This document shows positions 1-64,000 of a DNA stretch of 64,000 nt, one piece after another. The stretch covers positions 124,001 to 188,000 of the forward strand of contig QPGO01000133.1 in the NCBI GenBank assembly GCA_008632985.1. The letters run 5' to 3'. A model generated the notes under the pieces. It was not told where the DNA came from and ran no database searches. It saw nothing but the letters and a program-made list of their open reading frames with translations. Made by a program: the position numbers and the translations under genes. This stretch comes from Psammoneis japonica (lineage: Eukaryota). Each line of letters starts with the position of its first letter. Positions within the stretch are counted from its first letter, which is position 1.

Positions 1-34
1 AACAATCTGCCCATCGCTTGAAATAGATTGCGAC

Positions 35-1408
35 ATGACGAACGGGGAAAGCGGGCAAAGAAATCGGATCATGAATTGGCGTGTGTTGAGGTTTGCGATT
101 TTGATGATTCTTTGTTATCATTTACTAGACACGAGCGAAAGCCTCTTCCACTCGTTTATTCCAAAGATCGTTGGCGAACCGGAACTGAAAGCATCGCAAG
201 AAAATTATTTGCTTGCCAGCGATAATGTTCACCAACTGCCAGAGGCTCTTCTACCCGTCACTTTTTCAGGCTGTTGCAGCGGGCACAAATCGGATTGGAA
301 AGCAACATGCCTCACGGAGAAAGCTTGCAATGCCTCCTATTATCCATTTTCATCCCCGGAAGAGGCGTCTTATTTTCGCAGATTGGAACTAAGCAGAAAC
401 GAGTCGCTGTCGTTGAGACGAAAATGTCATGAATACGCGGAGAGAAAACCTCCTCCTACGCGGTGGTCGTGTTCGTCAGAGAAATTGCCGGCAGACGAGA
501 AATATCCGATGGGTTGTAGCATGATCTCCATGGGCGGTGGTTCAGGGCCTTATGACCGTGTTTTGGTATTTCCGCAAGGAAAACTGGCATTTTGTGGGAT
601 CCCAAAAGCCGGAATCACGCAGTGGCTTCAGTTTCTGCGCTTCACCTATGGCGCAAAGGATTACCTAAGTGTGCCATATTTCAAAGTAGACGTGGACTAT
701 TCCAGGCTCGACGTTATGACCGAAGAAGCGAAGGACGAAATTTGGAGAGGAAAATCGTGGACGAAGGCTATCTTTATTCGTAACCCGGCTGAACGTTTAT
801 TGTCTGGGTATCTCGACAAGATTGATCAAGCGAATGTTACCTTCGCAGAGTTCGTCGATATTCTTGCAATGAAGAACATTACCAGACTTGATGAAACGCC
901 CGGCAAATTGAATGGCATGTTTACTGGGCTGACATGGCTAACTGATCCACACTTTAGACCGCAAGCTTGGGCATGTGGATTGTCTGAGGAATTGGACACG
1001 TTTCATTATGTCGCGTCAATGGACCGTGTCGACTTCCATACGAAGGCATTGCTGCAGCAAGTGAATATGTGGGAGTCCTTTGGAAGACATTATCGTTTGT
1101 CAAGTAAGAAAATAAGTGCAAAAAATGTACCATGGGCAATGTGGCCTCCTGAACTCCAGCAGCAACAAGATGAGGAAGCAGAAATAGGTTTCCAGCAACA
1201 TCAGGTTGGCAAGATTACCGACGCGGCGACAAGGCACAACACTGGTGCAACAAGCAAGATAAATGAATATTATACTCCAGAGCTTATGAAGAGGGTGAGA
1301 GATGTTTATTGGATGGACTTTGCTTTGTGGGACGCACTGCAAGAGGCAGACAAGGAAGGCCTTGTACACGGCAAAGACGTTGCAAAGAAACTGAACCCAA
1401 ATTGTTGA
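35..1408 (+). CDS. Carbohydrate sulfotransferase (Sulfotransfer_2-like), type II membrane protein, copy 1
   Basis: 457-aa ORF. It has an N-terminal hydrophobic anchor, a 5'-PSB-like FCGIPKAGITQW, a 3'-PB-like IFIRNPAERLLSGYLDK, DPHFRPQ and a C-terminal YWMDFALW. Confidence 0.85.
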   Translation: MTNGESGQRNRIMNWRVLRFAILMILCYHLLDTSESLFHSFIPKIVGEPELKASQENYLLASDNVHQLPEALLPVTFSGCCSGHKSDWKATCLTEKACNASYYPFSSPEEASYFRRLELSRNESLSLRRKCHEYAERKPPPTRWSCSSEKLPADEKYPMGCSMISMGGGSGPYDRVLVFPQGKLAFCGIPKAGITQWLQFLRFTYGAKDYLSVPYFKVDVDYSRLDVMTEEAKDEIWRGKSWTKAIFIRNPAERLLSGYLDKIDQANVTFAEFVDILAMKNITRLDETPGKLNGMFTGLTWLTDPHFRPQAWACGLSEELDTFHYVASMDRVDFHTKALLQQVNMWESFGRHYRLSSKKISAKNVPWAMWPPELQQQQDEEAEIGFQQHQVGKITDAATRHNTGATSKINEYYTPELMKRVRDVYWMDFALWDALQEADKEGLVHGKDVAKKLNPNC

Positions 1409-1714
1409 ATGCAAGAGTGAACGTTTCGCATTGTTTACTCCTTCGTTTCGCTAGCTTTAATTTACTTGAGGTTGACTCGTTTTCTTTGATCATGCTTTCA
1501 CTGATGTCGACTAAGGCGTTGCTGTTCTTGCAGCTTTAGCCTTGTTTCCAGAACAACAAGAACTGTGCTGCTGTGCCAAGACCAGCTTTCACAAAAGCTG
1601 TGCCGATGTCAAACTGTTGTTGTTTTTACATTGTTTTGTGTCATCGGAGAACATGAAAGTGGTCTTCAAGCAGAGTCTCAAACACTCACTTCTTCAAATG
1701 GCATGGCGTGCATC

Positions 1715-1885
1715 CCTGAACTCAGCCACGATCAGCACGAAACTCGAAGGGTCCACAAGTCATGCATTTAAAATGACTGATGAAACCTGCAGATGGCACC
1801 CCTGCCAACAACATGAGTTGAGGTAATGTGGCATTGGAAATTCCTCCAATCCCAGCAACACCCATCGGCGCCACCTCAGATTGGG
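1715..1885 (-). pseudogene. Possible Pif1/Helitron-type helicase relic
   Basis: Minus strand reads VAPMGVAGIGGISNATL (compare Pif1 motif Ia APTGVAA..I.G.TL; T->M fits ACG->ATG). About 45 codons later, in another frame, it reads VLIVAEF (compare Walker B LIVDE). Weak evidence. Confidence 0.3.
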
Positions 1886-4458
1886 GCATTGGGGCACATT
1901 TTTCTCTCTTTTTCATTTGGCCCTTTTTTGTGGCAAGTTTTTTGTTTTCTGAAACATCTTTTACAGCATGTTGTTTGGATTTGGAAAAAAATGACAGGAG
2001 TGGTGCAGAGTGGGGAAAATGATGATGATGCAGGGCATGTTGGCCCACTTGTGTGTGTCCTTGAAAAGGACAGATGCCCCATGCTTGCCCCCTGCTTTTT
2101 GACTGCCTGAATGACTGTTGAAGCACAGAGCATGGCTTGACATCATTTGCACAATTGTGCATGTGTGCAGCCCAATGCCAGTGACAAATGTGGGTGTGTG
2201 TTGCTCTTGCCAAAGAGCTTGCTTCTCATGTGCGATGCTCCATTGCAGGAATGTTGAAATGAGTGCTCACACACAAATGATGATCCAGCAATGACTCCCT
2301 TGGCTGTGTGCAATTGTTTCCATGCAAAGGCATGCATGTGTGGCAACCAAAACCCCAGCAGCAGCTCAACCTCTTTCGTGGGTGGTTGGATGCCAAGTGC
2401 TCACAACACTTGTGGACCCAATCCAGGAGTCACAAAAAAACCTTTTCAGACAACAGTTCTTGGGCCAGGGACAAGTGCGCTTTGGCCCCAGCTCAAGACT
2501 TTTGCTGGCTTGATTCTTCCAATTTCCCTTGGCCAGGCTTCCAGAGCTGAGATTTTTTTGGTTTTTGCCAGGAGTGTGTCCCACTTTTTCTTGTGAATTG
2601 TGAAAGAAAGCCTCGCGCTTGCTTTTCTTTGCCAAAGTCACATGAGAGCCAACCAACAACAAGCCACCCCCATCTTTGCACTTCTCTTGCTTGCACAGGC
2701 AATGTGCCAAACAAAAAATGCCTTGTCAGATGACATGTGCAAAGCAGCCCTTTTGAACAAATTGACCAACAAGTTTTCAGCAGCACGCCTCTCCTTGCAA
2801 ACAAAGAGCCACTGAGCAGAGCAGCCCAATGCATTGGCTGAGCTTGGCAATTTTATGACCAACGGTTGGCAAGCAGGCATCAAAAGTTTAGACAGCACTT
2901 GCTTTGGGTTGCATTTGCAGAAGCAGCAGCAGCATGTTCAAGCAGCTTTTGTCCCAGATGACGACCTTCAAAGGCAGGTTTCCAAAGCCAAAGCTTTCAA
3001 TTTTGTGCTGCCCTTGTCAGCCCCTTGCACTGAGCTTTGTCTCTTTTGAGAGGGAAGACATCACAGCCTTGTGCATTGCATGTGTGTCTTGAGCTGCTCA
3101 TGGATTGACTTGGCAATGTGAGTCTCTACAAACACCACAAGAATCTTTTCCAACTCAATCTCTGCCTGCAGTTGACTGGGAGGTTTCTGAAGTTGTCACA
3201 ATTGACACAACATTGACCACAGCTTCAGCAGGGTTGCCAGTGACCAAAAGGGTGCCTCCTTTGGCTGCTTTGTCTTGTTCTCTCACACTGTCTTCTGGCC
3301 ATTTAAGAGCTGAAAGGGCTTGCCACCCAGTGTGCAGTCAAAAGCCCCCCCCCCAAACCTTTGTGGGAGGAGCTGTGCTCTCATGCCAAGCTTGCACCCA
3401 CAGCTGGGGTGGAAGTTGGTGATCCCACTGTGTGCCTGTGCTGGGATCAACACAAATGGGGCTGGTGCCATGCTTGCAGATGAGAATGAACTTGCACTGC
3501 ACTCAGAGGATTCAGCACACCAGTTTTCTTTTTGTGCAGACAGCGCAGAAGGCAACAATCTTGTGGTGAGCAGTGGCGCTGGGGCTGCTCAGAGAGATCC
3601 GTTTTTGCCAAAGGTTGCCTCTGATGGAGGAAAAGCAAGAGAAGAAGTGAGAAGTTGCAAGCGTTTTGTCAAAGAAAAGCCATTTTGAGAGGGACCATGC
3701 AGTGTCCCAAGTGTGCAAAAGAGATGAACAAGCAGTGCGGTCTGCACCCAGTCATGAGAACATTGTGCAATGCAGGCTGGCAACTCAATCCATTGGCTGC
3801 AAAGATCATGTGTGACTGCCTCAAAACACTGAGCCCAACAGAGCTGGAGAGAGGGGGGGGAACCAGCATTGCAGGTCAGTGCCTCAACATTGCACATGAA
3901 AGGGGTGCCAAGTGATGCCCTTTCACATCACACTGCATTCAGGTTGGCACCATCACACTTGAACGTTGATGTGAAAAAGTGAGGTGGTTGCTCTGGCCCT
4001 TCAACTGTTCTCCCCAACTTGTTGTGTAAGTTTGTTTGCTGTTGGGACCAACAATGTCAGCAGTTTTGTGTCCTCAGACTGCCCAGCAAAGGTCACACTG
4101 CACTGTGGAAAGAGCTGCTGGTGTCATTTCACTGAAAGTGGGAGATGACTGAGGGGGCTTCCAAAACACTGGGAAGGAGTTTGACATCAATGATGCCCTC
4201 CATCAGAGAGCAGCAGTGCCCAGAAGATGAAGCATTGAAGCCAGTTAGAGCATGTGAAGAAGATGGGCAAAGACAACATTTGCGGCAACATCTGTTTTGG
4301 AGCACCAGCACAAGAGCTACGCACGTTGGTCTCCTGGATTGCAAAGAAACTCATTTGACAAAAATCATTGATGTGTCCACCTGTCAATTTTTGGAGAAAA
4401 GCTGTGAAGGACAGATGTGAACAGCAAAAAACTCAAGACTGGTTTGACACGCAACAGT

Positions 4459-4775
4459 GCACTCCATCTCATCGAGCAGCACTGGAAAAGGCTCAAATGA
4501 GTTGAGAACATTGCTGCAGCTGCACTGCCCCAGCAAAAAAAAAAACTCAGACAAAAGCTCAAAAAAAAGGTGAAGAGGAGGCTCAACTTGACAGACAAAC
4601 TTTTCTTGCTTTGGCAGCACTCCATCTAATCGAGCAGCGCTGGAAAAGGCTCAAATGAGTTGAGAAAATTGCTGCAGCTGCACTGCCCCAGCAAAAAAAA
4701 AGCTCAAACAAGAGCTTGAAAAAAGGTGAAGAGGAGGCTCAACTTGACAGACAAACTTTTCTTGCTTTGGCAGCA
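4459..4775. repeat. Tandem direct duplication, ~158-bp unit x2
   Basis: gcactccatct...ttttcttgctttggcagca starts at 4459 and again at 4617, near-identical. Confidence 0.9.
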
Positions 4776-5663
4776 GCATGCTGACAAAACTGGCACATTG
4801 AAGCAATCTGCTGTCAAGATCGCTCAACAGAAGGGGGTGGGTGCTCAAAAGCCCAGCCCGGCTCTCTTGAAAATGACTGCTCATTTCTAATGAATGAGAC
4901 AATGCCCCCCAAGCAACAGTGGCAGCTCAGCTGGAGGAGATGTTCTCAGCAAGAGTGGCGCCAATGACACAAAGTCGACACCCTGGGAGCGAGCTGTGCA
5001 GCTTTTGTTCCTTTTTTTGTTGTGGGCTGGCTGTCTCTTCCACGGCATCCACGTCTGACTGTGCTCCCTGCCAGCAATTGGAATCAGGTTAGTTGGGCTC
5101 AGGTTGAGGTGGCAGGAATGGACTGAAGCCCAAAACATGTGCAGACAGACCGCCAGTGCAACTCTCCTCATTGCAAGTGGCAACACCCAATTTCCTGGAG
5201 CAAAAGGTGAGAGAAAAAGACTTTGAAAATGTGGGGTGGACACAAATCTTTTGACACACATGGCAAATGTTGCCAAGGGGTGGGAGACTCCAATGAGACA
5301 AAGAAATTTGTTCAGGCAAATAACGACGTCTGCACAGAAGTTGCTGTCCCACAGCACGATGATTCGTCCGGGCTTGTGTTCAACGCTCGTCGTGCGTCCC
5401 GCCGCAAATTCCGTTCGTGCGTTCAACGGTCGAACTTTTTATACCGTCACTTATGTTACATAATTGTGTCGAAATAAACGGATGTCTGTCCAACATACGG
5501 CACCCGTAGACGTACAGTAACGTCGAATTTTGAAATTGTGGCGAATGCTCCTGCGGCGAAGAGCAAAGAGCTGAAGACCCACAGGAAAGGTTCGTTCACG
5601 GCATATCATCAACAACATAACAGCATCGTAACTATCAGCCCATCGCTTGAAGCAGATAGCGAC

Positions 5664-7054
5664 ATGACGAACGGGGAAAGCAGGCATAGAAATCGGATCT
5701 TGAATTGGAGTATGTTGAGGTTTGTGATTTTGATTGTTCTTTGTTTTTATTTACTATACACGAACGAAAGCCTCTTCCACTCGTTCATTCCAAAGATCAT
5801 TGGGGAACCGGAACTGGAAGCATCGCAAGGCAATTATTTGTTTGACAGAGATAAAATTCACGAAAGTGCACCATTTGAAGCAGAACTGCCAGAGGCTCTT
5901 TTACCCGTCACATTTTCCGGCTGTTGCAGTGGGCCTAAAACGGGTTGGCATGCAACATGCTTTACAGAGAAAGCGTGCAATGTTTCCTATTATCCATTTT
6001 CATCCCCAAAAGAGGCGTCTTACTTTCGAAAGTGGGAACTAAGCAGAAATGAGTCACATATATTGAGACAGAAATGCCGTGAATACGCGGAGGGAAACCG
6101 CCTCCTACACGGTGGTGTTCGTCGGAGATATTGCCGACAGACGAGAAATATCCAATGGGTTGTAGCATTATCTCCATGGGCGCTGGTTCAGGACCTTATG
6201 ACCGTGCTTTGGTATTTCCGCAAGGAAAGCTGGTATTTTGTGGGATCCCTAAAGCCGGAATCACGCAGTGGCTTCAGTTTCTGCGCTTCACTTATGGCGC
6301 GAAGGATTACTTGAGTGTGCCATATATCAAATTAGACCTTGACTATTCCAGGCTCGACGTTATGACCGAAGAAGTGAAGGACGAAATTTGGAGAGGCAAA
6401 TCGTGGACGAAGGCGATCTTTATTCGTAACCCTGCCGAACGTTTATTGTCAGGGTATCTCGACAAGATTGGTCCAGCCAATGTGACCTTCACAGAGTTCG
6501 TCGACTTTCTTGCAATGAAGAACATTACCAGACAGAATTCAACAAACGACCAATTAAAAGGCATGTACACGGGGCTGTCATGGCAAACTGATCCACACTT
6601 TAGACCACAAGCTTGGGCATGCGGATTGTCTGAGGAACTGGACACGTTTCATTACGTCGCGTCAATGGACCGTGTCGACTTCCATACGAAGGCCTTGCTG
6701 CAGCAAGTGAATATGTGGGAGTCCTTTGGAAGGCATTATCGTATGACAAGTAATGAAACAAGCTCAAAAAATGAACCATGGGCAATGTGGCCTCCTGAAG
6801 TCCAGCAACAGCAAGACGAGGAAGTAGTATTAGGTTTCCAGCAACATCAGGTTGGCGAGATTACCGACTCGGCGACAAGGCACAACACTGGTGCAACAAG
6901 CAAGATGAAAGAATATTATACTCCAGAGCTTATGAAGAGGGTGCGAGAAGTTTATTGGATGGACTTTGCTTTGTGGGATGCACTGCAAGAGGCCGACAAG
7001 GAAGGCCTTGTACACGGCAAAGACATTGCAAAGAAACTGAACCCAAATTGCTGA
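5664..7054 (+). CDS. Carbohydrate sulfotransferase, copy 2 (tandem paralog; 1-bp frameshift at ~6095)
   Basis: Collinear with 35..1408 from MTNGES to KKLNPNC. ORFs 5538..6314 and 6131..7054 join if one A is added in gggaaaccg (copy 1 has agaaaacct). Confidence 0.85.
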
Positions 7055-7199
7055 AATAGTGAACGTTCGCATTGTTTTCCCCTCGTTTCACTAGCTTTTT
7101 TTTGCTTGAGGCTGACTCGCTCTCTTTGACCATTCAATGTCTGACGCGGACTAAAGAGTTGTTCATTCTCGCACTTAGGCCTTTTTTGACAATGACAAG

Positions 7200-8860
7200 A
7201 ACTGTGCTGCTGCACTCGGACCAGCTTTCACAAAGATGTGCCGATGTCAAACTAGTTGTTGCTTCTAAATCGTTTTGCATGAGATTGGAACTTTGAGTGC
7301 ACAGTCAATGGCGGAGACACATTTTGTGTCAACCTGCAACAAATTGACACACATCCTGGTGAAACTCATCTCTTGACACAAAAAAGGAGCAATGATGTTG
7401 AGCCCCCCAGCAACCAAAAAAAAGATGTGCTCTTGCCTTCCAGCTCCTCCTTCTTCCAAGGAACCTTGACCTTCATCATTGCTTTGCCAGCAGCAAAAGA
7501 AGTGCAAACATTCAGAACTTGCCATTTCTTGATCAAATTGCAGCATTTCATCTACCCTCTTGGGCAAAAAACTTGGCTGTGAGAGCTGTTTGCCAGCACT
7601 TGTCAACTCTGAACCCTTGGGTGTGGTTTGGCTGTGCTTTCTCTCTTGCCCTAAAATGACACATCTGCCAAGCAAGTGCTGCAGCTTTCACTGACCCTTT
7701 TTGCAGCAGCACACTCAGCAACTTCAAAAAGGGTCAGATTTTTTTTGAATTTTTGAGTTTGACCTGTGTGACATGTTCTGCAGCTGCGGTGTGATTCTTT
7801 GCTGACAACAAACCCTTTCACCCAGAAACCTCTTTCTTCTCCAAGCTGCCCTTGGTTGATGCCACATCAGGCAATTTTTTGTGATGTTGGGCTTCATGCA
7901 GAACCAAGTGCTGGCTGCCATCGCTCTGTGTGTTGGCCTGTGCTGCAGATGCACACAAAAGAGAATGAATTTTTGGCAACAACACATGGTGTTTTGGCTG
8001 TGTGCACATTTTTGCCTGCATCAGACAATGGACTCTGACATTTGGTGCTGACTGGCCACCTCTCTTGCTGTCCTTGAGAGCTTGCTTTGTGACAACTCTG
8101 TGCACAGAAATGCCTCATCTGCAAGTGCGCTGATGTGAAAGTGGGTTTTGTGCATGTGATCTTGCGCACGCTGGTGTGCCCTCCCACTTGCAACACACAA
8201 GCTCATGCTTCACACTTTCGTGAGTTGCTTTCTTGTCATGTTGCAAACTTTCAAACTCAACACACAAGGAAAAAGCCCTTGTGACTGGATCCAAACGTTT
8301 GCTTGTTGACAGCAATGCCCTGTGATGAGTGAGAAGCCATGTGTGCTGCAACAGTGCTCCTGGGTCGGCACATGCAGGAGACCCAGCAGCAGCTGAAATC
8401 ACTTCTGCCACAAAGAAATGGCAAGGCTGGACTGAAAGAATCTTCTTCTCAGATGTCCAGCCGCGACTTTGTCACACCTTTTCATCTCATCATGGCTTTT
8501 TTGCCTTGCTTGAGTGTGCTCCACAAGAAAAACCAAAAGCAACGTTGCTTGCCATCCACAAACCTGTTGATGCATGTCTGACGTTTGATTGATGCACAAA
8601 GAATGAAAAAAAAACATGACAATTTGGTGGACGGACACAGGATCGTCCAAATTAGTCGCCATGGTTGCGCATGTTCAATGTGTTGGTGATAGCTCAAATG
8701 CAGATGCATTGACGCGGTGCGCAGCGCGCCGTTCACAACACCTTGCACCTTGCCGCATTCTTGCTTCGCGATGCATTCATCAATCCCTCTCGGCTATGTG
8801 CTGGGTGCAACCTGCTTGTGCGTTGCCACCATTTAGACTAAAACTGGCCAGACAGACAAC
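7200..8860. mobile_element. Degenerate TpA/CpG-depleted domain 2
   Basis: Same composition as domain 1. The right edge (8620-8860) keeps CpG but is still TA-poor. Confidence 0.6.
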
Positions 8861-8918
8861 ATTGGCAATTGCAATCATCCCTTTTCTGGATCGCAACGAT
8901 TCAATTATAGCATCCATC

Positions 8919-9791
8919 ATGTCAGACTCCAAGGACTTGGCATCCAACGAAGAACAAGAACCCGACTATTGTCGGAAAATCAAACTCGTCTATGGTGGCT
9001 TTGCTCGATCCGGCACGGCCTCGTTAAAGCAAGCACTCCAACGGTTGGGTTACAATGCCTGTCATGGTTTTGACATCATGGGAAACATCATGGGCAGTCA
9101 TGGCAATCTCACGCTGGCTATCATCCAACAGGACGTACAACAAATTTTGAAAGAAACGACATTGGCGGGTGACTACAATGCGACATTGGAATTACACGGT
9201 CTCTATTGGAGAGAAATTCGACAAGTGTGTCCCTCGACGAAGTTTCTCTTGGTGATTCGAGACTATAGAAAGTGGGAACACTCGGTATCCACCTTGTATG
9301 CAGCCGTCCAACCCCTGTTTCGATATCCCTTAAGGTTGCTACCACCCATTGATCGAGCCTTTCAGCTGACCGCAAGTCAAGTCATGTACAGTATACCAAG
9401 CATTACAACCCTGCAACAAGCTCGACAGCACATGTGGCATCCAAATGATCCTAAGAATGTAGAGGCACGGAAACAAGTCTATTTAGAGTTTGTCCAGGAT
9501 GCGCAACAATTTGCCCAAGCACAACCGCATCGAGCACTCGTGTATTATCTCGGAGAAGGCTATCAACCACTGTGTGACTTTTTAAACATTACAACTAATT
9601 GTCCAACAGAAGACTTTCCTCATGTCAATTCGGCCATGTCGGTGCGAATGCTGTACAGCATGTTTAATGTGTTGGAAGTAGTCATGATTGGTTTGGCAAT
9701 CTTGATTCCAATGGGTGTTGTGAGATTTGTATGGACAAAACAAAGAAATAAAACAACTGCCATTACCGAACCAACCAAAAAGCGAGATTAG
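8919..9791 (+). CDS. Sulfotransferase-like P-loop protein (Sulfotransfer_4-like) with C-terminal TM helix
   Basis: Motifs GGFARSGTASLKQALQRLGYNACHG, GEGYQPLCDFL and FPHVNS, plus a hydrophobic C-terminal segment. The start is placed at MSDSKD because the upstream ORF extension lies in the degenerate domain. Confidence 0.8.
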   Translation: MSDSKDLASNEEQEPDYCRKIKLVYGGFARSGTASLKQALQRLGYNACHGFDIMGNIMGSHGNLTLAIIQQDVQQILKETTLAGDYNATLELHGLYWREIRQVCPSTKFLLVIRDYRKWEHSVSTLYAAVQPLFRYPLRLLPPIDRAFQLTASQVMYSIPSITTLQQARQHMWHPNDPKNVEARKQVYLEFVQDAQQFAQAQPHRALVYYLGEGYQPLCDFLNITTNCPTEDFPHVNSAMSVRMLYSMFNVLEVVMIGLAILIPMGVVRFVWTKQRNKTTAITEPTKKRD

Positions 9792-9961
9792 AAAAAGAAA
9801 ACAGGAGATATACGTTTTGGATCGATTGATTGGATGATCCCAACTCATCAACCAATATACCAGCGTCAGAAACAGCTGCAATCATGTACTATTATCCTAA
9901 TTTTAATCTTTCTAGCATCCTGTATCTTGCTTGTTTCGCCTCTCTTGCTATAACAAAACAC

Positions 9962-11320
9962 TTAGACCGAGATCCATGCCGTTCCAACCAACGAAAAAGC
10001 ACAAAGCTGAAGAAACGACACGTTGAATGTCGTGGAACTGCTACTTGGAGCACTTGTTGATGGAGGAGGAGGAGGGGGAGTACTACTACCCCCAGGAGTA
10101 GGAGTCGACAAAGGAGGAGCAGGAGGTGGAGTACTACTGCCACCAGGAGGCGTCGGAGGAGGAGGAGGAACACCTCCCACGGGTGGTGGTGTTGGCGAAG
10201 TTACCGGTGGACTACCATCCGTCGAAACATTCATGGTTAAAAAGGTAATATCACTTTTCGTCTCGGTCACATAGGCAATAACATTGGACTGGGAGGCAAC
10301 CGACGTGATTCGACCCACCGAGGGTGCCGTTGTGACAAGAGTAGGATTGGTGGGATTTTGACTTGCATCCAACACGACAATTTGCGACGTCATGCCACCC
10401 ACGACACCACCAAAAACAACCCAACCTTGTTGGACATTGGTGGCAACCGTGACGGCTTGAAATCCAGTGGGAGCCACTCCGACAATAGATGTGGTTGTAG
10501 TGGAAGAAACGTCTTGAACCGTCATGGCACCATTGGCGGTGTACATGTATTGTGTACCACCAATCGTCAGGGCAGCATTGACTAGAGGAAAGTTGGTACT
10601 ACCCGCAATCAAACCAAATCCGATACTGTTGGGGACACGAAAGTCTTGAATCCGCGTGGGCGTATCGGAAGCTACCGATGCAATCAGTGTACCAAATCGA
10701 TTGCCTCCACCCGAAAAATCAGTCGACAGTGCTGCTGTACTGGAATCCAACATCAACACATCGGGATGACCAATGACTTGGGGCAATTCAAAGTTGAGAA
10801 TGCGTGGTAAATTAGCAATCTTGCCCGAAGTTGCATCGTAGTCATATACCGTCATGCCACCGGTCCCACCCGAAATAATGAGAGTCCCTCCAAAGGCAGA
10901 AACACCCGTAAAGGGTGACACACGAAACGACGATCCGACGCAATTGATTAAATTCAAAGTTGCATCATTCATCAATTGATAGGAACACAGCGTCGGTGGG
11001 ACATTGACCGAGAGTGCAAACACGAGCGATTCGTTGGCGGGATCAATCGCAACATCGTCCAAGGATACAACCCCGGCCGGTAAAGGAAATTCGGACGCTT
11101 GATCCTGACTACTACTACGAAGTAGGAGTCCTCCACGAGTACCTTGGGTGGCAACCGCGACTGGATTCGTGGTGCGTGTCATGGCAATGTTGGAATTCTG
11201 TGCCCTCGCAAAGAAAACATGATTGTCTTGACAAACAAGCGCGAGAACAACAGCAAACACAAACGCGAGAGGACGACGACGACCAACAACGTTGGAAATC
11301 ATGTTGCACCGAAAAATCAT
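9962..11320 (-). CDS. Secreted/cell-surface protein: beta-rich domain, Pro-rich linker, GPI-like hydrophobic tail
   Basis: 452-aa ORF. It has a signal-like LAFVFAVVLALVC, a beta-strand-rich body (possible propeller), repeated PTPPGGSSTPPP and a terminal FLQLCAFSLVGTAWISV. Confidence 0.7.
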   Translation of the reverse strand: MIFRCNMISNVVGRRRPLAFVFAVVLALVCQDNHVFFARAQNSNIAMTRTTNPVAVATQGTRGGLLLRSSSQDQASEFPLPAGVVSLDDVAIDPANESLVFALSVNVPPTLCSYQLMNDATLNLINCVGSSFRVSPFTGVSAFGGTLIISGGTGGMTVYDYDATSGKIANLPRILNFELPQVIGHPDVLMLDSSTAALSTDFSGGGNRFGTLIASVASDTPTRIQDFRVPNSIGFGLIAGSTNFPLVNAALTIGGTQYMYTANGAMTVQDVSSTTTTSIVGVAPTGFQAVTVATNVQQGWVVFGGVVGGMTSQIVVLDASQNPTNPTLVTTAPSVGRITSVASQSNVIAYVTETKSDITFLTMNVSTDGSPPVTSPTPPPVGGVPPPPPTPPGGSSTPPPAPPLSTPTPGGSSTPPPPPPSTSAPSSSSTTFNVSFLQLCAFSLVGTAWISV

Positions 11321-11820
11321 GGGAATTTCTGCTTTCCTCGATAGGAATTTATGTTGAAAGGGAATAAAACACTCGTTGTATCCTTAAAAAGAGAAATCCC
11401 AGGCATGAAACAGCACATGTATGTGTTGAATGCGGTTGAAGTAGCTCGAGCTGTGAAAGAGCACAAAGCATGATTGAAAAAGCGCGGATCGCGGATCGCA
11501 ATAACGCGCGCGCTTTGGTCGCGTCAGATCCGGGTTCCTTTAAAAACGGCTGCCGCACGCGTAATCTTGCTCATTTTTTTCAATCGCGACCATGCAAAAA
11601 CGAAAAGGATCAAAAGCAAATGCAAGAAGTGATAAATTGCGGCTTTACAAACTCGTTTGTACAGCTCAAACTTTGTCTACAATCATCTAAACTCGTTTGC
11701 TCTACACTCGCCGCAGCAGATTCGGCAAAATGAGAAGATTGTTTCGTTCCAACCATGCTTGATTCCCCAAAACATGAAACAAAACCAATAAATCTCCCCA
11801 CCCCAATAAAACATCCGAAA

Positions 11821-13280
11821 CTATCCACCACGAACCCTTGGACACAAGCGCGGATTCACAATAATGTTTAGTTTTCTTCTCCGAACGGGCTTTGTGAATG
11901 GACTCGCTTCCATGGCAATACCCTGTGCAGCATTGAGTCGTTCCCCGCCACCTGCTCCAATGGCCATGAGATTTTCCTTTTCAGAATTATGATTCAATCC
12001 CAAATTGTGAGAAATTTCGTGAGCGACAACCGACGCCACGAGTTGCTGTCCCCGATCAAAGCTTAGGAGACTTGATCCAATGTACACGGCCGAGCCATTT
12101 CCCGGTGTTCGAGCAAGACCGGCAACTGTGCCGGAACTCAACTCGGAAAAGCCGGGAGCGACCCTTACAAATAACATGTTGAGGACGTTGGGATCCGAAT
12201 CCAAAAGAGGAGGACCACTTTGATTGGGAGCCAACACGAGCATTCGCTGGAGGTCACCCGTCGTTCGGCGTTCACCCTTTCTCTGGAGACCATGGTTGAC
12301 AAACGAGTTATTCCATGTTCTTGGGGTTTGTTTGAATGTGATACAGATGCAGGCCTGCTCAAAAATGGTGGAAATGTATTCCTCAATCGAGGCTCGTTGA
12401 GCAGAAGTACCAAAGGCAGTAGCAGCGTTCGAACCGTCGTAGTTGGCAACGATAATCATATTGACCGTGAGAGACAGTACACATTTACTCGAAGATAATG
12501 GCCGTGTGGGAGCACCACCTTGAGGATGGATGGGAGGTGTCAATGCATTTTTTGGACGTTGCAATGGGCATTTTCCAACTCTATTGCAGCGTGATCCATA
12601 ACCAACGAACCAACCTCCCTTGGCGCCGCACTTTTTCTTTTTCACAATACTACATCGTCCGTTCCGCCCTACGCAACACGCTCCATAAGCTATCGGCTGT
12701 GATAGTGTTAGCAAGGGTTGAACAATGTAGTTTTGAGTCTTTTGCTGTAGCATTTGAAAAGGAGATACTTTTTCTTTGTGGAACTTACGCAGAGTTCCTC
12801 GTTGCATTTACTTCCATATCCGCGAAAGACCCCGTTTAGACGCTGGCAGGTTCGTTTCTTGACAGCGATGCACTTTTTCTTTGCAGCTATACAACATGCG
12901 CCAGGCCCAGACCTTGGACAGACATTTAAATTGCATTTGGAACCGCCCTTGAACACACCTCCCCTCCTCTTGCAGCTCTTCTTACTGACCAAGAAACACT
13001 TGTTTTTCTTTTTCGGGACACAACAGGCTCCAAAATAATAGTTTTGTTGTTTTAACAAAAGTTCGCTTGAATCAGCCTATTTGGCGAGCGACAAGAAGCA
13101 GTGAGTTGCAATCCTTTGGGCTGAAACGTTTGAAAAGCATTTGATACGCTTTCTTTTACCTACCTCAACGCGTCCTGTTGGTGTCATCTCAGATTGGAGA
13201 GCCTTTCGCTGAGTACCTTGATCATGAGTAGACCGCAAAGATGAAGTGAAAGCCTTGAAGACAGAGTGTGGGCGACATGA
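11821..13280 (-). CDS. Metzincin-type Zn metalloprotease with three N-terminal GACC Cys-rich repeats, copy A
   Basis: HEISHNLGLNH followed by Met-turn ENLMA. Phase-0 GT-AG introns at 13077-13163 and 12697-12788 join the ORF pieces in frame. The start codon is uncertain. Confidence 0.8.
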
Positions 13281-14305
13281 ATGAGAAATGCAGCTAGTTA
13301 CATCCAAGCCCTGAACGACGACAGCGTACAACTTACGTTGGAGTTATCCTCGTTGCGATCTCCTCGTAAATATGTTGCTAAATCTGCTAAGGGACGAGCG
13401 CACATCAATAGAGGTGAGAAGAACAACGCCTCTCACGATCAACAATCCCTACGTTTAAACATCTGCCATTTACGCACCTGATGCTTCACACAGCACGACA
13501 AGGAGGATGAGGAAAAGTACTCCTATACCAATCAATCCCATCCTCCAAACGTGTTGAAATCCCTTGCGTTGGTTTGCACAACTTGGGGATTCTCACAACA
13601 GTAGATGCGACATCAACCGAGCATCATCGAAAGAAAGCGATCACTGATCTGGCTGAATGGATGATTGCGATGATTCGGCTTTGTGAGACTGCTGAAAACG
13701 AAGCTGTTGTGCTGTTGCTTACTTATGAAGGAGATCTCCCCATAAATAATTACAAGTCAGCTAACGCGCTTGTTTAACAGACATTTGTATCATCGAAATT
13801 TGTCATAGGTGGATGCACGTGCATGATTGGACAGGCCCTTTCCATAAAAGTCGATCGACTCCCGCGACAGGAGGTGGACACGCACATCTACCATGCTACC
13901 TACCGCCGGTACCGGTATGTACAGTACCACACCCTTTACCATACCCCAGTAAGCTACAGTAGAGTAGAAGGTATTTTAGTCGTAACTCTCTATTGTAGCT
14001 AACCAGCACCACGTACGGTACGAGAAGCGAAGCAAGTCAGTTTAGGTCACGGGACGCGATAGCAAACATATTGTCATTCCATAGCTAGAGTAATTTCGCA
14101 CGTTTTCGTTTTAGTGCCGGATTAAGAGCTTTGTGGCTTGTTAGCGCCAAAGTTTCGCCTACCCTCTAGAGTGCAGTATCCCATACACTCGTACAAGATG
14201 TACCTCCCTAAACAGGCTGAAATCTAAACGATATTTTATAGAGCAACAGTTACGTTTGTACGCGAGCTAGGCTACTAATCTCCGATGCAATGACATGCCG
14301 AATTG

Positions 14306-15850
14306 CTAGCCACCGTGTACTTTTGGGCACAGGCGTGGATTGACAATGAGCTCCAGCTTTCTATTGACAGGCTCTGTGAACGGACTTGCCTCGATTGCCA
14401 CCCCTTGTTCGGCGTTGATTCGCTCCCCACGGCCTCCGACCTCCATTAGATTTTCATGCTCCATAAGGTGATTAAGCCCCTGCAAGAAGAGAGTAGCGAA
14501 AGCACACATTAGAAACGGTCAAGACCAAGCTTTGTTGTTGTACTTCTTCTTTTAGTGTGCACGTACCAGGTTGTGACAAATTTCGTGTGAGACAACGGAA
14601 GCCACAAGTTCTCGTCCCCGGTCAAATCCAAGGAGACTTGACCCAATAAACATAGCGAACCCATTACCAGGGACAAGAGCAAGACCGGCGGCTGTGTTTG
14701 TATTTAAAGCGGAAAAGCCAGGCGTAACCCTCACGAGAAACATATTCAGGACAAGTGGATTGGGATCCAGAAGTGAAGGGCCAGCTTGATTTGCTGCCAA
14801 CGAAATCATCTGTCTTAAATCTTTCGTAGATCGATAACCCCCTAGTTGTTGGGTGCCTCGGTTAGCAAAGGAGTTGTTCCATATCCTCGGAATCGCTTTG
14901 AATGTCACACATACGCAGACTTGTTCAAATGTGTCCGAAACGTAGTCCTCAATGGCGGCTCTTTGGTCTGCGGTGCCAAAGGCTGTCGCAGTGTCAGAAC
15001 CGTCGTCATTAGAAACAACAATCATATTTACTGTGACTGAAAGGCACATCCAGAAGATGGCGTGGGCGGAGCTGGGGAAGGGGGAGGGGTAGGGGCTGGG
15101 GATGGCGGGTATTTCGGAGGTGCGGCAGCGGGTCGAAGGGGGCAGTATCCGTAGCGGTCGCAACTAGAACCAGCACCAATGAACCTGCCCCCTTTCCCTC
15201 TACAGGTTTTCTCTTTAAGCACGCTGCATCTTCCGTGTTGGCCTTCGCAACAAGCTCCATATGCAATCGGCTTAGGTACCCAAAGAAAAACGTGAGACGT
15301 GAACTTCGTCTTTCAACTCGAATGGTGTTAGCGTCATGAGACTTACGCAATTTCTCTTATTGCATTTTGTTCCGAATCCATGAAATATTCCGCGTTTATT
15401 TAAACAAGTGCGTGCTTTGAGAACGACACACCTCCTTTCTCCAAACAGACAGCATGCACCGGGCTTGAAAGAGGGGCATGTGTGTGGCTCGCATTTTGAA
15501 GATCCAACAAACCGGCCTCCTCTTCTATCGCAGCTTTTCTTACTGATCAAAAGACATTTGTTATTTTTCTTTGGAACACAGCACGATCCAGAACTATAGA
15601 TATTCTGCATTTCTACTGCGTCTGCTGCTAGCTATCAATGTCGAAACCAAAAAGCACGATGAGAAGCACGGCGAAACACTGGCGCATGACAAATGACGTC
15701 TTCTATTGACCTACCTCGACACCATCCTTCGGCGTCATTTCAGTTTGATCCAGAGTCTCTTTTATAGCCTCAGTATGACCAGACTGCACGCATATGCCAC
15801 GAGCGAAAGGGGTGAGCAAGGGATAGGACGATCAACCTTTGTGGTATCAT
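14306..15850 (-). CDS. Metzincin-type Zn metalloprotease with GACC repeats, copy B
   Basis: Paralog of copy A. Introns at 15632-15714, 15271-15346 and 14480-14566 (HEICHNL|GLNH). Two 1-bp frameshifts (~15822, ~15043). Putative signal peptide MIPQRLIVLSLLTPFARG. Confidence 0.75.
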
Positions 15851-17134
15851 TCAGAGACAGAAATTGTTTTGAAATATGCTTACTTACGCTCGAGATGCCA
15901 GCTTTGCCATCCGTTTTACCATCTCGTCGTAAATATGTCCCTGTGTCTTTGAAAAGGAGAAAATGATGAAGGAGAAAAACCTCGATTGAGTGGTGCGACC
16001 AACGTTTTCACAAGATCGCATTGACGCATCGAAATCACAGTGGGCGAGCGTCATTTTACACACCTGATGCATCACATAACTGAACAAGCACAAGAAAAAT
16101 TATCACCCCCCGCTTGATGAATCCCATGGTCCTTGCGCTTGCTGCGTTGTAGTTGAGCTTCAGGCGCAAGAGAGGATTGTCAACAGCTCCACTGTACGCG
16201 CGCTCTAGGAATCACGAGCCACGAGGAAATCAAGAATTGCAGAGGTTTGTGAGGCGGCCAAAACGAATTTGACGTCTACTTAGGAGATAAAGAAACTCAA
16301 AATGTCTTGTGAGAAGTTATTTATATTGAATGCATTCTGTCGTTGACGAACATATATAAGACTTCACGACTCAGGTAATAAGTAGTATCAGTCTTAGTGT
16401 ACTTACATGCGACTTGGCCGACTGGCATTTCAAAATTTGAAAGGGATTGGGAAAGAAGTGTCGATATGAGTTGTATCTCGCCCCGCTGTTATGCAATACG
16501 CGATAATCACCCAATATCAAGCTGTGTGAATCATTGAATGTATCACACTCTTGTATTTTCAACAAAAAGAATGGAAGTGTGAGCAATGAAGTTGGTGCTG
16601 TCTTGAAACAGCGCATAACTCGGATGGTGCAGCAGAACGTCTCGTCTCGTGTGGCTAGGTCCGATTCATTGTCCTGCTTGAGCTAGGATCATTAGATTTA
16701 GCGAACAATCGACAAATGGTCAAATTTGAGTTTCAACTACAACGCGCCAAAGCAAGGCTCCACGTTCACGACTCGCAAGACCCAACCAACGTCAGCTGCT
16801 AGCGGGGAAATGAACAATGTGTATGCTCATAGTCATCTCAAAACAGGAAAGATTGGTGGTGCTTCTCAAAAGAATATTCATTATTGTTGGTGCGGAGAAA
16901 ATGGCGTCTTTTTTCTTGAAATGGAGACTGTGAATCTCATCGTGGCGACGTGAAAGCATCTCTTTTGTGCTGGCGGTCGTTCTGTTTTGGTTTTACGAGT
17001 CCGTTTGTTTTTTTTTAAGGCGATGGATACGAGAATTAAATGACATACTTTCTTCGTACCAAATGTCTTGGGTATCAGATGGATCCCCTGTCGCTTTTTG
17101 ATTCGACTAGGCTTGTATGCACCACTTTCAACTC

Positions 17135-17422
17135 GGGTGGACTCGATTGTGAAACATCTTCAATTGAAAGTGACGAAAACAAATCGGTTGTAGATTCGAA
17201 AGACGTCACAAGCAATGCTTTTTTTGTAAGCCTCGCCTATAATCTATCTAACCAATTGTGTTCAAGTTGAAACCTACTTTGGGTGGACTCGATTTTGTGA
17301 AACATCTTCAATTGAAAGTGACGAAAACAAATCGGTTGTAGATTCGAAAGACGTCACAAGCAATGCTTTTTTGTAAGCCTCGTCTATAATCTATCTAACC
17401 TATTGTGTTCAAGTCGAAACCT
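17135..17422. repeat. Intergenic tandem duplication, ~146-bp unit x2
   Basis: gggtggactcgatt...tgtgttcaagtYgaaacct starts at 17135 and at 17281. Confidence 0.9.
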
Positions 17423-18024
17423 TCTTGAGGAATCGAAATTCGACGCTCCGCTGCGCGTCGCGAACTCCACCGATTGCAGGCTGTGGGCTGCAACAAAGCG
17501 ATTTTTGCGGAATATCCATCGCCCGGATCTTTGAATCAGAGCCCTTTGAGTGGTAACAGCAACATCCTTTATTTGTAGAGTGGCACATTCACAGACCGTC
17601 AGCCATAAAATCCAAATGGGGAGATCTGGGAAGGCTGATCTTGACGATACGATCGCACTTTGCTCGTATGTGGGGCCCTAGACTACGTGCGTGCGGGTTG
17701 TCAGTCGTGTTTACTGTAAAGATGGTGCGTTTTCAGCCAGTCGTGTTTGTTGATGATGTCATGGATTAGTCTGTCCGACGACCGGTCGTGTCTGGCCTTC
17801 AATCAATCCCGAAAGCCAGGAATTCCATCGATGCGTTCGAAATCATTCGAAATTGTTCGCGTTCAAAACTTCAACATGGCGCCATTCTCAGGTCTCTTTT
17901 TTCTTCTCCGCGACCACATCGGTCTTGTCACGATAACGATCGATCAATCACAAAATTACAAACGAACATCACCGATAGGCGAACGCACAGAAGCTTCTCA
18001 TAAAAAATAAACACGAAAGAGAAC

Positions 18025-19374
18025 ATGTCACCGCCACTACCAACCATCACGGCTCCGTTTCGAAGTGTATCCTTCCCGCTGCACCATGCCGACAGCCTTC
18101 CGGTAATGCAACATCATCGCCATGCATCGAAACGAAGAAGTCTGTCCGAGGGGAGCAAGAAGAAGAACCGCCGTGGAAACAAGGTTGTGCCCCTTGTTCA
18201 TGAACCAATTGACTCACCATCTAATTCAGTAAAGGCCGTCGCTACCAATGCAAGTTCAAGCGAGCCAGAAAATCGTTCAAGAAATCGGGACTATTGGAAT
18301 ACAAGAAAATGGCTTGTCACCGGTGCAATGCTGGAACCAGTACCGCAATTCTATCCTCTTGAATTGAATTCTACCCTCAACCTCGATATGAGTGCTGAAG
18401 TGATATCCACCAGAATATCAGTCTTTATGAAGCGTCACTCCATGGCGTGTGTTTTTGAAACAGCACGACTCGAGGGGACAAGTCCCAAATTGACAAAATT
18501 TGCCATAAACCTATGGAAGCAACAAGGACGTGTGCTTATTGAAATGCAACGACTCGACGGAAGCTGCATGGAAATGCTAAAAATTCGGAATGGTCTATTT
18601 CATTACCTACAAACAGGACAAGATTGCTCTTTACGAAGGGGACCTCCGGCACATTGCACAGTCGAGTGCATAAAGAGGAGCGTCCCAACCACGACAGATT
18701 CAACAAATCAAGCTGAACAAGCCGCTGCCGATGCTCTTGCGATTTCGGCTGCACTCTTGGCCAGTCCGTGCATGGATCAAAACATGCTGGGAATGGAAAG
18801 CTTGCGAGTGCTTTCGAATCCCACCATTTGCAGTCGTGATTGTTCCAAAAAGCTCAGTCGTGAACTCGTCTTTGGACAAGGCGAAACGCATGGGTTGCGG
18901 AATCATTTACTCAGGTACTTTACAAACACGCTAGAGCCGGATTATGAGGAGTCCAGTATGCCATATGACGGAGCAGAATACGAGCAAGGAGACCATTTTG
19001 GAAATATGCACCATGTTGCTCTGCAAGTCCTTGTCAATGCACTCGAGGTTGCCGTACAAGAGCATCAAACAACGGCAATACAGCACGAGAATTTGAAATC
19101 GAGCCACTTTGTCGCTACATTGTTGGATGCCTTTATTTACGATTTGAGTGTTGCTAAACACCGTCCCCAGGAGGCTGCAATGTCGGCTCGATGCCTCGCG
19201 TTAATCATGGATCTCATGGGTGAAAAGACAATCACGAGTAAATGGGTCGATGTGCTTGTGCCGCTAGTAATGGAGGCTCATGAATACGGCAAAATTCATC
19301 ATTTGCAGCTAGAGAGATGGACACATGATTTGATGGAGAAATTATGGCATCATGACGATTCCATAGGTAGCTAG
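18025..19374 (+). CDS. Hypothetical protein (possible KA1-like domain plus helical C-terminus)
   Basis: 449-aa ORF with normal composition. KFAINLWK...VLIEMQRLDGSCM resembles the KA1-type VEFQRxxGD motif (inference). Confidence 0.7.
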   Translation: MSPPLPTITAPFRSVSFPLHHADSLPVMQHHRHASKRRSLSEGSKKKNRRGNKVVPLVHEPIDSPSNSVKAVATNASSSEPENRSRNRDYWNTRKWLVTGAMLEPVPQFYPLELNSTLNLDMSAEVISTRISVFMKRHSMACVFETARLEGTSPKLTKFAINLWKQQGRVLIEMQRLDGSCMEMLKIRNGLFHYLQTGQDCSLRRGPPAHCTVECIKRSVPTTTDSTNQAEQAAADALAISAALLASPCMDQNMLGMESLRVLSNPTICSRDCSKKLSRELVFGQGETHGLRNHLLRYFTNTLEPDYEESSMPYDGAEYEQGDHFGNMHHVALQVLVNALEVAVQEHQTTAIQHENLKSSHFVATLLDAFIYDLSVAKHRPQEAAMSARCLALIMDLMGEKTITSKWVDVLVPLVMEAHEYGKIHHLQLERWTHDLMEKLWHHDDSIGS

Positions 19375-19690
19375 CTCTACAACATGAGCCACTCTCTCTA
19401 GTAGAGAGAAGGAATAGAAAATATAGAAACATGCAGTATGCTGACTAGGTTTCAAAGATAATTTTTTTCATTTTTTGAGATAGACTTTCGAGGTTGTGGT
19501 ACCTGCCAGTTCTAGACTACTCACTGTAGAGCTTTGTTCTCTCTCTAGCTGCCACAACCTAGCTCTTTAGAGCTCTACTCTCTACTCTACTACTAGAGAG
19601 TAGTCTCTGGATCAGCTTTTAGGCCCTCTAACTCTAGCTACTACTAAAGAGAGCTCTCTCTACTCTAGAGTAGAGGAGAGTAGTAGCTAC
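19370..19690. repeat. CTA/TAG/AGAG-rich low-complexity intergenic tract
   Basis: For example agctctactctctactctactactagagagtagtctct and tactctagagtagaggagagtagtagctac. Confidence 0.75.
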
Positions 19691-19909
19691 GGCCGAGGAG
19701 TCACGAGTTTTCCAAATTGCGGCAAGACCCGAATTCCTCAGTCCCGTTTGCTCAGGTAGAAATTGAATCGAACAGTAGTACCGCAGGTGGCGCGAGCATT
19801 TTCGCCACGACTCAAGATCCGCGACGTCAAAAACTCAAAACGAGAAGAAAAACCCGGGCTTAGTTGTTTTCACCTCGCACAAAAGCACTGCAACAAAACC
19901 CGACCAACA

Positions 19910-20749
19910 ATGCCCGGCAACTTTGACACAGACATTGACCAGGTCGTCCAAGAAAACAATACAAACATGGACGATGCGCAACCTCGGCCAACACGAAGAC
20001 AAGAACGACGACTCACAGGCGGTATTGCGACAGGTATGGAACAAATCCGCCTTCCTAGTCACGGAACACTCCTTGACGACGACGACGATAGTGATGAGGA
20101 TGATTTCCTACATGATGTATTTCCACTTTCCCCAGCGGGACATAGATCCATATGGGATCCTTGGAACGCAACCTCACTAATGCCACCAGACCGCCGCCTT
20201 CAATTGCAAAGAAGAAGAACGATTGCTTCAATGAATGACATTACGAATAGCGTTTCTCAGAGAGTAACTATTGATCGTACGCCGAGCTTGTTTCTCGGTA
20301 CTTTGAAAGAAATCGATGAGAACAGCGACTCAAGAACAGTGACAACGACATCCGAAATGAGCATGGACAAATCATTACCTGTACATGATGATGCTTCTAC
20401 TGTGTTGTGTGAGGGACTCGTATGGACGAGGAAAAGGAACGCGATATTTACCAACGCAAAGCTAAGCCGTCGATACTTTGTTTTGGAGTCCAATGGAAGT
20501 CTTACCATTTACAAAATCCCAAAGTCTGTCCATGGCAACGTCACTGCCAACTACTACAAGGTTCCAGAACTTGTCGAAAAAACTAGAATCGTCAAGAAGA
20601 TTTCCGCATCCTCTGTGAATATGGGTGATCAGTACAAGGGTCTTGTATTTCAAGACAAGGACGGACACGAAAAACTTTTCTTTGTGAGATCAAAAACTAC
20701 AAGAAAGAAATGGCTCCAATCAAACGAGCGCCTTTCTGGGCCACTCTAA
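19910..20749 (+). CDS. PH-domain protein
   Basis: C-terminal VLCEGLVWTRKRN...RRYFVLESNGSLTIYK...RKKWLQS fits a PH fold; the N-terminus is disordered. Confidence 0.7.
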   Translation: MPGNFDTDIDQVVQENNTNMDDAQPRPTRRQERRLTGGIATGMEQIRLPSHGTLLDDDDDSDEDDFLHDVFPLSPAGHRSIWDPWNATSLMPPDRRLQLQRRRTIASMNDITNSVSQRVTIDRTPSLFLGTLKEIDENSDSRTVTTTSEMSMDKSLPVHDDASTVLCEGLVWTRKRNAIFTNAKLSRRYFVLESNGSLTIYKIPKSVHGNVTANYYKVPELVEKTRIVKKISASSVNMGDQYKGLVFQDKDGHEKLFFVRSKTTRKKWLQSNERLSGPL

Positions 20750-20899
20750 TTTCGAAGAGGAAGCGGCCGTTGGAATGGCATCCTTTTAGAGCAATTGTGC
20801 TATCATTTGGCTTGCGTATTCTATATAGACCTTAATCTCTTTTCTTTATTGCTTTTGACATAACACCTCTACTTAGTACGGTGCTGTTTTTTAAAATAG

Positions 20900-21860
20900 A
20901 AAATTAAGAGAGCCTATGTAGAGCGGAAGGGAACAGCAGAGGGAGGCACGGAGGTAGCTGTAGTGACGGTAGAGTAGAAGGGCCGAAGGACACAGGACGA
21001 AGGGCGTTTAGAGGAAGGTATAGGTGAGGAGGGAGCAGGGAGGGAGGAAGTGAATCGGAGGATGTGCGTAGAAAGGTGTAGAACGACGTTGTAGCGAAGG
21101 GTTTGGGTGGCCCGCTGGGATGGGGAGGCTGTACGGCAGGTGCTCCCAAAGCGATCGGCGGACAGGCGACGCCATGCGAAGTCAGCGGACGGAAGGATTG
21201 CAGACGGAGACGACAAAGCATAGAGGAAGGCGGAGTAGGAGGCAACGGAGTGACGAAAGTCAGGGGAAGAGGACCAGGGCGGCTTGGGCTGAGAGCAGAT
21301 GGAAGAAGATGTGGGGCCAAAGAGCAAGCGGTGAGCAAAGCAGCCGAGGCCACCAAGGTGATCGACGGTGAAGGGGAGCAGGAAGATGCCATCGTTGTCA
21401 AGCGAAGAAACAACAAGGATCCATCAGTGGAGGAAGCAGAGGGGCCAAGGAACTTCAATCTCATGCTCGAGTGGTGTGCCTCAGTTGAAATGGGAGAAGA
21501 GGGAGCAGGCAGACCTGGAGGAGGGCGAGAAGGAGCTTGAGGGACAGCAACGTCCACTGCAATGTGATGATGACGGAAAGGAGCAGAAAGGGAGGCAGGA
21601 GGGGGAACTGAAATGCCGACATCGGCGGGACGGAGAAGCGGGCGGGTGGGGAGCAGGTTGGCAGGCTGGAGGTGAACTTCATGGGGGAGCGACAGAATTT
21701 TGCAAGGGGTCCCAGGGTTTGGGCTGGGATGAAAACAGCATCGCGGAGACCATTAGAAAGCTTGGGCTTGTGGGCACGGCGGCAAGAAAAGGCATGGTCA
21801 TTTTTGGCTTCTGCTCACCAGCACAGTGGAGTGAGGGACATTCGATCGCGATGGTCAATC
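20900..21860 (-). mobile_element. 5'-truncated non-LTR retrotransposon relic, RLE type (CRE/Ambal-like), element 1
   Basis: Minus-strand translation DHAFSC..HKPKLSNGLRD...LRPADVGI...AVDVAVP...LLPFTVDHLGGLG matches a Zn-knuckle end plus PD-(D/E)xK restriction-like endonuclease. Frameshifted, with strong purine/pyrimidine strand skew. Confidence 0.75.
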
Positions 21861-22071
21861 ATTTATGCGCTGGTAACAAATTTTAGTAGGATTCTACATA
21901 CTTGCTCCGTTAGTACAATCCCACTGAACACGCGGGTTGAAGTGAAGTTGCTCGCGTTTTCACGTGCTTTTTCTTGTCTGTGCAGGAAAGATCCCGTGCT
22001 GGTCTCATTCTTATGGCCTTGTGTCATGTTGTTGTTGTTGTGGTAATCGCAATAGAGAGCAACGCAACACC

Positions 22072-22755
22072 ATGGCTGATCCAGAAGGAGTTTTACCGCA
22101 AGACAATGAGCCACGCTTGCTTCAAGATCGCAAGGTCTCAAAAGGTATGGCGGATGGAATTGCTCAGCCTTCGCTACCTTCACGCAAGGCTTCCACCCAG
22201 CCAGAATCAGTGACGGGAGATCGACGTCCCTCGGCTGGTGTAGCTCTGTCTCTGGCACCGCCGTCGCGTAAGATATCTCCTCCTGTTCGTGGTAATACGG
22301 TTGAGACGGCCTCGTCCTTGGAAGACGTGCCGCTTCCGGAAGAAGAAGAAGAAGCGCCGATTCCCCAAGATGCTGCTTTTCCTACTACGGCAGACATGGC
22401 CAATTGCGTCCTGTGCGAAGGATATGCGACTGACCAAGATGTCGCTACAACGAAAAAGCCATGGATTCGTCTTATAGAACGTCTGCACCCGGACAGTGCA
22501 GACAATGGCAGATACTATCTGGTGCTCTTGTACAACGGCACCCTCTTGTTCTTTCGCAGCGACGAGGATCGCATCAATCACCAGAATCTCATCAAGGTTC
22601 GGACAGTTCAAGATATTACTCAAGGGCGCGAAGATTCACTAGTCTTTTCTCAACTTCATGGAAAAAAGTCATCCAACAAGATGTACAACATTGAGTCTTC
22701 CCAAGACATGTCCCGTTGGATTGATGCGTCAGAATCGATGTTACCCAAGCAGTAA
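22072..22755 (+). CDS. PH-domain protein (distant paralog of 19910..20749)
   Basis: VLCEGYATD...RYYLVLLYNGTLLFFRS...MSRWIDAS. Confidence 0.7.
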   Translation: MADPEGVLPQDNEPRLLQDRKVSKGMADGIAQPSLPSRKASTQPESVTGDRRPSAGVALSLAPPSRKISPPVRGNTVETASSLEDVPLPEEEEEAPIPQDAAFPTTADMANCVLCEGYATDQDVATTKKPWIRLIERLHPDSADNGRYYLVLLYNGTLLFFRSDEDRINHQNLIKVRTVQDITQGREDSLVFSQLHGKKSSNKMYNIESSQDMSRWIDASESMLPKQ

Positions 22756-22999
22756 TAGCCGAGTGAATAGGCTCTATAGCACTCGAGATGTGTGGTTGCT
22801 CGTCACTCTGTACACGATTTTTTGACACCACTGATTGTCCATGTTCAGATGTTGTACTGTAGTAAAATTTAGGAGTTGAATCAAAAAACAAGAAAACGTA
22901 CCGTAGCTTCTCGACACGACGATCTGGTCGAAAATTGCCTCCATCAAGCTTTCGAAAATGTTACTGTAAGCAAAAACATGGGTAGAGGAAGATCAGAAT

Positions 23000-25900
23000 G
23001 GACGGTTGGCAAGTTGGCTGGCTGGTCTTATGGAAGGTTCTCTTGGTGACGATGCCTTTTCTGTGCTGAAATCATTGAGAACAACTGAGAGTGCGGCCCT
23101 GTCAGAGCAGCGCAACAAGAAAAGAAATGGACAAAATTTAATGTCATGGAAGGCGGTTTGCCCAGGTGAAAACACTCTCTGATTTTGTTGTGGCACATGG
23201 CACCACTCTGGTGCTTTGTCTCAGTCAGGCAGCAGCAGGGTGGCTTTCTTCTTTGGCCATTGTCGCGCATTTTGTGCATCATTGCATCTAAAACATGGTG
23301 ACAATGCAGAGAGTCCCAAGCCACTTGCTCTTTTTGCAGTTGGCTTGCAGAGTGACCAAAACCCTTTTGGGTGGTGTCTTGAGCTTGCTGCTCTCTTTTC
23401 GGTGCATCTGGGAGAGTGAAGTCATTGTGCCATTTTCTTTGCAGTGCAAGAAATTCTGCACCCAACACCTCAAAAAATTCTCTCCCAGCACCTTCCACAT
23501 GGTGTCCAGCAAGACAGGTTGTGTGCTTGCATGCATGGAGATTTTTGCATGCAATGTGAAGTGCCCGCAGCAAACCACAAATGAAAAAAAGATTTTGAAG
23601 AGACCCAGGGGGGCACAGGTTTGCCGTGGCTTCTTGTGGGGCGCTTTTGTCCAGCCAAGCACTCACAAGGGTTGCTTCACACCCCTTGATGCCTTTCATT
23701 GCACCCAATTCTGCCTGCTCAGGATCTGCTTTCATCACATGTTTGTGGGTCATGCAGGTCTTTGGCATGCAAGGCCAGCTGTGCGCCAGCCTTGCACTGC
23801 CACCCCAAGTGTTGTCAACCATGCATGCTTTGGACATTGCATGCTTGCTTGGCACCTTTGTTTGAGTGAATGAGGGCATGTCTGCTGTTGCTGCATGTGC
23901 AACGTCAATGCTCTTTGACTTGCAGTGATGACTCTGGGAGATTGGCAGCTGCCCCTTTGTCACAGAGTCAACCCAAAGATGGCATTTGGGGCTGGAAATG
24001 TTGTTGCATTTGGGTGGTTGTGTTTTTTGTTGAACACTCCAGTTGAAACACTGTGGCGGGAGAGCAGCACACAGCCAGCAGAGAGCAAGTGCAAGTTTTT
24101 GCACTGGTTTAAAATCATGGTTGGCTGCAAACCACACACTCGTCTGTTGGTGGGTGTGTGCATGTTTGCATCCAGTGCCAGACCCATGGTGCAAACATCC
24201 AGCTGCAAAATGGCTCACCAGCAACCTTTTCATGAGCATCAGCTGCTGGCACCAATTTGCCAAGCAAGCACTGCACATGGGCATGATGTTGCAGGCAGCT
24301 GCTTTCAAAGTGCTTTTTTGATGTGTGCGCACTTCCAAGTTTGGGGGGAGGAAGTGCTCCTCCAGCTCCAACTGGCACAATGTCCACAATTAAAAACAGA
24401 ACAAAATGTGGGCAAGTTTTGACAAGAGCACCAGCCTTGCTGTCTCTGCTGCGCTATGTTGCTGCCATTGTTTTCAAAAATGTTGGAGCTCACAGACAAT
24501 TGCTGGTGGCATCAGCACATCAGTTGGCACTGGATCCATCAGAGGCCCAAATCTGTGAATCCTCCCACCGGCAGACAACCAGACCCCAGTCTGCCCAAAA
24601 ACATGTGTGAGTGCAAGCATGCAAATTTGTTCATGACAAATCAGTCTGATTTGGCACAAATCACACCTGCTCATGACAAACTGCAGGTGTGATTTGCAAA
24701 CAACAAATGTCAAAGTTTGCAAGTCAAGATCTTGTCAACCCATGGTGAAATTTAACATGTGCTTGTGCCCACACAAAATGTTCAGCTGAACAGCAGTTGT
24801 CCAAAGTGCATCTTCTGTGATGGAGCACTGCCATGGAATCTCACATTGAACAATGAAAAATTCCAAATCTTTCAACTGACCAAGTCACTCACTTCTTGTG
24901 ATGTCTCGTTTAACTTGATCACCACCACGGATGTGAATGATGACACAAGTGCAGTTGTCTGGTGGTCTTGCAACTTCTGCACATCATCTGCAAAGAGAGT
25001 CGCCACTGGAGGCAATTCTTCTGCACACTCCCTGTGCTGCACTGTGATTGGTCTGAAGAAGCAGCCTTTTTTTCATTGCCAGCAGATTCTTCAGAAACAC
25101 TGGAAGAGGGGCCTGTGTTTGCTCGTTGTTTTTTGTTTCATGTGTTTGCCTGCGCTTGCTGTGGTGGCACTGCTTTGTGTGTCATTGCCTGCCCCCCCCC
25201 CCCCCCCCTTTTTTTTGTGCCTCTGTGTCATTGGAAATGGCAAAGCTGCTGACGTCAGTTTTGTGCCATGCTCAACATCAATTCCCCAGCAAAACTTGCA
25301 GGGAAATTTGTCTTTGCACAATGTGCTTGTTTGATCTGGGTGTTTTGTGCCAAGCGCAAGTGTGGTGCTGAGAAAAGCTTCTTCTTTGACATGGTCTTTC
25401 ACCTTGATGATGTCTCTGCCAGCCTTTGATCATCGGCCATCTGCTTCCTCAGATTGGTCTGTCTCTGAGCCACAGTCAGCACAACATTTGCTCTTTTTTT
25501 GCATCATGTGTTTGCCTGCACTTGCCATGGTGGTGCTGCTTTGCATGCCGTTGCATGCTGCCCCCCCCCCCCCCCCCCTTTTGTGTTTTCTCTTGACTTG
25601 AAAAAGTGGCATGGACTCAAAATTGCACCCCTGAGTTTCAAAAACATTTCAACTGTTTGTGACTGCATGTGTGAATGATGACACAAATGGAATTGTCTGT
25701 GGTTGTTTCACCTTCTGTGTGTCATCTGCGTGGAGAGTCACCCCACAAGAGGCGGCTCTTTGGCGCTTCCTGTGCTGCACCATGATTGGTCACAAGAAGA
25801 GGCCTCTTCCTCATTGCCAGCAGCTTCTTCAAAATCACTGGAAGGGAGACCTGCTGATGCTTGTTCCCACATGCTGCCATTTTCTTGAGCCAAGTCAAAA

Positions 25901-27850
25901 GAGAGTTGTCATGGCAGTCGGGAGATTTCTCCACACTGCCTGTGGGGGGTGGGTGCACAAATCTCACCCTCTGTCAACAATCTGTCAAAACAAAGAAAGC
26001 AAAAATGGTGGGGTGAAATTCATGCAGAAGTCTTGTGGAGAGGAAAAAAATGGCAACAGAAGCCACTTCACACAATGGACCCAACTGAGTTGTGGGAGCT
26101 CACCCACTGTTGACATTGCTTTGACTTTGCCAAAGCCAGAAAAAGTTGACAGACAGAAAATTTGCACAAAAAAACATCACACAGAGGACAAACAAATTGC
26201 AGTGCAAGTTGCTTCACATGATGAACCAAGAGGATTTGTGGCTGCCTTGCTGCGGGCATTGCCCCAACAAGCAAGCATGTCAACATCCAACGTGAAAGCA
26301 CCAAGTGCAAAAATTTCATTGACACCTTTGACAAACTCCCAAACAGAAATGTCTGTGGCAACAATTGGGTGGTGCAGCTGCACAGATTTGAGAATGAGAA
26401 AACCGTGCAAGACTGGCACCGCTGTTGTTGCACCATGGCTGGCCAAGCTGGCAACTTGGAAACTCAGCAACAAAAACAGTTTGCAGCCAGTTGAGCAAAA
26501 TGAGAAATGGCTTGCACTTGCACGCAAATGGCAAGGTTTCATTGTTGTTGCTTGCACACATGTGTTGGAGGCAGATCAGATTGAAATGCACTGCCCAAAG
26601 CAGAAAAAGACTTGCCGTGCTTCCCATGCATGAAAAGAAACAGCAGCCAGCTTGTCTTTGTGGCCACTTTTCCATGTCTCTGGAAGCAGATCCAAGGCAA
26701 ATTTGGTCATGGGGCAAATGCCAATGAGCAAACATGCACTCCAATCAGAGATGGGCCTGCACAACAAATGTTTGAGAGTGCGCTCACCTGGCCAAAGTGC
26801 CGAATGATGCCCTGCGACTCAGCACACACCCTTTCTTGCCTCTCTGATGTCACCCACTTCTCCAAAGCCAGATTTTTGACAATGCTGCATCCAACACAAT
26901 TGCCTGAAACCTTTTGACTCTGTTGGCCAATTGTGCACCACCCTGACAGTTGCCAAGGCAGCAAAGCTGTTGTTGCGTCTTTCCAACAAAAGGTGTGGGG
27001 ACTTTGAGACATGCTGTGAGCCAGGGTTGGCACCCCTTTGAACAAAACAACAGCTTTGTTCACACAATGCACAAGTGCACCAGTTGGACAGAAGGTGCTG
27101 CCCCACCAAAGGAGAAGGGAAGATCTGAGAGAAAGTGCAGCTGAAGAGATCAATCTTGTGCTCACAAAGCTGCTGCTGCGCAGCACCACATGCGCTTGCC
27201 CAAGTTTTCTGCACAAGAGAAGTGGTGCTCTGTGTCTCCAAATCTGACTCAAAAACAAAACATGGAAAATTCCACCTCAAGTGCCCAGAGTGCAGGAGGT
27301 CAAGGAGGAGCTGCTCTTGCCTGCAGTGTGCGCCACCATGCCAATCTGTCATTTTTCTGGTGCAGCTGCATGTTGCAGCACATCACATCTCATCCTCTTT
27401 TTAAATCAAATGTCTTCACTGTTTGCAGCAATCTGTGCTTGCTGCTTGCCCTGATGCTGATGCTGCCTGGCACTGGGGGGCTGTGGCAGCGCTGCTTCGC
27501 ACAGCTCCTTTGTGTGAGTGTGGGAGCACTCTGTGGCGGCGCAGCTGTGCGCTGCTGAGCTCTCATTTTGCAACAAATGCAGGTGTCAAGTGTGAGACAC
27601 AATGGTGCACACACAAAGAGCTCAAGCAAAGGTCAGTGTGTGGTGCCAAAAGTGCCACCCCCCCTCTCTCAAATGCCGCGTTTTGGCAGCTTGTTTGATT
27701 TTCAAAAAAGGCTGGTGGCACTGCCACAGCTTTTGCATGGAATTTCAGTGTTTTTCTGCAGCATGAAAAAGGATTTTCATTGGACTTTGTGGACACATGT
27801 CAACCATCTGCTGTGTCTGCCAAATGCCACAAAGTCCACAGCTGCCAGCT
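23000..27850. mobile_element. Degenerate TpA/CpG-depleted domain with internal diverged repeats
   Basis: By-eye count for 23221-23820: 1 TA and about 7 CG in 600 bp. Tyr-free spurious ORFs up to 453 aa. Confidence 0.7.
24915..25870. repeat. Two pairs of diverged direct repeats with poly-C tracts
   Basis: About 24930-25130 matches about 25670-25865. About 25138-25225 matches about 25504-25595, each ending in a long C run. Confidence 0.8.
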
Positions 27851-29330
27851 CAGAGAGTGTGCTTTAAGTGAGAACCAGATGTTTGTGGGGTCGGCAGTTG
27901 TGGTGTTGGGGAAATGGGTGGCGGAGGGAGCGTGCGGAGCGCGCTGGGAGAGGGAGAGAAAAAGGGTTGGCCGAGGGTGCGGACGGATGGTCGGGAGGAG
28001 GAGTTGGTGACGGAGGGATGGCGGAGGAGGAAAGCTTGATGTGCAGAGAGATGGTTGGAGAGAGCAAAGCCAAAGTCAAGGCTGAGGGTTTGGGAAGCCC
28101 AAAGCAGGGGTGTGGCAGCATGGCAGGAGGAGCCGAAGTGGGCGGGGGAAAGTTGTTTCCAGGCCGCGTTAGATTGGGTGAGGAGGTTGGAAGGAGCTAA
28201 AAGGGAGTTGGTGAAGGCAGAGAAGGATGCTTGAGAGTTAGAGAAAGAGGATGGATGGGGCCAGGGTGGTTTGGGGGGGAGGGGGGGGGGCAGAGGAGGA
28301 GGTGGTGGTGGAGGCACCAAAAAAGAAAAGATGGAAGTGGCATCCGATGCCTCCCAGGTGATTGAAGGCAAAAGGGAGGAGGAAGAGGCCTGCTTGGTTG
28401 ATGGCGTTGATGATGTCAGAACCGTGGGCGGAGGATGTAGAGCGGCCGAGGAGCTTGTCCCGAGTGCTGCTGAGGTGAGCCTTGCCAAGTGGGTTTTCAG
28501 GGACAGGCAAACCAGGTGCAGGAGGCGGGGGAGCGGGCGGCACGGTGACATCAATTGCCATGAATTGATGGGTGGATGGGGCGTCTGGTGGTGTGAAGCC
28601 GGGGGTGAGTTGGGCGCCAACGTCGGCGGGGGCATTTTAAAGGGTGGTCGGGTGGGAGTCCAACAGGGTCAAGGTAGACTTGTTGGCGGGATCGGCAGAG
28701 GCCGCACAGAGGACCAAGGGTCTCGATGATTGTGTGGGCCGTGTCGCGGATGTGGTTGGATGGGGGGCCTTTGTGCATTTTGGAGCAAGCAAAGGCGTGA
28801 TCGCCGCATGGGTCGGGGCGGGCATGACCACATGGGCAGTTGTGTTGGGAGAGGTTGGGTGGGATGATGGGGAGACGGAGCTTGTGCAAGAGGAGGATCG
28901 TGAAAAGATGGGGCGGAAGGCGATTGGAGGGTGGGGGATGCGGGATGGGGAGTGAAGGCATGGGCTTGTGAGGGGCGACAGCAGGGATGGGAGTGTCGGT
29001 TGGATGGAAGGATCGGCGAGGATTAAGGGGAGGGTGTGGTGTGTGTGATGGTGCAGGTGGAGGCGCTGTGAGAGACTGCGCAGGTTGTGGCATTCGACAG
29101 CGTGCGAAAGGGAGGCAAAAGAGGGGGAGTCGAGCTTGAGAAGGGTGGGAGCGCAGTGGCGGAAGATTTGGCAGAGGGAGAGGGTGGAGCGGGGGTTGGA
29201 CCATGAACCGAGAGTGGAAGAGCGGCTTGAGGGAAGGTGGAAGATGGCGCCACCGGTTAGTGGGATGCCATGTTTGGTGTAGCGGATGGAGCGGAGGAGC
29301 ACATCCAGCTCGATCCCCACAGAACTATTT
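27850..29330 (-). mobile_element. 5'-truncated RLE-type non-LTR retrotransposon relic (CRE/Ambal-like), element 2
   Basis: KLRLPI...CPCGHARPDPCGDHAFACSKMHKGPPSNHIRD (CCHC knuckle), then PADVG, AIDVTVP and LLPFAFNHLGGIG. Homologous to element 1, with several frameshifts. Confidence 0.8.
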
Positions 29331-30065
29331 TTTCAATCTTGACGGGCAGGTGACTGCTCATTTCAAGGAACTTAAGACACACAAACAGACACACGCGGCG
29401 CGATGATTGCGCTCGCGGAATCGATAGTGCCAAATTCACTGTACAATCCTACATACGTAAAATTCAATAGTCATTTCTCTTAGAAACTGTCACGACTGAG
29501 AAAAATGGCGGGAAAATGAGAGCATGTCAAGCCTGCCAATCATCTGTCTTTGGCCAATCAAATCGTCTCAATTTCAAATCCATCCAATCAAATTGATTCC
29601 TGTTCGAATTCATGGTCGCGCTTTCAATAATTCTCGTTCCATTACTGCATCTACGATCATAACGTTGTATCGTAGACTCCAGTACAAATCGCCGTGCAAG
29701 TTCATCGTTCCCGCCCTTTTGGCTGGGTGTTCGCATCGCCATCTGCTTCAATTCACTCCGAACGAAAGAACACCACAAAAATCGCAAGATCGGTGACGTG
29801 TAGTACTTCTTTCTACATACGACGAGGGAGAGAAACGAGAAAGGTGAGACCAATCAACCTTGCTTTCTCACAACGAGCCAAGAAAGGTCAACAAGAGAGC
29901 TTTTCTTTCTCATTGTCAAGTGAGAGAAAGGTAACAGACTCAACAAGTGCTTCATCGATTCGATCGATTGTAGCAACGCACAACCAGTAGTTATTTCCTT
30001 ACTGTTTATCAATCGTGATTGCCTGAGCAGTAATCGCCTCTCTCACTCTCGAAGAAAAACAAAAC

Positions 30066-30755
30066 ATGAAGATTCTTACCATTAGCATTCCTTCGACAAG
30101 TATTATGGAACCAAGCAAAGCATCCGTGGACATTGTGGAATCTACTTCTTCTTCTCCACAGCATTTACCTCCAGACCTCGTGTCGACGTCCTCGTGCAGT
30201 GCCATCGATGACAACATTTCGGATATTTCCGAAGTCGACGCACGAGAACTCCTTCAAGAGCAGGATGAGAACAATGACGTTGAAGAAGACGAAGACGTAG
30301 AGATGAGGCCCAAGTCACCAAGATCCATCTTTTCAGATCACTGGTCCAGATCAGGGACAGAGCCCATTTCACTCAAGCACGCCAAGGAGCTCAAGAGAAC
30401 CGTCACGCTTCCTGCAGACTGGAAGCTCGACGATCATGACCAAGACGATCAAGCAGAGGAATCCGACGATGATACGGCCAAGCTCTACGAACGATCCATT
30501 TCGCAATCCGAAGACAAGTTGTTTCCCAATGCTTCGCTTCCGACATTACGGCCTCGGTCGTCACTGTCGTCGCTTGTCGTGCGAGCGTCCACGAGTGACT
30601 TGCTTCGCCCCAAGAAACTCAGCTCGTGCTTCAAGACGACGGCCACGTCCAACAAGAATCACGTGAAATTTGCTCCCAATGTTGACATTTTAGAATACAA
30701 GGAGGTTCGAGACCTTCCTAGTACCAATGAAGGATGGTCCAAGTACTTTCATTGA
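30066..30755 (+). CDS. Hypothetical disordered protein with RVxF-like motif
   Basis: 229-aa Ser/acidic ORF ending LSSCFK...HVKFAPNVDILEY...GWSKYFH. Confidence 0.7.
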   Translation: MKILTISIPSTSIMEPSKASVDIVESTSSSPQHLPPDLVSTSSCSAIDDNISDISEVDARELLQEQDENNDVEEDEDVEMRPKSPRSIFSDHWSRSGTEPISLKHAKELKRTVTLPADWKLDDHDQDDQAEESDDDTAKLYERSISQSEDKLFPNASLPTLRPRSSLSSLVVRASTSDLLRPKKLSSCFKTTATSNKNHVKFAPNVDILEYKEVRDLPSTNEGWSKYFH

Positions 30756-31209
30756 GGCATTTTTTGCTCGAAGCAATTTTTAATACTACTGCATACAGCC
30801 TAACATTTTGGGTATAAACAAGCTACTAAATTACATACACTTTTTTTAATCTACTCCTCTCTACCTTATGTTATCTCGTTGTAAACCTAGAACAATGGCA
30901 TTCGATGCCGTTCGAAAGCAAGCGCAATGGGCGTCAACAGACATCTGTCTGGCGACGGGGATTTATGCCGAAAGCGAATCTTCCCGTATCTCTCGGAGAA
31001 TCATGTCACTATGTAGAATCTTCAATACCCAATAATGGTAATTACCGTTGAATGGTTCTTTCTGCAACCCATGACGTCGACTGCATTAAAACAAAGACAT
31101 TATGCGAACCCAAAGGACATTCTTCGGGTTCGCAATGCCAACTTCGCTGAAGCGTGGTGACACGAACGGTTAAAACACGGAGCGGGTCATCATAATCCTA
31201 TGTATTATT

Positions 31210-32450
31210 GGCGTGTGTCCTTCAAGCTCAAGGGCAAGAAGCGCAGCGAGCCGAACCGAGCCGCAGCCACACGCAAGGTCATCATCCGATTTCAATCTTT
31301 CCAGTCGGTGTCGGTCGCCACATCATGTTCCTGCTCTCTCTCCTCCTCGTTCTCTTCCTCACCAGATGAGCCATCTGTGTGTGGTGTGTGTGTGTGTGTG
31401 TGNNNNNNNNNNNGGGGGGGGGCAATCAGCCTCTTTGGATGCCGCCACATGTCGTCCGAAGTGTGGCGTCCTCTTCGCTGCCATGAAACACCTTGAGTGT
31501 GTTTGCAGCAGCACACGAGGCACCAATCCACACTGTTGCCTTGGCTTGTTGTGAGGACCTTAACAGGCAGTTCAAGAATTGAGAGTCTGCAAACTCGGCT
31601 GGGGGATCTTTTTCCTTTTTGAGCTCTTCTTTTCCATCGGCTGAAAATGCTTGTGACAAAGGTCACCTGTTCCAGCCCCAGGTGATGAGATTTTTGGAGC
31701 AGCTGGGCACATTGAACTCCTTTCAAAGTTGATCATTTCAAAAATCAAAAGGCGAGCATGCACAAAAAAACAAAAGTTTTGTGTGCACTGCCTCGCCCTT
31801 CGATTTGGGAAAAAAACTGACTTGAAGGCTGGCATTTGCTGCTGACACCATGGTTGTGTCATGCCAAACTTTGTTTTGCTGGGATTGTGCAGAGCAAGCT
31901 CTGATTCATGGTGCCTGAATTTGGTGGAATTGGCACACGCAACATTCCACCGTGCCCATTGCAACAGGCACAGAGACAGAAAACACTGCCATCCACAATG
32001 CAAAACTGCAGCTGAAAGGGCTGTTTTTAGAACTCTTTTTGGCTCCATGCACTCCAGCCTGAGCGGGCATTAAAAATCTAAACAGCACATCCAGATTCTG
32101 GTGAGCTCAATCTCCCTTGAAGACAAAATGGTCAAGACCACATGTCGCGCTGTTGTTCCTGCCTTGCATTGGCATGAGTTGCTCTTGCACCAAGCACTTG
32201 GCAGAAGTGGCAGCAAAGTCACCCTCACATTCAAAACAGAGGCCCATCAGCAAACCACTGGCACTCAAAACAAATTGATGCCCAACAGCACCAGAGATGT
32301 TGTCCTTCACATGTCTTGAGATCTTCAAGCCGCAGATTGTGTTCAAACTCGCATCACAGTGCAGGTTGTAATCATTGGCAATTGGGCAGATCTTGTTCCC
32401 GTCCCCACTGTTCATCATTTCATGCAAAAATTCTCTGCATGCTTTGTTGA
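31210..32450. mobile_element. Degenerate TpA-depleted domain containing a (TG)n run and an assembly gap
   Basis: TA nearly absent. (TG)n at about 31384-31402; 11 Ns at 31403-31413. Confidence 0.6.
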
Positions 32451-32680
32451 TGTACTGTACACTGCTTCAGCCTGCCGGATCTTCCTGCTCATGCACGTCG
32501 AGATATCTCGTTGCGTGTTGATTGCCTCGTCTTCACGTCAACAAACTATGGTATCGTACTAAGTTATCATAGAAGATCGTGCGTATGTATAGAATACAAT
32601 TGTCCACATTGTGTACTGAAGTGTGAACTGATATAACTTTAAATATATCAGCATCTACAACAACTAGGCTTCACCTTCGA

Positions 32681-33699
32681 TCAACTGCCTCGATACGCCA
32701 TTGCTCCTACGGCCACAACCGCGACTCCAATGGCCGCAACTATTGCCGGTGAAGGCCCTTGTTTAGTTGGGTTTGGAGGAGACGCTCCAAAGGCGGTTCC
32801 ATCCGACCAAGTTTTCTGTCTCTGTAATAACCACTGTTTGAAATCCATGGCATCGGGTACCACTTGACGAAACTCGCGCATTTCCTTGGACCAATCGGCC
32901 TTGTTGGTGGTAGTTCGACATAACTCTACCATGGCATACAGATGCTTCAACACAAACCTCAAAATGAACCGAGGTGGTGCCGCTTGGTAGACACAGTCGA
33001 CACCCGATACCTCGGACAAGACCTGGACCAGCTCGTCACCCGTGTCTCGAGAGGTGATACATGACAATGTTTTGGCCTGCCATTCTTTCGGATTACCTGC
33101 CATGACTACAGCTGCTTTGCCCACATCCCGTGTCGAGACATGATTGACTTGGACCCATCCTTCGTAGAGGTCCTTGAGGTATCCGCGAGCCAGCGGGTTG
33201 TACACGGTTGGGTCGTCAAAGTTTTCAAAAAAGAGGACGACCTCAGAATCGTATATCGATCGAGTTTTAGAGTGACAATGTATTCTTCCAATTCTTTCTG
33301 AGCCTTTAAGTGAGCTGCTTGTTCGGGTGCCACATCGGCTAGCTCTGTAGATGTCAAAATGACATGGGGTGATGGTGTGGCGCGTTGGCAAGCATCGAGA
33401 ATGAGTTTCCCTTGCTCTACTTCCTTTGTTACCGAGTTGGAAATATCGTATTTGGTAATGCTAATCACCACTTGAGGCTTGGAAATTTCCAAAGCACGTT
33501 CAATCGAATTCTTGTCGCCATATTGAAAAGGGATGGGTGTGACTCCCTTGGACAACAAGGCAGGGTGTTTCTCGTTTCGAGAGGTACCGTAAATTTGATA
33601 CTTGTTGGTAGCTGTAAAGGCATCGATAATGCCACTGCCGAGCTTTCCAGTAGCAAGGAGGACAAGGACAGAAGGTTTGTTGGACTTGTCGTTGCTCAT
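32681..33699 (-). CDS. NmrA-like atypical SDR with C-terminal TM anchor (frameshift ~33240)
   Basis: VLVLLATGKLGSGII Rossmann start, EVEQGKLILDAC, H.KAQKELEEY, YTILR..FFENF and VSTRDVGKAA are spread over two overlapping ORFs. Confidence 0.8.
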
Positions 33700-33889
33700 G
33701 ATGTAGACTGTGAGTGCTGTTGAGATTGACTGTGGATCGAGTGCTATGAGCTATCGTCGATGTTTTTCTTTGAAGGTTGGAGCCAAAAAAGATACCATCT
33801 TTCAGTCATGCATAGGTACCTCCCGGGTTACGAGGCAAAAAATAAGTTCTGCCCAGCGTACGAATTACCGTGCGCTCCTATTGTCTATC

Positions 33890-34050
33890 ATCTGCTCTCT
33901 ACTCTCTAGAGAGTAGATCTCTCTCTCTCTCTCTCTACTCTACCGTAGAGTAGGGCCCTGCGGTACTCTCAAGAGTAGAGATTAGCTGTCCGGGAACCGG
34001 GAATAGCATAGCTAGTAGAGCCTTAGCTGTTAGACCTCTGTACTCTAACA
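33890..34050. repeat. CTA/TAG/(CT)n-rich low-complexity intergenic tract
   Basis: actctctagagagtagatctctctctctctctctactctaccgtagagtag. Confidence 0.7.
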
Positions 34051-34227
34051 TACCCACGGTCCCCCGCTCTCCAGGAATGAACACCCTGTCGTCTGCTCTC
34101 TGGCAGCGCCGTGTACAGAAAATACAAGTAGCAGAAAGATTGAAATAAAATACATAACTATACAAGGTATTTGATCTCCACTACGTTCGTAGAGTTAACT
34201 TGAAGCTTTTGCAGTGGTGGCGCCATC

Positions 34228-37200
34228 CTAAGTTTGCTTGGCAGCCTCAGACGCGGCTGCATCTTCAACATTTACTAGTGCTGATTGCACCTTTGATTGG
34301 GCATCTTCCTCATCATCGCTCTTTCGACGGTTTCGAATGGCATTTAAAATAGACTCCCGCCCTTCCTCTTGCGGCATCAGGACACCGCCTAAGGACTCGC
34401 GCTCCCGGTCATATATGCTCTTGAGCCTAGAGTCGGTTGTCTTTTCGTACACGACGCCATTTGCAAAATCACTCTTGGCTTGGTCCGACGCACTATGAAG
34501 CATATCATTCACCATTAATACCAAAGACGGCCCCCTCTTTTCTTTCGGTGTTGTTTTCTTGCCTCCTTTTTTCTTGTCCTTCAGAGCCTTCCCATCATCT
34601 TTCTTATTTCCTCCACTTTCCTTTTTGCTTGGATTCTGGGCCTCTCGCTTCTTCATCGCCGCTTCGCGTCTAGCTTTGGCTTCTTCTTGGACTTTGTATT
34701 TTCTAACTGCGTCATTCAAATAAATTACAAACTGGGAAAGGATCGCAAGCAAAGATACCGCAGCACGTTCCCCACCCCCTTCCCCGCAGTACTTGGACAA
34801 CTCCTTACAAGCCGTCAGCGCGGCATCCTTTTCGGAGTCAACCTGGGCAATCATGCTCTTGGCCTCAGCTAAAAATGACTCAAGCCTCTCGATTCCCTCC
34901 TTTGGTGATCCGAAGTTTGTGGCTTCCTTTTCTTTCCCGGCTTTCACCGCTGCCTTGACTTTCCGTACAGACTCGGCTTTGATTGAATTCATCATTTTGC
35001 TCCTTGGAGAACTGACGTCTTGCTTTGCCTCGACAACTCCCGACACATATGCATCCTCAAGGTGTCCACACGTCGTAATCGCATTGAGTATTTGACCAAC
35101 GGACGATGGATTCTTTTCTTCTGATTCTGGCTTCTGCGTCGCCGCCAAGAATGCATCTCGTTTTGCAAACGTCTTTGGCTTTGCTTGTTCCTCTTTTGAC
35201 CCTTTGGCTTTGATGGCTGCCAAAAGGGCGTTACGAGGGTCAGCATCAGCCGAGTCGTTGCTCATACCAGCATCAGCGCCGAACTTTTTGCTCATGCTTC
35301 GCGTTACAGGTTTATCAGAATTATCGTTCTTCATTTTCACAAGCTCAGTCTTGCATTGGTTGAGAGCTCCCGTCATGTCTTTGGCATCTTTAATCATATC
35401 GCTCAGTGCCATTCGGCCTGCCGTTTGAACGTCTGGGAATTCGTCCGTCAGTTCCAATGTTTCGCTTTTGTTCTTTGCCATAAACGTCATGACGATGTAG
35501 TCGAGCACGGTAGTCTTTCCATCTGAGCTTTTGGTCTGCGTGAGCTTCAACAAAGAATCAAATTTAAAGCCCGCTGCTCCGCCAGTGCGAGTTCCCTCAT
35601 TCATGATGTTTCCAACCTGTAGCACCATCTCAAGGACGTCCTGCAGCTTTTCACTCTGGACGACTTGCTGGCATACTGTCTTTAGCAGCTGAAATTGTGA
35701 AATCGACTCTGATACACTATCGTTGAAAGTATCCATGGTCTGCATAACTCGAACCTTGACTTCTATACGTTTCACGTTGACCAGCTCACGAAAGAACAAT
35801 TCAGCAGGAACCAGCTTCTTGTCCGGACCCTTGTAACTTGCAATAGCTTTCATCTCTGAAGCGTTAGGAAGTAAATCGCTCATAAACTGACACCGTTCTC
35901 CTTGGATATTACGGTTCGGGTCGAGGTTGGAAATCGTCTGGGCTAGCTCTTTGTGGGTGAAGTCCTTGAATGCTTTGAGGCTGATAGCGACATTGTTGGC
36001 TCTGTTTAAATCAATCAGCTTCGCCATTTCCTCACCCGTTCCATTACCAGCCGAACCACTTCCCTTTGTTCCCTTTCCTCCTTTGGGATTGCTTTTCTTC
36101 TGGAATAATTCAACAAGCGTCGAGAAATCTTTTCGCTCTGCTTCAACCTTTCTCTTCTTATTAGCCTGCCAGACGCTGTCGTTAAGCTCTTCTCCCGATA
36201 GTGGAGTCCAATGGAGAGCGACTAACTTGCTTCCCGTGGCGCCTTTTGGCTTTGGCGCTTTGCTTGCTGGAGACGAATCGCCGAGAACGGCCGATATCAT
36301 TTTCTCACTGATCCCATCACGAACCATTTTGTGTCTCACGGCGTCCCTGGGTATGCTCATTTTCAGCATTTTGCGATACGGTTCAACAGCTTTCTCCTCA
36401 TCAGCAGTCAGTGCGTCCGTATCCTTTGCTTTTTCGGGGGCCAACACCGCGTCAATAATCCTGGTAGGGATATTCTCCTTCTCCATTCTGTGACGAACCG
36501 CATCAACAGGTACCATACGCTTCACCATTAGTCGATACTTAATCGCGACCTTTTCATCTTCGTAAGAAAGCGCCCCCGATATGTTTTGACTTCCAGAAGT
36601 AGTCTTGTCTGGACCTAGCACCGCAACGACAATCTTTGCGTCCACGCTGTCTTTCTTCATCTTGTGGCGTACAGCCTCGGCCGGCACCATCATCTTTAAC
36701 ATCTTGCGATATGGTGCAGCTACTTTCTCTTCTTCCGCAGATAAGTCCGTGGTCGCTGATGCTAGTGAGTCCTTTGAATCATTTCGATCCGGGCCAAGAA
36801 CGGCGGTAATGATCGTGGAATCGATTTTGTCCTTCGTCATTCTGTGGCGAACAGCATCGGAAGGTACCATCATTTTGAGCATTTTTCGATAGGTAGCCGC
36901 GATCTTCTCTTCTGCTTCTGAGAGACAATCTGCCTTTTTCTCCTTGGACTCGGTAGGATGAGCGTTGTCATTCATCAAAACCGAATCAACAATTTTGACG
37001 GCAACCTTGTCTTTTAACATTCGGTGGCGGACAGCTTCTGAAGGTACTCCCATCTTTAGCATTTTGTGATACGTTTCTGCAATCTTCCTTTCTTCTTCCG
37101 TCAACTTTGTACCTCCAGCATCTTCGCGTGCGGCAGCGGTACCTCCGAGTACCGACTGAATAATTTCCTCAGATACACTCTCCAGAGCCATTTTGTGGCG

Positions 37201-40200
37201 TACGGCTTCAGCAGGAACACGCATTTTGAGCATCTTCCGAAACTTTGATGCAATTGCCTCGTCTTCTTTGCTCAGTAAAGGCTCTGCCGCTTCTTCTTCC
37301 TCCGCCGAACTAGCTTCGGCTGCACCTAATACGTCGTTGATGATCTTCTCTGGAACATTTTCCGATACCATCTTGTGACGAACGGCTTCTCGTGGGACGG
37401 ATAGCTTGAGCATGTTACGGAACTTTGAAGCAACCTTTTCTTCGTCTTCGGACAACAACCTATGGTCCGAGCTGCTATCCTTGCCAGCCATCGCTTGCCG
37501 TAGGGCTTCCTCAGGCGCATTTGTCTGTCGGATTTGTCGGTAAGTCTCAAGAAGTTTCTCTTCCTCTTCGCTGAGATCTTTTGCTATTGTAGAGCGTGTT
37601 GCGTCAAGCTGCAGCGCCCTCTCTTCTAGACTGTCACCGTTTGCGTTGCTCGACGCCACAGGTTCCACCTTGTTACCTCGACCTACAGAATTTTTGGCTT
37701 GATAAAAGGCGTTGGCAAAATTGAGGCAATCCTCAGTGCTTTCGAATCCAAGAGACTTCGAGCCGCCGTTGTGGAGAGAGAGGTCCGCTCGATTTTCCGA
37801 CATGTCAAGTGTAAGGGATTCCACTTTCCGGCGATTCTGAGACCACGTAACACGAGAAGACGGGCTATCAGCTATCGACCTAACGGTCAGCAAAACCGTC
37901 TTTCCAATAACAACTGATATACTGTCGGATGCTGGCATGCCTGGCGTTGGTTGCATCTTCATAACAAACGCCTCCTTCTTTTCGCCAAACTCGTTGATAG
38001 GCAAGTCATCCAGGTCAAGCTCGTCACCGACGTTGATGAATGTTTCCTCGTCATGAATAGTCATTTCCTCTCGTGATGCCGACCATTCTAAAAAGGAAGG
38101 AGGGAAAGCTGCCAGCTTGCCTTCCTTGTCATTTCCAAGTCGAACGGGAGACGGCACGATTCCTTTACCCTTTGCGTCAGTAGGCACGTGTCTGAGCATC
38201 TTTCTGAACTCAAGATGATCTTTTTTGGAAGAGGAAGGCACGTCGATGCTATCATCCTTTGAAAGAACCGGGCGAAGAGTTACTGTGCTCCAGGGACTCC
38301 GCATTCAGATTTTGCTTGTTGTTCTCCTCTATGAGAATTTGGAAAGGGTTCTGCAAAGGAAGCAGAAGAAGCAAACATTTCCGCATTCCTCCGTTTCCTA
38401 CCAGACAACGACTGCGGGCTATCAACTTCGTTCGCATCTTCATCCGAGTCATCATCAAGAAGACTTCGTTGTCGTTCAATTGAAAATTGTGCTTCGTCGC
38501 CATCTCCCGATGCGGTTCGAAGAGCTGAAATCTCGGCATGTAACCTTGCCATTGGATTGAAGTTATCACCGTCTTTTATTTGCTGCTGCTGCTTTGCTTT
38601 TCGTTTATTTAGTGCTTCAAGCCAAGGTACGGATTTCTCCGTAGATGGAGCACACTTGAGTCACCAGACGGCCACGACTCAACAGCATTACTACCAGTTT
38701 CCATACGCTCCGTTTCCCTAGATGCCAGTTTATCGGCGTTCTTCGCCCGATACGAGGTGAGCCATGACGTCCTTTTATGGTCGTGGGGAGCTTGTTCGTC
38801 TTTGGATGCGTCAAGCTCTTTTGAATGATATTCGGTGTCGTCTTGCGGCCAATCTGGCACCGTGGACTCGGAAGGTGACGAATCTGCGTCGTTTGTTTGT
38901 AAAACGGGTGGCATAATTTTGCCCACTGAGGGTTTCCTCTGGTTCTTGCTGCTTCGTTTGGACAGACGCCGCTGAGCAAGTGCCAGATACTTTTTGTCGA
39001 AATCGATGAAGCTTTGTCTTCCGTCTTTGATTGCTCAGAAATCGTCTGGAGAGCTTTTCCCTGCTGGTCGTCGGAAGGCGAGACGGTCGAAGGCGCCCTC
39101 TTTTGTTTCATGTATTTCTTGTCATTGATCAACTGCGTCTCAGCAACGCATTCGACCTTCGAAGACGATTTCAGATAAAGATGCATGGTTGCAAGGGATT
39201 CTTTGGTCTTTTCGTCGACTGGGGCCTTCTTTACCTTCGGACGTTTCTCTCTTGGTGGAAGCTCTGAAGCATCATAGAACAGAGTTTGAAAGCTTCGCCA
39301 CAGCTACAGGGAAAGGGAAAACATGGGAGGGTTAGGCTTTGTCAAAGAAAAAATCGACGGTACTCTAGTATCAGAAAGCTGGTTTCGTACCTCATCGTGG
39401 TCACCAGCGACTTCATTTTGAAGAGAAAGCATGAACTCATCGAAGCCCTCAGCGTCGTCGTCTCCAGCTTGCGACGAGATGCTGCGTGACTCCGCTACCG
39501 ATTGTCCATCGTCTACTTCTGCACTTGTATCCACGGGTTGGACATTGAGTTTATCTGTTGACACGAAAGGGCTGCTGGATAGCGTTGGTTGCATCCGTTG
39601 CCGATTCTCGTCGGCTCGCACCTTCGTATTATCGGGAGGGATCTGCTTTGGCTTCAAGCGATCGCTTTGGACTTTACGTTCTTGGTCACACTACCTAACG
39701 CAGGTGGTGGTGCAAGTTTTGACGACTCTCTCTGATGGAATGGTGAATTGCGTACGTGCCCGGCATCACGAGGTTTGGTGGTTACATGGGCTTGTGAGGG
39801 GGCGGGATCTTCCTTCTTCGAGGGCGCGACCACTGGTTTTCTTTGGACAGCCACACGCTTAGCACTTTCATCAACCGATAGAACAGGCTGCAATTGTTCC
39901 TTCTGAATCGTAGGGACAGGCTTGCCTTTATCTAGTAGAGAGGTCTTATCGGGACTCATCGAGACGTGGTGGTTGACGTGTTGGCTACGGGCTCGACAAC
40001 CTCGTCAGGTCGGCGTGTTGGGACGGTACCTGAGTCCAAAGAGGTACGGTCCTTGGATTTGCTTGAAGCTTCCACCCGTTGTTGTTGCTTCTTTGCCTTT
40101 GCCGTAGTCAGCACCTTTAGTAGGATCGCGCTCTTGTCGGACGAATGGTAGGATGTGGCACCGGTTGATACCGTGGATTTCGTATCATAGGTGTTTGACG

Positions 40201-40999
40201 ACGGAATCGACCGGGGTTCTTCTCTGTATTCTTCCTTTACCGCTCTCTTCAACAAGGCGCGATGATCTTCCTTGGAATAATTAGCAGATGTAGAAGCGAC
40301 GGATCGTGTTGATGACACAGACGTATCCGCTGCAGCTTTTGCAGCGACTGCTTTTCGTAACATTGCACTGTGGTCCAGTCCTCCTTGTCTCTGAGATCTA
40401 TAGACAGAAGTCGAAGCGGTGGAGCGAGGAGCACCGACTCCACTACTTGTTTCGTCTCTCCTTTTGGTAGAAGCTGTCTTGAACATGCGTTTGGCATTAA
40501 GGGCACTGTTATCCTCTCTTTGCCTCTGAGATCGGTACACCGTCGTTGATGCTATCGAGCCTGGAGTACCGACACCACTGCTTGAATCATCTCTTCTATC
40601 AATAGGTTGGCTCGTGAATAATCTGTTGGCTCTATCAGAGCTTTGATCCTGTTGTTGCGGCTGAGATCTATATATTGATGTTGATACAGATGAGCTCGGA
40701 GCGGCAACCCTGTTACTTGTATCGCCTCTTCTACCAATCGTAGGGCTCTTCAAAATACTAGTTGCCTGCTTCCCTGATTGAATCTGTCTCATTTTATTAG
40801 AACGAGTTTGAAATGGTCGGCTGACGCTATCGTTGGACTGATAAGGCTCCTTTGCTCTCTTGTCGACACGTTCGTCCATGAGTTTCACCTGTCGGTCCGT
40901 CAACTGAATTTCCGCTTCTTTTTTGGTTGAAAAGTTATAGCTGTGATGGAGACGGGAAGAATCCATGCGGACGCCTCCACGACGTCTGCCCGAAGCCAT
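34228..40999 (-). CDS. Large formin (FH2) with tandem CCDC53-like helical repeats; long disordered N-terminus broken by frameshifts
   Basis: FH2 motifs LHWTPL...SVW, LIDLNRANNVAISLKAF and VGNIMNEG...AAGFKFDSLLKLTQTKSSDGKTTVLDY lie in ORF 34228..38304. Abutting same-strand ORFs up to 40999 are probably the same gene (less certain). Confidence 0.85.
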
Positions 41000-41581
41000 C
41001 CTTGTTGTATGCGAAATGCCGTGAAACTATATCGGAAACTGATGCGTGCGAAAGACTTTAACAGCGACGACACAAGACTGAAGCAGAGCTTACGGTATAT
41101 CTTATGATCGTGAATAGCGATGCAATTCAACACACACGGCGCGGTATGTTGACGATGATGTTGTTGATGCAAATAAAATCAAGTTTCGCTTCATGGGACA
41201 AGAGAGCCGTTGGCTTTTTTTGATTTTTGTGAGCGCCGAGCAACACGTAGAATTCCACGTTGGTTTCAGTATAAGAAAGACGTTTTAAAAGATGTCTCAT
41301 CGCCGGTCAAGATAATACATATTTATCATGCAACACTTAATAATTTGTATTAATATCCGTTGGAAGTTAACATATAAGGTTTTAAATATGAAAATATATA
41401 AAGTTTATACATTTATTAAAAGGAGATGAGCCAGCTTTATTTATATTTAATATATATGAAGATGTTCATAAAATTTTTGGCGCTCACAAAATTCTTCAGC
41501 CGGGTCGTCTTGCTCGTCCATGACCAAGACCACGACCCACTAGACACTAGACTACTTTTGACCGTCCGTACCACAACTGCC

Positions 41582-42609
41582 ATGGCTAATTTTGTTTCAA
41601 TGACAGAGGTACACGAGTTTTTTGGTTGCAAGGACGACCCTTCCGCCTTTGTATTGGGAAATCAAGAGGAAGCAAACTGGGGTCAAGCCATTGTCGGGCA
41701 CTTTCAAGAATTGCAGCAAACAGCACTCGACTCCGACGAGTACCGTATTCCGAATCATATTCACTTTATTTGGCTGGGAGACGAAAGGGGTCTACCGTAC
41801 CAAACCGCCGACTCGTCGTCATTATCAAGTCTGTGGAATGGACCAATGAAAACGTGGCAACGACACCACCCCGATTGGAACATACTCTGTGGACCAATGA
41901 GACTGTAGCCAGCAACATGGACTGGATCATCAATCAAGAGCCACTATTGTATGCTATGGAGAATCGACTTTATGGAATGGCGTCTGACATTCTTCGCTTG
42001 GAGATTCTTTTTCGAATGGGCGGTGTCTATGTGGATGTGGACTACATTTGCAAAGCGTCTCTTTCTGATTTTCATTGTCGCTACGACATGTACATTGGCG
42101 CCAGCAATATTCGTCGTGTCGAAATCAACAATGGTATTTGGGCAAGTCGGCCAAACCATGTTCTGGTGCTGTCGTGTATACAAGACGTATCGAAATGGTG
42201 GACGGAACGAACGGCCACACAAACTGGACTCTTGAACAGCCTTGGGTTCTTGGACGCGGCCAGTGCAGCCTCGTTACGTGCGGCATCCATTGGAACTGTT
42301 TCACCCACCGAAATTATTCAGCATACAGGACCAGGACTAGTGACTCGGATACTTGGACGAACTCTTTGCCGGCTACACAACATGGATTCAATGCAACGTG
42401 AGCCATCGGCAGACGACGAGTCCAACAGAATGATGCTTTCTACAGTCGTGGTTTTGCCCTATTATTATTTTCACCCAATCGACAATCGAACACAAGCTCA
42501 ATCGTGGCAAGAAGTCGAACAGTGTGTGGTCGGACGTGAAACTAGAGCCATTCACTTGTGGGCAGATCATGGCAGGCGTGAAGGAAGAATCCGGATCATG
42601 CTAGCTTGA
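41582..42609 (+). CDS. Glycosyltransferase family 32 (DxD, Och1/Sur1-like); frameshift ~41880
   Basis: IPNHIHFIWLG, WQRHHPDW, SDILRLEILFRMGGVYVDVD, TGPGLVT and AIHLW. Confidence 0.85.
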
Positions 42610-43189
42610 CCTTTGCCTGTATTATTTCAAAGGAAAGAAGGCCAGCAGAAGGCTTTTCCTCGTCTTCTCCTGGATAATCATCTATTTTGCTCTTTTCGAG
42701 GGATAATCGACTGGTGTAGCAACAAAAATAGTCGATGGGCTGCTCTTCCGTGTTACTGCTGTTTTCCTGTCTGTACGCGAGAGAGATTTTGGTGGTGCAT
42801 AATATTATAAATAATCCAACATCAATGCTTTGTGATACTTCAATATAATAGACTACTTGATTTTACAGATGATCCACTCCAAAGTCTTCGTCATACTGTA
42901 TAGTTGTATCATGGTGCTTTCATGGTCGTACTCATGGTCCTCATTCAAATTCGTCGGCACCCGGACACGACGAGCTCCGTAACTGTAAATCCGGGTCTTT
43001 CTACCTGGTAGGTTCCACGTGCATCGAACTGCAAATCTGCAACTTCAAGTTGGCACATGACCTGATTCGCGTATGTGGGAGTGATGTGTTCATCGGTTTT
43101 TCCCTCCAACATGCAACAAGTGCTCTTGTGGTAGCCTTTGTTGTTGCTGTTGCCATTATTTGATCCATAGCAACCAATATTTTACTACA

Positions 43190-44512
43190 ATGAAGTTTTG
43201 TTTATCAGCTGCGACACTCTTGTCGCTCTTGACTGCTTCCAGTGCGTTTTCTCCAGCAGCTCATTCATCTCATTCCACAACAACTCGTTTGGCGAGTGCC
43301 GTCGATGCGGCCGTCGAGGAGGAAGCAGCCGCTGACACGTCGACACCTCAACAAAAGGATCCACTCTTGATTCGTGCGGCTCGTGGTGAAAAGACGGAAC
43401 GGACACCGGTATGGATGATGAGACAGGCGGGTCGTCACATTGCCGAATACCGTGAATTATGCAAAGAGTATCCGACCTTTCGACAACGGTCCGAGATTCC
43501 TGAAGTGGCCGTCGAAGTGTCGTTGCAGCCCTGGAGGAATTATCAAACGGATGGATGTATTTTGTTTTCGGATATCCTTACGCCCTTTCCGGGAATGGGA
43601 GTCGAATTTACCATTGATGAAAAAGTAGGACCGCTTATGGAACCCATGCGTGATTGGGACTCGATCAAAAAGGTGAGAGATATAGATGGAGTTGCTTTTG
43701 TTTCTGCTTATTGTTAATAGTTTTTCGTTTAGTTCTAACTCACTCTATGGTATCCCCACTCTCAAACAGATGCACCTTATTGATCCATCAAAAGCCGCAC
43801 CATTTGTTGCAGAAGCGCTTCAATCACTCCGAAAGGAGGTTGGTCCCGAAACCGCCGTGCTTGGATTTGTCGGCTGTCCCTACACGCTCGCCACCTATCT
43901 AGTCGAAGGCAAGACCTCCAAGGAATACCTGAAATCAAGAAAATGGCCTTCAATGAACCCAAGTTGTTGCACGCCATTCTCAAGAATGTCGCCGAGAGCA
44001 TTGGCGAATACGCTCTCTATCAGATTGAAAACGGCGCTCAACTCATTCAAATCTTTGATTCGTGGGCCGGCCATTTGAGTCCGCGGGATTACGATGAGTT
44101 TGCCGCTCCCTACCAAAAGATGATTCTAGACAAAATCAAGGACAAGCATCCCGAAATTCCCACGGTTTGTTACATTAAACATTCGGGTGCACTTGTGGAA
44201 CGCATGGCGGCAACCGGTGTCGATGTGGTGAGTTTGGATTGGACCGTGGACATGGCCGAGGGACGGGAACGCATTGCTTCGGCGAGGGCCAAGGCGGGTC
44301 TGGAGGGACCGGGTGGAGTGCAGGGGAACCTCGATCCCGGCGTCTTGTTTGCCAACCACGATGTCATCCAGGAGCGCACGCATGAAATTCTCAAAAAGGC
44401 GGGCAACACGGGACATGTCATGAACTTGGGGCACGGTATTGAAGCGGCGACTCCGGAAGAGAATGCGAAATTCTTTATTGAGACGGTTCGTAACTATCGC
44501 CACGAGGATTAA
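43190..44512 (+). CDS. hemE: Uroporphyrinogen decarboxylase, plastid-targeted
   Basis: [33 protein letters not shown] and MNLGHGI. Presequence [22 protein letters not shown]. Intron 43673-43769; 1-bp frameshift at ~43930. Confidence 0.95.
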
Positions 44513-45006
44513 AAACTCCAAAATAGAGAGAAAATAAAAGTGCAATCAGCAAACGCCTACGTATATTCAAGTCTCAATCCATTTATTTCATGACCACAAT
44601 ACACACGATGTTTTGTCACGAGAACTCTTGGCTAAGTTTGTTCCACCCAATCAAGTCAATTACGAGTACTCCTATTCTGCTTCTTCTGTTCCGCAAAGCG
44701 GGATACAGTTCCGGCCATCCTTTTGCACATTGTGAAAGACTATCGTGCGACCTTTTTTCCGTCTTCGCCATACAAAACTCTCTTAGTACTGTACTTCTGA
44801 AAATATTTCTAGAACTAGCTCCATTTTCGCTTTAAAGCTAGTCCGTACCCCGCTGGAGGAAACCACCCATTCTTTCTCCATAAATTGCATCTGCCACGCA
44901 CAATAAGCTGCAGAACCACGCAAACTGCTACACCACTACAAACCAAGAGCTTTGAGTCGTTCGGCATTGCGAGCAACTCGCTCGGCTCTCAACTTTTCGT
45001 ATTCAC

Positions 45007-48000
45007 TCATTTCAACCTCTTCACTCTCGTCGCTGCTCTCGCCCGCATTATTGGCCCTCTTCGACGCTGCATTTCCTTGACATCCAAGACATCAAACAAT
45101 TCCAAACTCGAATCGTAGTGGTACACATTGTTTGGCAAAACAACACCTGTCGAGAGCGGCGAGTCGTTGGCCAACATGGGTTCCAACTCGGTCAAGTGTC
45201 CCGAATGGACGAGACCACGAATCACCCAACGCAGTGCTGGAATCACATAGGGTGAACGAATCTCCCACGTCACGGCTCCGGAAGTGGATGTGGGAACAAT
45301 TCGTCCAAGAAAGGGCGGAAACGAGTCATTGACAAACAATCCATAGTACTCTTCGGCAGCGCCTTCCTCTTCAGACGCATAGTCGGAAACGGTCAGTTTG
45401 TTGGCAAGTTCCTGAAACAACCTGGCAAAATAGGATTCGTGCATGGCTTCACGTGCCGTCTCAACTTGAGCACGGTCCGACACGACTCGAGAAAAGTTCT
45501 CCTTCTCGGCAGAATGGGAACGGCTTCTTGGGACAGCAGATATTCCACATTGGCCAAGGGCAAGGACGTCGCGTCCGACTTGGTAATTTCCGCATGGTCA
45601 TAGTCGTGCGCACGGGTAGATCTCCGCAACGACGCTTGTTCGGCCGCCTCGACTTGTCGCTGAAGTGCCAAGAGTTCCATGAGCTCCTTTTTCTTTTTGG
45701 CACGCTCGGCATTCTCGTTACTGCTGCTTTCGGTAGTTGCTTGTTCAGTACTACAACACGACGACACGTCCATTCCGGCGGCAGCGAAAAGGACAGTGCG
45801 TCTGATTGAATGGGCAAATCGGCAAAGGGACCACTCAGACCGGACGTTTCATTCATGATGCGTTGTAAACGAATGGGATGCTCCATGGCTCGTGTCGGTG
45901 CATCCTCCTTGCTTCTTGTCGTAGTGCCCTGGGGGCGTTTGCGCTTTTTCCTTTTACCACCAAAATCGTCATCGTCCATGTCACTCTCGTACATGTAAAT
46001 GTCCACATCGGAATCTTCGTCCACATAAATACTCTTTTTCTTCTTTGCCACACGACTCGTCTCCTCGTTCTCTTGCGATACGGTTTCCATTTTCTTCAAG
46101 ACGCTCTTTTTCAAGGAAATTGCCGTGGTATGAATCCAATCGTCGGGAGGATTAAACAAGATTGCATTGTCAAAAATCTGCACGACATCGGTTTGAAAGG
46201 GACCCTGCAACATGCGTGCGACTGGAGTAGTAGCATACACATTGGAGTTGCAGCCGGTACTTTCGAATACACGCCTTGTTCCAAATTCTTTCGCAATGTT
46301 GAAACATCCATGGGACGTTTAATGATATCAAAATACTCGGGAACATTGAGTGCAACGGGATCGACGGGATCCAAAAAGACACCGGCACGGGGATGGTTTT
46401 CCAGATACTCGACAATGGACAAGCACGCCTGGTAGGCTTGAGAGTTGGCATGATAGTCGGATTGTTCCAACTTGTAGACTTGGTCACCCACACGACACGA
46501 ATCATCCAGTGTCAGTGTCGCCCAAAATGCGTCATCATGGTCACTACTCTCTTTTTGTTGTGCCGGTGGCTTGGTATCTTGGTCCGCGTCGTCTGGTAAG
46601 ATGAGAATGCGGTGCTCCAAAACCTTGTCGTCATCACTGTTGGTAGCAAGAACCGAGTCGTAGCCCGCAATTTTGCCCTCGAGTGATGTTGGTGCATCAT
46701 GATTTTCTACTACCGACAAGAGTGAAATATTGGAGCCAACATGTTGACTGTACGGATGAAGACGAGTCGCTTCTTGCTCTTGTTGCTGCTGCAACTTGGC
46801 CGCTTCCAATCCCGCGTGGACTTGAGCTTGTGTCAAGATTGTAAAGGTCATTGTAGCTTCTTCTTCTTCTTCATGATTGGGTTGCAATACGGCACGAAAT
46901 CGCATGCGCCGTTCCACTTCACCCTTGGAAAGTAATGATTCACTATTCAAATCTCGTTCGTCTCCTCCCGAAAATGGCACGGCGGGACAATAGTCTTGAA
47001 TCTTCCACCACCGACACGTCGTATCGGATGGAAGCGTGGTCGATAAATCAACGTTTCGAGATAGGCGTGTCCTTCGATTTGCCACTCAATATCGTCGGAA
47101 ACAAAATCCTCATCATCCATGGCTTCCAAGGAACCAATTCGATCGTCACCTGCCAAGCTAATGACGGATTTGGAAATGTGAGTCAGGTGCTGCAATACCA
47201 GTCTTCTTAAGACGAGTTCGGTTTCATGAAGGTACTTGAGGTACTGAACGAGCGCTTGCAAGGATGATGATGATTGTTCCTCTTGTTCAGCACTTGTGGC
47301 TTGCCACAGTGTACCTTTTCCCATCAATTGCTGTTGCACGACTGCATCACTATCGTTCGTATGGACTTTGGTTTGTTTGATTGCATTTCGTTTCCACAAG
47401 AGCCGTCCAAGTGCGACACGCAATCGTTGAATGGGATTCACAACGTCTTCCTTTGTAATTCCTTGTAGTTCCACTAGAGATTGCGGAATAGTAGCATTGC
47501 AGATTATATTCCACAATGTTTCTTGTAATTGCTTTTGTGTCAAATTGGATTGTCCACCATAAAACAAGGTTCGTTGTTGATCGGAAGCAGCACCACGAGT
47601 TGTACGGCGTGTTGTTGTGACAGTGCTTTCTTGAAGGGACTGAGCCAATTGCAAATCGGCATTCTCTGCTTCTGCTTGGGTAGTAGTAGTAGGCTGTGAC
47701 GCTTCAGTAGCAGGCTGTGCTTCCTCTACTACTTGATCAGCTGCTTGATCTTGTGGTGCTTCAGACGTTTTGTCGTCATACTTTTCTTCTTCCTCCTTTT
47801 CTTCTTGCTCGACTTGCAGCAGCAACCACTTGGGCCACTTACAGTATCCTCCATGAATGGATTTGAAACGCCACGTGCCAAACGCCTTGGTTTCATAATG
47901 CGGCAATTCTTCTTGCAGATTCTTGAGAGACTCTTGTCGCTTCAATTCCGACTTGGTTGTGACGGCAAATTTGTATTTGGCAAACGACGTCGTTTCCAGT

Positions 48001-49000
48001 AGTGACAAATCTTGCAAATTAGAGTCATCACTGGTGCATTGCAACAGAACCTCATCTTCCTCATCTTCTTCTTGATGAGTATTCTTGAGCACCAACATGT
48101 CAACCGAAATCAATTCATGGGGAGAAAGAGTCGTAGTATCACCCAATTGACATAGGGCCTCTTGCATGGCGGTACTTGCAAGAGACCGGTGTGCATTGTG
48201 TGCTAGCCATTGCAAGACTTGATTTAAACTGGGTTGGAGGTACATGTTGTTTTCAGTTGAAAAATCTTGCACAGAAATAAGATTATCCAACAGTACATGG
48301 CAACCCGTCCTCCACGTTGAACCGGTTGAGGTTTGGAAACCTGCGTCATTGGCAATCGTGTAGATCGTCGTACCAAAGAAGCACCCTCGCCACTCTGCTG
48401 TTGTTGCGTTTGGGTGTAATTCCATGCTAGTTGAACTCCAGCACGAATTCGTTGAGCAAGGACCGAGGGAAGTGTACCGGATGATAATGATTTTGTAGCA
48501 GAGTCGTCTTGAAGCAGCAGAGACGATGCACTGCTTGTATAGTAATATCGTGGTGCAGTACAACTACTGGTAGCACCACCACTCAACAAATTGCTACTCC
48601 CACTACTTTCAGCTGTAGAAGAAATTTGTAGTTGCAACTCGTCTTCGAGTGCCGCCACGATGCACAGTTTGGGCAATATTTGAGAGTGTACCAATTGCGC
48701 TATACACGCCTCCAACGCTTGTTGTGCACGCATCTCAAACGTCTGTAACAAAGATGTATCCACCACGATGCTTCCGAGTCGTTTCTTGTACAATTCAAGT
48801 GCTTCCAATACTTCGCTTTCGGTCAGTACTTCATAGCAATTCACTAGAGGAACATTTATACGCCACAGAGCGGGACGACGTTCGTGTCCTTGACAATAGG
48901 CATGAACGGTTCCTTCACTAATCGAACCATTTCGTACGAGACGAACGGGCTGACCAATGTGTGGACTAGCCGTGGTACAAGTCAACCAAGAGGACGCCAT
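45007..49000 (-). CDS. Bromodomain-containing chromatin protein (several frameshifts)
   Basis: GVFLDPVDPVALNVPEYFDIIKRPMDVSTLRKNL...QIFDNAILFNPPDDWIH. A chain of six overlapping minus-strand ORFs runs from MASSW (49000) to 45007. Confidence 0.8.
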
Positions 49001-49563
49001 GGTGCGGTGCGCGTTGTGTGTGTGTGTGAAAAAGATATGGCATTTTGATAATTCAATGAAGAATATTAAAGATTGAAAATATTTTAATAAAAAAATTTAT
49101 AATAAGATTAGATCTTGAGTGCTTCATATCATTCAAATTTATAAAATTTCATATAAATTCATTTATAATTCACAACGTTTGATTGGTCCATAGCTCAGTA
49201 CAATTTTCACGTCCATTTCTACGATAGCGTCTTTGTTTTTTGTGTGTTTCGCCAAAGACCGGCACAACAAGACGAGAAAAAGACTTGTGTGTGTGCCGTT
49301 GTTTGTGTTTGTTGTTGAATTAAACTACGTTGAGTTATCGCTATTATTGTTGATTTACTTCTTGAAGGAACATAGCATCCATATCAATCAATCAATCAAT
49401 CGAAACAAACAAACAATTTTGACATTGATTCCCGACAACACAAAAAGTACTATATCTCCTCCTCTGCGCTAATACAGTCACGATTTATTCCTCGGAACCA
49501 CGCAAACGCACAAGCGGCGTAAGTGCTGCTTCTGATTCATCTACAGACAATACTACTAAAAGC

Positions 49564-50358
49564 ATGGACGAATTTGATGTCCTTCGTCGACAAGCAACCA
49601 AGCTAGAACGACACTTGGAAGATTGTGTAGCAAGGTATCAACAGGTATGTTGTGTAGAAATTGTACTGAATTGTACGTATCGGTATCAAAACAAAATAAC
49701 TCACACACTGTTTTCCAGTTGGCCCAAGGCGTGCCTACTTCCAATGGCAGCAATTCTAGCAATTCTCTCTTGACTAGTTCCACAAATTCCTCCTCCGCTT
49801 TGCCTTCTCTTGCCGAAGAAACGGCCTTGAGGAATGAAACTTCGCGTGTATTGCGAGAATTACAAGAATTGATTTCACAACAATTGTCACCGGCCGCCGA
49901 AGCGTCGGGCAAACAGCAACACGTTTGCTCGTCAAGCGCTATCGTGAAATTTTATTTGATTTGAGTGGAGATTTTCACAAGGCATCTTCGACACTCCAAC
50001 GAAAACGAGAAATGGCACAAATCATGGAACATGCAGCGCAACAAACCAAAACAATAATATCAGTAGTGGCAATTCCGATATGGATCATTTGTTGCGTGAA
50101 CGAAATCATATTGATAATTCCTTGACAGCCTCGTCGGCGGTTCTATCACAAGCGTCCGATATTCGTTCCGATTTAAAGTCACAAGGGTTGTCTCTCAAGA
50201 ATTCCGTTTCAGGTAAAATGATGCAAATCCAAACCAACATGCCCACGGTCAACAAGTTGATGGAAAGCATTTCCAAAAAACGATCAAGAGATGATTATAT
50301 ACTGGCGGGTGTCATTGCGTCGTGTATCTTATTTACCTTGTGGTACTTGTTTGGATAA
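49564..50358 (+). CDS. GOS1: Golgi Qb-SNARE GOS1/GOSR1
   Basis: LRRQATKLERHLE, (V)KRYREILFD, LLRERNHIDNS and KKRSRDDYILAGVIASCILFTLWYLFG tail anchor. Intron 49645-49718; frameshifts at ~49925 and ~50045. Confidence 0.85.
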
Positions 50359-50429
50359 AAAACTACAAAACTATAATCATGTTAGATGATGTGTGTGCAT
50401 TGATTATTTGTACTTGGAAACAGGATAAA

Positions 50430-52422
50430 AGTGCTACATCTACTAGAGAGTGGTTTTTATCTTGTTTGAGTAGTAGAAGTAGTTCTTGCTCTCTGGGTGC
50501 AAAGCCTGGTACAGTGCATGGTTGTTTGTGTCTTGTGTGTTCAATGACACAACAAGAGAATGACCATCTCGTGTCAGAATTTTACAGGACAATGCAGGCG
50601 CTGGGATCCAGATTGCACCACATGTTTTGGAGAAAAAAGGATTGACACACCTTGTGTGTTGGATTGAATGCAGATGCTGTTGATTGTGTTTCTTTTGCAG
50701 TGTCACCTGCTGCTCTTCCATTGAGCCCAAGCTTCAAGATTCTAAATGATCGTGGTGGGGGGGTGGGTGATGCCAAGAATGTGGGAAACAGTGTGCCTTG
50801 TTGCAAAGCCACTCTCAACACTGCCGAGTTTTCCACAACCCAGCTGAGAGCAGCATCCAGTCAACACATGCCCCTCTGCTCAATCACCAGTGCATGGTTG
50901 CAGCATCACAAAGTGCTTGTTTCACCCCCAAAGAAGGGTTGAAAAAAGAGGTTGCAGTTGGTGTGAGGTGAAAGCCAGGGACTGAGAAACAGCAACTGGG
51001 GTCACAAACAAGATTGTCATGCAAGTGCAAACAGAGTGCAGTGTGAGAGGCATTGCCAGTCAAAGAGTCTTGGAAAGTGTGTGGTGAGGAGAGTGTGGCA
51101 GCAGCACACAATGTGCTTCTTGTCTTCTCAAATCAGCAAAGAGGGAGGCTCTGCTGGATCAGTTGAAAAGGATCTTTGTTTGAAAGCCAGAGCAAGCACT
51201 CAACGTCATTCTCATTGCAAAGATCCCAACTTTGCCACCCAACAGACTTTTGCTTTCAATCAAACCAACCAAGAGTCAATGCAAAGTGGCAGATGTGTGC
51301 AAGTTGACTCAATGATTTCTCAAGTGCTGGCTTCTTGACTTGCAGGGCAGTGCTTGTCTCTGACATTTCTTCTCAGCTCCCTTCAATGTGTCTGCACACA
51401 AAGGCTCACATGCCTTTTCAACATGGTCTTTGCAAGGGTGCCAGAAGCTCCCACTCCAAGGCATTGATCAACTTGGACAACATGCTGCTGACAGTGCAAG
51501 AACACTCGCTTGTTCCATGAGCACCAACATCATCATTGGCATCTCACACCAACAGCTCTCTTGGGTTTCACTTTGCTTCCTCAGTTGCTCAACAATGTCA
51601 GATTTTCCCTGATGGCTGACGTGACATCTTCAATGCTTTCACACTCAAGTTCCTCTTTGCATGTCCCATGGAGTTGCCACCTTGCATTGTTGCCCATGTT
51701 GGTGCCCTCTTTGCAAGACTTTTTGACATCAGCCAGCTGCTCACCCTCAGCCTCTGCGTGCATTTCTGTGCATCCTTTCACGCTAATGTTGCCCTTCTCA
51801 GACAGCATTTCACTGGGTCTCACTGGCCTGTTTTGGCCATCTCTGTCAATGGAGCACCCCAATCACAATGTGTTGCTGGTGCATTGAATTTTTTGCACAG
51901 GCTTTCCAGCACAAATTCTGCATGTTCCTGAAATGTCCTTCAATGACCACACAGTCAAATCTCCAACCTGCTTCTGTCCATGCTGATTCACCCTCTCAAT
52001 GGCCTCTGAAAGTGCCATCTCCATTGCAGAGCTCACAAGCATGAACATGTTGTGTCATCCTTTGACATCATTGTTTGACAGTTGTCCATTTGGTGCTGCA
52101 TGTGCTTTGGCATTTCTGCACAAGATCTGGCATTGTTGTTTCTACACACACAGTGAAACATTTCTTCCAACGAGCGACTTGCTGCACCACCGAGTCTTCC
52201 TGTTTCTCACCTCCCAATCCTGGACAAAACCCTCTCTTGCTTTCTGGTGTGCCAAGCTCCCTGCTCTGTGTTGTGAGCTTTCTGCTGTTGTTGCAGTGCC
52301 TCCAGAGGTGTGAAGTTGAGCCTCTTTTTGACAAGGGCAAGTCTGTGGGTTTCAAAAGCAATGTGTTTCTGCCTGCAAAGCAATGCTTTGCAGATGATGA
52401 TGTGTGTCTGAAAACTTAGAAA

Positions 52423-52453
<31 letters not shown>

Positions 52454-55330
52454 GTTGCCATGCCACCAGCCTGTGGCAAGTCCAGCCACTCTAGAGTCAT
52501 TTCTGGCAGTGAAGCTCTGCCCTCCTGTCACACACTGTGGGGACATGTCCACCTTTTGGATTGGCATGCATCTGTGGAACACAATGTCTGAGTTGGAACA
52601 AGCACGCGACAACACTCGCACAATCATTGTGGAACTGCTCCCAGAAAATGAGGCACACAACATCTTCTCAGATTCGCCTGTGCTGCTCCTGGCTTCACGT
52701 TTGGAGGATTGTCATTTTCTGAATGTGACCACTCTTGCAACAATTGTCCTGCCATTCAAAGACAGAAGTGACAAAAGGGACCTCTGCCAGAGATTCATTT
52801 GATGACATGCGCACATGTTCTCGGATTTGCCTGCGCTCGCAGCTCTCTGCGTTGCATTGAGGACAATCATTTTTCTAGAAAGCATTGCAAACAGATGACT
52901 TGCAAATCCCTGCACCAGCTGGATCTGCACATGCCGTGTTGTCATTTTGCAACATGAAAAAGGCATGTGGCTTGTGTGCAACATGCTGTTGCTCAAGTTA
53001 AAATGAGTGCAAGTCACAAAAAGGCCCGGCAAAAGATGGCGCATCGATTGTGAATCGTTGTCATCTCACATGCTGCATGGAGCACAGAGCACAGTGCTGC
53101 TGCTGCTGCAATGAGCAAAGGGACAAAGGGAGGGCAAGCTGCCCCAAGAGATGCTCACATGCTGCAAATGAACAAGTTTCTCTGATTGTGCAGAGGGGCA
53201 AATAGAAGCACCACAGAAAGAGTCATTCTGTTGCTTTCTTGATGCTTGGCAAATGTGCAGGAGTCATGCAGTGGAACTCTTGTCAAGAGGCCATGCTCCA
53301 AAGTTCCTTGTTCATCATCAACAGGGGGTCCCTCCCTGTCCATGTGACCCTTTGTGTCCCGGACATGGAAGATCGGCACCTCCTGCATGAAGGCCAGGAC
53401 TGCACACACGTCAAAGGTGATCAATGCAAGTCAGCAGTGGCAAAGGAGTCAACTCACCATCAAGTGAACAGCTGAGAGAGCCATTGCCATTTAAAAAGTG
53501 CAGCCCAACTCACACACCACAGTTGCAACATTTCCTGGCCACATGAGGACATTGGATGTTAGATCAGAATTCTCAATGGGTGGCACCAGACAATTGATTG
53601 GCTTGCATTCAGGAAGGACTGCTGGAGAGATTGTGCCATTGGAGGAACAGCTCAAGCATCATGGTGGGCCTGTGCTGCTGCACCCTGGACAGCAATCAAC
53701 AGACATTGAAGAGACTGGCACCATCCAGTTGCCATCACAATGACATGAATTCGCAATGGGCGGCACCTTGCAGAATGGGGCACACAAGGGAGGATTCGAA
53801 GGTTCTGTGATGCCCCCTGATGAGCAGGTGAGGTGCTCCTTGCCCACTGAGCCACACCTGCAATCACATTGAATCATCACAGACTCATTGAAAAACAAGC
53901 AATCCCAAAGGAAATCCAAGTTTGGAGTGCAAACCTGGCACCGCGGATTGCAAAAGGGAAGGACAGATGGAGAGAGTGCGCCATCCACTGAGCAGGTCAA
54001 TTCGGCCAGGCCAGTGATGTTGCTCTCTGTGTGACAAATGACGGTCGCTGCAGCTCCGCCTTCCATGACTTTGTCACCAGATTCACAATTTGACAAAGGA
54101 ATTCACAGCACCTGACAATCTTTGCATTGGGGGGAGGGATGATGGCAACAGTGATTGCTCAATGCATGCTGCCACTTCCCCCACAATGCTTGGATCAGTG
54201 AGCCAACGACCTGCTCCCAGGCAATTCTGCATGCCCCCGTTGTTGGAAGACATTTCTTGAGAGAGATGGCGATGGTCAAAGGGTGATCCATTGCCATTGT
54301 TGCTGCAACGAGGATCCTCTGCAAAGGAAAAGCAAAGGATGGCACTGCCATGGGGAAAACAGACGTGCTGCTCATCCTCTGATGCTCCTTCAGCAGAAAG
54401 AGGAGCCATCAGATTCGTTGTCGTCCCTTCGATGTCTTCAGCGTCATGAGCAAGCAAATTGACACTAACACCGCCCTCCATCAAGTCATGCCACATCTTG
54501 GACACATTGCTCAAGCTTTCACAGCAGCATGGTGAATCGACTCCGTCCTCATTCACGTTGTGATGCAGCTCTGCAACAAACGTCTCTCCTTGACTCCGGG
54601 TCGAAACGACTGTCTTGACTCCATCCACAGTCACCAAGACTCTTTCAGATGTTGTTTTTGTCTCCTTGCTTGAGTCAGTAAAGCAGCACACAAGACCTGG
54701 CACACAAATTCCAAGAATTGCTGCAAGAAGCGTTGAGCAATGAGCACAGTTTGCAGTCACTTGTTGGAAGCCTTGAGTTCGTTCTTGAGCTCAATCAAGC
54801 TGGCAACCTTGGAGTTGCTGAGACAGCCGGTGTTCTGAGAGTCCAAGTGTTGCATCTCCATCTTGGTGTCATCCAAGAAGCCCTTCTGACCTTGATCAAA
54901 ATTCCTGGAGACCTCCGAGAGCTCCCTCTTTTGTTCTGCACGGTGGCAAGACGGGTGTCCTCGATTGGAGCGCTCGCGACTTCTTCCATGGCCCCATTTT
55001 TGTTTTGGGTGGAACTCCCTCCTCTTCATCCTTCTCCTCATTGATGTCTTTGTCATCTTTGCGATCGAACGTGTCAGAGAGATCACTCACAATGGTGGGT
55101 TGGAGCAATGAGAGGGTGCTCGATCAATGATTGTTGATCAAATGAACAGTGCCGTGTGATGATTTTACAAGTGCTGCTTTGATGGCTCGAACAGAATGCT
55201 CCCGAAAAGTACACACATCATTTTCTTGGAGATCCCATGCTGGACTTCAATCTACTTCCATGCCTCTGTTTGGAGGGTTTGAGGTTCACCTCACAAAAAT
55301 GTCAGGTGTCAAGCCACGCGATCTATCCGC
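50430..55330. mobile_element. Degenerate TpA/CpG-depleted domain (repeat relics plus dead host gene)
   Basis: About a dozen TA between 50600 and 55100, mostly CTAA/TTAG/TTAA/CTAG. (TG)n at about 52425-52453. Confidence 0.65.
54083..55086 (-). pseudogene. Decayed host-type gene (EF-hand-like pair plus TM helix)
   Basis: NFDQGQKGFLDDTKMEMQHLDSQNTGCLSNSKV, then an in-frame TGA at ~54757, a frameshift, and TM LLAAILGICVPGLVCCF. No Tyr in about 330 codons. Confidence 0.55.
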
Positions 55331-55511
55331 CACCACGACTGAAACGGGATTGATTGACTCTCTCCGGGACTGACGACGAACGACTGCGACGACATCGCCA
55401 AAATAATATGCCTAATACGACCATCAATGCTCGGAGGAAATCCAAGGCGTTGCTTATGAGATCGTTCGTTTCTCATCTCGATCTACCTGTAGATGCCACT
55501 CAAGAACAAAA

Positions 55512-56435
55512 ATGAACTGTTGCTCAGCACGAAAGTTGTCCAATAGCATTGTGAGGATCTTGATTTTAGCTGCATGCTCCGCTCTGATTGCATGCCAATT
55601 TCTGCTGTTTCATAGCAGAACGGCTGTTGAAACGATTGAAATAAAAGGTTTTGTCTATCCGTCCGTCATCTATGGTCATGTTCACATCGCCAAGACAGCC
55701 GGAACAACTGTTAATGGTGAATTAGCAGCTCATTACGAACGTGTGTGCGGACACAAGGGATATTCGTATGATTTTCACAAAGCCAATGAGCGATTTCGCA
55801 AAACCCGTGTCGCAAAGAATACACAAGATACGATTAACAAGGTATGGCGATCCTATAGCCGAATCCGAGTCCCAATGGAAGCAATGCAGGAAATTGGATT
55901 TGAAGATTGTGATTATGTCAGTTTGGAAACAAACTGGACTGCGTGGCCGGAGCTGTTTCAGAATAATTGGACCGTACCGCTGGAATTGCATGTTCCTTGC
56001 CGGGAACCCATTGATCATTTACTATCCTTTACCAATCACTGGAAGAAAACATTTGAATGCGTGGATAGAGACGAGGAGCTTGTGAATGAAACTTTTGTGC
56101 AACAGCAACTTGATTACTCTGTCCGCTTTATGGATCGATTCTCCATGAACTTATTGGACAACTTTACTGTCAAGTGTTTTGATTTTCGAAACGTTTCAGG
56201 TTACCTGGCCTACATGGACAATAAATTACAGAAAAGACGCATCAAGTCTGACTTTGTGCCTCGCGAAACAAACCACCCACGGGACAAATCAAAGGAATGC
56301 TTGTGGGATCATCCGGAATTGCAAAGCATCGCCAAAGCATATCTCCATGAAAAGTACGACTATTACGATTTTTGTAACCGCTGCATTGGCTCAACCAATG
56401 ATCTCTTGGTCGGCGATGCCTTTGTAGGAGCGTAG
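55512..56435 (+). CDS. Sulfotransferase-like type II membrane protein
   Basis: N-terminal anchor, HVHIAKTAGTT (PAPS-binding-like) and CREPIDHLLS (3'-PB-like). Confidence 0.7.
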   Translation: MNCCSARKLSNSIVRILILAACSALIACQFLLFHSRTAVETIEIKGFVYPSVIYGHVHIAKTAGTTVNGELAAHYERVCGHKGYSYDFHKANERFRKTRVAKNTQDTINKVWRSYSRIRVPMEAMQEIGFEDCDYVSLETNWTAWPELFQNNWTVPLELHVPCREPIDHLLSFTNHWKKTFECVDRDEELVNETFVQQQLDYSVRFMDRFSMNLLDNFTVKCFDFRNVSGYLAYMDNKLQKRRIKSDFVPRETNHPRDKSKECLWDHPELQSIAKAYLHEKYDYYDFCNRCIGSTNDLLVGDAFVGA

Positions 56436-57090
56436 TTTGTACTACCTTGCAACGAGAACCCGTAATGGTGGCTCTTTTGCTACTCTGCCAAACCTGTCGC
56501 AATTATACCAGTAGTGTTGGGTGCATTGTCCAATCTATGCTGTGCACAGCATGTGCAAGTGTCACAGAAACAAGAAGCAGCAAGTTAAAGCCAGCTAATT
56601 GTCGAGCCTCTTTTTGTTTTCGGCATGGATGGATCACCTTCCTTATTGTCGACTCTCTTTTTATTTTCGGTATGGATCGCCATCCGATATGTTTTCTAAC
56701 GCAATTTACTTAGCAGACGATGGAGTACCCGTTTGCTAAAAACTAAAAACCAAATCATACGTAGCGACGATCCTAGAGGGTTTCTTAGATGGTACAAACG
56801 GTAGTGACGATGCTGCGTCGATGAATGAGCATAGATTTCACTTTACTAGAAAGTAAAAGTGAGATACGGACGAACAAGAAGTTGTTATTCTATCCGTGTC
56901 GCGGATCTTTACTGATCTAGGTTACCTCTCGAGCTACTGGTATTGAATAAACTTGTCGCTCCCATATTATACTTCAGACAATGCGCACCCATCATAAAGG
57001 CAATCGAATCACATCAATCCTTTTACGAACAAACTGTCGTTACTTTCCGATACAGACCCAGAACCAACTCTGCGTCAACATATGCCTTCT

Positions 57091-58116
57091 CTAAACCACT
57101 GTATGCGGGTTTTGTGTCTCCTCTGGTGGAGGCCATGTCTTCAAATTAGCTCTTGACGGTGCCTCTTCTTTGGCTTGTATAGGAGGCCACTGCTTGAGAT
57201 TGGAACGTGGCTGCTGCTGCTGCACACCTCGTGGTTGCTGACTAGCTGGTGGTTTTTGATTGAATCCCAACAAATCACCATTCTCATCATCAAACGATGG
57301 ACCCACCGTGGCGACAATGACTGGATCTTCTTCTTCTCTTGGTACACTTGCCAATCCAAGCAAATCATCATTCTCATCCTGTGGTTCCGCGTTATTATTT
57401 GTATTTTCGGAAAGGGACAATGCCATGGCCATGGCAATCTCTTCATCGGCTTCGTCTTGATACTCTGCCGTCTTGTTGTCAGCCTGATAGCTCGACGATC
57501 GTCCAGCAATACCCGACTGATCTGCCATGCTCAAGGCAATCGCTGCTTGTACGTGAGGATCCATGGCTTCATTACGAGCAACCGTATCGGGATGAGGCTT
57601 TCGATTCCTCAATGCCGATCCGCGCTTGTATTGTATCTTGCCCTTATTGGGTTGCTTGGTTTTGTTGGAAGAACGACCAAACAACAAGCCACGCTTTTGC
57701 TTTTTCTTTGTTTCTTCTTCTTCCGATGTAGTATCCTCTGTTGTAACTATATCGGCAATTTCAATTTCAGCCAATTGAATATTTGCCATTTTTCTCATTT
57801 CATCCGTGGCATGTTCCACCTTGCTTGCACCCGACGGTGGTTCATCCCAAATTCGGTCACTTGTACGTTGATTGGTATAATAGGAACGAATCGTAAGCTT
57901 GCCCTTGACTTGACAGACTGCCAACGTTTCACACCACGTATCACCATCCGCCTTGACGACAGACGATGATGATGTTATACGTGTGGAACGACGAGCTTCA
58001 AAGATATCGTTTTCTTGATGTTGTTGCAAGGTTGCTGTTGTTTTTTGTTGAGAGGGGGTCGTTGGAACTGCTTCCTGCTGCTGCTGTTTTTTGTCTTTTC
58101 GACGAAGCCTATTCAT
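57091..58116 (-). CDS. Protein with WW-like domain and two UIM-like motifs
   Basis: TWCE...SYYTNQRTSDRIWDEPP; DPHVQAAIALSMAD; DEEIAMAMALSLSE. The start is placed at MNRLRRK. Confidence 0.7.
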   Translation of the reverse strand: MNRLRRKDKKQQQQEAVPTTPSQQKTTATLQQHQENDIFEARRSTRITSSSSVVKADGDTWCETLAVCQVKGKLTIRSYYTNQRTSDRIWDEPPSGASKVEHATDEMRKMANIQLAEIEIADIVTTEDTTSEEEETKKKQKRGLLFGRSSNKTKQPNKGKIQYKRGSALRNRKPHPDTVARNEAMDPHVQAAIALSMADQSGIAGRSSSYQADNKTAEYQDEADEEIAMAMALSLSENTNNNAEPQDENDDLLGLASVPREEEDPVIVATVGPSFDDENGDLLGFNQKPPASQQPRGVQQQQPRSNLKQWPPIQAKEEAPSRANLKTWPPPEETQNPHTVV

Positions 58117-58847
58117 GGTCGTTTCGTTTTGTGTTTCAATAATAAGATCAGTGCCCTGAAACGCAGCCTCGTGCTGCCCGATTTGCTCTCTATCGTATGG
58201 ATATACAGTCCCGTGTGATGGAAAATAAAAAATGCTCCCACGGTTCAAACAGTTTCGAAGTTATGAGATCGTCGGTATCAAGACTTTCTCTCCTTCTGAA
58301 CTGCTCCTACTTTTGATTTTAAAATTGTAGCAAGGTCTGAGCCAGATCTGATATGACTCCAAGAATCTGAACTCTTACGTTTTGTACCCAGAACAAAAGA
58401 GTCAATGCCGTTTTATTTGATGCTGTTCTTATGGCTTCATCGTGACTCAACTATCGGAGGCCTCGCATCTCGCATGCTGTGGCGCTCAAGTCGTGTGGTG
58501 ACTAAAATTTTAAATAATCGTGCTCTGGGCTTTTGATAAAAGGCGAGCATTCATTTTTCTTGGCACATGAATGATGCATTGAAAAATCAAAATAACTGCT
58601 CGCATCACGGCCGCGGCCATTGCAGCATCAAATAGTACCTGGCTGTAGCCTGTAGCTAAGCTCTACTATAGACTATGTTTTTCTCATCGCACAGCAAAAA
58701 GAATCTCTTCACAAACAAGAGGGTAAGAAGAACGGGTACATGTATGAAACAATTTCAGCTATATGCACGTAACACACTAATTTTTGCATTTCGTTTGACG
58801 AGTCCAGCACTGCAATCGTCAAAATCCAATGCACCGCCATTGGAGCA

Positions 58848-60881
58848 TCAGCTTTTGTGGATTTTTTCGTTGAGCTCTTCAATCTTTGATTCGATTTCTT
58901 GTATCTCAAGGTAGATCGGGTCAACGTCCTGGCTGAGCTTCTGGGCTCTCTCCGCCGCTCTCGCTCTTCGCTCCAGTTTGTCCTCCCAGAATTTCAGGTC
59001 CTTTTTGAGATCAGAATTTCCATTGTCTGATGAGATTTCTACATCCTCCTCCTCCTCCAAATAAAGCCGCTGCATTTCTTGGGTTTCCACAGCAGGCTCG
59101 GCGTCACCCGAAGGCTCCCCTCCTTCCAATGCAGGTAACTCGACGGTCGGTCCCTCTATGCTATCGAGATCCACGGTGCTCGAAAAGACAGCAGCTGATG
59201 CTGCAATCACAACAATGGCATTCTTTTCGCTGAGAGCCTGGTCCAGCCTGTAATTGGCAATGGGACCCTTGGCTAGAGAGATACCGTGTTCGACCATTTC
59301 CTGGACCGACAAGTTTCCCACCGTGTTCATGGCCTCCTGTGACACGCCCACATCAGCTGCGACCTTGCGGAGATGCGTCAAGTCACCAAAGTCGGCAATC
59401 TGCGCCAAAGTCAGTTCAACTACACCCTGGAGAGCACTGCCACAGGCTCCAAATGACACAGCATTCAAGACACCCGCGACAAGACTGCAACCAGCCTTGA
59501 CTTTGTTGCGAAAGCGCCAGCTCGATGCAAACTGGTTAAAGGCATTCGCAACCGTCTGGGTGTTGGCTTGTACGTCGTCAATTGCTTCGGCCATGTATCG
59601 CATGTCTTGATGAAGAGCGGCAAGATTATTCTGAAGAATTTCAAATGTAGTAACAACTGCCTGCTGATAAGAATCAAACGCATGTTCCACGCGGTCAATA
59701 CGGGCAGCATTCTGTTGAATAATTGTCTGCATGGCTTGGATATATTCGGTGTTGGCAATATCACATTCGAGGGACGCTACATCAAGTTGATCGTACTGAA
59801 ATCTGGAAATGATATTCTCCGACAAAGCGTACCTCAATCCAACACGATACATGGCGACATGAAAGGGTGACGTACACCAGTCCTTGGCCTTGACAAGAGA
59901 ATTGAAAATCAAGGTTTTGCGGTCACTTGCCGTAATGGTACCAAGGCGATATTGTGCGTTGACGGCTGTACAGTAATATTTGAGTTGAAGAAAGTCCGTC
60001 ATGTCGCTACAAGCGTTCTCAAATATGGGTGCAATGGTTATTGCGTCACCGTCCTTGCTTCTTTGTACGAGCGCTGTCATTTCATCAAAATGTTTATAGA
60101 AGCTTGCTTCGGTCGTTTTTTTTTATAGAATGCCAAAACTTTTGTGAGTTACACAACAGCAACAATGACAACGACGACGACAACAACCAATTAGAAACTC
60201 ACGTTGAGTATTTTGGTTTGCCAATGCCTGTATCTCGTCTCCGCCTTGATCTGCTTGACGATACAATCGATCCGCTTCCACCTCGTTCTTTTCCACACCT
60301 CGTCCATTTCTATAGCACCAACCAAGATTTTTCATTGCATTAGTGTCGCCTTGATTTGCAGCTTGACGATACAACCGAACTGCTTCCGCCTCATTCTTCT
60401 CCACACCTTGTCCATTTTTGTAGCAAACACCAAGATTAACCATTGCAGTAGTGTTGCCTTGATTTGCAGCTTGACGAAACAACCGAACCGCTTCCACGTC
60501 GTTCTTCTCCACGCCTCGTCCATTTTCGTAGCAAACACCAAGATTAACCATTGCATAAGTGTTGCCTTGATTTGCAGCTTGACGATACAACCGAACCGCT
60601 TCCACGTCGTTCTTCTCCACGCCTCGTCCATTTTCGTAGCAAACACCAAGATTAACCATTGCATCAGTGTTGCCTTGATTTGCAGCTTGACGATACAACC
60701 GAACCGCTTCCACTTCGTTCTTCTCCACACCTTGTCCATTTTTGTAGCAAACACCAAGATTGACCATTGCATCAGTGTTGCCTTGATTTGCAGCTTGACG
60801 ATAGCATTCAACAGCTTTTTTGAAATTCTTCCGTTCGTAGTAGTCAACACCACGATTAAACAACTCCACCGCAGTAGGCAT
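58848..60881 (-). CDS. Sel1-like repeat protein fused to a helical/coiled-coil C-terminal region
   Basis: Five full 36-aa SLRs (AMVNLGVCY.NG.GVEKN..EAVRLYRQAANQG) plus a partial one. A predicted intron at 60107-60202 (gtgagt...aag) joins them in frame to ORF 58848..60080. Confidence 0.8.
60245..60805 (-). repeat. 108-bp near-identical coding tandem repeats (Sel1)
   Basis: gccttgatttgcagcttgacga recurs every 108 bp, five times. Confidence 0.9.
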
Positions 60882-61579
60882 GGTTTCAAAAGCAACTGAA
60901 TGTCTCGCTTCGTATTATGCAACTCTTGTCTTCCCAAATGGCGTTGAGTCGATCCTGTTGTGTTTTTGCTTTTGGGAAACTGTACCTGTCCAACGCCTTG
61001 GTGTCTTGAAACCTGCGAAACGTGCGTGTTGTATAGAATGTACACTCTACTCGAAGCTTCAATCAAGTCTGCCAGCCGAGCGAGTCTCGAACAATTGCGT
61101 GAATGCGCAAATGATTCTTTATTCCTTTGAAAAGAGAGAAAATAGAACGATAAAGTGATAAGGCCTGTGCACAAAGCACAATAGCAAGAGTTTTTTAGTC
61201 GAGTGTCCTGAGGATCGCACTGTGCAGTACGCGTGACTCGATCGAGCGTCGACAAAAACACAGTCGATGCACGCTGCGACTTCGCAATGATCGAATGTGC
61301 GATAATACGATAACGAATCATCTCACCTATGGTACTCCGCAACTCTTAAAGGACTCCCGAGTAAATCCGGATGATGTGGTGAAATCACTTGTGACAACAA
61401 CAGCAATGGAATAAACTCTTGGGCAACAATCCACGTGAGATTTCGGCATGTCCCATGCAAACGTGATCCAAAATCCGGATGATTTCTTTGGTACATTGTT
61501 GTACGTAAATTTGTCGTAGACGTCTGTCCTCGTTCGAGGTACGAGCTTGGATCCACGACATTTCGATTTTTTTAGATTT

Positions 61580-64000
61580 TGAGTCACGAATGCCAATTCT
61601 CAGCACAAACCACTCGCACAACGCGACCCAGCATGATGTGTCATCGCTCTCGAGCATGTTGTGGCATGGACCTGTGCCTCCTCTGCCTCTTAGACAGCAC
61701 TGAATTCATCCTTGTTTTCATCTTTGATGTGGGTGTCCGCGGCATTGTTGCGGGGCAGGCAATGCATGCAGCACAGGCTTTTTGCCCCAACTTGATTCTT
61801 TCACAATGTTTGCCTGACTTGACACCTGACTCTTGTGACGGGAATCTAAAACAAGGTGTGCAGGGCCCCACAGTGCTCTCTGTTAGAGCAGAGAGTGACA
61901 TTTTTGGTTTGAAAGCAGAAACAGTGCCAAGTTTTGTGCGGGCTTGTGATGGAAAGAGACTGCTGCGGGAGCACGCGCTGTGTTGCAAATTTTTCATCTT
62001 TCCACCCATTGGATGTTCAAAGGCTGCAAGTGAGTGCAGCCACAGAGTGGAGACTGCCAGACAGCACCCTGCATTTTGCTTTTGGTGCAGCAGCCATGCC
62101 CTTTTAAAAGCCATTTTGGCTCAAGAGTCGGCGGGTTTCCAGATCTTCAGTTCTCAACAAGCAACCCACCCACACTGCTGTGAGAAAGCTGAGGCAATTT
62201 CATGCCAGCAGACACTGCACACAACTCCGGCACTTTGGCAGTGCAAAACCCTGTCAAAACTCATCTGCCAAGCTGGCAGTCATTTTTTGCTGGCAGGCAC
62301 AGAAATGTTTTGTGCCCAAGAAAGAGTTCATTGGGGATGGATGGCGTGCAACACCCCCCTGTGAAGCTGCTGGCACAAAATCTGCACAATTGCACAGGAA
62401 CCCTCAGAGTGCTTCTGTGCAAATTGGAGCTCACACAAATGACAAGCAGGGGTGTGGGTCAGGTGCGCTGGTGCAGGCAAACAAAGTGGTGGCAGGACCC
62501 ATTCTCTGCACTGCCTGCCCAGCCCAGTGAGTTTTCAAACATCACTCCTTCTTCTCACCTGACCCATTGCAAGAGATGATCAGCTGCAAAGGCTTGCCAC
62601 TCTTTGCCATTTTCTCAACATCTTTGTGTCACTCACATGTGGGAAAAGCCATGGCCATCTTGGTTGGCTCTCATCCCCAGCTCTCAAAAAATCATTGGGG
62701 CAGCAGCAGTCATTGATGCCCTGCGGCACAAAAGGCACCCAGCTTCAGTGCTGCTGGCTTGGCTGGGGAAATCAACAAACAACTCCAGCCAAGCCTCCTC
62801 CATGTCAGAGCCAAAACAAGTTGCAAAAAAGAGGCGGGTTTGTTGGCTGACAACATGCACTGGAGCAGGGTCTCAAAAAAATGTTGGCCTTGCTTGCAGC
62901 ACTTGTTCTTCAAACACTCAGCACAGGCTCCCTGCCAAACCACATGCTTTTGATGTGTGACAAGGTTCACACACGGGGCAATGGGGCCAAGCATCATTCA
63001 ATTTTGTTCATTGTCAATGTGAAAAAGAGTGTTTTGTTGTGACCTTTGCTTTTGATGCAGTGCTTGCAGACTCTGTGCCATCCATCCAACACCTGTTTTT
63101 GCTGGGAATTTCAAGCACCTGTTGATTGTCTGTGTGTGGTGCAAAATGATTTCAGCCATGTGCAGCTCAATGCCAGCATGTCACCTCTCTCAGAAAAGTT
63201 GAGCCATGGCACAAAGGGGGTTCAAGAAAATGGTCACATCATGGTGCTGAAACTCCACAGAAACACCACAGACCCACACATCTTTGGGTTCCTCAAGACC
63301 TGAGGGTTTCAAGTCTGTCATTTGTGGCTGCCTTTGTCTTTGCCCCCTGTCTTGAGTCAAGGGGTGGCATGAGTGCCACATGGTCAGTGCATGCTTTGGC
63401 TAAATCAAGCAGGGTGTTTCTGCACATTTTGCTTTTTTTGACTCAATCTCTTGTGGAAACTCCTTCTCAGTGATTGCCACTGCAGCAACCCATGCCCCCC
63501 CCCCCCCGAACTCAATGCAGCAGCAGCACGGACCACCTGCTTCTCTTGGCACATTCTTCCACACTGTGCTCACATGGCAGCACTGCTTGCTCTGAAAGGC
63601 ATTTTCCACACATCTTTGCATGTGCAGTGTGGCACCACCCTGTTCAAAAACACGTGCGCCGCACTTTGCCAGGGCCAACCTGGGTTCCACCTGTTGCACA
63701 CTTCGAAAGTTGCCAGGGCCAACACGTGGCTGGGAGGATCCACTTGTTGCTGCTCCGGGTCACATTTCTCATCATTCACCTCAATCCCTGGTCAATCGCC
63801 AATGTCAACAACCATCAATCGATGGACAAACAATGGTCAGTGTCAAGACATTTTGCAACTGACCAAGTTTTTGACATTTTGGGTGAAAATTGAGACTTTT
63901 GCTGTGGAGATCATGTGAGCCTGCGCAGACATAGAATCAGCAAGGGTGGCAGCAAGAGGTGGAGGTGAAACAGGAGCTTGTCAACCTCTTCAGAGAGGGA
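61580..64000. mobile_element. Degenerate TpA/CpG-depleted domain (runs off the window)
   Basis: Only about 6 TA seen in 2.4 kb (TTAG x2, CTAA x2, TTAA, ATAG). Tyr-free spurious ORFs. Confidence 0.65.

Follow-up and report, generated by a model that had tools for sequence, protein, structure and literature searches.

A TpA step inside a degenerate R2-like retrotransposon copy, probably inherited with its family

Introduction

Deaminases leave footprints in mobile DNA, as exemplified by the G→A (APOBEC3) and A→G (ADAR) hypermutation of retroviruses and retrotransposons. Fungal RIP converts CpA to TpA and raises TA. A specificity for TpA with a preference for TAY is closer to enzymes of the TadA/ADAT type than to APOBEC3 or ADAR. 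The closest described counterpart of the locus reported here is found in Bigelowiella natans. A 2026 preprint reports that new mutations in mutation-accumulation lines of this species are ~1000-fold commoner in two integrated viral regions than elsewhere; every one of them hits a TpA, and nearly all are A→G or T→C (10.64898/2026.01.13.699255). The same text counts 124 clusters that are TpA-poor and CpA+TpG-rich in the 95-Mb genome, describes RT and endonuclease-RT domains as overrepresented in TpA-poor CDS, and proposes an ADAT-like adenine deaminase (10.64898/2026.01.13.699255). According to full-text searches, TpA-directed hypermutation of foreign DNA is so far in print only for a chlorarachniophyte, in this one preprint; the searches returned no report of such TpA depletion in diatoms or other algae.

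We analyzed a 64,000-nt stretch of DNA (the window), which is eukaryotic and intron-poor. An initial annotation had noticed that TA dinucleotides are frequent in one part of a retrotransposon and nearly absent from the adjacent part, and had suggested, as the reason, GTAG→GCAG mutation within a chromatin-defined footprint at the locus. Here we describe the element, the direction of the change, and its distribution among sister copies in the same genome.

Results

The retrotransposon copy

Contig depth and protein colinearity show that the 0.97-kb piece at 20890–21860 (minus strand) is one 5′-truncated, degenerate copy of an R2-like non-LTR retrotransposon (RT + CCHC + RLE type) belonging to a high-copy family. 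Its sense strand is the minus strand and is strongly C-rich, its 3′ end lies at ~20890, and the RT part is missing owing to the 5′ truncation. The copy has two portions. The tail (20890–21240, −) retains TA, with an observed/expected ratio (O/E) of ~1.25–1.27 and a CG O/E of ~1.15, and by translation is composed of the last ~108 codons of the ORF (21240–20917), the stop codon (20914–20916), and a 3′ UTR of ~24 nt. The body (21241–21860, −) is purged of TA (O/E 0.04), has at least two frameshifts, and in translation still shows traces of a CCHC motif (DHAFSC), of the nuclease core (RPAD..IAVDV), and of LLPFTVDHLGG (21381–21349). The step is marked by the first retained Tyr codon (TAC, 21235–21237, −), which is codon 63 of the frame 21423–20917. 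Aside from the frameshifts, the inactivating changes include LQP in place of a conserved LEP, and in the tail an Arg in place of an invariant Trp and a Cys in place of a conserved Tyr. To judge from these lesions in its sequence, the window copy is a dead element. The Cys codon (TGC, 21136–21138, −) stands at the Tyr of FGSTY, where eight of nine relatives have TA, and is one TA→TG change in a tail that is otherwise intact.

The initial annotation had taken both parts to belong to a single RLE element, and this is borne out. Over four protein segments, one of which (21288–20998) spans the TA step, the minus strand from 21799 to 20998 matches a second window copy (28802–27985) in order; it is colinear with intact relatives as well. 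The frame 21423–20917 runs through 21240 uninterrupted and aligns with relatives via LLPFTVDHLGG, PPW, and FGSTY..P.QWA.Q.L.LN, the last of which lies in the TA-rich part. Moreover, contigs of other copies bridge 21240. The cross-step colinearity and the bridging contigs rule out a junction of two unrelated elements at 21240. The step falls among the codons for the C-terminal helices of the nuclease domain, inside the frame, and coincides with neither a CDS/UTR nor a domain border; a CDS/UTR boundary as its cause is ruled out by the relatives’ ORFs, which extend to ~25 nt from the 3′ end. We found no tandem repeats within the element, and the tail shows no special RNA fold (z = +0.29 against shuffles; z = −0.16 for the body as control).

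A search of a protein collection with the frame 21423–20917 (169 aa) gave seven distant relatives of 40–47% identity, and the 282-aa frame of the element had none among 5075 candidates; a ‘shorter’ search likewise yielded no further copies. Relatives were also found at 14 loci in a metagenome scan. Two of these, L002 (1161 aa) and L008 (1169 aa), have intact ORFs with a Pfam RVT_1 domain (34.6 and 33.1 bits, respectively; cut-off 29.6) and the C.C..GDH.F.C / E..RPAD..IDVT region at the C-terminus. Fold comparison reveals that the C-terminal CCHC of the relatives is followed by a restriction-like (PD-(D/E)xK) endonuclease fold, as in R2. The PDB sequence search gave at best E = 0.017, to an R2 RT region. 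Nucleotide likeness to the 14 metagenome loci is confined to the 60–70 nt of the LLPFTVDHLGG region, with no close copy among them, and an autonomous partner with the same tail was not found.

The element lies between two plus-strand ORFs. The upstream one (19760–20749, +) has its stop codon ~140 nt before the element’s 3′ end, a normal TA content, and no Pfam match; the downstream one (22072–22755, +), identified as a reading frame, starts with the ATG at 22072. It is separated from the element’s 5′ junction by a 210-nt spacer of likewise normal TA content, whose TAs begin at 21864 and 21874.

The TA step

The TA step is real. The left part of the element (20904–21240, 337 nt) has 16 TAs, nine of them in GTAG, along with four GCAG. 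In the right part (21241–21840, 600 nt), GCAG occurs 10 times, GTAG never, and TA once (21754, TTAG). G content is high in both parts (43% and 40%, respectively), and the contrast in TA density (16/336 vs 1/599) gives p = 7e-7 by Fisher test. Mononucleotide shuffling of the right part yields 23.9 ± 3.9 TAs, and none of 10,000 shuffles was as low as one; shuffling of the left part yields 12.7 ± 2.8, so that the observed 16 are nothing unusual. A two-rate likelihood model places the change best at 21237 (2-lnL support interval 21093–21279). Along the element, TA is dense at 20892–21092 and thin from there to 21236, after which 518 nt have none.

Other dinucleotides change at the same spot. The CpG O/E drops from ~1.11–1.15 on the left to ~0.57–0.62 on the right (Fisher p = 0.044), and the CA and TG O/E rise from 0.98 and 0.89 to 1.61 and 1.32, respectively. 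The body has lost TpA (O/E 0.04) and gained CpA and TpG. Over ~175 conceptual codons, it has no Tyr codon.

Direction of the change

Relatives from the 14 metagenome loci have a TA O/E of 0.34–0.91 in the homologous 620-nt body and 0.53–1.13 in the 350-nt tail. In the closer relatives the value goes from 0.62 to 1.08 (L002), 0.70 to 1.13 (L003), 0.69 to 1.03 (L005), and 0.46 to 0.93 (L006). Unmutated relatives thus rise 1.5–2-fold at the step, compared with ~30-fold in the window copy (0.04 to ~1.27). The initial annotation had argued against intrinsic composition, and the comparison agrees: with 0.46–0.70 in the body and 0.93–1.13 in the tail of the relatives against 0.04 and 1.27 here, composition alone is insufficient.

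The sites were polarized by using ungapped tblastx pairs with nine relatives, taking those sites at which at least one relative has TA. The second window copy was dropped as a reference because it is too diverged (41–53% amino acid identity). At 58 such sites in the body, the window copy has no TA, 14 TG, and five CA in the sense strand; at 30 such sites in the tail, it has five TA, four CA, and one TG. The relatives compared with each other (n = 691) have 94 TA (14%), 53 TG (8%), and 83 CA (12%). Both the loss of TA from the body (0/58 vs 94/691, p = 0.0006) and the excess of TG (14/58 vs 53/691, p = 0.0002) are significant. The TG:CA ratio of 14:5 differs from that of the relatives (p = 0.003) and not clearly from 1:1 (p = 0.06). 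Conserved Tyr residues have become Cys at 21138 and in LGYF (now LGCF). Set against its relatives, the TA-free body is a derived, mutational state. It is highly improbable that no mutation process is involved and that the family simply has such a composition, coding in the body and richer in TA at the 3′ end: the relatives’ 1.5–2-fold rise at the same place speaks for it, but it leaves unexplained the ~30-fold step, the retention of TA at 0/58 sites with an excess of TG, and the lack of Tyr in ~175 body codons when both halves are coding in relatives.

As TG in the sense strand is CA in the plus strand, the GTAG→GCAG direction put forward in the initial annotation is supported by the 14 TG, five CA, and no TA at the 58 body sites. 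It does not extend to all GCAG of the body. At 21546, 21585, and 21597 the family majority has GCGG, which indicates that these three derive from CpG decay rather than from former GTAG. The CpG co-depletion may be a separate, methylation-driven decay of the same DNA.

TA-purged DNA in the rest of the window

Six further blocks of the window are poor in both TA and CG. They are located at 1962–5321, 7266–8653, 23139–27865, 31206–32369, 50583–55166, and 61691–64000, have sharp edges, and make up 27% of the window. The blocks have O/E values of 0.04 for TA, 0.21 for CG, 1.77 for CA, and 1.82 for TG; outside them, the window has 0.57 for TA and 1.01 for CG. The matching enrichment of CA and TG in these large blocks means that both strands are affected, which argues for action at the DNA level there. 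A Pfam search with the long frames inside the blocks gave no matches, and within the window we found no paralogous purged blocks except short tandem repeats. The TA-poor block at 31206–32369 includes an assembly gap of 11 N (31403–31413).

One tandem repeat with a 738-nt period lies in a purged block (24932–25127 vs 25670–25865). Its units show double mismatches of CA versus TG, e.g., GCACAT/GTGTGT. In the global alignment of 24932–25865 these are the largest class of adjacent double mismatches (6/70); only the first ~200 columns are clearly homologous, and they contain at least four of the six. Such mismatches mark an ancestral TA or CG that was resolved independently in the two units, in place, after the duplication.

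The second copy of the element type (27880–29320, −) is diverged from the first, at 41–53% amino acid identity, and adjoins the block 23139–27865, which is stripped of both TA and CG. It is TA-purged throughout, including its tail (TA O/E 0.16), and has mostly kept CG (0.76), which means that TpA loss and CpG loss are separable. Among the metagenome relatives, L009 (a contig of 1457 nt) is patchy in TA: its first 600 nt have three, the following 600 have 11, and the final 257 have one. Its CpG is normal, and His and Cys abound in its translation. Elements of this type have thus been partially purged outside the window too. Since the second copy and L009 are TA-poor in the tail as well, tails are not generally immune.

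The TAs surviving in purged stretches of the window are not a random set. Of 56 such TAs, 38 are in TTAA or CTAA/TTAG, contexts that account for 12% of TAs elsewhere, and no ATAC/GTAT, ATAT, or GTAC survives. YTAR sites, which have no T-A-pyrimidine on either strand, are those that survive, and this suggests a flanking-base preference of the mutator. In the element’s tail, 14 of the 16 TAs are in contexts whose survival in the purged DNA of the window is at most 0.025, and the lone TA of the body is a TTAG. As the tail TAs are of removable contexts, the tail was either really unexposed or renewed.

Several further features of the window were observed. The segments 1–1638 and 5630–7277 are a segmental duplication of 86.6% identity that carries a Sulfotransfer_2 gene; a TA/CG-poor block starts exactly at the homology end of each duplicate, and the two blocks are not alignable. 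The intervals 13801–14400, 19401–19800, and 56601–57000 have the opposite skew, in that their TA reaches or exceeds expectation and their CA+TG falls far short of it; 19401–19600 has one CG. These intervals may be promoters or DNA in another mutational state. At 34228–38304 (−) lies a single-exon ORF of 1358 aa with an FH2 formin domain, preceded by seven repeats of ~180 nt (36325–37448) with a match to the C-terminal portion of the CCDC53 (WASH complex) profile.

Sister copies in the same genome

Two DNA runs of one organism contain the stretch, and contigs of one of them (X1) were placed on it at a likeness of at least 80%; the runs X3 (possibly RNA) and X4 gave no contigs matching the stretch. 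The element received 379 X1 contigs, comprising 42 at 99% or more, 106 at 95–99%, 119 at 90–95%, and 112 below 90%. Their summed depth is 56–61 in the flanks, 6100–6700 at 20868–21080, 2400–3400 at 21081–21222, and ~6000 at 21223–21364, and from ~6000 at 21365 it falls to ~250 at 21791–21861. Compared with the flanks, the element is ~100 times deeper on either side of 21240. Other copies diverge in their flanks at 20889–20891 and 20909, where their loose ends lie; together with the fall in depth toward 21860, this indicates a fixed 3′ end and variable 5′ ends, the pattern of target-primed reverse transcription.

The family majority was read from the best-supported 40 of 123 differences, each with a differing depth of at least 860. 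Within this set, the only left-half TA lost in the majority is at 21010 (A>T), and the majority-corrected TA count is 15 in the left 337 nt and four in the right 600 nt. The step is carried by the majority of sister copies. From the depth cut of the table we infer that at each left-half TA no more than about a third, and usually less than 15%, of the depth can differ. A minority of the other copies may have lost tail TAs, as the family picture is built from short contigs and from the best 40 of 123 differences.

The window copy departs from the majority chiefly in its body. The four majority TAs of the right half (21312–13, 21486–87, 21491–92, and 21565–66; 63–95% of depth) read TG in the plus strand of the window copy. 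Its sole body TA (21754–21755) is private, as 85% of the contig depth has G at 21755. Of the TAs of the majority, the window copy thus misses all four on the right and has kept each of the 15 on the left (p = 0.0003). Among the best 40 of 123 differences, a majority CG has become CA or TG at five positions on the right and one on the left, 29/600 right-half and 8/337 left-half sites differ from the majority (p = 0.08), and 21428–29 (TG in the window copy, CA in the majority) is the sole double difference of CA versus TG. The TA losses of 4/4 against 0/15 point to some further loss limited to the body, either at the locus or in the source lineage of the copy. Only four indels, all of low share, are among the listed differences. 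The frameshifts are thus common to the family, which means that dead elements were copied, presumably in trans.

These data bear on the footprint proposed in the initial annotation, which would be set by the locus and spare the end nearest the neighboring gene. In that account, TpA hypermutation and CpG decay struck the right 600 nt only, after insertion, and open or transcribed chromatin by the 3′ end of the upstream gene was spared. A body-limited process at the locus would indeed be expected to give the 4/4 versus 0/15 TA losses, the greater CpG loss on the right (five vs one), and the greater divergence from the majority there (29/600 vs 8/337). In-place mutation does occur in this genome, as shown by the CA/TG double differences of the tandem repeat 24932–25865, and TA-purged blocks elsewhere in the window have sharp edges. 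However, the TA-free zone ends on its right at the element’s 5′ junction, leaving the 210-nt spacer unaffected, a sign that most of the change predates insertion. Moreover, most copies elsewhere in the genome keep the left-half TAs and are without nearly all right-half TAs; at most four or five of the ~15 lost TAs could be local, and only one double difference of CA versus TG from the majority is found in the best 40 of 123, although independent mutation in place should often produce them. A family consensus with the same step had been named in the annotation as what would refute its proposal, and the sister copies largely show it (15 vs 4 TA). We therefore regard a locus-set footprint as unlikely and favor a step that came with the family.

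A step common to the family could also have arisen in a recombinant founder, in which an unmutated 3′ end was fused to an old purged body through gene conversion or a template switch, so that the step would be a recombination junction. The coincidence of the TpA and CpG steps at one point, the tail composition equal to that of unmutated relatives, and the non-monotonic depth (6100–6700, then 2400–3400 at 21081–21222, then ~6000) are compatible with such a junction. No donor with this tail was found, though, the tail already has inactivating changes (W→R and Y→C), and TA declines in two steps, from dense (20892–21092) to thin (21093–21236) before the body, rather than at one junction. A recombinant origin of the founder is thus improbable in our judgment.

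Discussion

We consider it probable that the step was mostly present already in the source element or elements of the family and has been carried by most sister copies wherever they landed, rather than being made by chromatin at the locus. In this explanation, a TpA-specific transition process of the kind shown experimentally in B. natans would have stripped TA upstream of codon 63 of the frame 21423–20917, mostly by TA→TG on the sense strand (GTAG→GCAG on the plus strand). That same part would also have lost ~40% of its CpG, while in the last ~340 nt both dinucleotides would have stayed as frequent as in unmutated relatives.

Why the tail was spared can be conceived in three ways, which we infer and list in order of preference, though the second and third are counted equally possible. 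First, frameshifted elements may have been copied in trans with only RNAs of intact 3′ end being used, so that the tail TAs would be kept by selection. R2 proteins bind their own 3′ RNA, which makes such selection for an intact 3′ end attractive. Against it, the tail RNA forms no better a fold than its shuffled versions do (z = +0.29), and as protein the tail is degenerate too (invariant W as R, conserved Y as C). Second, an unmutated copy may have supplied a new tail through recombination or template switching. Third, the source copy itself may have straddled a hypermutation boundary.

A different possibility, which we hold to be rather unlikely but worth spelling out, is that the boundary is a property of targeting: hypermutation would recognize the retrotransposon body and stop ~340 nt before the 3′ end, in the source lineage and again in daughters. 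The losses of 4 of 4 against 0 of 15 TAs would then be the stop applied again in a daughter copy. One candidate for such targeting is that the sense RNA intermediate is edited with its 3′ end sitting in the RT complex, and another is a guide derived from the body alone. The enzyme would prefer T-A-pyrimidine, since YTAR survives. If this reading is true, the family would offer a natural readout of how an adenine-directed genome defence in eukaryotes is aimed, and the hypermutation would occur in an organism, probably a diatom-like alga, without an earlier description of such a process.

Returning to the favored explanation, a step inherited with the family is uninformative on chromatin at the locus. 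Its value lies in that one element has an exposed and an unexposed part and so serves as an internal control: the TA-free state is derived, CpG decay accompanies it, and context matters, as YTAR survives. The family is also a pointer toward separating mutation before insertion from mutation in place, and protection of the 3′ end from selection on it. The process is of a kind already in print, and the window may belong to a lineage other than that of B. natans. Two hints of its affiliation are a sulfotransferase whose nearest Atlas cluster consists mostly of diatom proteins, which is weak, and a URO-D of cyanobacterial type. The B. natans-type signature is found here on a far larger share of the DNA (27%), in what seems to be a different alga with few introns.

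With regard to known systems, the element resembles R2 and other RLE-bearing non-LTR elements (PDB 8gh6, 8ibw-z, 9dou, 9nl2, and 9nl3), at a sequence identity of only 12–16%. It differs from R2 in having a C-rich sense strand, no RT part, and frameshifts, and its one junction pair gives no evidence for rDNA or other site specificity. Fungal RIP likewise inactivates repeated or mobile DNA by dinucleotide-specific mutation confined to the element (PMC3318451). Its direction is opposite: the window body loses TA and gains CA/TG. No TA excess of the RIP type is found in either part, as the body is nearly TA-free and the left-half TA equals that of the tails of unmutated relatives (0.93–1.13). Deaminase footprints are similar in that strand-biased transitions are passed to daughter copies, and the excess of A→G in the sense strand (14:5) is what editing of an RNA intermediate would give. 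The large blocks differ from such footprints in being affected on both strands.

The comparison with B. natans shows both differences and likeness. The text of the preprint has neither a step inside one retrotransposon, nor a sense-strand bias (14 TG : 5 CA here), nor a YTAR survival context; the words boundary and retrotransposon are absent from it, and flanking bases are not given. In the window blocks, CpG is depleted as well (O/E 0.21), a word that likewise does not appear in that text. TA-poor blocks make up 27% of this window, compared with 124 clusters in the 95-Mb genome of B. natans. The two systems share, the CpG co-depletion aside, a loss confined to TpA, a gain of CpA and TpG, the AT→GC direction, sharp clusters at the kilobase scale, and mobile or foreign DNA as the target (10.64898/2026.01.13.699255).

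Follow-up and report, generated by a model that had tools for sequence, protein, structure and literature searches.

The 64,000-nucleotide stretch of Psammoneis japonica DNA analyzed here (the window) contains seven islands that are almost free of TpA and are surrounded by DNA of ordinary composition. These islands are probably ordinary DNA that has been rewritten in place by a regionally targeted transition process turning TpA into TpG or CpA, accompanied by a slower decay of CpG.

Dinucleotide counts bear out the initial annotation, which had described seven blocks nearly devoid of TpA and rich in TG/CA with ordinary neighbors. Within these blocks (21.2 kb) 84 TA are present, giving an observed/expected ratio (O/E) of 0.06, with CG at 0.29, CA at 1.75 and TG at 1.69; the corresponding values in the remaining 42.8 kb of the window are 0.58, 1.02, 1.16 and 1.15, and TA O/E in the flanks of the islands is ~0.5-0.9. 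Between 23000 and 29420, 21 TA are found versus 382 +/- 15 after base shuffling (n = 1000; minimum 341), and the single TA that had been claimed for 23221-23820 is indeed there, at position 23289. The longest run without TA extends over 2,491 bp (24911-27402), with a median TA spacing in the window of 16 bp. Summed over all YR dinucleotides, O/E is the same in the blocks and outside (3.79 vs 3.91), as is the YR share in the islands (0.240 vs 0.241 outside), and island GC is kept at about 0.49. Six-frame translations reproduce the reported loss of Tyr (0.09% in the blocks vs 2.41% outside) and gain of Cys (6.16 vs 3.66%) and His (4.93 vs 3.24%). Erasure of TpA in the islands is saturated (TA O/E 0.04-0.06).

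The islands were defined by an unsupervised two-state Viterbi segmentation on TA positions alone, which yields exactly seven unstranded segments totaling 20.6 kb, or 32% of the window, at the positions of the seven blocks. Islands 1 (1538-5439; TA O/E 0.058, CG 0.23) and 2 (7267-8794; 0.037 and 0.33) lie downstream of sulfotransferase paralogues 1 and 2, respectively. The underlying gene duplication (1-1640/5630-7280) stops ~100 bp into these two islands, and the rest of both is not alignable. Island 3 (21237-21863) holds 1 TA, has a CG O/E of 0.62 and lies inside a retroelement fragment. Island 4 (23030-29257) comprises a single-copy core (23030-27877; TA O/E ~0.04, CG ~0.18), which includes the longest TA-free run. 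Island 5 (31207-32452; 0.063 and 0.42) holds an 11-N gap at 31403-31413, and islands 6 (50511-55165; 0.043 and 0.26) and 7 (61574-64000; 0.040 and 0.22) follow, the latter continuing past the window end. Alignment among the seven islands, transition-tolerant alignment included, revealed no homology, and a comparison within the window, in purine/pyrimidine space as well, gave no paralogue of the main island.

Word depth and k-mer contigs from a public sequencing run (X1, ~60x word depth), which may be the assembly's own source sample, offer a check on both copy number and sequence. Over 2.3-3.4 kb the X1 contigs show 0-1 differences from the islands, and one contig of 3,448 nt (depth 61) crosses the left edge of island 4 (21767-25208) with 0 differences. 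This exact reproduction at ~60x makes an assembly artefact, or the base-calling artefact considered in the initial annotation, unlikely. In the core of island 4, depth is 61-97 in 10 of 11 bins vs 59-61 in the flanks, the remaining bin (25274-25707) reaching 186.5. Judged from these depth bins at >=90% likeness, the main island is single copy, so the term "repeat-induced", implied by the original designation "reverse-RIP", does not fit.

Two islands contain recognizable mobile DNA. Fragment 1 (27877-29398, minus strand) corresponds by tblastn to ~500 codons at the C-terminal end of an RVT_1 protein of ~1250 aa, with 119 homologues, 13 of them at E<=1e-10, and RVT_1 present in 7 of 9 long homologues. 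Fragment 2 (20917-21811, minus strand; tblastn, 35 homologues) covers the final ~275 codons of an RVT_1-type protein. Both align with a conserved C-terminal domain, KLRLP..C.C..DP.GDH.F.C..K..N.IRD, shared by ~1250-aa reverse-transcriptase-bearing proteins; the reverse-transcriptase domain itself is absent from these 5'-truncated copies. The fragments are high copy, with word depths of 340-1760 for fragment 1 and 2110-4433 for fragment 2 (about 60 in flanks), and since depth climbs toward the 3' end, we describe both as non-LTR-like. In fragment 1, TA is depleted as far as 29257 and CpG largely retained, and 29258-29398 is TA-normal; in fragment 2, the 3' 320 bp (20917-21236) have normal TA density. 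The edges of the TA domains thus cut through the fragments, which favors a change that acted in place. The view that the blocks coincide with transposon relics therefore holds for these two fragments and is not confirmed for the other five of the seven blocks, which gave no transposon match. A Pfam scan of the block open reading frames returned transposon domains in 0 of 197, the main island shows no retroelement signature, and the five large islands had no relatives in the searches made. Their source DNA is probably foreign or mobile.

Depletion of TA and depletion of CG overlap without being identical. By segmentation, both are depleted over 17.1 kb, TA only over 3,475 bp and CG only over 308 bp. 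Six CG-depleted segments (CG O/E 0.17-0.25) are nested in the islands, and at the right end of island 6 CG returns from ~54416, TA only from ~55166. Erasure of TpA reaches past the CpG-decayed zones, and the two processes are separable. The initial annotation had not commented on the TA-only stretches or the accompanying CG depletion. By composition, CG within the TA-poor domains is lost to TG/CA. CpG decay has been reported for DNMT5-methylated transposons of diatoms (PMC9998398, PMC2806351), and the island pattern fits deamination of 5-methylcytosine in such methylated repeats. That decay cannot remove TpA, and 3.5 kb here are depleted in TA yet keep CpG.

Comparison of the retroelement fragments with their relatives gives the direction of change. 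Among the 40 repeat-copy variants listed (29 more exist), at least 7 sites carry TG or CA in the window copy with TA in 70-100% of depth, and at least 1 shows the reverse; CG is lost in the window copy at at least 14 and kept at at least 6. Transitions account for 38 of the 40 listed variants and for 65 of 67 in the run total. In 111 tblastn alignments, which are not independent, Tyr makes up 2.04% of residues in the homologues vs 0.61% in the window copies, with 40 Y to C against 0 C to Y and 43 Y to H against 9 H to Y changes. The excess of TA to TG/CA changes whose absence would have counted against the initial annotation is thus present (7 vs 1 sites among the listed variants; 83 vs 9 for Y to C/H). 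An intrinsic TA poverty of the families, the other objection it had named, disagrees with the ordinary whole-locus TA O/E (0.48-0.87) of 43 of 45 metagenomic relatives; even the GC-rich relatives reach 0.48-0.63, vs 0.04-0.15 in the window copies. From these comparisons, TpA to TpG/CpA change in the two fragments is polarized as TA loss in this copy. The five large single-copy islands lack a paralogue or homologue, and the direction there is consequently read from composition only. When TA and CG erasure is simulated on the window's own normal DNA, the 4-mer correlation with the islands rises from 0.59 to 0.91-0.92. The simulation falls short on island GC (0.458 vs 0.487) and on the excess of GC dinucleotides, which points either to ancestors more TA-rich than the present flanks or to a further process acting.

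The surviving TA are not randomly distributed over contexts. TTAA and CTAA/TTAG resist erasure: they harbor 35 of 54 survivors vs 11% of TA in normal DNA, with TTAA over-represented at p=1e-8 (Fisher). At ATAT and ATAC/GTAT there are 0 survivors vs 386 such sites in normal DNA. Among models of erasure, one in which the base beside the flanking R/Y mutates reproduces the 4-mer spectrum better (r 0.923) than uniform (0.906) or opposite (0.879) mutation. At the 6 polarized TA sites with asymmetric flanks, 2 agree with the resulting RTA to RCA rule and 4 are opposite, so the rule rests on bulk composition.

Several explanations other than rewriting in place have to be weighed. TA and CG are both palindromic and could bear symmetric base modifications, which would be in keeping with an artefact of sequencing or assembling modified DNA. 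Noisy reads would, however, not give contigs that match the islands at ~60x and cross an island edge, the flanks within the same contigs are normal, and the Tyr to Cys/His pattern and the copy-to-copy variants make coherent biology, leaving an artefact as the least credible explanation of all. Import of the composition, with islands arriving TA- and CG-poor from a biased donor genome or virus, or mutated elsewhere, and no process at the locus, would agree with the five large islands lacking relatives in the searches made and with the fairly sharp island edges. It is nevertheless improbable, as the same bias is shared by seven unrelated sequences, the 4-mer spectrum is that of the host's own DNA after erasure, TA-domain edges fall inside the retroelement fragments rather than at their ends, and other copies and relatives of the retroelements contain TA.

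The fragments in two islands could also hint at ADAR- or ADAT-like A-to-I editing of retroelement RNA or dsRNA, followed by reverse transcription and insertion, and ADAR usually prefers U upstream of the edited A (bioRxiv 10.64898/2026.01.13.699255). Such editing is highly unlikely given that TG outcomes are mixed in with CA outcomes and do not cluster by strand (for the two largest islands, runs-test z is 0.24 and 0.32), that polarized TA changes hit both element strands (5 on one and 2 on the other among the listed variants), that element ends and domain edges do not coincide, and that the main island is single copy and lacks a retroelement signature. ADAR moreover has a 3'-G preference, opposite to the islands, where a G after TA belongs to the contexts that resist erasure (TTAG/CTAA survive). 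For Pol-eta-like error-prone repair in heterochromatin (WA to WG), a candidate put forward in the initial annotation, the A to G direction agrees. WA includes AA, yet neither AA nor TT is depleted (O/E 1.29 and 1.26 in the blocks vs 1.16 and 1.18 outside) and the loss is TA-specific and nearly complete; this candidate is accordingly not supported, and its chances appear slimmer still. The sequence data are best read as a TA to TG/CA process distinct from CpG decay and confined to discrete domains, because of the polarized retroelement changes, the fit of the simulation and the TA-depleted zones that keep CpG. To this extent the second, targeted T:A to C:G process postulated at the outset would stand.

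Under rewriting in place, ordinary DNA, partly retroelement-derived, would have been changed after its arrival in this genome, TpA becoming TpG or CpA (A to G on either strand) until nearly no TpA remained, and methylated CpG would have decayed to TpG/CpA more slowly over the same domains. The likeliest chemistry would be enzymatic deamination of adenine at 5'-TA-3', best before a pyrimidine (TAY, equal to RTA on the other strand), by a putative editor recruited to silenced or foreign chromatin, with permanent inactivation of the invading DNA. Beyond the signature and its direction, which come from the comparisons above, the steps of this mechanism, its enzyme included, are what we infer. The tRNA adenosine deaminases TadA/ADAT act on a U33-A34 (UA) substrate, with T/U directly 5' of the edited adenine. 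Modification of the thymine instead, by oxidation to 5-hydroxymethyl- or 5-formyluracil through a TET/JBP-type enzyme, mispairing with G and T to C change on either strand, is unlikely rather than implausible. As TpA is its own reverse complement, T-directed attack (RTA) fits every sequence result, context included, as well as A-directed attack (TAY), and sequence cannot discriminate between the two. In dinoflagellates 5hmU takes the place of much thymine, with TpA as the preferred site, and 5-formyluracil is prone to mispairing with G. Counting against thymine, we know of no thymine-modifying enzyme or modified base in diatoms. The authors of the study on TpA hypermutation in Bigelowiella natans favor an ADAT2-like adenine deaminase (bioRxiv 10.64898/2026.01.13.699255). 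More tentatively, diatoms and chlorarachniophytes may share an ancient, SAR-wide DNA editor of adenine (or thymine), chromatin- or RNA-guided and with RTA/TAY context, aimed at new or silenced DNA; it would set edges within one or two nucleosomes, act faster than 5mC decay and to saturation, and irreversibly "sterilize" much of the genome (32% of the window).

The islands also have consequences for annotation. With stop counts of 75 TAA, 57 TAG and 964 TGA, almost no TAA/TAG stops remain, and long spurious Cys/His-rich open reading frames and false zinc-finger hits result. A 453-codon frame inside island 4 (23031-24389, minus strand) exceeds chance even in such stop-poor DNA (about 0.01 frames of that length expected in all blocks), and homology searches, Pfam among them, gave no relatives of it. 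As a simple compositional marker, TA-free, CG-poor and TG/CA-rich islands could reveal silenced invaders missed by homology search, and the context rules (sparing of TTAA and CTAA/TTAG, complete loss of ATAT and ATAC/GTAT) can be compared with candidate deaminases and with the B. natans mutation list. If the proposed reading is true, TpA-directed hypermutation is not peculiar to one rhizarian and shapes the genomes of diatoms, major phytoplankton with genetic tools, pointing to a widespread eukaryotic defence via A:T to G:C DNA editing, a mirror image of RIP and APOBEC.

RIP of ascomycete fungi resembles the islands as a defence-like, domain-restricted transition hypermutation that wrecks coding capacity. 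It changes CpA to TpA, so that TpA is created and GC lowered, and it needs duplicated sequence. Here TpA is destroyed (O/E 0.06), GC is 0.49-0.51 and the main island is not duplicated, all at odds with RIP. APOBEC3 (C to U on cDNA) and ADAR (A to I on dsRNA) in animals likewise produce enzyme-made transitions on mobile DNA; their strand-coordinated clusters are absent here, where action was apparently on chromosomal DNA in place.

The closest counterpart is the chlorarachniophyte B. natans, and the TpA step in the diatom most likely represents a process of the same kind. The idea that the phenomenon was undescribed cannot be upheld, as TpA hypermutation of silent integrated DNA has already been shown there; for diatoms, the literature searched held no description of TpA erasure. 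In two silent viral inserts of B. natans, A to G or T to C changes made up 230 of the 231 de novo mutations, every such change in mutation accumulation lay at TpA, and the rate was about 1000-fold over background; genome-wide, the preprint reports 124 TpA-poor, CpA+TpG-rich clusters, of which many are unannotated and some contain domains of the reverse-transcriptase or DDE type (Mettrop et al., bioRxiv 10.64898/2026.01.13.699255, April 2026). Both systems display TpA to TpG/CpA changes on both strands, confinement to discrete domains with ordinary flanks, and single-copy DNA among the targets. By this analogy, the diatom islands match the signature of a process so far reported from one unrelated alga only, a rhizarian as opposed to a stramenopile. 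The two differ in degree, with Rho(TpA) of 0.45 in the NCLDV insert and a TA-rich virophage insert there and TA O/E of 0.04-0.06 here, and in targets, which are viral inserts there and here two islands with retroelement fragments and five without recognized relatives, no viral genes being found. CpG decay and YTAR resistance are seen in the diatom, whereas the preprint text does not mention CpG or discuss flanking context. The rate was measured in B. natans, and the diatom islands are known from composition and sequence comparison. What the diatom adds is saturation, an extent past CpG decay, resistance of TTAA and CTAA/TTAG, and a lack of strand clustering.

In sliding 500-bp windows, the observed/expected ratio (O/E) of TA drops to 0.00-0.10 in the seven blocks named by the initial annotation, compared with roughly 0.4-0.9 elsewhere. 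Together, the blocks (21.2 kb) hold 84 TA, against 1,796 in the remaining 42.8 kb of the window, corresponding to an O/E of 0.06 vs. 0.58. CG is also reduced (0.29 vs. 1.02), and both CA (1.75 vs. 1.16) and TG (1.69 vs. 1.15) are elevated. Within 23000-29420, only 21 TA are present, far from the 382 ± 15 obtained in 1000 shuffles (shuffle minimum 341), and the longest stretch without TA spans 2,491 bp (24911-27402) at a median TA spacing of 16 bp across the window. A two-state Viterbi segmentation with TA positions as its only input returns seven TA-poor segments, islands 1 to 7 (1538-5439, 7267-8794, 21237-21863, 23030-29257, 31207-32452, 50511-55165, and 61574-64000), which together cover 32% of the window (20,613 bp). 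This unsupervised procedure recovers the same seven blocks, confirming the reported lack of TA and excess of TG and CA. The accompanying loss of Tyr and gain of Cys and His in six-frame translations are borne out as well (inside vs. outside: Tyr 0.09% vs. 2.41%, Cys 6.16 vs. 3.66, His 4.93 vs. 3.24), and the stops left in the islands are almost all TGA (964, vs. 75 TAA and 57 TAG).

An origin of this pattern in sequencing or assembly was weighed against run X1, a public read set that contains 88% of the sampled words, has no platform on record, and possibly derives from the same sample as the assembly. One X1 k-mer contig of 3,448 nt matches 21767-25208 with 0 differences and spans the left edge of island 4; another of 2,293 nt matches 25620-27911 with 1 difference and 1 gap. 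Word depth in these contigs is about 60x. Because error-rich reads would not yield such contigs, and because normal flanks sit in the same contigs, an artefact is highly improbable. The sole gap of the window (11 N, 31403-31413) lies within island 5; X1 contigs end at 31370 and restart at 31423, the reads being seemingly cut at a skipped repeat (31371-31402). A second read set, X2, is listed as "DNA?" and looks more like a transcriptome than genomic DNA. Within 20500-33500, it covers the flanking genes only, with depth that varies strongly (up to 2462), and its absence from the island cores carries no evidential weight.

The genes beside the islands encode sulfotransferases, a formin, uroporphyrinogen decarboxylase, a Sel1-repeat protein, and a bromodomain protein. 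Diatom proteins, among them those of Asterionellopsis, Cylindrotheca, Nitzschia, and Thalassiosira, share 83-90% identity with the uroporphyrinogen decarboxylase exon, so the host is a diatom, as initially stated. Two tandem duplicate Sulfotransfer_2 genes (1-1640 and 5630-7280; 86.6% identity over 1.6 kb) are each directly followed by a TA-erased island, and these two islands cannot be aligned to each other. The duplication ends ~100 bp within the islands, which is too short for use as a natural experiment. Other repeats are a ~108-bp tandem repeat in the Sel1-repeat gene (60242-60803; copies 86-92% identical) and a diverged duplication (12005-12470 and 14571-15036; 69% identity over 468 bp) beside a metallopeptidase-like ORF.

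The claim that the blocks coincide with recognisable transposon relics holds for two islands and fails for the other five. A frame at 28554-29324 (-) has 119 relatives (E <= 1e-10 for 13); in the long ones, proteins of ~1250 aa, the match falls at residues ~900-1030, and RVT_1 is present in seven of nine. With 35 relatives, tblastn delimits two 5'-truncated retroelement fragments: fragment 1 at 27877-29398 (-), in island 4, and fragment 2 at 20917-21811 (-), overlapping island 3. Both are high copy in run X1 (depth 340-4433 vs. about 60), and because depth climbs towards the 3' end, we infer that they are non-LTR-like. Their mutual similarity (20925-21802 and 27910-28805, 58% identity) is the sole inter-block match in a transition-tolerant alignment; apart from it, neither this alignment nor purine/pyrimidine 30-mers reveal kinship among the islands or with host genes. 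In the large islands, tblastn with the 35 retroelement proteins finds no matches outside the two fragments. A weak tblastn match (E=5e-4) to the reverse-transcriptase region (residues 405-534) of the retroelement homologue P0155 occurs at 57025-57429 (+), outside the islands and surrounded by ordinary TA content.

For the island 4 core (23030-27877) and islands 1, 2, 5, 6, and 7, protein, ESM Atlas, viral-contig, and tblastn searches return no relatives. No transposon domain was found by Pfam among 197 stop-to-stop block ORFs, comprising 47 of at least 100 aa and 150 of the 170 with 55-99 aa. The zinc-finger and C1-like matches in island ORFs at 4190-4432 (-), 5092-5379 (-), 7654-7866 (-), and 32178-32447 (+) are chance by-products of the Cys/His enrichment, and as such a trap for automatic annotation. 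The island 4 core is essentially single copy, with a depth of 61-97 in 10 of 11 bins (flanks 59-61) and one exception, 25274-25707, at 186.5. It harbors a 453-codon open frame at 23031-24389 (-), which exceeds chance length even in stop-poor DNA (~0.01 such frames expected) and may be what remains of the original gene of the island. The 453-aa product has no relatives in two word-based protein searches, the ESM Atlas, or a viral-contig scan. A period-3 purine/pyrimidine signal was discarded as a sign of former coding sequence, being insensitive even on real genes of the window.

TA scarcity could be intrinsic to these sequences or derived by mutation. Summed over the four pyrimidine-purine (YR) steps, O/E is nearly the same inside and outside the islands (3.79 and 3.91), as is the YR share (0.240 vs. 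0.241). With YR steps conserved, transitions have turned TA and CG into TG and CA. After simulated erasure of TA and CG, the 4-mer spectrum of the normal DNA of the window correlates with that of the island cores at 0.91-0.92, up from 0.59. Differences between the window copy of the retroelement and other genomic copies in X1 are transitions in 65 of 67 cases. Among the 40 listed variants that were classified (29 further ones lie outside the classification), seven have TG or CA here and TA in 70-100% of depth, against one with the opposite arrangement; CG is lost here at 14 and kept at 6, and the rest are 10 other transitions and 2 transversions.

The proteins give a similar picture. In 111 tblastn alignments, which include many homologues per site and are hence not independent of one another, no residue is depleted as strongly as Tyr (homologues 2.04%, window copies 0.61%), with Y->C 40 vs. 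C->Y 0 and Y->H 43 vs. H->Y 9. At conserved positions, changes of Arg to His or Cys and of Tyr to Cys are located on CAY/TGC codons. Relatives elsewhere were sought in metagenomes with a five-sequence alignment as query, yielding 45 loci with a whole-locus TA O/E of 0.33-0.87, none of which matches fragment 1 or 2 at the DNA level. Even the GC-rich loci L004, L005, L022, and L023 have values of 0.48-0.63, compared with 0.04-0.15 in the window copies. Partial TA depletion is confined to two GC-rich (0.6) loci, L006 (1-2400) and L037 (1-3300), with TA O/E of 0.0-0.47 per 300 bp and moderately low CG; in L006, TA is normal again at the end of the element. These two may reflect the same process in another source. 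Taken together, YR steps, simulation, copy variants, proteins, and relatives elsewhere point to a TA loss that is derived rather than intrinsic. For the five islands lacking a retroelement fragment, we infer the direction of change from YR conservation and the simulation alone. The internal duplication in island 4 (24907-25127 and 25645-25865), with 38 transitions, 19 transversions, and 5 TG-versus-CA double differences, is suggestive, but the sample is small.

The borders of TA depletion do not follow the element ends. The final 320 bp of fragment 2 (20917-21236) retain 13 TA, and 21237-21753 has none; in fragment 1, TA is back from 29258, ~140 bp short of the end. In both, it is the side bordering normal host DNA that keeps ordinary TA. 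Since the borders differ from the element ends, erasure appears to act in place. A regional, chromatin-like domain would produce this arrangement, which would not follow from a composition shared by the family or acquired before insertion. CG depletion is nested within TA depletion (17,138 bp both, 3,475 bp TA-only, 308 bp CG-only), and the CG-poor zone of island 4 stops at 27891, exactly where fragment 1 has its 3' end. The high-copy fragments, presumably younger, have lost most TA at a CG O/E still about 0.45-0.9. This nesting and the retained CG make TA erasure separable from CpG decay, and it seems to be the faster of the two.

Surviving TA sites offer clues to the mechanism. Of 54 survivors, 15 lie in TTAA and 20 in CTAA/TTAG (65%, where normal DNA has 11% of its TA in these contexts; for TTAA, Fisher p=1e-8), with none at ATAT or ATAC/GTAT. 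An additive model in which one flank sets the rate of each strand fits the survival table, the rate following the base 5' of T in the order A>G>>C>T or, equivalently, the base 3' of A in the order T>C>>G>A. Letting the base beside the preferred flank mutate (RTA->RCA, TAY->TGY) gives a 4-mer fit of r 0.923, compared with 0.906 for uniform and 0.879 for opposite placement, and accounts in part for the excess of the GC dinucleotide and the deficit of AT. However, only two of six polarised sites with asymmetric flanks obey this rule, which counts against it, and simulated GC content is still too low (0.458 vs. 0.487 in islands). TG and CA products are split nearly 50:50 and follow one another in random order, the runs-test z being 0.24 and 0.32 in the two largest islands, with no strand-coordinated clustering.

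The Pol-eta-like polymerase offered as a candidate does not fit, since its WA->WG signature would deplete AA and TT, which have O/E of 1.29 and 1.26 in the islands. The broader proposal of a second process is partly supported: a distinct conversion of TA to TG/CA is the best reading, shorn of Pol eta and of transposon identity beyond two islands, with targeting to chromatin as a candidate feature. Overall, the islands probably arose through TpA-directed transition hypermutation in place, accompanied by CpG decay. The TpA step is presumably enzymatic; since TpA reads the same on both strands, the sequence fits adenine deamination (TAY) and thymine modification (RTA) equally well.

Our literature searches turned up no description of TpA erasure in a diatom, in line with the initial annotation, which knew of none. 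Published work on mutation accumulation in P. tricornutum describes the usual GC->AT bias with CG as the most mutable dinucleotide (PMC6604790), and CG methylation of diatom transposons via DNMT5, invoked initially, agrees with PMC9998398 and PMC2806351. The closest parallel comes from the chlorarachniophyte Bigelowiella natans (bioRxiv 10.64898/2026.01.13.699255). There, two integrated viral regions took up 231 of the 302 de novo single-nucleotide mutations, and 230 of these 231 are A->G or T->C, all of which hit TpA, with a rate of about 6e-7 per site and generation. The preprint further describes 124 clusters of TpA-poor, CpA+TpG-rich windows enriched in reverse-transcriptase domains, DDE domains, and unannotated genes, and its authors propose an ADAT2-like DNA adenine deaminase. 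It makes no mention of diatoms, CpG, or flanking context, in contrast to the CpG decay and flank rule seen here. The diatom islands are most likely of the same kind as the B. natans hypermutation, in another supergroup branch and at its end state. They are thus not the first of their kind, but extend a months-old discovery to diatoms and add testable rules to it.

Follow-up and report, generated by a model that had tools for sequence, protein, structure and literature searches.

Kilobase domains depleted of TpA and CpG in a diatom scaffold suggest directed transition mutation with a graded preference for 5'-T-A-Y-3'

The window, by which we mean the whole 64-kb stretch of Psammoneis japonica DNA that was analysed, contains kilobase-sized blocks that are stripped of nearly all TA and most CG dinucleotides in favour of TG/CA. 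We interpret these blocks as near-saturated domains produced by two directed transition processes, both ending in TG/CA, and give this account, taken in full, a probability of about two in three. The first process would change A:T to G:C at TpA on both strands, with a strong preference for the A of 5'-T-A-Y-3'. The second would change C:G to T:A at CpG, most strongly at TCG/ACG and not at all at GCGC. All counts reported here come from this one window, with its 45-51 surviving TpA.

Results

Domain edges were set by HMM segmentation, with TpA-poor and CpG-poor segments called separately. The two kinds of segment coincide in six of six domains (Table 1), and their edges mostly lie 5-190 bp apart. 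The six trimmed domains comprise 18,166 bp and a stricter core 16,587 bp. TA has a rho of 0.04 inside the domains and 0.58 outside; the corresponding values are 0.22 and 1.01 for CG, and 1.76 and 1.16 for CA/TG. Along the scaffold, the TpA-poor blocks interleave with ordinary genes. Domain 4 contains an assembly gap of 11 N (31403-31413).

Table 1 Coordinates of the domains and of features within them; positions are those of the window
Feature	Position	Strand	Remark
TpA-poor domain 1	1538..5439		CpG-poor 1518-5323; sulfotransferase ORF on either side
TpA-poor domain 2	7267..8794		CpG-poor 7272-8631
TpA-poor domain 3	23030..29257		CpG-poor 22954-27891 only
Right part of domain 3	27891-29257		G-rich, CpG near normal
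Longest in-domain ORF, 453 aa	23028..24389	-	Without detectable relatives
Old internal duplication, domain 3	24932-25115 and 25670-25853		In-register CA<->TG doublets differ
Old internal duplication, domain 3	25129-25213 and 25495-25582		In-register CA<->TG doublets differ
TpA-poor domain 4	31207..32452		CpG-poor 31477-32475
TpA-poor domain under study	50511..55165		HMM segment
CpG-poor segment coincident with the domain under study	50322..54415		HMM segmentation
TpA survivors in 50600-55100	50743, 51784, 52143, 52417, 52492, 52876		
TpA survivors in 50600-55100, continued	52999, 53203, 53492, 53560, 54466, 54679		
Multi-copy part of the domain	51500..52500		By depth in the single public run having this DNA
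Two in-domain ORFs, different frames	54083-54760, 54757-55086	-	TpA-free zone, CpG intermediate
TpA-poor domain 6	61574..64000		CpG-poor from 61752; continues past the window end

Across 50501-55000, the TA rho stays at 0.00-0.09 in 500-bp windows, and the TG+CA rho of the domain under study is mostly 1.5-2.2 in 250-bp bins, with a single edge bin at 1.26. Between 50600 and 55100 there are 12 TpA and 68 CpG, against 186 and 247 expected from the density outside. CpG is intermediate in the right-hand 750 bp of this domain, its rho in 250-bp bins being 0.00-0.61 until ~54350 and 0.35-0.69 beyond. Extreme 500-bp windows (TA rho < 0.15, TG+CA rho > 1.5) make up 64 of the 255 in the stretch. The frequency is 0 of 1546 in 50 related, diatom-like loci from metagenomes (405 kb), a count that is no proof that other diatoms lack the process, because genes dominate such contigs and repeats are poorly assembled in them.

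The TpA that survive follow a context rule. Nine of the 12 in 50600-55100 lie in YTAR (binomial p = 8.5e-6 against the 15.8% YTAR share outside), and the other three are CTAC at 52143, ATAG at 53203 and GTAA at 54679. The sequence-only reading of this DNA had listed residual TAs as TTAA, CTAA, TTAG or CTAG; all were confirmed, with a single-base offset at one site (52417/52418), while the one it placed at ~29024 lies beyond the trimmed domains and is absent from our survivor listing. Over the six trimmed domains, 51 TpA remain, comprising 37 YTAR (15 TTAA, 20 CTAA/TTAG and 2 CTAG), 14 RTAR/YTAY and no RTAY. In the stricter core, where 687 TpA would be expected, 45 are observed and 31 of these are YTAR (p = 2.5e-15 against the share outside). 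The YTAR share is 19.5% (121/622) in outside DNA without long ORFs, and the flank composition of the domains themselves predicts 34.9%. Because the core share exceeds this last value (p = 3.5e-6), the composition of T/A runs does not account for the YTAR excess, an explanation that would have counted against the sequence-only reading.

That reading had proposed that TAY (= RTA) is erased and YTAR spared. Two of its predictions hold: RTAY is lowest, with an inside/outside frequency ratio of 0.000 (0/51 survivors), and RTAR/YTAY are strongly depleted (0.035). The third, that YTAR would be near background, fails, the ratio being 0.318. Among the YTAR words, it is 0.47 for TTAA, 0.375 for CTAA/TTAG and 0.064 for CTAG. 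A fit of survival per strand gives 0.70 for TAA, 0.38 for TAG, 0.09 for TAC and 0.035 for TAT; it describes the data far better than uniform depletion (likelihood ratio 83.6, p = 5e-18), in keeping with the non-uniformity among NTAN classes that had been claimed. CTAG falls below this multiplicative model (2 observed, 4.5 fitted, ~30 at outside density). Since per-strand survival is graded, with YTAR depleted ~3-fold and CTAG ~16-fold, the context rule is a steep gradient rather than absolute sparing. A preference for TAY is strongly supported. The idea of a mutagen that recognises TAY thus agrees with the survivors, and with the products and the simulation described below, except that recognition is not strict: TAR is attacked as well (CTAG 0.06). 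The loss of the two Tyr codons, stated in the sequence-only reading, follows directly; counted on both strands, the core retains 4 ATA/TAT and 10 GTA/TAC.

The sequence-only reading addresses only one half of what is seen: these domains have lost CpG as well, and that loss follows a context rule of its own. About 80% of CpG is lost, the core containing 178 against 909 expected. Survival depends on the 5' neighbour (G 0.89, C 0.43, A 0.34, T 0.28); GCG is protected and TCG is depleted most. A single multiplicative 5'-neighbour model fits only roughly, with 14 ACGT observed for 6.1 fitted and 35 GCGC observed for 24.3 fitted.

We compared the TG products inside and outside the domains and found gains of 1.94x for RTGY, 1.75x for YTGY, 1.38x for YTGR and 1.25x for RTGR. 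The gain of YTGY minus that of RTGR equals 1.09 times the YTAY lost (CI 0.79-1.39), where strict attack at T-A*-Y predicts 1, attack on a random strand 0 and attack at R-T-A* -1. A 5'-neighbour bias in the CpG process could account for part of this asymmetry, given that YCGY and YTAY were lost at similar density. Forward simulations on outside DNA were scored by collateral dinucleotide shifts: the RMSD was lowest for T-A*-Y (0.091), followed by the random strand (0.114) and R-T-A* (0.141). The T-A*-Y simulation also best matched the drop in AT and the increase in GC. Its residuals (observed/simulated: AT 0.75/0.86, GC 1.34/1.16, GA 0.90/1.04) are to be read with the ancestral composition in mind, which was approximated from flanking, mostly coding DNA. 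Product asymmetry and forward simulation together favour A>G at 5'-T-A-Y-3'.

The altered base might instead be the thymine of 5'-R-T-A-3', modified or oxidised by a TET/JBP-type enzyme, for example to 5-hydroxymethyl- or 5-formyl-uracil, and read as C. What reads R-T*-A on one strand reads T-A*-Y on the other, both being one base pair, and the survivor, product and simulation counts fit it equally; in some protists, thymine hypermodification prefers TpA. We nevertheless consider this explanation unlikely: the sole experimental precedent, in Bigelowiella natans, was read by its authors as adenine deamination, likewise without enzymology. Very little speaks for an erasure of TpA that ignored context, with the YTAR bias left by young back-mutations or by flank composition. 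Position 51785 could be such a new G>A, as ten paralogous contigs have G at this site, which in the window is the A of one of the surviving CTAA. However, the TG/CA pool within the domains would yield new TAs of which ~23% are YTAR, and flank composition gives 34.9%, against 69-73% observed, and the finding that RTGR has the smallest gain among the TG classes is not predicted by a random-strand model.

Old repeats within the domains preserve traces of individual changes. In three aligned repeat pairs, 6 of the 16 adjacent double differences are CA<->TG, and all six fall in the two domain 3 duplications of Table 1. Such doublets are the footprint expected if an ancestral TA or CG had been resolved separately in each copy. 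From these doublets and from composition, we infer the direction of change. Between 51500 and 52500, the summed contig depth in the public run is 116-190, compared with ~56-65 nearby. Transitions in the run's contigs at >=80% likeness are balanced among the rows listed (A>G 34, T>C 38, C>T 31, G>A 35).

Coding content was sought in all six domains. The 453-aa ORF has no Pfam match, no word-indexed match and 0 HMMER hits in 1.84 billion representatives; possibly it is the remnant of a coding region, since a change at TpA never yields a stop codon and an old reading frame can therefore remain open. The read-through frame across 54083..55086 is broken by TGA only. Searches for relatives of the in-domain ORFs there and of the 453-aa ORF found none; the 225-aa ORF was among those searched. 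When six-frame read-through translations of all six domains (stops as X) were compared to Pfam, they gave only sub-threshold noise, namely CDV3 (E = 0.037) and Phage_lysozyme2 (E = 0.0067). None of the domains showed protein homology of any kind, be it to transposons, to viruses or to anything else. We also considered whether the domains are copies of one element and rejected this, as blastn of domain against domain (n=6) returned short internal repeats only. Around 49500-56500, no terminal repeats of >=25 bp were found, whether direct or inverted; there are no Rfam matches within the window and no relevant tandem repeats within the domains.

TG and CA counts show no significant skew in cores 1-3 (402/394, 158/129 and 587/530) or in cores 4-6 (88/97, 437/436 and 232/265; core 5 was counted over 50561-54365). 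The equal gain of TG and CA implies that both DNA strands were hit. This lack of strand asymmetry, found in every domain, is one reason why we regard it as highly improbable that retroelement transcripts or dsRNA underwent ADAR-like A>I hyperediting and that the edited copies were then reverse-transcribed and integrated. The substrate of ADAR is dsRNA, and its preferred 3' neighbour is G, unlike the pyrimidine preferred here. In addition, the loss of CpG has the same boundaries, and the six-frame Pfam scans revealed no reverse transcriptase or integrase. In favour of such hyperediting, one domain is partly multi-copy, and ADAR favours a 5' U (bioRxiv 10.64898/2026.01.13.699255, Discussion). 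The rho of GA/TC is 0.90 inside the domains and 1.11-1.15 outside; an extra TC>TT component is possible, this shift being inseparable from a difference in ancestral composition.

A non-mutational origin, through selection against TA/CG words or import from a source with this signature, would suit the sharp domain edges and the relatives found nowhere. We give it very little credence: the domains lack detectable coding function, all six have the signature in common despite no mutual blastn match, and the CA<->TG doublets in old repeats indicate change in place. To our knowledge, no genome has a TA rho of 0.04. An assembly or sequencing-chemistry artefact is scarcely credible: although the stretch is present in one public DNA run only, possibly the assembly's source, and in no RNA run listed, the contigs of that DNA run reproduce the domain plus normal flanks (a 3,941-base contig spans 52463-56368, shows 0 differences there and extends across the right-hand boundary), and a single scaffold carries the blocks in alternation with ordinary genes.

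Discussion

Two familiar processes share features with these domains. Fungal RIP changes C to T, chiefly at CpA, and thereby creates TpA. Like the process here, it is a domain-confined transition hypermutation that ruins non-genic or repeated DNA; unlike RIP, the process here destroys TpA, and its main change is A:T>G:C. RIP does not fit, as a TpA rho of 0.04 with a CpA rho of 1.76 is its reverse. Methylation-driven CpG decay, which is slower where flanks are G+C-rich, converts CpG to TpG/CpA in silenced DNA and resembles the CpG deficit (178 against 909) with TpG/CpA excess seen here, but it leaves TpA untouched.

We judge the domains to reflect a variant of a process recently described in B. 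natans, in which integrated NCLDV/virophage DNA undergoes TpA>TpG/CpA hypermutation (Mettrop et al., bioRxiv 10.64898/2026.01.13.699255, 2026). In mutation-accumulation lines of that alga, two viral regions gained 231 mutations; 230 were A>G/T>C, and the authors place all of these on TpA. For the NCLDV region, A>G or T>C made up 210 of the 211 single-nucleotide mutations (bioRxiv 10.64898/2026.01.13.699255). Its genome holds 124 TpA-poor/CpA+TpG-rich clusters, mostly unannotated, defined by >=3 1-kb windows in which Rho TpA is at most 0.43 while Rho CpA+TpG is at least 1.52 (bioRxiv 10.64898/2026.01.13.699255), and the domains here lie within both thresholds. Common to the two cases are the TpA>TpG/CpA change, the kilobase scale of the regions, the TpA-poor/CpA+TpG-rich footprint and the involvement of both strands, which we read from the equal TG/CA gain and the CA<->TG doublets. 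The differences are several. The host there is a chlorarachniophyte (Rhizaria) and here a diatom (Stramenopila). The NCLDV region has a rho of 0.45, whereas depletion here is near total (0.04). CpG is co-depleted here, while the main text of the preprint is silent on CpG, flanks and trinucleotides. Finally, the target there is viral DNA; the domains here have no Pfam match, two ORFs without relatives and one multi-copy segment.

Among deaminases, TadA offers a partial parallel. Its editing sites are reported as UACG (E. coli, K. pneumoniae) and UAMG (S. pyogenes) (PMC11472039); T-A-Y fits natural sites in which the edited A has a 5' U/T and a 3' C, but differs from those described there in that TAT is attacked at least as strongly as TAC and no G is needed at +2. 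An ADAT2 that deaminates A and C in DNA is reported to prefer TCG for C (PMC10354150). TCG is likewise the most depleted CpG context here; for A in DNA, in contrast, the reported preference of BjADAT2 is GAA, not TAY (PMC10354150).

In the account that we prefer, the domains would be non-genic DNA of the diatom nuclear genome, probably silenced mobile or foreign DNA that is partly repeated elsewhere in the genome. The order of attack at TpA would be TAT >= TAC >> TAG > TAA, leaving RTAY fully gone and RTAR/YTAY almost gone, with TTAA and CTAA/TTAG lasting longest. As each hit removes its own target (TG/CA is no longer TA), the process would be self-limiting. Its most likely chemistry is enzymatic deamination of adenine in DNA (A>I, with I read as G). 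The putative deaminase would have a TadA/ADAT-like pocket for U/T-A-C/T and would be guided to marked chromatin, in line with the proposal made for B. natans. The simplest explanation of the CpG changes would be deamination of 5-methylcytosine in the same, putatively methylated domains. What the sequence itself shows is its composition, the context rule, the symmetry between strands, the shared domain boundaries and the doublet footprints; the direction of change, the enzyme, its targeting signal and a defensive role we infer. The 3'-pyrimidine preference read from the survivors points to a targeted DNA-editing defence, and the tight coupling with CpG loss suggests a process tied to methylated or silenced chromatin.

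Only tentatively do we extend this to diatoms at large, as a RIP-like defence that would pair a 5'-T-A-Y-3' DNA adenine deaminase with C>T at CpG (through 5mC or a RID-related DNMT4) and jointly strip marked DNA of its two self-complementary pyrimidine-purine steps. The DNMT4 enzymes that diatoms have are relatives of RID, the RIP factor (PMC9998398). Our literature search found no report of TpA-directed hypermutation in diatoms, and the experimental evidence it found for eukaryotes is one 2026 preprint on one rhizarian alga. The same footprint, at saturation, is now seen in one diatom, a member of an unrelated and ecologically dominant group, and the 3'-pyrimidine rule leaves fewer enzymes as candidates. 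Should the pattern prove general, domains of this kind would offer an easy way to recognise past invasions in a genome, and the enzyme behind them would be a naturally occurring editor of DNA adenine with context specificity. If our reading is true, the enzyme's motif could be read straight from genomes and, together with B. natans, silencing of invading DNA by adenine deamination would be old and widespread in the SAR supergroup.

Genes alternate with domains poor in TpA and CpG

The DNA is eukaryotic, with few introns and ~47% G+C. Its ordinary genes encode a formin (1358 aa), three sulfotransferases and one glycosyltransferase. Every named relative of the formin comes from a diatom (Fistulifera, Cyclotella, Seminavis, Thalassiosira, Nitzschia and others), with a top identity of 57–59%, and the clusters of an orphan neighbour have Bacillariophyta as their commonest phylum. 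We therefore conclude that the host is a diatom.

The genes alternate with six blocks of 0.9–6 kb that are nearly devoid of TpA: many 500-bp windows hold none, compared with ~30 expected, and CpG rho falls to 0.0–0.5. Pooled rho inside and outside the domains is 0.04 and 0.58 for TA, 0.22 and 1.01 for CG, and 1.76 and 1.16 for CA/TG, with G+C hardly shifted (0.485 inside versus 0.44–0.48 outside). Independent two-state segmentations of TpA and CpG recover the same six domains, most edges lying 5–190 bp apart; in two domains, the TpA-poor state continues past the right-hand end of the CpG-poor state, for 0.75 kb in one and 1.4 kb in the other. Two G-rich segments (GC 0.56–0.62; GC skew +0.36 to +0.53) are TpA-poor with near-normal CpG, only a modest TG/CA excess and minus-strand ORFs rich in proline. 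Their composition looks different from that of the erased domains, though the second adjoins domain 3; the first, a candidate seventh domain, was set aside for its G-richness and normal CpG.

Features of the window (erased domains are given as TpA-poor extents)
Feature	Coordinates	Details
Erased domain 1	1538–5439	
Erased domain 2	7267–8794	
Erased domain 3	23030–29257	
Erased domain 4	31207–32452	
Erased domain 5	50511–55165	
Erased domain 6	61574–64000	
Sulfotransferase ORF 1	35–1408	Sulfotransfer_2; same strand as ORFs 2 and 3, the three spaced apart by domains 1 and 2
Sulfotransferase ORF 2	6131–7054	Sulfotransfer_2
Sulfotransferase ORF 3	8616–9791	Sulfotransfer_4; initial 180 bp within a TpA-poor segment
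First G-rich segment	21237–21863	
Second G-rich segment	27891–29257	
(TG)n microsatellite and long C-runs	52427–52455, ~25190–25210	within domains
Tandem repeat	60253–60803	108-bp unit, 5.1 copies, 92% matches; within overlapping long ORFs, outside erased domains; matches the position of higher contig depth (153) in one public sequencing run

The domains are intergenic. Pfam searches in all frames of every domain gave no match, nor did Rfam searches; blastn among the domains found no match between any two; and searches for relatives of the 453-aa and 225-aa ORFs inside them, exhaustive HMMER included, returned none. Part of domain 5 (51500–52500) is multi-copy in the single sequencing run that contains it. 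A mobile or foreign origin of the domains is plausible. CCC/GGG is 1.9-fold over simulation in the domains.

Domain 3 contains two old internal duplications that give evidence of change in place: their copies differ by in-register CA<->TG doublets. Of 16 adjacent double differences in three aligned repeat pairs, six are of this kind, out of 72 possible doublet types, and four of the six sit in an R..Y frame. Such doublets are expected if a single ancestral TA or CG became TG in one copy but CA in the other.

Surviving TpA follows a graded context rule

A sequence-only reading of domain 5 had reported that surviving TpAs are mostly YTAR, and this holds. Between 50600 and 55100, 12 TpAs remain against 186 expected, nine of them YTAR; the 51 in the six trimmed domains comprise 37 YTAR, 14 RTAR/YTAY and no RTAY. 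In the strict core, the YTAR share (31/45) lies above that of outside DNA (15.8%), of outside DNA without long ORFs (19.5%) and of the prediction from the domains' own flank composition (34.9%), with p from 3.5e-6 to 2.5e-15. Accounts based on uniform depletion of all NTAN contexts or on composition alone therefore both fail. YTAR had also been expected to stay near background, which does not hold: it stands at 0.32 of its outside frequency (TTAA 0.47, CTAA/TTAG 0.375, CTAG 0.064).

A Poisson model in which the survival of A on each strand is set by its 3' neighbour gave a likelihood ratio of 83.6 over uniform depletion, with per-strand survival of 0.70 for TAA, 0.38 for TAG, 0.09 for TAC and 0.035 for TAT. 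Its four parameters improved on a plain R/Y split (likelihood ratio 9.5, p = 0.009); thus, the rule is a steep gradient. The mutagen specificity proposed earlier, recognition of TAY, is largely right as a preference, but it is graded rather than absolute, and incomplete since CpG is also erased.

The base after surviving TTAA is A in 10 of 15 cases, and inside the domains GA/TC rho drops to 0.90 while AA/TT climbs to 1.29; this could hint at a +2 effect or an added TC>TT component. At 51785, where a surviving CTAA places an A in the window, ten contigs of the run read G instead. The TA there either escaped as an ancestral site or arose recently by G>A in a tolerated context.

Products point to the A of T-A-Y on both strands

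Survivors cannot distinguish an altered A in T-A-Y from one in R-T-A; products can, YTAY yielding YTGY under the former and YCAY (RTGR on the opposite strand) under the latter. Inside/outside gains were 1.94 for RTGY, 1.75 for YTGY, 1.38 for YTGR and 1.25 for RTGR. The YTGY gain minus the RTGR gain equals 1.09 times the lost YTAY (bootstrap CI 0.79–1.39), an asymmetry that might partly reflect a 5'-neighbour bias in CpG loss. This caveat does not touch two collateral shifts: ApT falls from 0.92 to 0.75 and GpC rises from 1.03 to 1.34, as predicted by TAT>TGT and TAC>TGC and opposite in sign to the effect of CpG decay. In forward simulations on outside DNA, T-A*-Y (star, altered base) performed best (RMSD 0.091), followed by a random strand (0.114) and R-T-A* (0.141). 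The T-A*-Y simulation falls short of the observed shifts in size, which implies a different ancestral composition or additional minor processes.

TG and CA gains are equal in all domains (437 versus 436 in domain 5); both DNA strands are therefore targeted, which argues against RNA editing of a single strand.

CpG loss has its own context

The core holds 178 CpGs where 909 would be expected. Grouped by the base preceding C, survival is 0.89 for G, 0.43 for C, 0.34 for A and 0.28 for T, making TCG and ACG the most depleted contexts. GCGC is undepleted in the core (35 observed versus 30.5 expected at outside density) and accounts for 38 of 248 surviving CpGs in the trimmed domains, compared with 3.3% outside. 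Deamination is slower where flanks are G+C-rich, and the pattern fits this; it also fits a 5'-T-preferring deaminase, as in the TCG rule of amphioxus ADAT2. In a TpA-free zone, the minus-strand read-through frame at 54083–55086 is broken by TGA only. Such breaks would fit CGA>TGA by CpG mutation, because the TpA change itself cannot make stop codons.

Relation to known TpA hypermutation

The signature has been described in one paper (Mettrop et al. 2026, bioRxiv 10.64898/2026.01.13.699255). When lines of the chlorarachniophyte B. natans were left to accumulate mutations, two integrated viral regions received 231 of the 302 single-nucleotide changes. All but one of the 231 were A>G or T>C, and these 230 all lie on TpA according to the authors, who propose an ADAT2-like deaminase. 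The same genome contains 124 clusters, mostly without annotation, that are TpA-poor and CpA+TpG-rich. The words 'CpG', 'trinucleotide', 'context' and 'flank' are absent from the main text of that paper; its supplements might give flanking bases. Related papers describe TadA edit sites as UACG or UAMG (PMC11472039), BjADAT2 as a DNA deaminase acting on both C (TCG) and A (GAA) (PMC10354150), and the RID-related DNMT4, of unknown function, as present in many diatoms (PMC9998398).

No paper describing TpA erasure in a diatom turned up in our literature search. In formin-linked, diatom-like metagenome contigs (405 kb), the signature occurred in 0 of 1546 windows versus 64 of 255 here; the pattern is therefore not general to diatom DNA, although the comparison contigs are repeat-poor. 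The whole reading is based on one window, and what we say of the enzyme, of its targeting signal and of where the domains came from is inferred. We conclude that this is a diatom version, carried to saturation, of the hypermutation process known from that recent preprint. Beyond the B. natans-type process, this window adds a 3'-pyrimidine rule and a coupling to CpG loss.
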